A DNA stretch of 64,000 bases from Eledone cirrhosa (GCA_964016885.1 OZ024743.1:35588001-35652000); one strand, 5' to 3'; shown: positions 1 to 64,000, counted from the stretch's first letter. Numbers and translations: made by a program. The notes: generated by a model not told the origin, from the letters alone.

Positions 1-44
1 CTACTATAAATGGTTCGATAAACAGTAAAAATCAACTAATATTC

Positions 45-498
<454 letters not shown>

Positions 499-554
499 CA
501 TACTAACAAATTCTTACTTAAGCTTAAAGAAACAATTGACCAGAGAATTTACGT

Positions 555-585
<31 letters not shown>

Positions 586-646
586 GTATGCTTGTATGTA
601 TGTATATATGTATGTACGTATATATGCAAGTATATATGTATGTATG

Positions 647-680
<34 letters not shown>

Positions 681-830
681 TGTATGTATGTATGTATGTA
701 TGTATGTATGTATGTATGTATGTACGTATATATGTAAGCATGTATGTATGTATGTATGTATGCATGTATGTATGTATGTATGTATATAATATATATATAT
801 ATGTCTGTGTGTATATGTGTGTGTGTACAC
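555..830. repeat. (TATG)n microsatellite
   Basis: Tandem TATG/GTAT units. Confidence 0.95.
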
Positions 831-1012
831 GTGTACTCATATCTGGGTAATGTTGCAGCTCTAAAGACACAGTGTACCAGAGAGATAGCAGAACTTGGAT
901 AAATCAATATGCTTTCTTTAACCGTGTCCATTGATGTGATTCCCACCCGTGCGCAGTCACCCTACACGCCAGGCTGATCTCAAACCACTGCCATGCTCAC
1001 ACACGCATATAT

Positions 1013-1866
1013 ACATGTATGTGTGAACACACTCACTCATACGGGTGCATACGTTTGTATATACATGCATGTGTAAACACACTCACTCATACGGATGCAT
1101 ACGATTGTATATATACATGCATGTGTAAACTCACTCACTCATACGGGTGCATACGTTTGTATATACATGTATGTGTAAACACACTCACTCATACGGATGC
1201 ATACGTTTGTATATACACATGTATGTGTAAACACACTCACTCATACGGATGCATACGTTTGTATATACATGCATGTGTAAACACACTCACTCATACGGGT
1301 GCATACGTTTGTATATACATGTATGTGTAAACACACTCACTCATACGGATGCATACGTTTGTATATACATGCATGTGTAAACACACTCACTCATACGGGT
1401 GCATACGTTTGTATATACATGTATGTGTAAACACACTCACTCATACGGATGCATACGTTTGTATATACATGTATGTGTAAACACACTCACTCATACGGAT
1501 GCATACGTTTGTATATACACATGTATGTGTAAACACACTCACTCATACGGGTGCATACGTTTGTATATACATGCATGTGTAAACACACTCACTCATACGG
1601 GTGCATACGTTTGTATATACACATGTATGTGTAAACACACTCACTCATACGGGTGCATACGTTTGTATATACATGTATGTGTAAACACACTCACTCATAC
1701 GGGTGCATACGTTTGTATATACATGTATGTGTAAACACACTCACTCATACGGATGCATACGTTTGTATATACATGTATGTGTAAACACACTCACTCATAC
1801 GGGTGCATACGTTTGTATATACATGCATGTGTAAACACACTCACTCATACGGATGCATACGTTTGT
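1013..1866. repeat. 50-bp minisatellite, about 17 copies
   Basis: Unit GTATGTGTAAACACACTCACTCATACGG(A/G)TGCATACGTTTGTATATACAT, with occasional 52-bp variants. Confidence 0.95.
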
Positions 1867-1908
1867 GTCCATAAATAAATTCATACTTAAACACACATAT
1901 TTACATAT

Positions 1909-2371
1909 ATGTGTATGTGTGTATGTATGTGTGTATCTGTGTATGTGTGTATGTATGTGTGTATGTGTTTATGTGTGTATGTGTGTATGTGTGTGTGTGT
2001 ATGTATGTGTGTATGTGTGTGTGTGTGTGTATGTGTGCATGTGTGTATGTGTGTGTATGTGTGTATGTGTGTGTGTATGTATGTGTGTATGTGTGTATGT
2101 ATGTGTGTGTGTATGTGTGTATGTATGTGTGTATGTGTTTATGTGTGTGTGTGTGTGTATGTATGTGTGGTGTATGTCTGTATGTGTGTATGTGTGTGTG
2201 TGTGTATGTATGTGTGTATGTGTGTGTGTGTATGTATGTGTGTATGTATGTGTGTGTGTATGTGTGTATGTGTGTATGTGTGTATGTATGTGTGTATGTG
2301 TTTATGTGTGTATGTGTGTATGTGTGGTATGTATGTATGTGTGTATGTGTGCATGTGTGTATGTGTGTGTA

Positions 2372-2405
<34 letters not shown>

Positions 2406-2741
2406 TGTGTGTATGTGTATGTGTGTATGTGTGTGTGTATGTATGTGTGTATGTGTGTATGTATGTGTGTGTGTATGTGTGTATGTGTGTATGTATGTGT
2501 GTATGTGTTTATGTGTGTGTGTGTGTGTATGTATGTGTGGTGTATGTCTGTATGTGTGTATGTGTGTGTGTGTGTATGTATGTGTGTATGTGTGTGTGTG
2601 TATGTATGTGTGTATGTATGTGTGTGTGTATGTGTGTATGTGTGTATGTGTGTATGTATGTGTGTATGTGTTTATGTGTGTATGTGTGTATGTGTGGTGT
2701 GTATGTATGTGTGTATGTGTGCATGTGTGTATGTGTGTGTA

Positions 2742-2779
<38 letters not shown>

Positions 2780-3301
2780 CATGTGTGTATGTGTATGTGT
2801 GTATGTGTGTGTGTATGTATGTGTGTATGTGTGTATGTATGTGTGTGTGTATGTGTGTATGTGTGTATGTATGTGTGTATGTGTTTATGTGTGTGTGTGT
2901 GTGTATGTATGTGTGGTGTATGTCTGTATGTGTGTATGTGTGTGTGTGTGTATGTATGTGTGTATGTGTGTGTGTGTATGTATGTGTGTATGTATGTGTG
3001 TGTGTATGTGTGTATGTGTGTATGTGTGTATGTATGTGTGTATGTGTTTATGTGTGTATGTGTGTATGTGTGGTGTGTATGTATGTGTGTATGTGTGCAT
3101 GTGTGTATGTGTGTGTATGTATGTGTGTGTGTGTGTGTGTGTATGTGTGCATGTGTGTATGTGTATGTGTGTATGTGTGTGTGTGTGTGTATGTGTGTAT
3201 GTGTGTATGTGTGTATGTGTGTGTGTGTGTATGTATGTGTGTATGTGTGTATGTGTGTGTGTGTGTGTGTATGTGTGTGTGTATGTGTGTGTGTATGTAT
3301 T

Positions 3302-3350
<49 letters not shown>

Positions 3351-3361
3351 GTGTGTGTGTA
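1909..3361. repeat. (TG)/(TGTA) compound microsatellite with an approximately 370-bp higher-order duplication
   Basis: Marker GTGTTTATGTG...GTGGTGTATGTCTG recurs at about 2139, 2509 and 2885. Confidence 0.9.
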
Positions 3362-3798
3362 GTACATGTGTCCGATTATATACACATACACAGGTGCATA
3401 CGAGTCTACATACTTGAGCTCACACTCAAGCAAGATATTCCTATACATGACCTATACTCATGCAGACAGATACATAGATATTTGCACATATACATATCTC
3501 TACACATACGTTTGCACTCGTGTCGAAGCACGTACATACCACACACGCACACATACACTCACACACACACCCGCACACACTAACACACGCACACACACAC
3601 ACACACACATATGTACCTACATATAGACTTATGCATATACACGCGCCTAAATACAAATGACTATTCAATCACTGTCACTCACATACACAAACATTTACAT
3701 ACACACACATACACTCACACACACACATTGATATACACACATTCACATACACACATTCACATACACACACATTCACATACATACACTCTCTCGCCTTC

Positions 3799-3802
<4 letters not shown>

Positions 3803-3840
<38 letters not shown>

Positions 3841-3970
3841 GGAAAGAGAGAGGGAGAGAGAACGAGAGACAGAGAGAGTGAAAGGAAGAAAGAGAGAGAG
3901 AGAAAGGAAGACAGAGAGAGAGAGAGAGAAAGGAAGAAAGAAAGAGAGAGGGAGGGAGAGAACATGAGAG

Positions 3971-4035
<65 letters not shown>

Positions 4036-4112
4036 GAAAGAGAGAGAGGGAGAAAGAGAGAGAGAGAAAGAGAGAGGGAGAAAGAGAGAGAGAGAGAGAA
4101 AGAGAGAGAGAG
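3803..4112. repeat. (GA)n purine-rich microsatellite
   Basis: GA runs with GAAA interruptions. Confidence 0.95.
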
Positions 4113-4440
4113 GGTGGTGGTGGTCTAGAATCAGTTCCTTTGATCGTGTTTACTGTGTCAAAAGTATTGATAATATTCTAAAGCATTATCGATCAGTAAC
4201 TATGCTACTACTACTCTACTACCACACTCCACCCGGACAGCTACTACTGTGCCCTCCCATCCTTATCACCCCCTAGCAATCAGCCAATTACCCAATCAGC
4301 CAGCCCCACCCATCACAATGTGCTACTAATCACGGCTAGATCGATGTCTATTTCATAGCTAACGCCATTTACTTAAAGCTCAACAGCCAGAGATTATCTG
4401 GAATGTTGTAATGGAGGCGGGAAGAAGGAAAGAAAGGATG

Positions 4441-4810
4441 GGCCGTCGTCGGTTTCAACGATGATTAAACCAGTTGTTTGATTAACGGGACAGCCTGCTC
4501 ATTAAATTATCGAGTAGCTGAGCATTCGACAGAGATGTGTATCCTTAACGTAATTCTCAGGGAGATTCAACGTAACACTGTGTGACAAGATTGGTCATGA
4601 AATTAACGAGTGGCCGGGCATTCGACAGACATGTGTACCCCTAATGTAATTCTCAGGGAGATTCAACGTGGCACTGTGTGCCAAGGCTGGTCACTTGAAT
4701 TTAACAAGTGGCCGAGCATTCGACAGACATGTGTACCCTAAACGTAAATCTCAGGGAGATTCAACGTGACACCGTGTGACAAGGCTGGTCATTTGAATTG
4801 CAGATACAGT
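4441..4810 (-). mobile_element. SINE 3' body fragment with an internal approximately 97-bp segment triplicated
   Basis: Reverse complement matches the body of the SINE at 6091-6398; GCATTCGACAGA..CTCAGGGAGATTCAACGT..GTGACAAG recurs at about 4520, 4616 and 4714. Confidence 0.8.
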
Positions 4811-4861
4811 GCATCCAACGGGCTTTCAAACAGTATCCGTCCACAAAATTCCATTTATAAC

Positions 4862-4973
4862 ATATGAGTCAACCCAAGGCTATGGTAACTGATAATTGCC
4901 CAAGATGTCACGCCGTGGGATCGAACCCGGGACTTAATGATTGTGAAGTAAAGTCCTTCACCGTTCGGCCATG
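4862..4973 (-). mobile_element. tRNA-derived SINE head (degenerate)
   Basis: GGGATCGAACCC is the reverse complement of a B box (GGGTTCGATCCC); A-box-like TGGCCGAACGG lies upstream on the minus strand; TTGCCCAAG core-like motif. Confidence 0.65.
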
Positions 4974-5179
4974 TTGTTTCCGCAATGGAGGTACACAGAA
5001 GTGTAGTCAGCTGTAATGGCAGGCTAGCATGGTGAGGTGTGTGTATGTGTACATGTGTATATGTGTGGGTGTCTTAATGTGTGTGTGAGTGCGTGCGCCT
5101 ATGTAGTAGTAGTAGTTGTGTGTGTATGCGTATGCCTGTGTAATAGTAGAAGTGGGTTTTTGTCTGTGTCTGTGTGTGT

Positions 5180-5585
5180 AGCTGTCTGTGATTGCATGGC
5201 TATATGTAAAATTGTCTGTGTGTGTATGTATGTGTATGTAGATGTGTGCTTGTCTGTGATTGCATGGTTATGTGTAAAATTGTATGTGTGTGTGTGTGTA
5301 TGTGTATGTAGATGTGTGCTTGTCTGTGATTGCATGGTTATGTGTAAAATTGTATGTGTGTGTGTGTGTATGTGTATGTAGATGTGTGCTTGTCTGTGAT
5401 TGCATGGTTATGTGTAAAATTGTATGTGTGTGTGTGTGTATGTGTATGTAGATGTGTGCTTGTCTGTGATTGCATGGCCATGTGTAAAATTGTATGTGTG
5501 TGTGTGTATGTGTATGTAGATGTGTTTTTGTCTGTGGAGACGTACGTCTATGTGTGATTGAATGGTTATGTGTAAAATTCTCTGT
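5180..5585. repeat. Approximately 70-bp TG-rich minisatellite, 5-6 copies
   Basis: Unit GTAGATGTGTGCTTGTCTGTGATTGCATGGTTATGTGTAAAATTGTATGTG... Confidence 0.9.
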
Positions 5586-5591
5586 GTGTAA

Positions 5592-5630
<39 letters not shown>

Positions 5631-6090
5631 TTTGTGGATGTATGTAGATATGTGTGTGTATGTGTTTCAGGATGTGTAGTTATGTTTGTCAGTTGATGTG
5701 TTTACTGTGTGTAGGTTATATGGGAGGCAGTTTGCTACACTGACGGTGTTGTGTGTGTGTGGAGCTGTGTGTGTATGTATGTATATCTGTGTGTGTGTGT
5801 GGAGCTGTGTGTATATGTATGTGTGTATATATGTGTGTGTGTATGTGTGTGTGTGTGTGGAGCTGTGTGTGTATGTATGTATATCTGTGTATATGTGTGT
5901 GTGTGTGTGTGCATGTGTATATGTATATGTGTTTGTGTGTGTGTGTGTAACGGTGAGTGTAAAGGAGTATGTATGTGTAGTGTGTGTGTGTTCAGTCAGT
6001 ACGTGTGTTGGTGGGTATCACGTGTGTCGTTTATATTCAGCTATATCGATAGAAAGGATGTTTGACAGTGTGTATATATGTGAGTGTGAA

Positions 6091-6398
6091 GGCATGTGGC
6101 TTGGTGGTTGGGGTATTAGGCGCACAATCGAAAGGTCGTGGGTTCGATTCCCGACGGCGCGTTGTGTCCTTCAGCAAGACACTTTATTTCACGTTGTTCC
6201 AGTCCACTCAGCTGACATAAATGAGTTGTACCTGTAATTCGAAGGATCAGCCTTGTCACGCTGAATCTCCCTGAGAACTACGTTAAAGATACACGTGTCT
6301 GTGGAATGCTCAGCCACTGGCATGTTAATTTCACGAGCAGGCTGTTCTGTTGATCGTATCAATTGGAACACTCGTCGTCGTAACCGATGGAGTGCCAT
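6091..6398 (+). mobile_element. tRNA-headed CORE-type SINE, near full length
   Basis: A box TGGCTTGGTGG (6097), B box GGTTCGATTCCC (6141), CORE-like TGTGTCCTTCAGCAAGACACTT...AAATGAG; body shared with 4441-4810. Confidence 0.8.
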
Positions 6399-6594
6399 CA
6401 AATCATACATGTGAGTGTACATGTTATATATGTGAGTGTACATGTATGTATGTGCCAGTTTATGTGGAAGTATCATGGTCAATGAGGTATATTAGGTTGT
6501 TGTGGTTCAGTGCCTGGTCGGCCCCATATCTATTGGAACAGCGCCTGTTCCAATAGATCTGGGGTCAAAGACTTTCCATTCCGTTTTTATTTCG

Positions 6595-6715
6595 TACATT
6601 CAAATCCCACCGAGGTTAACTTTGCCTTTCATCCTTACGGGGTCGATAAAATAAAGTACCAGTAATGCATTGGGATAATTGCTAGCCTTATGCCAAAAGT
6701 AGAAACAATAAATTA
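6595..6715 (+). mobile_element. SINE fragment (second family)
   Basis: CAAATCCCACCGAGGTTAACTTTGCCTTTCATCCTTACGGGGTCGATAAAATAAAGTACCAG, homologous to the copies at 14090-15505. Confidence 0.75.
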
Positions 6716-7042
6716 TCTAACTTGTTCATCTCTTTTTTAAAAGACAGTAGTGTGTCATATTTTGGGAAGATTTGGCAGTTATTTCTAGTTATTTTAGCCA
6801 CCTAATGATACTTAATGCAGATTTAACTTCAAACGTCCTGTACCATATGAAACCGCATTAGTAAGAGATTCTTGAAAAGTACAAAACGGCACTCTGTCAA
6901 CGTCACATTAAATATTCAAGTCTTCACTATAATACAGCAAATTTTCACAACGATCTGTGCACCATAAAAGGTACTATTACTATTTGAATTAACACATTCA
7001 TTTAAAGACATTTTCTGCTATATCATTACAACTACAATTAAC

Positions 7043-7215
7043 GGCAGCTAATTGGCAGAGTCATGAGAGTGTAAGTTGAACGTAATGCCTTGTGGTATTT
7101 ATTCCAATTCTGTACTTTGACTTCAAATTCTGCCAAGGTCAGCATTGCCGTTCATTCTTTTGGGATTGATTAAATATGTTCCAATCAAAGGTGGTAGATT
7201 TACGGTATTGTTAAA
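7043..7215 (+). mobile_element. SINE fragment (second family, diverged)
   Basis: TTGGCAGAGTC...TTCAAATTCTGCCAAGGTCAGCATTGCCGTTCATTCTTTTGGGATTGAT. Confidence 0.65.
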
Positions 7216-7592
7216 GTATATGACGAGATGCTTTTTGATATTTTCCTGCCTTTTTGTGTTCAGGAGTCTTGGATAATAGACTTTATCCGTCGTTCGGTTT
7301 AACGCCACCGCCCGGTCCTTGTGTACCTTTAGCGAAGTTTGCTCTACTGCACATAGGTTATCTTACGGATAGATGTAGCTGTCAGCCTGCTAGATCAGGG
7401 CTGAGTTCCTGCTAAACAACAATACAGATAACCAGGCTAACGGCACTAAGTCTAAAACTGACAACATCAACATTATCTCTAACACTACAACCATATTACT
7501 ATTACTGCCACACTACCACTATGATCTACACCACCATAACCAGCAGTGCTAACAACAAATAAAATAGGGGCTCTCTATATGGTCACTTAATC

Positions 7593-8019
7593 CAGACCTA
7601 CCAACCTCTAAAAACCCAAACGGGTTGTACCATGAAAAAAAGTGCCCCCAAACGGGGAGAAATGAGGCAAAATGGGGGAGATTTTACATAATGAAAGCTA
7701 TACCCATTTTCACAAGAGAAGACATCTCTCACCCACCTCAAAGTGGGTGGGAGATCTCCCCGTCGAACGGGGAGAGTTGACAGGTTTGTTAACATCACCA
7801 TCTATCCCTTGGTTGCTTTTAGTGGAGTTCATTCTGTTACAAGTACTTGAGCTAGGTTCCTGGCTTGAGAATAACTTCTTCCCAGAACTCAAGTTGAAAA
7901 GGAGTTGAAAATGATCATGGCGTTGCCCTCTTTTCCATAACTAAGCAGAAACAATTATCAATTTTATTTAATAATCGTTAGGAGATCTCCCTGTCGGACG
8001 GGGAGAGTTGACAGGTCTG
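7593..8019. mobile_element. hAT-like MITE with a duplicated right end
   Basis: TIRs CAGACCTACCAAC / GTTGACAGGTCTG; flanks CTTAATC / CTTGATC; internal second right-end copy at 7750-7788. Confidence 0.6.
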
Positions 8020-8227
8020 CTTGATCTGCTAAAAGAGCATCTAAGTCGCTCTTAAATCACACACTACTGTCTTTAAAACATGTAGGACACATTGGATAAT
8101 GTAATCTCAGATACGTTATGTGTTAAAACTATAGAGCATAGCCACTGCTGGAATGTCTTTGATCATAGGTCTGCTGTGTATTGCTGGTTTGGGACTGAAC
8201 AACAAAACTAACGATATCAACACAAAC

Positions 8228-8499
8228 CACTACTACCACCCATCACTTTCTCACTCACTCACCACCCCCACCCCCACCCCCACCACCACCACTTCAACCA
8301 TCACCAGCAGCAGCACCACCACCACCACAACCACAATCACCAGCACTTCAACCATCACCAGCAGCAGCACCACCACCACCACAACCACAATCACCAGCAC
8401 TTCAACCATCACCAGCACCAGCAGCGGCAGCAGCACCGCCACCACTACCACCACAACCACCACCACCACCACCACCACCACCACCACCAGCAGCAACAT

Positions 8500-8530
<31 letters not shown>

Positions 8531-8655
8531 ACCACCACCACCACCACCAACAGCAACAGCAACAGCACCAAGAATAAGAAGAGCATCATCATCATCATCA
8601 TCATCATCCATCATCATCATCCATCATCATCATCGTCGTCATCAGTAACAACATC
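8228..8655. repeat. (CAC)/(CAG)/(CAT) trinucleotide low-complexity tract
   Basis: Direct inspection. Confidence 0.9.
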
Positions 8656-9025
8656 ATTGAGAACCAGATATAAGAAGAACAACGGGATCAACGTGGCTAA
8701 ACAATAGAGACGCCATGCTATGTTATTTTTTATTGATAAACCATAAAACGGAAATGTTAGCTGACCTCTAGCGGTCATAGCAGGCGAAACTAACAATCAT
8801 CTCCCCAGACACTGACATTAATAAACAACAACAATATATATTCATTTAACGCATACATATGCTCATACTGATATAGTATGCACACACACACATAAACACA
8901 CATACACATATATACATACACACATATATACATACACACATATATATATCATATATACACATGTTCATATATACATACAATGATCGATGATGTATATATA
9001 CTATCTACACGCTCTATATATTTAT

Positions 9026-9126
<101 letters not shown>

Positions 9127-9329
9127 ATATGTGTGTATGTATATATATATATATATATACATATTCATTATTCAAGTATGAATGTGTATAAGTATGAAAT
9201 GCTTTTCCGATTTTCGACGATGAGTATTCACTTATTCAATTCAATGAACTATTTACCATTGAATTACTGCACAAGTGGTTGAGTATTCCACATACACTTG
9301 CACGCTTAGCATAATCCTAAGGCCGAACC

Positions 9330-10780
9330 AGTCAGACTGTTCCATTAATGGATTGTACTTGCAACTCCCTAACTATCCGTGTTCTTCCTGGTTCTGTGAA
9401 GCCCAGATTCTCAAGATTTGTATTGAGGCAGTTACTAACACACCCCAGAGCCCCAATAATCACAGTTATAAATCTGAAGGTATAATCAGGGTGGAGTATC
9501 TGCAGATTTTTTATTAGTTCTGCATAAATGTTCTTCTTTTCGCTAATCTTTAATATTATATTGGCATCTGCTGGGCAGCTAACCTCCACCACTGTGCATG
9601 CCTTCTTTTCCCTGTCCTATATCATTATATCAGGTCTATTATGTTTGTGTTTTATTGGGGTTTTGATTGGAACGTACCACCAGTACTCTTTCATATTATG
9701 TATGTATATGTCTTCCACATTGCTGTAACTTTTAATGTGTTTATTGTCGGGGCTATCTTTTCTATGGATTACATTGCATCATGCCTCATAGGTAGATAGT
9801 ACCGTGATGACATCTTTGGCCAACTGCTTATGACATAGGTGACCTCTTCAATATTAATTCTGCAGAGTCTGCACTTGTTGTCACATCTAGGTGTTTTGCC
9901 TGCATCTCTATCTCTTTTGTGTTTTAGATATTTTGTATTAATTTACTGTTCTTGGATTGCAAAAGCGTATCCTTCAAGTTGAGAGGTAATATAGTGGTTG
10001 TTGGTCCAAGATAGACTACTTTGCTTATTTATATCATTCTCACTCTGGAGCCTCCTGGTAACATATCCGTGCATGATTTTTTTTTCATCCATGGATTCAT
10101 TGCGGTATTGCTTGGCAATTTCCCTGGGTGTGAGTTTTCGATTATCATGCAATGAGTATTTTTTAAGGAGTTCCTTCCAAACTTTCATGATCTTATCTAC
10201 CTCATGTAGACAGTCTTGCTAAATAGATGGGCTCCTACACTTGGTGGTTTGTAGATGTTGTCGGATGGGGGGAGGGTATGCTGTGACACTCAAATGCTGT
10301 CTGGACTGATGTTAGGCCTCTGCCTCCCTGTTTACGTTTCAAGTAGAGGCGGTCTATGTCACTGTTGATGTGGAAGTTTCCGGTGTTGTTTAGGATTTTT
10401 CAGGTTTTGACATCAATAGCTCGGATTTAATCTATCGTCCAATCGAGTATTCCAAACGTTGGTGTTAGGACAGCCGCAGCAAACAAATTGTGAGTCACTG
10501 TTGTGCTCAGAGAGTTCCGTTGACCATATTTTTCTTAATCGGGTGTAATATTCCCTGGTTATGCGTTCCTTGTTACAGATACCATTATAGGATATGTTTT
10601 CATCTATCCCCAGGTATCTGTAGCAGTCCTCGTCAGATATCGGTGAAACAGTTAGGCCATTGATACAAATGTTGCTAGATTGGGTTGTAGTTTCTCCCCA
10701 CTTTACAGTCATTAATGGACATTTATCCTGGCCAAACTATATCCTTTGAGAACGTTGTAACCAGGTGAAGCTTTTCTTCA
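9330..10780 (-). mobile_element. 5'-truncated, decayed R4/Dong-clade RLE non-LTR retrotransposon (RT end, CCHC knuckle, restriction-like endonuclease)
   Basis: Translated motifs YRYLG, DIDRLYLKRKQGGRG, EGYAFAIQEQ, CRLC..E.VTYVISSW...YLPMRH, NRPDIMI*DREKKACTVVEVSCP, IIGALG; contains stops and frameshifts. Confidence 0.85.
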
Positions 10781-11017
10781 TATATGTGTATGTATGTATG
10801 TATGTATGTATGTGCGCGCGCGCGTGTGTGTATGCGTGTGTGTGTGTGTGTGTGGGTGGGTGTGTGTGTGTATGTGTGTGAAGGCATATGCAGGTGTGCA
10901 AATATATATGTCATTGCGTGTGTGGTTCTATACGTTTTGATCTACGCATAAATAGGTAAAACTTAAACTGTTAATATCTCGTTCCTGGATATGTCAATAT
11001 TTATAAAACAAACTTTG

Positions 11018-11078
11018 TATTTTATCTGATGAGAGCGTACCAAAGTTTTGGTACCCTTGAAATATATATAATAGAATA
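11018..11078 (+). ncRNA. Type I hammerhead ribozyme (minimal, Penelope-type)
   Basis: Stem I TATTTTAT/ATAGAATA, CTGATGA, stem II GAGCGTACCAAA/TTTGGTACCCTT, GAAA, palindromic TATATA stem III, AUA cleavage triplet. Confidence 0.75.
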
Positions 11079-11189
11079 AATATGGTTTTATAAATATAGT
11101 TTTCATTTATAAATATCATTGATATTATTGATATATATCATTGATATATATATATATATATATCATTGATATATATATATATATCATTG

Positions 11190-11217
<28 letters not shown>

Positions 11218-11220
<3 letters not shown>

Positions 11221-11244
11221 GTGTAACACCGGGTACCACTGCTA

Positions 11245-11245
<1 letters not shown>
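11218..11245 (+). mobile_element. Helitron 3' terminus stub
   Basis: GC hairpin CCCGTGTAACACCGGG 8 nt upstream of CTAG, followed by T. Confidence 0.65.
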
Positions 11246-11311
<66 letters not shown>

Positions 11312-11312
<1 letters not shown>

Positions 11313-11529
11313 TAGCAGTGATAAGGTATTTTTGATAAGGTATTTTGGAACGCGGGCCGCCAACAGACCTAAAACTGCATGCCTGGACAATAAACCGAAT
11401 ACCCTGATGGCTGGATAATCTTTAAGATTTTCCTCGATACAGCAGGAAAAATGCAGGTTTTCACCTAAGGGATCAAGAAAATTAATTTTTTTATGTGCAT
11501 AATATGTCTTGAAATTTCGGGAAAATCGG

Positions 11530-11616
<87 letters not shown>

Positions 11617-11639
11617 CACACACACACACACGCACACAC

Positions 11640-11685
<46 letters not shown>

Positions 11686-11726
11686 ACACACACACTTCCT
11701 CAGTTTTATATATATACATATGTAGA
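11312..11726 (-). mobile_element. Non-autonomous Helitron-like element with internal (CA)n
   Basis: Minus strand starts TC(TACATATGTATATATATAAAACTGAG) and ends CTAG, inserted between A and T; internal microsatellite. Confidence 0.65.
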
Positions 11727-12089
11727 TTAAAATAACAGATTAAAGTTTAAGCAAAGAATCGCTGCTTTCACCCTTAACTGGATCTTCTGAAACTAAAAAC
11801 ATCAATCTGTGAACGCAGAAGTAAATATTTCGAAAAACGTTGCAACCGAAGGAAAACAGGAAGACGATACTTTGGTTCGTGAAGACGTTCCCTGTTAAAG
11901 AACGGAAAATACCGAACATAATACGTCATCAATGTTCTTCAGAATGTCGTAATGCAGACAGCCAGGCATACAGACAGATATTATAAGAGCGCTACGGAGA
12001 TGGATAACCGGCGCCTATAACCACTTTAACAACAGAAAATTGAAAAATAAAAGCTGCAGTTAATATCTTTAGACCGCAAGGAATATATA

Positions 12090-12179
12090 AATGCAAGTTT
12101 AAAGTCAATCGGAGTAGAAATGTGGATTTGAATAGACTTTGCAAAAATGAGGACACACACACAGACAACAACAGTTTTA

Positions 12180-12190
<11 letters not shown>
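12090..12190 (-). mobile_element. Helitron-like 5' end fragment
   Basis: AAGTCAATCGG...ACACACACAGACAAC...CAGTTTTATATATA, the same architecture as 11510-11726. Confidence 0.4.
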
Positions 12191-12209
<19 letters not shown>

Positions 12210-12210
<1 letters not shown>

Positions 12211-12879
12211 TGTCCCAATAACTTTATTTAGTTATTGCTCGCACCAACCAGAGGTATATGATTTTTAAAGCGATGAAATACCAATGAAGGTTGGAAGAGC
12301 ACTGATGAAGGACTAATTTTATTCATATGTAACCCATGTGCAACCACGCAGCACCCCATTTTTCTTATATTTATATATTTTCCTCAGCTGCGATTGTCTG
12401 TTTCTGTTTTACTGCTTCCCCTCTCTCTGTATCTCTCACCTTCTTTTTACCCCCTCTGCCAGTCACACACTCTCGCTCAGCTGGCCTCTTCCTCGCACTT
12501 CCACTCACTCACTCTCTGCTTCTCTCCCTCTCTCACTTCCTCCCGTTTGACCTGTGTGAAATCCTTTTCTCGCTCACATCTCACCCAAGTCGGATGGTCT
12601 GTATCTCTCGTCCATGATTTCACCAAGCTTAAGCTACAGATATCATGTACTTGCCTCTTCCTATCTTTCCGTTGCAATACCATCTTTGTTTGTTTACATG
12701 TCTCGCTCGTTTCACCCTATTTTACTTGTCCCAATAACTTTATTTAGTTATTGCTCGCACCAACCAGAGGTATATGATTTTTAAAGCGATGAAATACCAA
12801 TGAAGGTTGGAAGATCACTGTTGAAGGACTAATTTTATTCATATGTAACCCATGTGCAACCACGCAGCACTCCATTTTT

Positions 12880-12886
<7 letters not shown>
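12210..12886. mobile_element. Non-autonomous element with 161-bp terminal direct repeats (516-bp period) inserted in (TA)n
   Basis: 12210-12370 vs 12726-12886 differ at about 3 positions; a diverged inverted relative lies at 31845-32270. Confidence 0.75.
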
Positions 12887-12973
<87 letters not shown>

Positions 12974-13098
12974 GGAAAAGAATGAAACGAAATTTCATTT
13001 CTCACTCTTAGTACGGCTGAAAAAAAAAGAAAAAAAAGGCGACGATGGTTGCCGAACACTGTACGGCGTAATTCGGTAATAAATGTTCGGTAATCCCA

Positions 13099-13226
13099 TA
13101 CGTACATATATATATATATGTGTGCATGTATGTATATATATACATACTACTGTACGTCTGTATAGATATATGTATGTACGTATACATACATACTTATATA
13201 TATACATACTTATATATATATATATA

Positions 13227-13294
<68 letters not shown>

Positions 13295-13425
13295 TATATA
13301 TATATATATAAGTATGTATATATATAAGTATGTATGTATACGTACATACATATATCTATACAGACGTACAGTAGTATGTATATATATACATACATGCACA
13401 CACATATATATATATATGTACGTAT
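13099..13425. repeat. Near-perfect palindrome of about 330 bp centred on (TA)n
   Basis: CATACTACTGTACGTCTGTATAGAT is mirrored by ATCTATACAGACGTACAGTAGTATG. Confidence 0.9.
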
Positions 13426-13434
13426 ATATATATA

Positions 13435-13492
<58 letters not shown>

Positions 13493-13738
13493 GGAGGTGA
13501 GTTTTATTGTAGCACAATAAAGCAATGCAAATATCGGATAAGTAGCACTCTACAGTTTGTAGGACTGGAGTATAAATAATATATATATAACAACTGTGTG
13601 TAACTAATACTGGCTACAATTCTGGTTTTGTGAAGGTCAGCTTCTCCAGGCTGGTACCGAGACAGTTACATAACCAAGTGTCCCAAAATAAATCTAAAGT
13701 TATAGTCTTCCTCCACCCTCCTCCACCCTCCTCCTCCA

Positions 13739-13739
<1 letters not shown>

Positions 13740-13769
<30 letters not shown>

Positions 13770-13786
13770 CTTCTTCTTCTTCTTCT
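13740..13786. repeat. (CTT)n microsatellite
   Basis: Direct inspection. Confidence 0.95.
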
Positions 13787-14084
13787 CACCCCACAAACAC
13801 CAACACTATCATCATTATCATCATGTATATATTGACTTTATTGTCTTACAAAAACAAACAAACAAACAAATAAAATACAGAAAAAAAAATCCTGAGTCTT
13901 AATTTCCCTTTCCTTAATTAACATCTTGCTAATTAATATTTATCTAATTCTCTAATGTTGGTTAATGCATTAATTCTATTAATTCAAAGGTGAGACAAAC
14001 GAAAAAATGATTGGTTTTCAGCCAGAACACACCAGAAATGTAATTTCCTTTGCAGCTGTCTCATTGCTATGACATCTTATAATT

Positions 14085-14540
14085 AATTGTTTTTACATTT
14101 GGCACAAGGCCAGCAATTTGAAGGAGGGGGGGGGGGGGGGTGACTAAATCGACTCCAGTGCGTTACTGGTACTTTATTTTATCGACCCCGTAAAGATGAA
14201 AGGCAAAGCTAGCCCTGGCGGGATCTGAACTCAAAATGTAAAGGGCCGTAACTCTATGCCGTGAAGCACGGTGCCCGACGCTCTACCGATACTGCCAATT
14301 CATCGTTCTCATAATAATTGTTTCTACTTTAGACACAAGGTCAGCAATTTGAAGGGGATGGGGAAAGTCGACTAAATCGACCCCCAGTGCATTGCTGGTA
14401 CTTCATTTTATCGACCCCGTCAGGATGAAAGGCAAATCTAACCTTGGCAGGATTTGAAATCAGAATGTAAAGGGCCGTAACTCTATGCCACGAAGCATGG
14501 TGTCCGACGCTCTACGATTCTGCTAATTATACGATTTCAT
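14085..14540 (-). mobile_element. Two head-to-tail SINE copies (second family)
   Basis: Two units of about 230 bp: CACAAGG.CAGCAATTTGAAGG...ATCGACCCCG...ATGAAAGGCAAA...GTAAAGGGCCGTAACTCTATGCC...CTGC.AATT. Confidence 0.8.
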
Positions 14541-14929
14541 GATGATTCCATGAGTGGTTAAATAAGACAGTAACGTATGAATTATCTCCATGAGCAACAG
14601 AAGATAGCGCCTCCACGGTTTCGATTCCTGCTTGATACTAGTTCATTTAATATCTCTTATGTCAATTGTGTGCTCTTGTAAAAAATGAGAAGCACCCAAT
14701 AAACTGAGACCATAGGCCACCTTTGATTCTTGTCTAATCCCCGTCCACGTCAAATATTGACCCACATCCTAGGATCAGATCAAGGAATCAACTGGTCGCA
14801 ACTCCTGGTAGAATCGTCACCGATTTCCCGGCGACAGGAGACGAGATTTAAACTTAGAAGGCAGAGCCAGAACAGATACCACATAACATCTCGTCTGATT
14901 CTTTAACAATTCCGCCAGTCAATTACTTA

Positions 14930-15060
14930 TGGATCGGTACTCTATTTATCGATCTAAAAAGAATGAAGCGCAATGTTGACATCAGCGGGATTTGAACTCA
15001 GAGTACCAGACCAGATACCATTTAATCCAACGCTCTCACGACTCTGCCAATTTGCCACCA
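14930..15060 (-). mobile_element. SINE fragment (second family)
   Basis: GGTACTCTATTTATCGAT...GTTGACATCAGCGGGATTTGAACTCAGAG...CTGCCAATTTGCC. Confidence 0.7.
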
Positions 15061-15327
15061 TTTTATCCGCTGTTTCTACTAAGCGTATGCACAGCATGTA
15101 TTTAAATATTTACTTACCTGAGTAAAACAATGAACTAGTACCACCCTGACACTTTGTCAGTTAATCGTTATTGGCTTTTATGTCTAGAAGACATAACTCC
15201 CTGTAGGTTATCAGGGTGTCGAAGTCGAAGAGAGACCCGTCTACCCATCAGGGAGTATATATATAATTTAAAAATTATAAAGTTTCTGAATACATTTTTA
15301 TTAGGAGACATTGAAAAATGTTTTTGT

Positions 15328-15505
15328 AATAATTGTTTCTACTTTTGGTACAAGGCCAGTAATTATCCCAGTGTATTACTGGTACTTCATTTTATCGACC
15401 CCGTAAGGATGAATGGCAAAGTTAACCTCGGCGGAATTTGAACTCAGACCGTAACTCTTTGCAAAGCATGGCGTCAGACCCCCTACCGATACTGCCAATC
15501 CACCT
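15328..15505 (-). mobile_element. SINE copy (second family)
   Basis: CTGGTACTTCATTTTATCGACCCCGTAAGGATGAATGGCAAAGTTAACCTCGGCGGAATTTGAACTCAG. Confidence 0.8.
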
Positions 15506-16061
15506 AATGATCGCTGTCATCTTAACTTACTCGAATAAAAAATAAAATCTAATAATCAAATTTAAAAACTCGTAAATAATAACGCAAAAATCTCAAAATT
15601 TCTCCTTTTTCAAAGCATAGACGATTTCTTGCAGGATCGTATATATTATTTCTACGGTAAAATTTGTCTATTTTTTCATCCTATTCTCTCAAATAGTGGC
15701 TTCATAATTGTGATAAATTATGAAATATAATAATAAATTTCTTACAATTAATTATATATTTATATATTTTCATGCTACAATATATTACTACATTAGAGAT
15801 AATCGGTGGCTGATTAATGGATATCAGCCGATAAGGCAAGTCCGATTAATCAATAATCGGCCATTTTGCTTGTCGGTACATCCCCAATTTTCATTAAAGC
15901 TAAATATATTTTCTTTTCCCCATAGGTGTGATCTTAATTATCCTATTCCTCGTCCAATACGAGGCGACAAATGATACGACGCAGCCCATAATTAACAAGG
16001 TATATTTATGGAAATGTTATTTGACGATTTAAGACTGTATTATGTACAACCCAATTAACAA

Positions 16062-16114
<53 letters not shown>

Positions 16115-16129
16115 AATATATATATACAT

Positions 16130-16568
<439 letters not shown>

Positions 16569-16607
16569 CATACTCTGCTCTATGAGAGCATCGAGTGCTG
16601 AAACGGC

Positions 16608-16727
<120 letters not shown>

Positions 16728-16729
16728 TT

Positions 16730-16964
16730 TATAAGGAAACGAAAAATCAGTGATGCATCTGGACTTAGTTTATTTCGTGTTACAAATGTTTCTCCGGCAT
16801 GATAACATTTGCTCCGGACATAACACCCGTGTCTGAAAGAACCCGCAGAAGTAGAATCAGCCAGATCCTTACAAGGCCCATGACTCGAGCTACATGCCGG
16901 CGAAACATTTGTAACACGAAATAAACTAAACCCAGATGCATCACTGATTTTTCGTTTCTTTATA
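16730..16964. mobile_element. Inverted-repeat element (arms of about 72 bp) containing an HHR, Penelope pLTR-like
   Basis: 16730-16801 is the reverse complement of 16893-16964 with few mismatches. Confidence 0.7.
16828..16918 (+). ncRNA. Degenerate type I hammerhead ribozyme
   Basis: Stem I CGTGT/ACACG, CTGAAAGA (one extra A), long decayed stem II, GAAAC-ATTT-GTA. Confidence 0.55.
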
Positions 16965-17065
16965 ATATCTACACTCTCCTCTGATGAATATCGAGTGCTA
17001 ATTTTGGCATACCGCCTACGGAAGCACCATAGCTACCACTATACACAAATATCTATCTATCTATC

Positions 17066-17134
<69 letters not shown>

Positions 17135-17785
17135 ACATGTGTTTATTCATTTATATATTATATTATCTTCATACAGGTAGATTTATAACCAGTCAAACTG
17201 AAGTAGCTTCTTACTAAAATATCCCAGCAGCGGTCAGTTATTTAACGATATAAAACGTTAACATGTTCTTGTTGATTGGTGTGGTAAGCCTACAATACAT
17301 ATATTTTTTTACCGCCACGACCAGCTGTGACATTTATGATATAAGAGGGCAAGTCAAAAGAAATGATTTCACGTCTGACCGATTCAGGTACAACAGACAC
17401 CGCTTGCTGGTTGGCTGTGAAATGAAGTAGCAGTATGAGTTAATTGTTAACAAGCCTCTTGTTTGGATGAAGTTTGATGTTAACAATTAAAGTGAAGACA
17501 TTCATTGCTGTTCTAGCATTGTTTGAGGTGACAGTTGACATGGGCTTCACATAAAGGCTTCGGTGACAGTTGGCGTTTGTTACATGACAAACGTATTAAG
17601 TGTTTGTTTGGAAACATATTGACTGCAGGCGGTTGTCGTCTGCTTGCTCATTCGTACGTTATACATCTCACTTAAGTCCTCACGGTAGCTAGCACACAGT
17701 AGGTGTTGTGTGTTTATATAGAATCTCGCTTTCTCTCTCTTCTCCTTCCTCTTTATTTCTCATCCTTTTCCCCCTCTCTGTCTAC

Positions 17786-18076
17786 AGACACACACACGTG
17801 CGCACACATACACATACATACACACAAACGCATACACGTACATACATACACACACATATACACGCACACATACATACACACATGCATACATACATACACA
17901 TACATACATATACATATACATACACACACGCACACATACACACACACACACACACGCACACATACACACGCACGCACACATACACATACATACACACACA
18001 TACACACATACATACACGCACACACACATATACATGTATATAATATACTCTTCACACTCCACTTGGTCTGCTGAGA

Positions 18077-18107
<31 letters not shown>

Positions 18108-18172
18108 TGTATGTATTATACATGTGTGTGTGTATGTATGTATGTATGTGTGTATGTATGTATGTATGTATG

Positions 18173-18203
<31 letters not shown>

Positions 18204-18221
18204 ATCTTTATATATGCACAT

Positions 18222-18306
<85 letters not shown>

Positions 18307-18335
18307 TGTGTGTGTGCGTGTATGTGTGTCTGTAA
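17786..18335. repeat. Compound (CA)n / (TATG)n / (TATC)n / (TG)n microsatellites
   Basis: Direct inspection. Confidence 0.9.
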
Positions 18336-18594
18336 TAACATGTATTATAATTATACATATATAATTTTATCATAATTGTTGAGAATTTTTGTTTATAATT
18401 TTTGCCCCTCTATCTCACCCAGAAGACATAAGCTGTAAGGCGAAACATAAATATCTCCCCTTTTATGATATGAAATATGTGTCTTTGGCCCTACATTTTA
18501 TATTGAGTTCCATATCAGATGTTTTAATCATTGTACGAAATGGTCGAAAACTCTAAACAGTCGTAGTTCCGTCCAGAACATGATCCCAAAACAA

Positions 18595-19108
18595 TCTGAT
18601 TTCCACTGCCTGCGGTCGTATTACACTTTGAAAAGCTGGTTTTGTTACCCATGAGAGATCACATGTCAGGAGACTAACTCAAGAAGCATGTGTGATTGCA
18701 GTTCCACTAACCCCACTAGAGCACTGCTGTGGTTCATACTCAAAGGTATGCACATCTGCTGCCGAGTTGAATATCCTATTTGGACGAATGCACAAATGTG
18801 CAGCCGCTGATGTTGTCTGATGTTATATTGCGCTTTCAAACGCCGACTTTATTTACTCAGATATCAGATATCAGATATTGGAAGACCAACACAAAGTGTG
18901 TATATACATTTCAGCAGCCCCACCGGAGCACTGCTGTCATCCCGGCTCAATGGTTTGTACATCTACTGCCGGGCTAAAAATACATTTTCGACGAATGCAC
19001 AAGGTTGCTGTCCCTGTTGCTGATATCCTTGACCAAATTCCGTGCCACATTTGTGAATATTTTAAAACGAAGTTAGGGCTATGTAGCCATTTAAAGAAGG
19101 ACCTATGA
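18595..19108 (+). pseudogene. Decayed C2H2-like zinc-finger series, probably the 3' end of an RTE-type LINE ORF
   Basis: TACGRITL*KAGFVTHERSH, CCHPGSMVCTSTAGLKIHFRRMH, CHICEYFKTKLGLCSHL; contains stops and frameshifts; followed by (CTT)n. Confidence 0.45.
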
Positions 19109-19126
19109 TGAAGAAGCTATACAAAC

Positions 19127-19220
19127 CTTCTTCTTCTTCTTCTTCTTCTTCTTCTTCTTCTTCTTCTTCTTCTTCTTCTTCTTCTTCTTCTTCTTCTTCT
19201 TCTTCTTCTTCTTCTTCTTC
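19127..19220. repeat. (CTT)n microsatellite
   Basis: Direct inspection. Confidence 0.95.
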
Positions 19221-19989
19221 TCATCCTTCTCCCCCCACTTCTTCTTGCTCTTTCACAACGAGGCCGGATTCATTCTAAGCCAGCGATCCCAAAGCATCGC
19301 CGTGGAAGTAAATGAAGAAATAAGAAATTAAAACAAACCCTGCCCCACCAAAACCTCACATGCGTGTGAGACGTAACAATCTTTACCACCGTACACTGTT
19401 AGCACCGCAACCATACAATACTACCACTAAAACAATTACTATCACGCCATCACCACCACTAAAGTCTACTACACCACTACTGTCATTAGAATATGTATCA
19501 CTACAAGCCACTCATCGTTATTACTGACTGAGGCCCACCATAATGTTATATCCACCATCTCACTATTACTACCATCACCGCACAATGTCAGCATGAGAGG
19601 AACTGAGTAGGTCATTCATACATATGTACATAGATCTCTCTCTATATATATATATATAAATATAAATTCAGCGAGAATCGCATTTCGGCGGTTAGAAACA
19701 GCGAAACGAAACGCAAAAATCAGAGTTATGCTGGCAAGCGCTCCATAGTTAAAAAACCAGAGCGAAACAATATGTTAAAACGCCATACAAACTGAAAAAG
19801 TGGTCAAGAAAGCATCAACCACCGAAGCCAAAAAGCAAATCAAGCTAAACAGGTCAAAACAAAATAAATGATAAAAATAAATGATAAAAAATAATGATAA
19901 AAAAATGATAAAAAAATGATAAATAGATCATTAGAACATCTGACTGATAAAATGACAAGTCAGTCAATCGCATTGGTACTACCAGTATC

Positions 19990-22225
19990 AGCAACACCAG
20001 CGCCAGCACCAGTATCGGCACCACAACAACTACCATCACCACTACAATTACCAGCACCATGCCTAGCATCATCACCACTCCCACCATCACCATCACCACC
20101 ACCAACACAACCACTACCACAACCGACACCATCACCATCACCACCACCAACACCAGCACCACCACCAACACAACCACCACCACAACCAACACCATCACCA
20201 TCACCAACACCAACACCAGCACCAAAACCACCACCACCACCATCACCACCACCAACACAACGACCACCACAACCAACACCATCACCATCACCACCACCAA
20301 CACCAGCACCAACACCACCACCACCACCATCACCACCACCAACACAACCACCACCACAACCAACACCATCACCATCACCACCACCAACACCAGCACCAAC
20401 ACCACCACCACCACCATCACCACCACCAACACAACCACCACCACAACCAACACCATCACCATCACCACCACCAACACCAGCACCACCACCAACACCACCA
20501 CCACCACCACCAGCACCAACACCAACACCACCACCATCACCAGCACCACCACCAACACTACCAACACCAACACCACCAACACTACCACCATCACCATCAC
20601 CAGCACCAACACCACCAACACCAACACTACCACTACCACCATCACCATCACCAGCACCAACACCACCAACACCAACACTACCACAATCACCAGCACCACC
20701 ACCACCACCACCACAATCACCATCACCAACACGACCACCACCAACAGCAACACCACCAACACCAACACCAACACCAGTACCACCACCACCACCACCACCA
20801 ACACCATCACCATCACCACCACCAACACCAACACCACCACCAACACCACCACCACCATCACCAACACCAGCACCAACACCAACACTACCACAATCACCAG
20901 CACCACCACCAACACCAACACCACCACCAACACCACCAACACTACCACTACCACCATCACCATCACCAGCACCAACACCAACACCACCAACACTACCACA
21001 ATCACCAGCACCACCACCAACACCAACACCAACACCACCAACACCAACACTACCACCACCACCATCACCAGCACCATCACCAGCACCAGCACCACCACCA
21101 CCATTACCACCAACAACACCATCACCAGAACCAACACCACCAACACCACCATCACTACCACCACCACCATCACCATCACCAACACCACCATCACCAACAT
21201 TACCACCATCACCAACACTATCACCACCACCAACACCACCAACACCACCAGCACCAGCACCATCACCAACACTACCAACACCAACACTACCACCATCACC
21301 ATCACCACCACCGACACCAGCACCAACACCAACACTACCACCATCACCACCACCAACACCAACACTACCACCATCACCATCACCAACACCACCAACACCA
21401 ACACTACCACCATCACCATCACCAACACCACCAACACCAACACTACCACCATCACCATCACCATCACCAACACCACCAACACCAACACTACCACCATCAC
21501 CATCACCAACACCACCAACACCAACCCTACCACCATCACCACCACCATCACCAACATCAACACCACCAACACCACCAACACCACCAACACCGTCACCATC
21601 ACCATCACCAACACCAACACCACCAACACCAACACCACCAACACCAACACCAACACCACCAACATCACCACCACCAGCACCAACACCAACACCACCAACA
21701 CCACCACCACCACCATCACCAGCACCAGCACCACCAACACCAACACTACCACCATCACCAACACCAACACCACCAACACCAACACTACCACCATCACCAT
21801 CACCACCACCACCAACACCAACACCACCAACACCAACACCAACACCAACACCACCAACACCAACACTACCACCATCACCATCACCACCACCACCAACACC
21901 AACACCACCAACACCAACACCAACACCACCAACACCAACACTACCACCATCACCATCACCAACACCAACACCACCAACACCACCACCAACACCAACACCA
22001 ACACCACCAACACCAACAGCAACACTACCACAATCACCAACACCAACACCAACACCACCAACACCAACACTACCACCATCACCAACACCAACACCAACAC
22101 CACCAACACCAACACCAACACCAACACCAACACCAACACTACCACAATCACCACCACCGACACCAACACCACCACCATCACCACCACCACCACCACCACC
22201 ACCAACACCACCAATACAAGCATCA
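19990..22225. repeat. (CCA)-family trinucleotide low-complexity array
   Basis: CCA/ACA/TCA/CTA triplets with local duplications. Confidence 0.9.
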
Positions 22226-22330
22226 CCCAGCATCAAACAACACTGCACCACAATCACCAACTGCTACAAATGCTGTCATAGATATGCTTCCAATATCACA
22301 CCTGTGCGATCACTATCACATCATTATAGT

Positions 22331-25300
22331 CACCACACCACACCACACCACACCACACCACACCACACCACACTGCACCACACTACACTGCACCACACCA
22401 CACCACACCACACCACACCACATCACATCACGCTACACTACACTACACCACACCACACTACACCACACCACACCACACCGCACTGCACCACACTACACTG
22501 CACCACACCACACTGCACCACACCACACCACATCACATCACGCTACACTACACTACACCACACCACACTACACCACACCACACCACACTGCACCACACTA
22601 CACTACACCACATCCCACTACACCACACTACACTACACTGCACCACACCACACCACACCACACCACACCACATCACATCACGCTACACTACACTACACCA
22701 CATCACACTACACCACACTACACCACACCACACCACACCACACTGCACCACACTACACTGCACCACACCACACCACACCACACCACACCACACCACACCA
22801 CACCACACCACATCACATCACGCTACACTACACCACACCACACTACACCACACCACACCACACCACACCACACTGCACCACACTACACTGCACCACACCA
22901 CACTGCACCACACCACACCACATCACATCACGCTACACTACACTACACCACATCCCACTACACCACACTACACTGCACCACACCACACCACACCACACCA
23001 CACCACATCACATCACGCTACACTACACTACACCACACCACACTACACCACACTACACCACACCACACCACACTGCACCACACTACACTGCACCACACCA
23101 CACCACACCACACCACACCACATCACATCACGCTACACTACACTACACCACACCACACCACATCACATCACGCTACACTACACTACACCACACCACACTA
23201 CACCACACCACACCACATCACATCACGCTACACTACACTACACCACACCACACTACACCACACTACACCACACCACACCACACTGCACCACACTACACTG
23301 CACCACACCACACCACACCACACCACACCACACCACATCACATCACGCTACACTACACTACACCACACCACACTACACCACACCACACCACACCGCACTG
23401 CACCGCACTACACTGCACCACACCACACTGCACCACACCACACCACATCACATCACGCTACACTACACTACACCACACCACACTACACCACACCACACCA
23501 CACTGCACCACACTACACTGCACCACACCACACTGCACCACACCACACCACATCACATCACGCTACACTACACTACACCACATCACACTACACCACACTA
23601 CACCACACCACACCACACTGCACCACACTACACTGCACCACACCACACCACACCACACCACACCACACCACACCACACCACATCACATCACGCTACACTA
23701 CACTACACCACACTACACCACACTACACCACACCACACCACACTGCACCACACTACACTGCACCACACCACACCACATCACGCTACACTACACTACACCA
23801 CACTACACCACACCACACTGCACCGCACTACACTGCACCATACCACACCACATCACGCTACACTACACTACACTACACCACACCACACAAAGCCACACCA
23901 CACCTCACCACACCACACCACATCACACCACATCACACTGCACCACACTACACTGCACCACACCACACCACACCACACCACACCACACCACACTACACCA
24001 CACCACACTACACCGCACTACACCACACCACACGACACTACACTACACTACACCACACTGCACCACAACACACTGCACCACATCACACTACTCCACACTA
24101 CACCACACCACACTACACCACACTACACCACACTACACTACACCACACCACACCACACCACACCACACCACACTTACACTTCACTACACCACACTACACC
24201 ACAGTACACCACACCACACTACACTACATCACACTACACCACCCAACACTACACCACAACATCACACTACTCCACACTACACTACACCACACTGCACCAC
24301 ATCACACTACTCCATACTACACCACACCACACTACACTACACCACACCACACCAGACCACACTACACCACACACACCACACTACACCACACTACACCACA
24401 CCACGCCACACCACACCACACTACTCTACAGCACACTACACCACACCACAGCACAGCACAGCACACCACACCACACCACACTACATTACACCACACCATA
24501 CCACACTACACCACACTACACCACACTACACTACACCACACTACACTACACCACACTACACTACACCACACTACACTACACTACACTACACTACACTACA
24601 CTACACTACACTACACTACACCACACTACACCACACCACACTACACCACACCACACCACACTACACCACACCACACCACACCACATTACACCACACTACA
24701 CTACACCAGACTACACCACACCACACTACACCACACTACACCACACCACACCAGATTATACAACACCACACTACACCACACTACACTAACCACACCACAC
24801 TACACTACACTACATCACACTACACCACACTACACCACACTACACTACACTACACTACACCACACTACACTACACTACACCACACTACACCACACTACAC
24901 CACACCACACTACACTACACTACATCACACTACACCACACTACACCACACCACACTACACCACATTGCGCCACACTACTCCACGCCACACCACACTACAC
25001 CACACTACACCACACCACACTACACTACACTACACCACACTACACTACACTACACCACACCGCACTACACCACACTACACTACACCACATAACACAACAC
25101 CACACCACACTACACCACACTACACTTCATCACACCACACTACACTACAACACACTACACCACACTATACTACACCACACCACACCACACCACACCACAC
25201 TACACTACACCACATCACATCATACCACACTACACTACAACACACCACACTACACTACACCACACTACACCACACCACACTACACTACACCACATCACAT

Positions 25301-28020
25301 CACACCACACTACACTACAACACACTACACCACACTATACTACACCAACCACACCACACCACACCACACTACACTACACCACATCACATCACACCACACT
25401 ACACTACAACACACTACACCACACTATACTACACCAACCACACCACACCACACCACACTACACTACACCACATCACATCACACCACACTACACTACAACA
25501 CACTACACCACACTATACTACACAATACCACACTACACTACACCACACCACACTACACCACACCACACTACACTACACCACATCACATCACACCACACTA
25601 CACTACACCACACTGCACCACAACACTGCACCACATCACACTACTCCACACTACACCACACCACACTACACCACACTACACTACACCACACCACACCACA
25701 CCACACTTACACTTCACTACACCACACTACACCACAGTACACCACACCACACTACACTACACCACAACATCACACTACTCCACACTACACCACACTACAC
25801 TGCACCACACCACACCACACCAACTACGCTACACTACACCACACTGCACCACATTACACCACACTGCACCACATCACACTACTCCATACTACACCACACC
25901 ACACTACACAATACCACACTACACCACCACATCACACAACTCCACACTACACCACACCACACCAGACCACACTACACCACACTACACCACACCACACCAC
26001 ACCACACCACACCACACCACACCACACCACACCACACCACACTACACTACAGCACACTACACCACACAACAGCACAGCACACCACACCACACTACACCAC
26101 ACTACACTACACCACACCATACCACACTACACCCCACTACACCACACTACACTACACCACACTACTCCACACTACACCACACTACACTACACTACACTAC
26201 ACTACACTACACTACACTACACTACACTACACTACACTACACTACACTACACTACACTACACTACACTACACCACACTACAACACACCACACTACACTAC
26301 ACCACACCACACCACACTACACCACACCACACCACATTACACCACACTACACTACACCAGACTACACCACACCACACTACCCCACACTACACCACACTAC
26401 ACCACACTACACTACACCACACTACACTAACAACACCACACTACACTACACTACACCACACTACACCACACCACAATACACCACACCACACCACATCACA
26501 TTACACCACACTACACCACACTACACTACACCACACTACACTACACCACACTACACCACACCACACTACACCACATTGCGCCACACTACTCCACACTACA
26601 CCACACCACACCACACTACACCACACTACACCACACCACACTACACTATACCACACTACACTACACCACACCACACCGCACTACACCACACTACACCACA
26701 CCACATAACACTGCACCCCACTACACCACACTACACTACACCACACTACTCCACACTACACCACACTACACTACACTACACCACACTACACTACACCACA
26801 CTACACTTCATCACACCACACTACACTACAACACACTACACCACACTATACTACACCCCACCACACACCCCACCACACCACACTACACTACACCACATCA
26901 CATCACACCACATTACACTACAACACACTACACCACACTATACTACACCACACCACACCACACTACACTACACTACACTACACCACATCACATCACACCA
27001 CACTACACTACAACACACTACACCACACTATACTAGACCACACCACACTACACTACACCACACCACACTACACCACACCACACTACACTACGCCACATCA
27101 CATCACACCACACTACACTACAACACACTACACCACACTATACTACACCACACCACACTACACTACACCACACCACACCACACTACACCACACCACACTA
27201 CACTACGCCACATCACATCACACCACACTACACTACAACACACTACACCACACTATACTACACCACACCACACTACACTACACCACACCACACTACACTA
27301 CACCACATCACATCACACCACACTACAACACACTACACCACACTATACTACACCACACTACACCACACCACACCACACTACACTACACCACATCACATCA
27401 CACCACACTACAACACACTACACCACACTATACTACACCACACTACACCACACCACACCACACTACACTACACCACATCACATCACACCACACTACACTA
27501 CAACACACTACACCACACTATACTACAACACACCACAGCACACTACACCACACTACACTACACCACACCACACTACACTACACCACATCACATCACACCA
27601 CACTACAACCCACTACACCACACTATACTACAACACACCACAGAACACTACACTACACCACACTACACCACACTATACTACACCACACTACACCACACCA
27701 CACAACACTACACTACACCACACTACACCACACCACACAACACTACACTACACCACATCACATCACACCACACTACACTACAACCCACTACACCACACTA
27801 TACTACAACACACCACAGCACACTACACTACACCACACTACACCACACTATACTACAGCACACTACACCACACCACACCACACTACACTACACCACATCA
27901 CATCACACCACACTACACTACAACCCACTACACCACACTATACTACAACACACCACAGCACACTACAATACACCACACTACACCACACTATACTACACCA
28001 CACTACACTGCACCATACCA
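22331..28020. repeat. Pentanucleotide satellite (CACAC/CACTA family)
   Basis: 5-bp periodicity; internal duplication markers at 24171/25704 and 24961/26572. Confidence 0.95.
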
Positions 28021-28061
28021 CATCAAAGAAAACAGATAAAGGGAGAGAGGGAGGGTGATAC

Positions 28062-28096
<35 letters not shown>

Positions 28097-28099
28097 TAG

Positions 28100-28130
<31 letters not shown>

Positions 28131-28371
28131 CAGAGAGTGGTTGAAAAATTAATTTTGTGGGTGACACCATGATAGATTAGTTAGCCTACCTGTCGAACAC
28201 CTTGGCAAGGTGTGCGACAGGTAGACTAATGCAGTACTCTTGAAGCCTAGCTTATGCAGATATATGCACCAAATATGTGCAACAGACTGCGTACCAGCAA
28301 GTCTTGCTGCTGCTCCTGCCACTTATATCGCCAACACCACCGGTATAGACAGCCTTGGCACCGCTACCATG

Positions 28372-28445
28372 AAGGTGCGGGGCCTAGTGGTTAGGGTATT
28401 GGAATCCTGATCATAGGGTCGTGGGTTAGAATCTTGTAGCGCCTC
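28372..28445 (+). mobile_element. Isolated tRNA-derived SINE head
   Basis: GGCCTAGTGGTTAGGGTATT...GGTCGTGGGTTAGAATC, homologous to 6091-6155. Confidence 0.6.
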
Positions 28446-28824
28446 TACAACACACACACACACACACACACTTACACACACCCACACATACACTTACACA
28501 CACACACACACACACGCTTACACACACACACACGCGCGCACACACGTACACTCCATAGACAAACACACACTAGACAAACACACACAACGTACACACCACT
28601 AGACAAACATACACAACCACGCACACACACACACACTACATACACACCACCACATCAGATTACACCAGATCACCACAACCACTACAGCCACATCACACCC
28701 TTCCCTCACACGATACCGCACTACACCACGCTACTTCACATCACCCCCCCCATATCATAGTACACCACTCCAGACCACCAAAACTACCATTACCACTACA
28801 ACCATTATCTCCCCCAACCCTACT

Positions 28825-28864
<40 letters not shown>

Positions 28865-28867
28865 AAT

Positions 28868-28908
<41 letters not shown>

Positions 28909-29344
28909 AACGCACACACACACACACCACCATATCACACACCACATCTGACTAAACTATGCCATAACTAACCACACCACACCACACCACACCACACCAC
29001 ACCACACCACAACACCACCACCACCACTACCACTACCACTACAGGCATTAACTCCCCCAACCCTACTACTACTACTACACACACACCATATCACACTACA
29101 CCACACAACACCACACCACACCATTTCCACCACCACCACCATCACAATCACTGAACACATCACGCCACACATACCACATCTCTCACACCACACCAGACAA
29201 CACCACTACTACTACTACAACCACTACTGCAACCACATCATATCACAAACACACACCACATCAGATTACAACACCATACTATACAACGCTACACCAGACC
29301 ACACCAGGACACAGCACATCACTCTTCATAACACACCACACCAC

Positions 29345-31275
29345 TATCCTACACAATACACCAGACCACACCAGACCAGACCACACCACACCAGACCAGA
29401 CCACACAAGACCACACCAGACCACATCAGACCAGACCACACCAGACCAGACCACACCAGACCACACCAGACCACACTAGACCAGACCAGACCAGACCAGA
29501 CCAGACCAGACCACACCAGACCAGACCACACAAGACCACACCAGAGAAAACCAGACCAGACCACACCACGCCAGACCACACCAGACCACACAAGACCAGA
29601 CCAGACCAGACCAGACCAGACCAGACCAAACGACACCACACCAGACCAGACCAGACCAGACCACACCAGACCAGACGACACCACACCAGACCACACCACA
29701 CCAGACCACACCAGACCACACCATACCAGACCACACCAGACCACACCAAACTTGACCAGACCAGACCACACCACACCAGACCAGACCACACCAGACCACA
29801 CCAGACCAAACCACACCAAACCACACCACACCAGACCAGACGACACCAGACCACACCAGACCAGACGACACCAGAAGACACCAGACCACACCAGACCAGA
29901 CCAGACCAGACCACACCAGACCACACCAGACCACATCACACCACACCAGACCACACCAGACCACATCACACCACATCACACCACACCAAACCAGACCACA
30001 CCAGACCACACCAGACTACACCACACCACAGCACACAACATCACACCACCATCCTACACAATACACCAGACCAGACCTGACCACACCAGACCACACCAGA
30101 CCACACCAGACCAGACCACACCAGACCACACCAGACCACATCACACCACACCAGACCACACCACACCAGACCAGACCACACCAGACCAGATCACACCAGA
30201 CCACACCAGACCACACTAGACCACACCAGACCAGACCAGACCAGACCACACCAGACCAGACCACACCAGACGACACCAGACCAGACGACACCAGAAGACA
30301 CCACACCACACCAGACCAGACCACACCAGACCAGACGACACCAGAAGACACCACACCACACCAGACCAGACCACACCAGACCACACCAGACCACACTAGA
30401 CCAGACCAGACCAGACCAGACCAGACCACACCAGACCAGACCACACAAGACCGCACCAGACAACACCAGACCAGACCACACCACGCCAGACCACACCAGA
30501 CCACACAAGACCAGACCAGACCAGACCAGACCAGACCAGACCAGACCAGACCAGACCAGACCAGACCAGACCACACCAGACCAAACGACACCACACCAGA
30601 CCAGACCACACCAGACCACATCACACCACACCAGACCACACCAGACCACATCACACCACATCACACCACACTAAACCAGACCACACCAGACTACACCACA
30701 CCACAGCACACAACATCACACCACCATCCTACACAATACACCAGACCAGACCAGACCAGACCTGACCACACCAGACCACACCAGACCACACCAGACCAGA
30801 CCACACCAGACCACACCAGACCACATCACACCACACCAGACCACACCAGACCACATCACACCACATCACACCACACCAAACCAGACCACACCAGACTACA
30901 CCACACCACAGCACACAACATCACACCACCATCCTACATAATACACCAGACCAGACCAGACCAGACCTGACCACACCAGACCACACCAGACCACACCAGA
31001 CCAGACCACACCAGACCACACCAGACCACACCAGACCACATCACACCACACCAGACCACACCAGACCACACCAGACCACATCACACCACATCACACCACA
31101 CCAAACCAGACCACACCAGACTACACCACACCACAGCACACAACATCACACCACCATCCTACATAATACACCAGACCAGACCAGACCAGACCAGACATGA
31201 CCACACCAGACCACACCAGACCAGACCACATCAGAACACACGACACCACACCATCCTACACAATATACCAGACCA
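29345..31275. repeat. Pentanucleotide satellite (CCAGA/CCACA)
   Basis: 5-bp periodicity; CATCCTACA.AATACACCAGA marker recurs at about 29345, 30050, 30725, 30930 and 31156. Confidence 0.95.
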
Positions 31276-31421
31276 CAAACTAGTGGGATATTCCACATTC
31301 CACACTGAATCCACCGCAACTTCATTACAGTTAATTATATCATTTGAACACATTTCTCAGTCATCATTATTGTATTTATCAAAAGAACGTTATTTTGGTG
31401 GCATTTTACGAGGAGACGGAA

Positions 31422-31469
<48 letters not shown>

Positions 31470-31474
<5 letters not shown>

Positions 31475-31800
31475 TATGTACACGTACATACATATATGTA
31501 TACAGACGTACAGTAGTATGTATATTTATATACATACATGCACACATATATATATGTACGTATGGATTCACCGAACATTTATTATAATGCTCGGTGTGTT
31601 TGTAAACAAACATCCCGTATTAAGCCGTAGTGTCTAGCAACCATCGTTGCTCGTTTGTTCAACACTGACAAAAGAACGCTGTACTAGTTTCAAGCTTATT
31701 AGCTATCGTCAGCAGCGTATACCTTCTTGCCAGATTGTTGAACGTATATACTTACCTTATGCATATTAACGGCTGAGTAGCCCAATTTGCACATCGAGTG
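31470..31800 (-). mobile_element. HHR-bearing short element ending in (TA)n; related to 13040-13200
   Basis: Shares GTACGTATGG...CCGAACATTTATTA...GCAACCATCGT with the reverse complement of 13040-13200. Confidence 0.65.
31676..31718 (-). ncRNA. Minimal type I hammerhead ribozyme
   Basis: Minus strand ACGCTG-CTGACGA-TAGCTAATAAGCTT-GAAAC-TA-GTA-CAGCGT: 6-bp stem I, AGCT/AGCT stem II, palindromic ACTAGT stem III. Confidence 0.8.
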
Positions 31801-31844
31801 GGATATATATATATATATATGTATAAAAAACATGGAAAGAAAGA

Positions 31845-32268
31845 GGAAAACTGCATGGTTGCACATGGGTTACATATTATAAAATTACTCCCTCATCAGG
31901 GATTTGCCAACCATCATTGGTATTTCATCGCATTAAAAATCATATACCTCAGGTTGGTGCGAGCAATAACTAAAATAAGCTATTGGGACAAGTGAATCGC
32001 GTAAAGCGAGTGAGACAAGTAAACAACATAGAAGGAAAAGCAAACCGAAGGTAGGAAAAATAGCAAGCAACATGATGGTTATCCGATCAGCATAAGGTGG
32101 GTGAATTTCATGAGCGGTCAGAAAACAGACTGTCCGACGTGAATGAGATGTGAGAAAGAAAGAATCCCACTACTAACGAACGGGAGGAAGTGAGAAGGGG
32201 AGAAACAGAGAGTGAGTGAGTGGAAGTGCGAGGAAGAGGTCAGTCGAGAGAAAGTGTAACTGACAGAG

Positions 32269-32270
<2 letters not shown>
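31845..32270 (-). mobile_element. Diverged copy of the 12210-12886 element
   Basis: GGTTGCACATGGGTTACATA...GGTTGGTGCGAGCAATAACTAAA...TATTGGGACAAG...GAGTGAGTGAGTGGAAGTGCGAGGAAGAGG. Confidence 0.8.
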
Positions 32271-32326
<56 letters not shown>

Positions 32327-32439
32327 GAGAACAACTGAAGTTCCGCATAAGGTGAAACAATTGTTCTCGGTATGGTGAACTATATATATATATATATATA
32401 TATTGTGTGTGTGTGAGGGGGGGGGGGGCGAGAGACAAC

Positions 32440-32745
32440 TAGTCTTCATTAAGACATCTCTCTAGGAGAAGAAGGTCACTCTGATATAAAACTGTGACAT
32501 CGTTTGTATCCAATGATGAAGACCAGTTCTTTTTGTGTAAATGCATACGATATTCAGAGAGTGGGATTGATCCCTTGCGAAGCCTTTCTTCACTTAAAAA
32601 AGTTTCAAGAACAGGCACCGCTTGATATGTGACATTTATGGCATTGCTGGCCATAGACAAATCCTTAGCAGGACTAAAAAGCTACGTCATACTCATGCTT
32701 AAGTATCAAGCGATGGCATTACTCGAAATCGAGTTGCAGCTATCA
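32440..32745 (-). pseudogene. Possible decayed zf-3CxxC (RTP-like) gene fragment
   Basis: Minus frame reads SCNSISSNAIA*YFKHEYDVAF*SC*GFVYGQQCHKC; resembles the (F/Y)GQxCxxC motif, but has multiple stops. Confidence 0.2.
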
Positions 32746-33260
32746 TGTATGTATATACGTATGTATGTATATATGTATGTATGTATATATGTATGTATGT
32801 GTGTGTGTATGCGAGGTTACATGGAAATACTCGGTTTGGTGCCCGAGAGCGCGCTTAGCCCACCAGGAGTAGGATGCTCCCAGTTCTTGTTAGGGCATAA
32901 TTCTACGAGAAGGAAAACTCGGATGTAAAACCTTTATTCTAATACACTCTCGCTTTGTCTCGATCAGAGACAACATTGTTCTTTCATTTAACTTTATCAT
33001 AGCTATGATTAGCTTTCAATGTAGGGTAGACACCTCAGCATGAGGTCCACTATCCCATTATTTTCTTTTCTTTGTTTTCTTTCACCCTTCTATCTGTGCT
33101 ATTTGTTTAATCACACACACATCATACCAGTAGAAAGATTTATTTTTCTGTTGCTCGACCAAGCGTTTTAAAATGGTGTTCTCAATTAAATCATGCGAAA
33201 CCATTTTGGTGGTTTGAGAGCTGATGAGGGTGTAGATGTGTGTAAACTTGTCTTCTACAT

Positions 33261-33576
33261 CAGTGCTACTCAAAGTGGTGGTCCGCGGACCGGTGCCGGT
33301 ACGCGAACCATCAGCTACCGGTACGCGGCCAGTGTCCAGGCCACGCTAAGGAATCATTTGAGGAATTTTTTTTATTACTTTTTTATATGTTTTGATATTG
33401 TATTATTTGTTTACAAAATAAATAGAAGATAAAAATAATGGTCAACTATTATTATATTCATTATATATATCGTTCCCGGTATAAATTAATATTACTACGA
33501 AATATTAGCGGTACGTGGCACATTGAAAAAAAAAAAAAATACTGGTCCGACACATCAGATAGTTTGAGAAGCACTG
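33261..33576. mobile_element. hAT-Charlie MITE, 316 bp
   Basis: TIRs CAGTGCTACTCAAA / TTTGAGAAGCACTG; perfect 8-bp TSD TTCTACAT (33253-33260, 33577-33584). Confidence 0.92.
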
Positions 33577-33990
33577 TTCTACATCACCTTTCTTTGTTTC
33601 TTTCTTCCAGTCGCTTCTGTGCACCAGAACACTTCTCCTTGTCTTTCCCCTCTTTTGATCTTTTCTATATTTCATCTGCCTGTCACCCACCTTGTGAATT
33701 CTCTCTCTGTTGACCACTGGTCACTGGTCTCTATCTTCTTAGGCATTTTTTGCCCATTGCTGTCTTTGACAGCATTTAGCTGTTTTAACAACTGTTCTAG
33801 TGATGAGTTTTCTCATTTCTATATGTATGTATATATATATATATTCTCTCTTTCTCTCTCCTTTTCCTCCTGGCCCTTTGATTAATAAAAACCCTCGGGA
33901 GCACCCGAACTACACCGATGTCCTGTATTTCAGTGCCGAAACATCGGAAACCTTGCTTTTAGTAACCACACAGCTCCTTTCGTTTCATAT

Positions 33991-34115
<125 letters not shown>

Positions 34116-34182
34116 GAAGGTTTAGCAAATAAGAAAAAGTTTCAAAATATATTTCAAAAAATTCACTGTACTTACTTGGGTT

Positions 34183-34269
34183 ACCTTTACCGAAACGGTT
34201 TCGAGTCTCAAAAATAAATGGATAGTCCTTGCGGGCATCCATTGAAAAGATAAACTCTCGTCAGAAGGT
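34183..34269 (-). ncRNA. Type I hammerhead ribozyme with extended stem II
   Basis: Minus strand ACCTT-CTGACGA-GAGT...AATGGAT...ATCCATT...ACTC-GAAACCG-TTT-CGGTA-AAGGT; intact core and GUA triplet. Confidence 0.85.
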
Positions 34270-34348
34270 TCTTTTCACTCGGAGAATATAAAGTTCCTGA
34301 GTTCGAATTACGAGCTGGCGCTATTCAAAATTGTTCACGAGATGAGAA

Positions 34349-34383
<35 letters not shown>

Positions 34384-34395
34384 TGTGTGTGTGTG

Positions 34396-34520
<125 letters not shown>

Positions 34521-34691
34521 CGTGTGCGTGCGTGTGTGTGAGCGTGTATATTTGTATATGCATGTTTAATCACACACGTTCACAGGCATTCACACATCAC
34601 ACATGTTAAATACTATATTTCTCATTGTTTATGTGACCATGAGTATGAAAAAACAACAACTCATGATTCAATTCCTGCTGGCGTAAGAGTG

Positions 34692-34720
<29 letters not shown>

Positions 34721-34729
<9 letters not shown>

Positions 34730-35440
34730 GATCGAGTATCGAAAAATCGGCGCACGAGTTCACGATAAACAATATTCGAAATGAGCGGCAGAGGGCTCAA
34801 TAATTCAGATGAATCAGAGCTATAACAATCGTTAAAATACCGTCACATATAGAACAAGTCTACAATCAACCATACGATAAAAAATCGATAATAGAAGATT
34901 CGGGACAAACAGATAAAAAATATCAATAAAACAATACATCAATAATTTAAATGAATGTAAAATCATACCCGGACCCACTAGAAAGGTGTTAAATCTAGCT
35001 TCTTGGGTTTCTGTAAATCCTTAGACTGTACTCTATCAGCTCACATATAAATATAAAAGCCTACTAGAGCAAGAGGAACGGAGTTTACTTCATCAACGAG
35101 CTTTTTTCCTAGCGGATAAGGGGCTAACCACCAGTGAAAAACGCACATGGCATTAGACAAGGGAGATAACCTCTACATCCGCGAAAACTATTCGAGGAAA
35201 TGTGGAAATACACATATCGAATAAGAGTGCTCAATAGACATGTTAAAATAAAACAAAAGCTATTCATCACTCAATAGAATCGACAAAAAATGAGCAATAA
35301 AATTAACTGGTGGATAGCTATGTCCAGAGCTAAAAATATTAGAAAGATCGAGTATCGAAAAATCGGCGCACGAGTTCACGATAAACAATATTCGAAATGA
35401 GCGGCAGAGGGCTCAATAATTCAGATGAATCAGAGCTATA
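34721..35440. mobile_element. Element with 104-bp identical terminal direct repeats (616-bp period) in (TA)n
   Basis: 34721-34824 equals 35337-35440; both ends abut TA runs. Confidence 0.75.
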
Positions 35441-35654
35441 TATATATATATATGCATATTTGCATGAGAGAGCAATGCAGAGAAGCAGGAACAAGCTGAA
35501 ACTCCACTATCTTTCTACTACTAGCAAAACCAACAATAATAACAACAACAATAGTACCAAAAACCATCACGGTGAGACCATAACAATAAGAAGAAAGTTA
35601 ACAATAGCAATATTTAAATCAACACTGAACAAAGCATTTGAACTGGACTACTTA

Positions 35655-38600
35655 AAACACCACACTGTGTCATTACTATAATGTGAAGACCTGTAATATA
35701 TAGAAACACTACACTGTGTCATTACTATAATGTGAAGACCTGTAAGATATAGAAACACTACACTGTATCATTACTATACTGTGAAGACCTGTAAGATATA
35801 GAAACACTACACTGTGTCATTACAATAATGTGAAGACCTGTAATATATAGAAACACTACACTGTGTCATTACTATAATGTGAAGACCTGTAATATATAGA
35901 AACACTACACTGTGTCATTACTATACTGTGAAGACCTGTAAGATATAGAAACACTACACTGTGTCATTACTATACTGTGAAGACCTGTAAGACATAGAAA
36001 CACTACGCTGTATCATTACAATACTGTGAAGACCTGTAATATATAGAAACACTACACTGTGTCATTACTATACTGTGAAGACCTGTAAGATATAGAAACA
36101 CTACAATGTGTCATTACTATACTGTGAAGATCTGTAAGACATAGAAACACTACACTGTATCATTACTATACTGTGAAGACCTGTAAGATATAGAAACACT
36201 ACACTGTGTCATTACTATACTGTGAAGACCTGTAAGGTATAGAAACACTACACTGTGTCATTACTATACTGTGAAGACCTGTAAGACATACACAAAAATT
36301 CACTGTATCATTACTATACTGTGAAGACCTGTAAGATATAGAAACACTACACTGTGTCATTACTATACTCTGAAGACCTGTAAGATATAGAAACACTACA
36401 CTGTATCATTACTATACTGTGAAGACCTGTAAGATATAGAAACACTACACTGTGTCATTACTATACTGTGAAGACCTGTAATATATAGAAACACTACACT
36501 GCGTCATTACTATACTCTGAAGACCTGTAATATATAGAAACACTACACTTTGTCATTACTATACTGTGAAGACCTGTAAGATATAGAAACACTACACTGT
36601 GTCATTACTATACTGTGAAGACCTGTAAGATATAGAAACACTACACTCTGTCATCACTATACTCTGAAAATCTGTAAGATATAGAAACACTACACGGTGT
36701 CATAACTATACTCTGAAGACCTGTAAGATATAGAAACACTACACTGTATCATTACTATAATGTGAAGACCTGTAAGATATAGAAACACTACACTGTGTCA
36801 TAACTATACTCTGAAGACCTATAAGACATAGAAACACTACACTGTGTCATTACTATACTGTGAAGACCTGTAATATATAGAAACACTACACTGTGTCATT
36901 ACTATACTGTGAAGACCTGTAATATATAGAAACACTACACTGTGTCATTACTATAATCTGAAGACCTATAATATATAGAAACACCACACTGTGTCATTAC
37001 TATACTCTGAAGACCTGTAAGATATAGAAACACTACACTGTATCATTACTATACTGTGAAGACCTGTATGATATAGAAACACTACACTGTGTCATTACTA
37101 TACTGTGAAGACCTGTAGGATATAGAAACACTACACTGTGTCATTACTATACTGTGAAGAACTATAATATATAGAAACACTACACTGTATCACTACTATA
37201 CTGTAAAGACCTGTAAGATATAGAAACACTACACTGTGTCATTACTATACTGTGAAGACCTGTAAGATATAGAAACACTACACTGTGTCATTACTATACT
37301 GTGAAGACCTGTAAGATATAGAAACACTACACTGTGTCATTACTATAATGTGAAGACCTGTAATATATAGAAACACTACACTGTGTCATTACTATACTGT
37401 GAAGACCTGTAAGATATAGAAACACTACACTGTGTCATTACTATAATGTGAAGACCTGTAATATATAGAAACATTACACTGTGTCATTACTATAACGTGA
37501 AGACCTGTAATATATAGAAACACTACACTGTGTCATTACTATAATGTGAAGACCTGTAATATATAGAAACACTACACTGTGTCATTACTATAATGTGAAG
37601 ACCTGTAAGATATAGAAACACTACACTGTATCATTACTATACTGTGAAGACCTGTAAGATATAGAAACACTACACTGTATCATTACTATACTGTGAAGAC
37701 CTTTGAGATATAGAAACACTACACTGTATCATTACTATACTCTGAAGACCTGTAAGATATAGAAACACTACACTGTGTCATTACTATAATGTGAAGACCT
37801 GTAATATATAGAAACACTACACTGTGTCATTACTATAATGTGAAGACCTGTAATATATAGAAACACTACACTGTGTCATTACTATACTGTGAAGACCTGT
37901 AAGATATAGAAACACTACACTGTGTCATTACTATACTGTGAAGACCTGTAAGACATAGAAACACTACACTGTATCATTACTATACTGTGAAGACCTGTAA
38001 GATATAGAAACACTACACTGTGTCATTACTATACTGTGAAGACCTGTAAGATATAGAAACACTACACTGTGTCATTACTATACTGTGAAGACATGTAATA
38101 TATAGAAACACTACACTGTGTCATTACTATACTCTGAAGACCTGTAATATATAGAAACACTACACTGTGTCATTACTATACTCTGAAGACCTATAATATA
38201 TAGAAACACTACACTGTATCATTACGATACTGTGAAGACCTGTAATATATAGAAACACTACACTTTGTCATTACTATAATGTGAAGACCTGTAATATATA
38301 GAAACACTACACTGTATCATTACTATACTGTGAAGACCTGTAAGATATAGAAACACTACACTGTGTCATTACAATAATGTGAAGACCTGTAATATATAGA
38401 AACACTACACTGTGTCATTACTATAATGTGAAGACCTGTAATATATAGAAACACTACACTGTGTCATTACTATAATGTGAAGACCTGTAAGATATAGAAA
38501 CACTACACTGTATCATTACTATACTGTGAAGACCTGTAAGATATAGAAACACTACACTGTGTCATTACAATAATGTGAAGACCTGTAATATATAGAAACA

Positions 38601-41600
38601 CTACACTGTGTCATTACTATAATGTGAAGACCTGTAATATATAGAAACACTACACTGTGTCATTACTATACTGTGAAGACCTGTAAGATATAGAAACACT
38701 ACACTGTGTCATTACTATACTGTGAAGACCTGTAAGATATAGAAACACTACACTGTATCATTACTATAATGTGAAGACCTGTAATATATAGAAACACTAC
38801 ACTGTGTCATTACTATACTGTGAAGACCTGTAAGGTATAGAAACACTACACTGTATCATTACTATACTGTGAAGACCTGTAAGATATAGAAACACTACAC
38901 TGTGTCATTACTATACTGTGAAGACCTGTAAGGTATAGAAACACTACACTGTGTCATTACTATACTGTGAAGACCTGTAAGACATACACAAAAATTCACT
39001 GTATCATTACTATACTGTGAAGACCTGTAAGATATAGAAACACTACACTGTGTCATTACTATACTCTGAAGACCTGTAAGATATAGAAACACTACACTGT
39101 ATCATTACTATACTGTGAAGACCTGTAAGATATAGAAACACTACACTGTGTCATTACTATACTGTGAAGACCTGTAATATATAGAAACACTACACTGCGT
39201 CATTATTATACTCTGAAGACCTGTAATATATAGAAACACTACACTTTGTCATTACTATACTGTGAAGATCTGTAAGATATAGAAACACTACACTGTGTCA
39301 TTACTATACTGTGAAGACCTGTAAGATATAGAAACACTACACTCTGTCATCACTATACTCTGAAAATCTGTAAGATATAGAAACACTACACTGTGTCATA
39401 ACTATACTCTGAAGACCTGTAAGATATAGAAACACTACACTGTATCATTACTATAATGTGAAGACCTGTATGATATAGAAACACTACACTGTGTCATAAC
39501 TATACTCTGAAGACCTATAAGACATAGAAACACTACACTGTGTCATTACTATACTGTGAAGACCTGTAATATATAGAAACACTACACTGTGTCATTACTA
39601 TACTGTGAAGACCTGTAATATATAGAAACACTACACTGTGTCATTACTATACTCTGAAGACCTATAATATATAGAAACACCACACTGTGTCATTACTATA
39701 CTCTGAAGACCTGTAAGATATAGAAACACTACACTGTATCATTACTATACTGTGAAGACCTGTATGATATAGAAACACTACACTGTGTCATTACTATACT
39801 GTGAAGACCTGTAGGATATAGAAACACTACACTGTGTCATTACTATACTGTGAAGAACTATAATATATAGAAACACTACACTGTATCATTACTATACTGT
39901 AAAGACCTGTAAGATATAGAAACACTACACTGTGTCATTACTATACTGTGAAGACCTGTAAGATATAGAAACACTACACTGTGTCATTACTATACTGTGA
40001 AGACCTGTAAGATATAGAAACACTACACTGTGTCATTACTATAATGTGAAGACCTGTAATATATAGAAACACTACACTGTGTCATTACTATACTGTGAAG
40101 ACCTGTAAGATATAGAAACACTACACTGTGTCATTACTATAATGTGAAGACCTGTAATATATAGAAACATTACACTGTGTCATTACTATAACGTGAAGAC
40201 CTGTAATATATAGAAACACTACACTGTGTCATTACTATAATGTGAAGACCTGTAATATATAGAAACACTACACTGTGTCATTACTATAATGTGAAGACCT
40301 GTAAGATATAGAAACACTACACTGTATCATTACTATACTGTGAAGACCTGTAAGATATAGAAACACTACACTGTATCATTACTATACTGTGAAGACCTTT
40401 GAGATATAGAAACACTACACTGTATCATTACTATACTCTGAAGACCTGTAAGATATAGAAACACTACACTGTGTCATTACTATAATGTGAAGACCTGTAA
40501 TATATAGAAACACTACACTGTGTCATTACTATAATGTGAAGACCTGTAATATATAGAAACACTACACTGTGTCATTACTATACTGTGAAGACCTGTAAGA
40601 TATAGAAACACTACACTGTGTCATTACTATACTGTGAAGACTTGTAAGACATAGAAACACTACACTGTATCATTACTATACTGTGAAGACCTGTAAGATA
40701 TAGAAACACTACACTGTGTCATTACTATACTGTGAAGACCTGTAAGATATAGAAACACTACACTGTGTCATTACTATACTGTGAAGACCTGTAATATATA
40801 GAAACACTACACTGTGTCATTACTATACTCTGAAGACCTGTAATATATAGAAACACTACACTGTGTCATTACTATACTCTGAAGACCTATAATATATAGA
40901 AACACTACACTGTATCATTACGATACTGTGAAGACCTGTAATATATAGAAACACTACACTTTGTCATTACTATAATGTGAAGACCTGTAATATATAGAAA
41001 CACTACACTGTATCATTACTATACTGTGAAGACCTGTAAGATATAGAAACACTACACTGTGTCATTACAATAATGTGAAGACCTGTAATATATAGAAACA
41101 CTACACTGTGTCATTACTATAATGTGAAGACCTGTAATATATAGAAACACTACACTGTGTCATTACTATAATGTGAAGACCTGTAAGATATAGAAACACT
41201 ACACTGTATCATTACTATACTGTGAAGACCTGTAAGATATAGAAACACTACACTGTGTCATTACAATAATGTGAAGACCTGTAATATATAGAAACACTAC
41301 ACTGTGTCATTACTATAATGTGAAGACCTGTAATATATAGAAACACTACACTGTGTCATTACTATACTGTGAAGACCTGTAAGATATAGAAACACTACAC
41401 TGTGTCATTACTATACTGTGAAGACCTGTAAGATATAGAAACACTACACTGTATCATTACTATAATGTGAAGACCTGTAATATATAGAAACACTACACTG
41501 TGTCATTACTATACTGTGAAGACCTGTAAGGTATAGAAACACTACACTGTGTCATTACTATACTGTGAAGACCTGTATGATATAGAAACACTACACTGTG

Positions 41601-44600
41601 TCATTACTATACTGTGAAGACCTGTAGGATATAGAAACACTACACTGTGTCATAACTATACTCTGAAGACCTGTAAGATATAGAAACACTACACTGTATC
41701 ATTACTATAATGTGAAGACCTGTAAGATATAGAAACACTACACTGTGTCATAACTATACTCTGAAGACCTATAAGACATAGAAACACTACACTGTGTCAT
41801 TACTATACTGTGAAGACCTGTAATATATAGAAACACTACACTGTGTCATTACTATACTGTGAAGACCTGTAATATATAGAAACACTACACTGTGTCATTA
41901 CTATACTCTGAAGACCTATAATATATAGAAACACCACACTGTGTCATTACTATACTCTGAAGACCTGTAAGATATAGAAACACTACACTGTATCATTACT
42001 ATACTGTGAAGACCTGTATGATATAGAAACACTACACTGTGTCATTACTATACTGTGAAGACCTGTAGGATATAGAAACACTACACTGTGTCATTACTAT
42101 ACTGTGAAGAACTATAATATATAGAAACACTACACTGTATCATTACTATACTGTAAAGACCTGTAAGATATAGAAACACTACACTGTGTCATTACTATAC
42201 TGTGAAGACCTGTAAGATATAGAAACACTACACTGTGTCATTACTATACTGTGAAGACCTGTAAGATATAGAAACACTACACTGTGTCATTACTATAATG
42301 TGAAGACCTGTAATATATAGAAACACTACACTGTGTCATTACTATACTGTGAAGACCTGTAAGATATAGAAACACTACACTGTGTCATTACTATACTCTG
42401 AAGACCTGTAATATATAGAAACACTACACTGTGTCATTACTATACTCTGAAGACCTATAATATATAGAAACACTACACTGTATCATTACGATACTGTGAA
42501 GACCTGTAATATATAGAAACACTACACTTTGTCATTACTATAATGTGAAGACCTGTAATATATAGAAACACTACACTGTATCATTACTATACTGTGAAGA
42601 CCTGTAAGATATAGAAACACTACACTGTGTCATTACAATAATGTGAAGACCTGTAATATATAGAAACACTACACTGTGTCATTACTATAATGTGAAGACC
42701 TGTAATATATAGAAACACTACACTGTGTCATTACTATAATGTGAAGACCTGTAAGATATAGAAACACTACACTGTATCATTACTATACTGTGAAGACCTG
42801 TAAGATATAGAAACACTACACTGTGTCATTACAATAATGTGAAGACCTGTAATATATAGAAACACTACACTGTGTCATTACTATAATGTGAAGACCTGTA
42901 ATATATAGAAACACTACACTGTGTCATTACTATACTGTGAAGACCTGTAAGATATAGAAACACTACACTGTGTCATTACTATACTGTGAAGACCTGTAAG
43001 ATATAGAAACACTACACTGTATCATTACTATAATGTGAAGACCTGTAATATATAGAAACACTACACTGTGTCATTACTATACTGTGAAGACCTGTAAGGT
43101 ATAGAAACACTACACTGTGTCATTACTATACTGTGAAGACCTGTATGATATAGAAACACTACACTGTGTCATTACTATACTGTGAAGACCTGTAGGATAT
43201 AGAAACACTACACTGTGTCATAACTATACTCTGAAGACCTGTAAGATATAGAAACACTACACTGTATCATTACTATAATGTGAAGACCTGTAAGATATAG
43301 AAACACTACACTGTGTCATAACTATACTCTGAAGACCTATAAGACATAGAAACACTACACTGTGTCATTACTATACTGTGAAGACCTGTAATATATAGAA
43401 ACACTACACTGTGTCATTACTATACTGTGAAGACCTGTAATATATAGAAACACTACACTGTGTCATTACTATACTCTGAAGACCTATAATATATAGAAAC
43501 ACCACACTGTGTCATTACTATACTCTGAAGACCTGTAAGATATAGAAACACTACACTGTATCATTACTATACTGTGAAGACCTGTATGATATAGAAACAC
43601 TACACTGTGTCATTACTATACTGTGAAGACCTGTAGGATATAGAAACACTACACTGTGTCATTACTATACTGTGAAGAACTATAATATATAGAAACACTA
43701 CACTGTATCATTACTATACTGTAAAGACCTGTAAGATATAGAAACACTACACTGTGTCATTACTATACTGTGAAGACCTGTAAGATATAGAAACACTACA
43801 CTGTGTCATTACTATACTGTGAAGACCTGTAAGATATAGAAACACTACACTGTGTCATTACTATAATGTGAAGACCTGTAATATATAGAAACACTACACT
43901 GTGTCATTACTATACTGTGAAGACCTGTAAGATATAGAAACACTACACTGTGTCATTACTATAATGTGAAGACCTGTAATATATAGAAACATTACACTGT
44001 GTCATTACTATAACGTGAAGACCTGTAATATATAGAAACACTACACTGTGTCATTACTATAATGTGAAGACCTGTAATATATAGAAACACTACACTGTGT
44101 CATTACTATAATGTGAAGACCTGTAAGATATAGAAACACTACACTGTATCATTACTATACTGTGAAGACCTGTAAGATATAGAAACACTACACTATCATT
44201 ACTATACTGTGAAGACCTTTGAGATATAGAAACACTACACTGTATCATTACTATACTCTGAAGACCTGTAAGATATAGAAACACTACACTGTGTCATTAC
44301 TATAATGTGAAGACCTGTAATATATAGAAACACTACACTGTGTCATTACTATAATGTGAAGACCTGTAATATATAGAAACACTACACTGTGTCATTACTA
44401 TACTGTGAAGACCTGTAAGATATAGAAACACTACACTGTGTCATTACTATACTGTGAAGACCTGTAAGACATAGAAACACTACACTGTATCATTACTATA
44501 CTGTGAAGACCTGTAAGATATAGAAACACTACACTGTGTCATTACTATACTGTGAAGACCTGTAAGATATAGAAACACTACACTGTGTCATTACTATACT

Positions 44601-47600
44601 GTGAAGACCTGTAATATATAGAAACACTACACTGTGTCATTACTATACTCTGAAGACCTGTAATATATAGAAACACTACACTGTGTCATTACTATACTCT
44701 GAAGACCTATAATATATAGAAACACTACACTGTATCATTACGATACTGTGAAGACCTGTAATATATAGAAACACTACACTTTGTCATTACTATAATGTGA
44801 AGACCTGTAATATATAGAAACACTACACTGTATCATTACTATACTGTGAAGACCTGTAAGATATAGAAACACTACACTGTGTCATTACAATAATGTGAAG
44901 ACCTGTAATATATAGAAACACTACACTGTGTCATTACTATAATGTGAAGACCTGTAATATATAGAAACACTACACTGTGTCATTACTATAATGTGAAGAC
45001 CTGTAAGATATAGAAACACTACACTGTATCATTACTATACTGTGAAGACCTGTAAGATATAGAAACACTACACTGTGTCATTACAATAATGTGAAGACCT
45101 GTAATATATAGAAACACTACACTGTGTCATTACTATAATGTGAAGACCTGTAATATATAGAAACACTACACTGTGTCATTACTATACTGTGAAGACCTGT
45201 AAGATATAGAAACACTACACTGTGTCATTACTATACTGTGAAGACCTGTAAGATATAGAAACACTACACTGTATCATTACTATAATGTGAAGACCTATAA
45301 TATATAGAAACACTACACTGTGTCATTACTATACTGTGAAGACCTGTAAGGTATAGAAACACTACACTGTGTCATTACTATACTGTGAAGACCTGTAAGA
45401 CATACACAAAAATTCACTGTATCATTACTATACTGTGAAGACCTGTAAGATATAGAAACACTACACTATCATTACTATACTGTGAAGACCTTTGAGATAT
45501 AGAAACACTACACTGTATCATTACTATACTCTGAAGACCTGTAAGATATAGAAACACTACACTGTGTCATTACTATAATGTGAAGACCTGTAATATATAG
45601 AAACACTACACTGTGTCATTACTATAATGTGAAGACCTGTAATATATAGAAACACTACACTATCATTACTATACTGTGAAGACCTTTGAGATATAGAAAC
45701 ACTACACTGTATCATTACTATACTCTGAAGACCTGTAAGATATAGAAACACTACACTGTATCATTACTATAATGTGAAGACCTGTATGATATAGAAACAC
45801 TACACTGTGTCATAACTATACTCTGAAGACCTATAAGACATAGAAACACTACACTGTGTCATTACTATACTGTGAAGACCTGTAATATATAGAAACACTA
45901 CACTGTGTCATTACTATACTGTGAAGACCTGTAATATATAGAAACACTACACTGTGTCATTACTATACTCTGAAGACCTATAATATATAGAAACACCACA
46001 CTGTGTCATTACTATACTCTGAAGACCTGTAAGATATAGAAACACTACACTGTATCATTACTATACTGTGAAGACCTGTATGATATAGAAACACTACACT
46101 GTGTCATTACTATACTGTGAAGACCTGTAGGATATAGAAACACTACACTGTGTCATTACTATACTGTGAAGAACTATAATATATAGAAACACTACACTGT
46201 ATCATTACTATACTGTAAAGACCTGTAAGATATAGAAACACTACACTGTGTCATTACTATACTGTGAAGACCTGTAAGATATAGAAACACTACACTGTGT
46301 CATTACTATACTGTGAAGACCTGTAAGATATAGAAACACTACACTGTGTCATTACTATAATGTGAAGACCTGTAATATATAGAAACACTACACTGTGTCA
46401 TTACTATACTGTGAAGACCTGTAAGATATAGAAACACTACACTGTGTCATTACTATAATGTGAAGACCTGTAATATATAGAAACATTACACTGTGTCATT
46501 ACTATAACGTGAAGACCTGTAATATATAGAAACACTACACTGTGTCATTACTATAATGTGAAGACCTGTAATATATAGAAACACTACACTGTGTCATTAC
46601 TATAATGTGAAGACCTGTAAGATATAGAAACACTACACTGTATCATTACTATACTGTGAAGACCTGTAAGATATAGAAACACTACACTGTATCATTACTA
46701 TACTGTGAAGACCTTTGAGATATAGAAACACTACACTGTATCATTACTATACTCTGAAGACCTGTAAGATATAGAAACACTACACTGTGTCATTACTATA
46801 ATGTGAAGACCTGTAATATATAGAAACACTACACTGTGTCATTACTATAATGTGAAGACCTGTAATATATAGAAACACTACACTGTGTCATTACTATACT
46901 GTGAAGACCTGTAAGATATAGAAACACTACACTGTGTCATTACTATACTGTGAAGACTTGTAAGACATAGAAACACTACACTGTATCATTACTATACTGT
47001 GAAGACCTGTAAGATATAGAAACACTACACTGTGTCATTACTATACTGTGAAGACCTGTAAGATATAGAAACACTACACTGTGTCATTACTATACTGTGA
47101 AGACCTGTAATATATAGAAACACTACACTGTGTCATTACTATACTCTGAAGACCTGTAATATATAGAAACACTACACTGTGTCATTACTATACTCTGAAG
47201 ACCTATAATATATAGAAACACTACACTGTATCATTACGATACTGTGAAGACCTGTAATATATAGAAACACTACACTTTGTCATTACTATAATGTGAAGAC
47301 CTGTAATATATAGAAACACTACACTGTATCATTACTATACTGTGAAGACCTGTAAGATATAGAAACACTACACTGTGTCATTACAATAATGTGAAGACCT
47401 GTAATATATAGAAACACTACACTGTGTCATTACTATAATGTGAAGACCTGTAATATATAGAAACACTACACTGTGTCATTACTATAATGTGAAGACCTGT
47501 AAGATATAGAAACACTACACTGTATCATTACTATACTGTGAAGACCTGTAAGATATAGAAACACTACACTGTGTCATTACAATAATGTGAAGACCTGTAA

Positions 47601-50600
47601 TATATAGAAACACTACACTGTGTCATTACTATAATGTGAAGACCTGTAATATATAGAAACACTACACTGTGTCATTACTATACTGTGAAGACCTGTAAGA
47701 TATAGAAACACTACACTGTGTCATTACTATACTGTGAAGACCTGTAAGATATAGAAACACTACACTGTATCATTACTATAATGTGAAGACCTGTAATATA
47801 TAGAAACACTACACTGTGTCATTACTATACTGTGAAGACCTGTAAGGTATAGAAACACTACACTGTGTCATTACTATACTGTGAAGACCTGTATGATATA
47901 GAAACACTACACTGTGTCATTACTATACTGTGAAGACCTGTAGGATATAGAAACACTACACTGTGTCATAACTATACTCTGAAGACCTGTAAGATATAGA
48001 AACACTACACTGTATCATTACTATAATGTGAAGACCTGTAAGATATAGAAACACTACACTGTGTCATAACTATACTCTGAAGACCTGTAAGACATAGAAA
48101 CACTACACTGTGTCATTACTATACTGTGAAGACCTGTAATATATAGAAACACTACACTGTGTCATTACTATACTGTGAAGACCTGTAATATATAGAAACA
48201 CTACACTGTGTCATTACTATACTCTGAAGACCTATAATATATAGAAACACCACACTGTGTCATTACTATACTCTGAAGACCTGTAAGATATAGAAACACT
48301 ACACTGTATCATTACTATACTGTGAAGACCTGTATGATATAGAAACACTACACTGTGTCATTACTATACTGTGAAGACCTGTAGGATATAGAAACACTAC
48401 ACTGTGTCATTACTATACTGTGAAGAACTATAATATATAGAAACACTACACTGTATCATTACTATACTGTAAAGACCTGTAAGATATAGAAACACTACAC
48501 TGTGTCATTACTATACTGTGAAGACCTGTAAGATATAGAAACACTACACTGTGTCATTACTATACTGTGAAGACCTGTAAGATATAGAAACACTACACTG
48601 TGTCATTACTATAATGTGAAGACCTGTAATATATAGAAACACTACACTGTGTCATTACTATACTGTGAAGACCTGTAAGATATAGAAACACTACACTGTG
48701 TCATTACTATACTCTGAAGACCTGTAATATATAGAAACACTACACTGTGTCATTACTATACTCTGAAGACCTATAATATATAGAAACACTACACTGTATC
48801 ATTACGATACTGTGAAGACCTGTAATATATAGAAACACTACACTTTGTCATTACTATAATGTGAAGACCTGTAATATATAGAAACACTACACTGTATCAT
48901 TACTATACTGTGAAGACCTGTAAGATATAGAAACACTACACTGTGTCATTACAATAATGTGAAGACCTGTAATATATAGAAACACTACACTGTGTCATTA
49001 CTATAATGTGAAGACCTGTAATATATAGAAACACTACACTGTGTCATTACTATAATGTGAAGACCTGTAAGATATAGAAACACTACACTGTATCATTACT
49101 ATACTGTGAAGACCTGTAAGATATAGAAACACTACACTGTGTCATTACAATAATGTGAAGACCTGTAATATATAGAAACACTACACTGTGTCATTACTAT
49201 AATGTGAAGACCTGTAATATATAGAAACACTACACTGTGTCATTACTATACTGTGAAGACCTGTAAGATATAGAAACACTACACTGTGTCATTACTATAC
49301 TGTGAAGACCTGTAAGATATAGAAACACTACACTGTATCATTACTATAATGTGAAGACCTGTAATATATAGAAACACTACACTGTGTCATTACTATACTG
49401 TGAAGACCTGTAAGGTATAGAAACACTACACTGTGTCATTACTATACTGTGAAGACCTGTATGATATAGAAACACTACACTGTGTCATTACTATACTGTG
49501 AAGACCTGTAGGATATAGAAACACTACACTGTGTCATAACTATACTCTGAAGACCTGTAAGATATAGAAACACTACACTGTATCATTACTATAATGTGAA
49601 GACCTGTAAGATATAGAAACACTACACTGTGTCATAACTATACTCTGAAGACCTATAAGACATAGAAACACTACACTGTGTCATTACTATACTGTGAAGA
49701 CCTGTAATATATAGAAACACTACACTGTGTCATTACTATACTGTGAAGACCTGTAATATATAGAAACACTACACTGTGTCATTACTATACTCTGAAGACC
49801 TATAATATATAGAAACACCACACTGTGTCATTACTATACTCTGAAGACCTGTAAGATATAGAAACACTACACTGTATCATTACTATACTGTGAAGACCTG
49901 TATGATATAGAAACACTACACTGTGTCATTACTATACTGTGAAGACCTGTAGGATATAGAAACACTACACTGTGTCATTACTATACTGTGAAGAACTATA
50001 ATATATAGAAACACTACACTGTATCATTACTATACTGTAAAGACCTGTAAGATATAGAAACACTACACTGTGTCATTACTATACTGTGAAGACCTGTAAG
50101 ATATAGAAACACTACACTGTGTCATTACTATACTGTGAAGACCTGTAAGATATAGAAACACTACACTGTGTCATTACTATAATGTGAAGACCTGTAATAT
50201 ATAGAAACACTACACTGTGTCATTACTATACTGTGAAGACCTGTAAGATATAGAAACACTACACTGTGTCATTACTATAATGTGAAGACCTGTAATATAT
50301 AGAAACATTACACTGTGTCATTACTATAACGTGAAGACCTGTAATATATAGAAACACTACACTGTGTCATTACTATAATGTGAAGACCTGTAATATATAG
50401 AAACACTACACTGTGTCATTACTATAATGTGAAGACCTGTAAGATATAGAAACACTACACTGTATCATTACTATACTGTGAAGACCTGTAAGATATAGAA
50501 ACACTACACTATCATTACTATACTGTGAAGACCTTTGAGATATAGAAACACTACACTGTATCATTACTATACTCTGAAGACCTGTAAGATATAGAAACAC

Positions 50601-53600
50601 TACACTGTGTCATTACTATAATGTGAAGACCTGTAATATATAGAAACACTACACTGTGTCATTACTATAATGTGAAGACCTGTAATATATAGAAACACTA
50701 CACTGTGTCATTACTATACTGTGAAGACCTGTAAGATATAGAAACACTACACTGTGTCATTACTATACTGTGAAGACCTGTAAGACATAGAAACACTACA
50801 CTGTATCATTACTATACTGTGAAGACCTGTAAGATATAGAAACACTACACTGTGTCATTACTATACTGTGAAGACCTGTAAGATATAGAAACACTACACT
50901 GTGTCATTACTATACTGTGAAGACCTGTAATATATAGAAACACTACACTGTGTCATTACTATACTCTGAAGACCTGTAATATATAGAAACACTACACTGT
51001 GTCATTACTATACTCTGAAGACCTATAATATATAGAAACACTACACTGTATCATTACGATACTGTGAAGACCTGTAATATATAGAAACACTACACTTTGT
51101 CATTACTATAATGTGAAGACCTGTAATATATAGAAACACTACACTGTATCATTACTATACTGTGAAGACCTGTAAGATATAGAAACACTACACTGTGTCA
51201 TTACAATAATGTGAAGACCTGTAATATATAGAAACACTACACTGTGTCATTACTATAATGTGAAGACCTGTAATATATAGAAACACTACACTGTGTCATT
51301 ACTATAATGTGAAGACCTGTAAGATATAGAAACACTACACTGTATCATTACTATACTGTGAAGACCTGTAAGATATAGAAACACTACACTGTGTCATTAC
51401 AATAATGTGAAGACCTGTAATATATAGAAACACTACACTGTGTCATTACTATAATGTGAAGACCTGTAATATATAGAAACACTACACTGTGTCATTACTA
51501 TACTGTGAAGACCTGTAAGATATAGAAACACTACACTGTGTCATTACTATACTGTGAAGACCTGTAAGATATAGAAACACTACACTGTATCATTACTATA
51601 ATGTGAAGACCTGTAATATATAGAAACACTACACTGTGTCATTACTATACTGTGAAGACCTGTAAGGTATAGAAACACTACACTGTGTCATTACTATACT
51701 GTGAAGACCTGTAAGACATACACAAAAATTCACTGTATCATTACTATACTGTGAAGACCTGTAAGATATAGAAACACTACACTATCATTACTATACTGTG
51801 AAGACCTTTGAGATATAGAAACACTACACTGTATCATTACTATACTCTGAAGACCTGTAAGATATAGAAACACTACACTGTGTCATTACTATAATGTGAA
51901 GACCTGTAATATATAGAAACACTACACTGTGTCATTACTATAATGTGAAGACCTGTAATATATAGAAACACTACACTGTGTCATTACTATACTGTGAAGA
52001 CCTGTAAGATATAGAAACACTACACTGTGTCATTACTATACTGTGAAGACCTGTAAGACATAGAAACACTACACTGTATCATTACTATACTGTGAAGACC
52101 TGTAAGATATAGAAACACTACACTGTGTCATTACTATACTGTGAAGACCTGTAAGATATAGAAACACTACACTGTGTCATTACTATACTGTGAAGACCTG
52201 TAAGATATAGAAACACTACACTGTGTCATTACTATAATGTGAAGACCTGTAAGATATAGAAACACTACACTGTGTCATTACTATACTGTGAAGACCTGTA
52301 AGATATAGAAACACTACACTGTGTCATTACTATAATGTGAAGACCTGTAAGATATAGAAACACTACACTGTGTCATTACTATACTGTGAAGACCTGTAAG
52401 ATATAGAAACACTACACTGTGTCATTACTATACTGTGAAGACCTGTAAGATATAGAAACACTACACTGTGTCATTACTATACTGTGAAGACCTGTAAGAT
52501 ATAGAAACACTACATTGTGTCATTACTATACTGTGAAGACCTGTAATATATAGAAACACTACACTGTGTCATTACTATACTCTGAAGACCTGTAATATAT
52601 AGAAACACTACACTGTGTCATTACTATACTCTGAAGACCTATAATATATAGAAACACTACACTGTATCATTACGATACTGTGAAGACCTGTAATATATAG
52701 AAACACTACACTGCGTCATTACTATACTCTGAAGACCTGTAATATATAGAAACACTACACTTTGTCATTACTATACTGTGAAGACCTGTAAGATATAGAA
52801 ACACTACACTGTGTCATTACTATACTCTGAAGACCTGTAAGATATAGAAACACTACACTGTATCATTACTATTCTGTGAAGACCTGTAAGATATAGAAAC
52901 ACTACACTGTGTCATTACTATACTCTGAAAATCTGTAAAATATAGAAACACTACACTGTGTCATTACTATAGTCTGAAGATCTGTAAGATATAGAAACAC
53001 TACACTGTGTCATTACTATACTGTGAAGACCTGTAATATATAGAAACACCACACTGTGTCATTACTATACTCTGAAGACCTGTAAGATATAGAAACATTA
53101 CACTGTGTAGTTACTATACTCTGAAGACCTGTAAGATATAAAAACACTACACTGTGTCATTACTATACTGTGAAGACCTGTAATATATAGAAACACCACA
53201 CTGTGTCATTACTATACTCTGAAGACCTGTAAGATATAGAAACATTACACTGTGTCATTACTATACTCTGAAGACCTGTAAGATATAAAAACACTACACT
53301 GTGTCATTACTATACTCTGAAGACCTGTAATATATAGAAACACCACACTGTGTCATTACTATACTCTGAAGACCTGTAAGATATAGAAACATTACACTGT
53401 GTCATTACTATACTCTGAAGACCTGTAAGATATAAAAACACTACACTGTGTCATTACTATACTCTGAAGACCTGTAATATATAGAAACACCACACTGTGT
53501 CATTACTATACTCTGAAGACCTGTAAGATATAGAAACATTACACTGTGTCATTACTATACTCTGAAGACTTGTAAGATATAAAAACACTACACTGTGTCA

Positions 53601-56600
53601 TTACTATACTGTGAAGACCTATAATATATAGAAACACTACACTGTGTCATTACTATACTCTGAAGACCTGTAAGATATAGAAACACTACACTGTGTCATT
53701 ACTATACTGTAAAGACCTGTAAGATATAGAAACACTACACTGTATCATTACTATACTGTGAGGACCTGTAAGATATAGAAACACTACACTGTGTCATTAC
53801 TATACTCTGAAGACCTGTAAGATATAGAAACACTAAACTGTGTCATTACTATACTGTGAAGACCTGTAAGATATAGAAACACTACACTGTATCATTACTA
53901 TACTGTGAAGACGTGTAAGATATAGAAACACTACACTGTGTCATTACTATACTCTGAAGACCTGTAAGATATAGAAACACTACACTGTGTCATTACTATA
54001 CTGTGAAGACCTGTAAGATATAGAAACACTACACTGTGTCATTACTATACTGTGAAGACCTGTAAGATATAGAAACACTACACTGTGTCATTACTATAAT
54101 GTGAAGACCTGTAATATATAGAAACACTACACTGTGTCATTACTATACTGTGAAGACCTGTAAGATATAGAAACACTACACTGTATCATTACTATACTGT
54201 GAAGACCTGTAAGATATAGAAACACTACACTGTGTCATTACTATACTCTGAAGACCTGTAAGATATAGAAACACTACACTGTGTCATTACTATACTGTGA
54301 AGACGTGTAAGATATAGAAACACTACACTGTGTCATTACTATACTGTGAAGACCTGTAAGATATAGAAACACTACACTGTATCATTACTATACTGTGAAG
54401 ACCTGTAAGATATAGAAACACTACACTGTATCATTACTATACTGTGAAGACCTTTGAGATATAGAAACACTACACTGTATCATTACTATACTGTGAAGAC
54501 CTGTAAGATATAGAAACACTACACTGTGTCATTACTATACTCTGAAGACCTGTAAGATATAGAAACACTACACTGTGTCATTACTATACTGTAAAGACCT
54601 GTAAGATATAGAAACACTACACTGTATCATTACTATACTGTGAGGACCTGTAAGTTATAGAAACACTACACTGTGTCATTACTATACTCTGAAGACCTGT
54701 AAGATATAGAAACACTAAACTGTGTCATTACTATACTGTGAAGACCTGTAAGATATAGAAACACTACACTGTATCATTACTATACTGTGAAGACGTGTAA
54801 GATATAGAAACACTACACTGTATCATTACTATACTGTGAAGACCTGTAAGATATAGAAACACTACACTGTGTCATTACTATACTCTGAAGACCTGTAAGA
54901 TATAGAAACACTACACCGTGTCATTACTATACTGTGAAGACCTGTAAGATATAGAAACACTACACTGTGTCATTACTATAATGTGAAGACCTGTAATATA
55001 TAGAAACACTACACTGTGTCATTACTATACTCTGAAGACCTGTAAGAGATAGAAACACTCCACTGTATCATTACTATACTGTGAAGACCTGTAAGATATA
55101 GAAACACTACACTGTGTCATTACTATACTGTGAAGACCTGTAAGATATAGAAACACTACACTGTATCATTACTATACTGTGAAGACCTGTAAGATATAGA
55201 AACACTACACTGTGTCATTACTATACTCTGAAGACCTGTAAGATATAGAAACACTACACTGTGTCATTACTATACTGTGAAGACGTGTAAGATATAGAAA
55301 CACTACACTGTATCATTACTATACTGTGAAGACCTGTAAGATATAGAAACACTACACTGTGTCATTACGATACTCTGAAGACCTGTAAGATATAGAAACA
55401 CTACACTGTGTCATTACTATACTGTGAAGACCTGTAAGATATAGAAACACTACACTGTGTCATTACTATACTGTGAATACCTGTAAGATATAGAAACACT
55501 ACACTGTGTCATTACTATAATGTGAAGACCTGTAATATATAGAAACACTACACTGTGTCATTACTATACTGTGAAGACCTGTAAGATATAGAAACACTAC
55601 ACTGTATCATTACTATACTGTGAAGACCTGTAAGATATAGAAACACTACACTGTGTCATTACTATACTCTGAAGACCTGTAAGATATAGAAACACTACAC
55701 TTTGTCATTACTATACTGTGAAGACGTGTAAGATATAGAAACTCTACACTGTGTCATTACTATACTGTGAAGACCTGTAAGATATAGAAACACTACACTG
55801 TATCATTACTATACTGTGAAGACCTGTAAGATATAGAAACACTACACTGTATCATTACTATACTGTGAAGACCTTTGAGATATAGAAACACTACACTGTG
55901 TCATTACTATACTCTGAAGACCTGTAAGATATAGAAACACTACACTTTGTCATTACTATACTGTGAAGACGTGTAAGATATAGAAACTCTACACTGTGTC
56001 ATTACTATACTGTGAAGACCTGTAAGATATAGAAACACTACACTGTATCATTACTATACTGTGAAGACCTGTAAGATATAGAAACACTACACTGTATCAT
56101 TACTATACTGTGAAGACCTTTGAGATATAGAAACACTACACTGTATCATTACTATACTGTGAAGACCTGTAAGATATAGAAACACTACACTGTGTCATTA
56201 CTATAATGTGAAGACCTGTAATATATAGAAACACTACACTGTGTCATTACTATAATGTGAAGACCTGTAATATATAGAAACACTACACTGTGTCATTACT
56301 ATAATGTGAAGACCTGTAATATATAGAAACACTACACTGTGTCATTACTATACTGTGAAGACCTGTAAGATATAGAAACACTACACTGTGTCATTACTAT
56401 ACTGTGAAGACCTGTAAGACATACAAAAAAATTCACTGTATCATTACTATACTGTGAAGACCTGTAAGATATAGAAACACTACACTGTGTCATTACTATA
56501 CTGTGAAGACCTGTAAGATATAGAAACACTACACTGTGTCATTACTATACTGTGAAGACCTGTAAGACATACAAAAAAATTCACTGTATCATTACTATAC

Positions 56601-59600
56601 TGTGAAGACCTGTAAGATATAGAAACACTACACTGTGTCATTACTATACTGTGAAGACCTGTAAGATATAGAAACACTACACTGTGTCATTACTATACTG
56701 TGAAGACCTGTAAGATATAGAAACACTACACTGTGTCATTACTATAATGTGAAGACCTGTAAGATATAGAAACACTACACTGTGTCATTACTATACTGTG
56801 AAGACCTGTAAGATATAGAAACACTACACTGTGTCATTACTATAATGTGAAGACCTGTAAGATATAGAAACACTACACTGTGTCATTACTATACTGTGAA
56901 GACCTGTAATATATAGAAACACTACACTGTGTCATTACTATACTCTGAAGACCTGTAAGATATAGAAACACTACACTGTGTCATTACTATACGCTGAAGA
57001 CCTATAATATATAGAAACACTACACTGTATCATTACGATACTGTGAAGACCTGTAATATATAGAAACACTACACTGTATCATTACTATACTCTGAAGACC
57101 TGTAATATATAGAAACACTACACTTTGTCATTACTATACTGTGAAGACCTGTAAGATATAGAAACACTACACTGTGTCATTACTATACTCTGAAGACCTG
57201 TAATATATAGAAACACTACACTTTGTCATTACTATACTTTGAAGACCTGTAAGATATAGAAACACTACACTGTGTCATTACTATACTCTGAAGACCTGTA
57301 AGGTATAGAAACACTACACTGTGTCATTACTATACTGTGAAGACCTGTAAGATATAGAAACACTACACTGTGTCATTACTATACTGTGAAGACCTGTAGG
57401 ATATAGAAACACTACACTGTGTCATTACTATACTGTGAAGAACTATGATATATAGAAACACTACACTGTGTCATTACTATACTGTAGAGACCTGTAAGAT
57501 ATAGAAACACTACACAGTGTCATTACTATACTCTGAAGACCTGTAAGACATACAAAAAAATTCACTCTATCATTACTATACTGTGAAGACCTGTAAAATA
57601 TAGAAACACTACACTGTGTCATTACTATACTGTGAAGACCTGTAAGATATAGAAACACTACACTGTATCATTACTATACTGTGAAGACCTGTAAGATATA
57701 GAAACACTACACTGTGTCATTACTATACTGTGAAGACCTGTAGTATATAGAAACACTACACTGCGTCATTACTATACTGTGAAGACCTGTAAGATATAGA
57801 AACACTACACTGTGTCATTACTATACTCTGAAGACCTGTAAGATATAGAAACACTACACTGTATCATTACTATACTGTGAAGACCTGTAAGATATAGAAA
57901 CACTACACAGTGTCATTACTATACTCTGAAGACCTGTAAGATATAGAAACACTACACTGTGTCATTACTATACTGTGAAGACCTGTAAGATATAGAAACA
58001 CTACACTGTGTCATTACTATACTGTGAAGACCTGTAGGATATAGAAACACTACACTGTGTCATTACTATACTGTGAAGAACTATGATATATAGAAACACT
58101 ACACTGTGTCATTACTATACTGTAGAGACCTGTAAGATATAGAAACACTACACTGTGTCATTACTATACTGTGAAGACCTGTAATATATAGAAACACCAC
58201 ACTGTGTCATTACTATACTCTGAAGACCTGTAAGATATAGAAACATTACACTGTGTCATTACTATACCCTGAAGACCTGTAAGATATAAAAACACTACAC
58301 TGTGTCATTACTATACTGTGAAGACCTGTAAGATATAGAAACACTACACTGTATCATTACTATACTGTGAAGACGTGTAAGATATAGAAACACTACACTG
58401 TGTCATTACTATACTCTGAAGACCTGTAAGATATAGAAACACTACACTGTGTCATTACTATACTGTGAAGACCTGTAAGATATAGAAACACTACACTGTG
58501 TCATTACTATACTGTGAAGACCTGTAAGATATAGAAACACTACACTGTGTCATTACTATAATGTGAAGACCTGTAATATATAGAAACACTACACTGTGTC
58601 ATTACTATACTGTGAAGACCTGTAAGATATAGAAACACTACACTGTATCATTACTATACTGTGAAGACCTGTAAGATATAGAAACACTACACTGTGTCAT
58701 TACTATACTCTGAAGACCTGTAAGATATAGAAACACTACACTGTGTCATTACTATACTGTGAAGACGTGTAAGATATAGAAACACTACACTGTGTCATTA
58801 CTATACTGTGAAGACCTGTAAGATATAGAAACACTACACTGTATCATTACTATACTGTGAAGACCTGTAAGATATAGAAACACTACACTGTATCATTACT
58901 ATACTGTGAAGACCTTTGAGATATAGAAACACTACACTGTATCATTACTATACTGTGAAGACCTGTAAGATATAGAAACACTACACTGTGTCATTACTAT
59001 ACTGTGAAGACCTGTAAGATATAGAAACACTACACTGTGTCATTACTATACTGTGAAGACCTGTAGTATATAGAAACACTACACTGCGTCATTACTATAC
59101 TGTGAAGACCTGTAAGATATAGAAACACTACACTGTGTCATTACTATACTCTGAAGACCTGTAAGATATAGAAACACTACACTGTATCATTACTATACTG
59201 TGAAGACCTGTAAGATATAGAAACACTACACTGTATCATTACTATACTGTGAAGACCTGTAAGATATAGAAACACTACACAGTGTCATTACTATACTCTG
59301 AAGACCTGTAAGATATAGAAACACTACACAGTGTCATTACTATACTCTGAAGACCTGTAAGATATAGAAACACTACACTGTGTCATTACTATACTGTGAA
59401 GACCTGTAAGATATAGAAACACTACACTGTATCATTACTATACTGTGAAGACCTGTAAGATATAGAAACACTACACAGTGTCATTACTATACTCTGAAGA
59501 CCTGTAAGATATAGAAACACTACACTGTATCATTACTATACTGTGAAGACCTGTAAGATATAGAAACACTACACAGTGTCATTACTATACTCTGAAGACC

Positions 59601-62600
59601 TGTAAGATATAGAAACACTACACTGTGTCATTACTATACTGTGAAGACCTGTAAGATATAGAAACACTACACTGTGTCATTACTATACTGTGAAGACCTG
59701 TAGGATATAGAAACACTACACTGTGTCATTACTATACTGTGAAGAACTATGATATATAGAAACACTACACTGTGTCATTACTATACTGTAGAGACCTGTA
59801 AGATATAGAAACACTACACTGTGTCATTACTATACTGTGAAGACCTGTAATATATAGAAACACCACACTGTGTCATTACTATACTCTGAAGACCTGTAAG
59901 ATATAGAAACATTACACTGTGTCATTACTATACCCTGAAGACCTGTAAGATATAAAAACACTACACTGTGTCATTACTATACTGTGAAGACCTGTAAGAT
60001 ATAGAAACACTACACTGTATCATTACTATACTGTGAAGACGTGTAAGATATAGAAACACTACACTGTGTCATTACTATACTCTGAAGACCTGTAAGATAT
60101 AGAAACACTACACTGTGTCATTACTATACTGTGAAGACCTGTAAGATATAGAAACACTACACTGTGTCATTACTATACTGTGAAGACCTGTAAGATATAG
60201 AAACACTACACTGTGTCATTACTATAATGTGAAGACCTGTAATATATAGAAACACTACACTGTGTCATTACTATACTGTGAAGACCTGTAAGATATAGAA
60301 ACACTACACTGTATCATTACTATACTGTGAAGACCTGTAAGATATAGAAACACTACACTGTGTCATTACTATACTCTGAAGACCTGTAAGATATAGAAAC
60401 ACTACACTGTGTCATTACTATACTGTGAAGACGTGTAAGATATAGAAACACTACACTGTGTCATTACTATACTGTGAAGACCTGTAAGATATAGAAACAC
60501 TACACTGTATCATTACTATACTGTGAAGACCTGTAAGATATAGAAACACTACACTGTATCATTACTATACTGTGAAGACCTTTGAGATATAGAAACACTA
60601 CACTGTATCATTACTATACTGTGAAGACCTGTAAGATATAGAAACACTACACTGTGTCATTACTATAATGTGAAGACCTGTAATATATAGAAACACAACA
60701 CTGTGTCATTACTATACTCTGAAGACCTGTAAGATATAGAAACATTACACTGTGTCATTACTATACTCTGAAGACCTGTAAGATATAAAAACACTACACT
60801 GTGTCATTACTATACTCTGAAGACCTGTAAGATATAAAAACACTACACTGTGTCATTACTATACTGTGAAGACCTATAATATATAGAAACACTACACTGT
60901 GTCATTACTATACTCTGAAGACCTGTAAGATAGAGAAACACTACACTGTGTCATTACTATACTGTAAAGACCTGTAAGATATAGAAACACTACACTGTAT
61001 CATTACTATACTGTGAGGACCTGTAAGTTATAGAAACACTACACTGTGTCATTACTATACTCTGAAGACCTGTAAGATATAGAAACACTAAACTGTGTCA
61101 TTACTATACTGTGAAGACCTGTAAGATATAGAAACACTACACTGTATCATTACTATACTGTGAAGACGTGTAAGATATAGAAACACTACACTGTATCATT
61201 ACTATACTGTGAAGACCTGTAAGATATAGAAACACTACACTGTGTCATTACTATACTCTGAAGACCTGTAAGATATAGAAACACTACACCGTGTCATTAC
61301 TATACTGTGAAGACCTGTAAGATATAGAAACACTACACTGTGTCATTACTATAATGTGAAGACCTGTAATATATAGAAACACTACACTGTGTCATTACTA
61401 TACTCTGAAGACCTGTAAGATATAGAAACACTCCACTGTATCATTACTATACTGTGAAGACCTGTAAGATATAGAAACACTACACTGTGTCATTACTATA
61501 CTGTGAAGACCTGTAAGATATAGAAACACTACACTGTATCATTACTATACTGTGAAGACCTGTAAGATATAGAAACACTACACTGTGTCATTACTATACT
61601 CTGAAGACCTGTAAGATATAGAAACACTACACTGTGTCATTACTATACTGTGAAGACGTGTAAGATATAGAAACACTACACTGTATCATTACTATACTGT
61701 GAAGACCTGTAAGATATAGAAACACTACACTGTGTCATTACTATAATGTGAAGACCTGTAATATATAGAAACACTACACTGTGTCATTACGATACTCTGA
61801 AGACCTGTAAGATATAGAAACACTACACTGTGTCATTACTATACTGTGAAGACCTGTAAGATATAGAAACACTACACTGTGTCATTACTATACTGTGAAT
61901 ACCTGTAAGATATAGAAACACTACACTGTGTCATTACTATAATGTGAAGACCTGTAATATATAGAAACACTACACTGTGTCATTACTATACTGTGAAGAC
62001 CTGTAAGATATAGAAACACTACACTGTATCATTACTATACTGTGAAGACCTGTAAGATATAGAAACACTACACTGTGTCATTACTATACTCTGAAGACCT
62101 GTAAGATATAGAAACACTACACTTTGTCATTACTATACTGTGAAGACGTGTAAGATATAGTAACACTACACTGTGTCATTACTATACTGTGAAGACCTGT
62201 AAGATATAGAAACACTACACTGTATCATTACTATACTGTGAAGACCTGTAAGATATAGAAACACTACACTGTATCATTACTATACTGTGAAGACCTTTGA
62301 GATATAGAAACACTACACTGTATCATTACTATACTGTGAAGACCTGTAAGATATAGAAACACTACACTATGTCATTACTATAATGTGAAGACCTGTAATA
62401 TATAGAAACACTACACTGTGTCATTACTATAATGTGAAGACCTGTAATATATAGAAACACTACACTGTGTCATTACTATAATGTGAAGACCTGTAATATA
62501 TAGAAACACTACACTGTGTCATTACTATACTGTGAAGACCTGTAAGATATAGAAACACTACACTGTGTCATTACTATACTGTGAAGACCTGTAAGACATA

Positions 62601-64000
62601 GAAACACTACACTGTATCATTACTATACTGTGAAGACCTGTAAGACATACAAAAAAATTCACTGTATCATTACTATACTGTGAAGACCTGTAAGATATAG
62701 AAACACTACACTGTGTCATTACTATACTGTGAAGACCTGTAAGATATAGAAACACTACACTGTGTCATTACTATACTGTGAAGACCTGTAAGATATAGAA
62801 ACACTACTCTGTGTCATTACTATACTGTGAAGACCTGTAAGATATAGAAACACTACTCTGTGTCATTACTATACTGTGAAGACCTGTAAGATATAGAAAC
62901 ACTACACTGTGTCATTACTATAATGTGAAGACCTGTAAGATATAGAAACACTACACTGTGTCATTACTATACTGTGAAGACCTGTAAGATATAGAAACAC
63001 TACACTGTGTCATTACTATAATGTTAAGACCTGTAAGATATAGAAACACTACACTTTGTCATTACTATACTGTGAAGACCTGTAATATATAGAAACACTA
63101 CACTGTGTCATTACTATACTCTGAAGACCTGTAAGATATAGAAACACTACACTGTGTCATTACTATACGCTGAAGACCTATAATATATAGAAACACTACA
63201 CTGTATCATTACGATACTGTGAAGACCTGTAATATATAGAAACACTACACTGTATCATTACTATACTCTGAAGACCTGTAATATATAGAAACACTACACT
63301 TTGTCATTACTATACTGTGAAGACCTGTAAGATATAGAAACACTACACTGTGTCATTACTATACTCTGAAGACCTGTAATATATAGAAACACTACACTTT
63401 GTCATTACTATACTGTGAAGACCTGTAAGATATAGAAACACTACACTGTGTCATTACTATACTCTGAAGACCTGTAAGGTATAGAAACACTACACTGTAT
63501 CATTACTATACTGTGAAGACCTGTAAGATATAGAAACACTACACTGTGTCATTACTATACTGTGAAGACCTGTAAGATATAGAAACACTACACTGTGTCA
63601 TTACTATACTGTGAAGACCTGTAGGATATAGAAACACTACACTGTGTCATTACTATACTGTGAAGAACTATGATATATAGAAACACTACACTGTGTCATT
63701 ACTATACTGTAGAGACCTGTAAGATATAGAAACACTACACAGTGTCATTACTATACTCTGAAGACCTGTAAGACATACAAAAAAATTCACTGTATCATTA
63801 CTATACTGTGAAGACCTGTAAAATATAGAAACACTACACTGTGTCATTACTATACTGTGAAGACCTGTAAGATATAGAAACACTACACTGTATCATTACT
63901 ATACTGTGAAGACCTGTAAGATATAGAAACACTACACTGTGTCATTACTATACTGTGAAGACCTGTAGTATATAGAAACACTACACTGCGTCATTACTAT
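35655..64000 (+). repeat. 49-bp tandem satellite, about 580 monomers, with higher-order repeats; monomer has a hammerhead-like fold
   Basis: Consensus GAAGACCTGTAAGATATAGAAACACTACACTGTGTCATTACTATACTGT; runs off the window end. Confidence 0.97.

Follow-up and report, generated by a model that had tools for sequence, protein, structure and literature searches.

The window analysed here, a stretch of 64,000 nucleotides of the Eledone cirrhosa genome, ends in a 49-bp tandem array that starts at position 35655 and occupies the window to its last base, with 578.5 copies and 94% matches according to Tandem Repeats Finder. The neighbouring genome stretches show that the array continues unbroken past the window to a total of 151,726 bp, made up of 3,096 full 49-bp units and one 17-nt partial. 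The earlier note had described a 49-bp satellite beginning at this position; that description is confirmed, for an array of 151.7 kb rather than the 28 kb present in the window. For the counts given below, 3,095 units plus the final one were parsed, and 3,063 of them are exactly 49 nt long. They comprise 350 distinct sequences, and the mean difference between units is 2.7. The features of the array and of its left flank are listed in Table 1.

Table 1. Features of the 49-bp array and its left flank, in window positions.
Feature	Position	Strand	Remarks
Left flank	35560..35657	+	One distant paralog, L237 (C1:426.06 Mb); continuation with 11-nt block common to the unit
First 28 kb of the array, 578 units	35655..64000	+	Continues to G000:C4:35,775,380, ending after the GTC triplet
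Incomplete unit at the array start, from stem III through GTC	35655..35671	+	Left boundary, 1-3 A common to the flank
Linker of first full unit (proposed stem I)	35672..35682	+	At most 4 weak pairs, in TAAT and TAGT variants only
Core segment 3-9	35683..35689	+	This unit G3
Stem II region, 13 nt	35690..35702	+	No G10.1-C11.1; two possible pairings
GAAA, 4-bp stem III and GUC triplet	35703..35720	+	Predicted cut after 35720
Sole window unit with both C3 and TAAT stem I	36947..36995	+	
Unit with C3, intact core and TAGT stem I	52963..53011	+	Among the nine all-stem units

The array is one locus with no dispersed copies. A 25-nt pattern covering the core and stem II, with 3 mismatches allowed, returned 2,994 forward and 0 reverse matches in the whole genome, and all 2,994 are inside the array, as are 2,813 of the 2,815 matches of an 18-nt pattern for stem III. 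The remaining two stem III matches (in L109 and L110) were excluded as relatives of the unit, since the core is absent; the former (L109:3006-3027, C13:40.93 Mb) is a lone 22-nt exact match to stem III and GTC with no core upstream. Among the eight public runs listed, the unit was present at high depth in one, which may derive from the sequenced sample itself, and in traces only in three others, so that the runs yielded no cross-species variants; a 36-nt stretch of the unit gave 0 matches in a metagenome scan.

Several other repeats lie to the left of the array in the window. A 50-bp minisatellite with 17 copies is located at 1008-1866, and positions 20073-31253 (11 kb) consist of simple repeats that are rich in CAC and extremely skewed between the strands. 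On the minus strand at about 31420-31800, with its core at 31712, there is a copy of a dispersed hammerhead family that is also present in L206, L211, L215 and L218. Positions 34720-35440 hold a partial tandem of a 616-bp unit, with a 105-bp exact direct repeat, lying between TA runs; it is 85% like a copy in L187 and resembles an insertion of Penelope or retrozyme type, and an intact core was not found in it. The open frames of the left flank are short or derived from microsatellites.

The motifs that had been named as those of a hammerhead ribozyme (core, GAAA and GUC) are found on the + strand in the stated order. The stem II region can be paired in two ways, either with a 2-nt bulge and four weak pairs or with a C.A mismatch followed by three of four pairs, as in the hammerhead families of the host, and loop III has 6 nt and is non-palindromic. 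The right end of the array, as given by the assembly sequence alone, falls exactly after GTC, the left end falls within stem III, and AAA is present at both junctions. An end at the cut site is a coincidence of about 2 in 49 and is the sole feature of the locus that points to an RNA intermediate.

The monomer had been read as a complete minimal hammerhead, and the unit counts contradict this. The core (CUGANGA, GAAA, UH) is intact in 916 of 3,063 units, or in 2,632 if position 3 is ignored, and is accompanied by a 4-bp stem III in 738 of those 916; in a count over all 3,095 parsed units, 703 retain core and stem III, in consecutive runs of up to five. The bulged stem II is also present in 686 of 3,063, and an intact core together with stems I, II and III in only 9 of 3,063. 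The earlier note had cautioned that most monomers carry GUGAAGA, and this caveat was borne out: G3 occurs in 1,794 of 3,063 units (59%) and C3 in 1,210, with no compensating C8 class. Within the window, 118 of 564 49-mers carry C3, and a single one combines it with a TAAT stem I. In the Anolis Penelope-element hammerhead, C3G abolishes cleavage (PMC11167929). The G10.1-C11.1 pair occurs in none of the 3,063 units, whereas the C.A mismatch followed by three of four symmetric stem II pairs occurs in 2,859; an intact first core segment, GAAA and a fully paired (4/4) symmetric stem II are found together in 55. Stem I reaches four of four weak pairs in 302 units, and the variants that complete it are mostly tied to core damage, TAAT with G3 and TAGT with A9G. 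Variants break stem III in 683 of the 3,063 units and alter A9 in 145. Covariance models did not recover a hammerhead in the array either, as Rfam gave 0 matches reaching the gathering score anywhere in the window, and a search of 3 kb of the array at E<=10 also gave 0; RF00163 matches 18 sites elsewhere in the genome.

The consensus was put through 3,852,294 circular dinucleotide shuffles, and both strands were searched for the order of the core elements with a descriptor based on the unit. The core order with a 4-bp stem III appeared in 1,279 shuffles when C3 was demanded and in 3,039 with any base at position 3, which places this combination in the unit above chance. Adding the bulged stem II reduced the numbers to 74 (C3) and 152 (any base), and adding stem I as well to 0 and 1, these two levels being fitted to the unit post hoc. 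A second descriptor was modelled on the hammerheads of the host, its core pattern being composed after the unit had been seen, and was run on 2,832,201 shuffles. With any base at position 3, 180 of them showed the core, 77 the core and stem III, and 13 also a symmetric stem II; at the full level with C3, 4 passed. The consensus passes this descriptor, and so do 741 of 3,095 units with C3. The hammerhead core order with stem III is therefore rare by chance, with per-unit odds of 5e-6 to 8e-4 depending on the descriptor, and a few chance matches as rare as this are to be expected among very many repeats scanned.

The same host core pattern marks at least 33,567 hammerhead-core sites genome-wide, against 62 for the reversed control, and a hammerhead pattern search gave 69 matches against 1 in the control. 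In the dominant families, U.U, A.A or C.A replaces G10.1-C11.1 and the stem II regions have 12-15 nt, and in several families stem III starts with ACA or ACAC (ACAC/GTGT or ACA/TGT). The commonest family often forms inverted pairs, with the junction located a few bases upstream of the core. Short tandem units with core letters were also detected. In L198:4728-4944 (C20:26.37 Mb), the core of a family B element was duplicated in place to form a 52-bp unit with 4.2 copies, joined at a microhomology with ACTGA in common, which shows how a unit of bare core can originate with no RNA step and provides a model of a birth intermediate. From L193:4201 to L194:5936 (C4:364.67-364.69 Mb), a 48-bp unit, repeated 239 times, combines a core segment with GAAAC and a stem III of 4 bp; stems I and II are absent and position 3 is polymorphic, and this array may be a chance match or a second decayed hammerhead. 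L310 and L311 (C21:25.40 Mb, minus strand) contain a diverged array of about 91 bp per unit with CTGATGA, a 4-bp stem III and GTC, with GAAAC in some units and stems I and II not evident, which may also be a chance match. A loose core pattern was applied to 67 repeat units from 917 kb of DNA that was not a random sample; it matched the 91-bp unit alone and 0 of the reversed controls.

Predicted folding gives the hammerhead structure little weight in the array. For trimers of 14 unit variants, the predicted energy of the hammerhead fold exceeds that of the ensemble by 10-24 kcal/mol, compared with 4.4-14.2 kcal/mol for seven dispersed hammerheads of the genome treated by a similar, crude method; an eighth control, at 69.6 kcal/mol, was excluded as uninformative because it sits inside an inverted pair. 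The predicted probability of stem I in the units is at most 0.018, and the consensus is dominated by a predicted competing hairpin that pairs stem II with the cut-site strand and buries G12 and the cut site. Unit dimers have no folding advantage over shuffles (z -0.06 to -1.18). Variation in the array shows no sign of selection on the core, whose positions are not less variable than other positions with the same base (permutation p = 0.14-0.24). The claim that common variants respect the fold finds no support in this test, and three of the commonest variants strike C3, A9 and stem III. Nearly all units are therefore predicted to be catalytically dead.

DNA and pattern searches, which would miss relatives below about 85% identity, revealed neither a parent of the unit nor a homologous Penelope-element pLTR, and the solitary ancestral hammerhead element whose existence the earlier note had envisaged was not found among the families. 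Families B (57 copies) and D (17) were aligned to the unit and resemble it in stem III only, a match that the search pattern partly forced; neither stem II (p = 0.30-0.58) nor the downstream linker (p = 0.34-0.83) showed significant similarity. Families A, B, D and E were rejected as direct parents, and local BLAST matches in L120, L162, L177 and L026 were isolated and short only.

The sole paralog of the left flank, L237, is supported by a second anchor that was reached in 0 of 20,000 draws of a genomic null. Anchor patterns built from the left flank and L237 match exactly only those two loci, and no further paralogs of L237 were obtained in repeated genome searches. One anchor also matched a cluster in G000:C25, which was discarded as a relative of L237 because it is unrelated beyond the anchor; this cluster (19.1-21.9 Mb, L272-L297) is a large tandem one, with many near-identical copies about 15-25 kb apart. 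About 45 nt past the anchor, L237 carries an 11-nt block that is common to the unit and spans the cut site (77-1,321/20,000 depending on scoring), and this shared sequence favours a birth of the unit in place. For the strand that follows GTC in L237, a complement of 8 bp lies about 40 nt upstream in the register of stem I; with Watson-Crick pairs this was equalled in 131-294 of 20,000 null draws (p 0.007-0.015), and the signal weakens to p = 0.07-0.085 when G-U pairs are allowed. L237 has no intact core, its upstream alignment to the core and stem II of the unit is not significant (p = 0.17-0.85), nor is a downstream extension of the alignment, and its fold is no more stable than those of shuffles (z +0.7 to +1.0). 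The homology of the right flank to L237 is unstable (p 0.005-0.7 across 16 settings).

Two signals within the units bear on their history. The G3 consensus has an internal direct repeat of 10 of 11 positions with 16-nt spacing, equalled in 100 of 3,000 shuffles (p = 0.033; for C3, p = 0.46), a pattern in keeping with growth from subrepeats. Diversity is higher among the C3 units than among the G3 units (3.10 vs 2.31 differences), and an older C3 is weakly favoured. These signals partly cancel.

The order of units recurs at lags of 72-149 units, with exact duplicated blocks of up to 103 units, and the frequencies of variants shift along the array, TAAT falling from about 0.25 at the left to 0 past the middle. 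Block repeats and drifting variant frequencies are the signature of DNA-level duplication in satellite turnover. From the exact block duplications and the variant drift we infer that the array was amplified at the DNA level, and its length, homogeneity and higher-order block duplications are those of a satellite. The array could have begun with a head-to-tail duplication of a short stretch that spanned a ribozyme core; the junction would have fallen within the linker of stem I and have removed most of that stem. Unequal exchange or slippage would later have enlarged it by blocks of about 70-150 units, and mutations, C3G among them, would have spread irrespective of the fold.

We somewhat prefer to regard the array as a single-locus satellite derived from a decayed type I hammerhead, duplicated in place, amplified as DNA and probably inactive, whose source was probably an old Penelope-related or retrozyme-related element. 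Hammerhead ancestry as such, taken over two scenarios, appears likely, since the core order beats the shuffles and matches the architecture of the abundant families of the genome. To this extent the earlier proposal of a satellite amplified from a bare ribozyme is partly supported; a working, self-processing ribozyme is unsupported. Against the decayed-hammerhead origin are the lack of a parent family, the coreless L237 with its non-significant alignment, the internal 16-nt repeat of the G3 consensus and the right end at the cut site, which duplication in place does not explain. A possible but rather doubtful alternative is an ordinary satellite that grew from local AT-rich sequence, in which the hammerhead letters are coincidental and C3 arose from G by mutation at a later time. 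Such a coincidence is consistent with the absence of relatives anywhere in the assembly, the blank Rfam result, the G3 majority with its internal 16-nt repeat, dimers that fold like shuffles, and the 48-bp array, which has core and stem III but no other stem and is maybe a match of this kind. Around GTGTCATTACT, L237 is similar to the unit and the right flank may be as well, yet neither has the core; if the right flank does continue the L237 homology, there would be two coreless relatives and coincidence would gain weight, but that homology varies with the settings. The host-family descriptor sets the per-unit probability of a coincidence at 5e-6 to 6e-5, the genome that holds the match is full of hammerheads with the same uncommon architecture, and short-unit hammerhead repeats recur in it (52 bp, 91 bp), all of which argues against coincidence and for a decayed hammerhead.

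Two further possibilities require an active ribozyme. A 49-nt self-cleaved circular RNA might have been reverse-transcribed and inserted once as a multimer that was then expanded as DNA, like a minimal retrozyme. The end precisely after GTC would suit such an insertion, and the AAA at both junctions could be a 3-bp target duplication, with CTTAAAG in the L237 paralog at the matching point, but the right junction is that of the assembly alone. Retrozymes are dispersed and the 49-bp unit has no second copy or usable stem I, the 11-nt block in L237 favours birth in place, and in the one element studied (PMC11167929), Penelope reverse transcription initiates internally and no reads end at the ribozyme cut. 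We consider this origin improbable. It is even harder to credit that a minority of units still self-cleave and cut read-through transcripts into 49n-nt ladders. The persistence of core and stem III in runs of neighbouring units and the 55 units with a fully paired symmetric stem II are compatible with residual cleavage, and natural hammerheads can possess a very weak or mismatched stem II (PMC3088659). Against it are the predicted energies above the ensemble, 10-24 kcal/mol versus 4.4-14.2 for the seven dispersed hammerheads, the near absence of stem I, the rival hairpin that hides G12 and the cut site, and the lack of a selection signal; in addition, even minimal Penelope hammerheads cleave poorly (PMC4209133), and eight of nine Xenopus dimers showed no cleavage. 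Self-processing into n x 49-nt RNAs, as had been proposed, is unsupported because most units are G3, stem I is almost never formed, selection and dispersed copies are absent and the amplification is DNA-like. A broader version, that this genome breeds near-bare satellites of core and stem III (48, 49, 52 and 91 bp), of which the 49-bp one came from an RNA circle and keeps a cleaving minority, is likewise improbable as a whole.

Non-LTR retrozymes have units of 150-450 bp, with up to 62-mers in coral, in the available part of PMC7229834. The available text of a preprint (10.64898/2026.07.22.740005) gives hammerhead tandem repeats a consensus of 51-972 bp and up to 300 units, and proposes that they originate at the ends of Penelope elements and then expand by unequal crossover; the earlier description of hammerhead repeats as having monomers of a few hundred nucleotides is thus outdated. 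The array is similar to the repeats in these two sources in being AT-rich and head to tail with one hammerhead motif per unit, and differs from what they describe in its unit (49 bp vs 51-972 bp), its 3,096 units (vs at most 300), its single locus without dispersed copies and its lack of a complete fold. Retrozymes are recognised by at least two adjacent complete type I motifs, and here units with an intact core are adjacent but complete folds are limited to the nine units. The array resembles the end stage of the route from Penelope ends through unequal crossover, and it fails as a member of the retrozymes because it shows neither dispersal nor a complete fold.

With the minimal hammerheads of Penelope-like elements, as far as the available part of PMC4209133 describes them, the unit shares the bare core, the absence of tertiary loop contacts, a high sequence variety and, by prediction, a low activity. 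Those hammerheads have a long stem II, a conserved G10.1-C11.1 pair and a palindromic helix III that forms dimers, whereas the unit has a weak stem II, no G-C pair and a non-palindromic loop III, and next to the array there is neither a reverse transcriptase gene nor a pLTR. The unit is also like the 'HHR_core' motifs of Naiads in having catalytic core letters without canonical stems; in the available text of PMC8557442 Naiads are old remnants in cephalopods, and by this analogy a link to a Naiad element might be taken as a lead only. Newt satellite 2, the Schistosoma Sm-alpha and W-elements (PMC8490949, in its available part) and cricket pDo500 are likewise satellite DNA bearing hammerheads, and are reported to have units of hundreds of bases and demonstrated cleavage, whereas the unit of this array consists of the motif alone, in a broken form. 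Families B and D of the same genome have in common with the unit a mismatched 10.1-11.1, a stem II region of 13-15 nt and GAAACACTA...GTGTC as stem III, but their stems I are long, their stems II are rich in G-C with 4 bp, and they show no significant similarity to the unit beyond stem III.

No publication on such a 49-bp unit was found in the literature searched, and the supplementary tables of the preprint could hold comparable units. If the ancestry is true, the array would be a limiting case of the proposed route from transposon ribozyme to satellite, in which the unit is the ribozyme alone, and its 350 natural variants would form a test set for the decay of a hammerhead after release from selection. 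The array is also a warning that motif-based catalogues of retrozymes can count dead or chance motifs by the thousands. The locus would have much greater weight if minor units cleaved or if a 49-nt circle were a transposition intermediate, which the evidence makes unlikely. Compared with the hammerhead repeats in the available parts of the papers considered here, the 49-bp unit is shorter than the shortest (51 bp) and about ten times more amplified than the longest (300 units).
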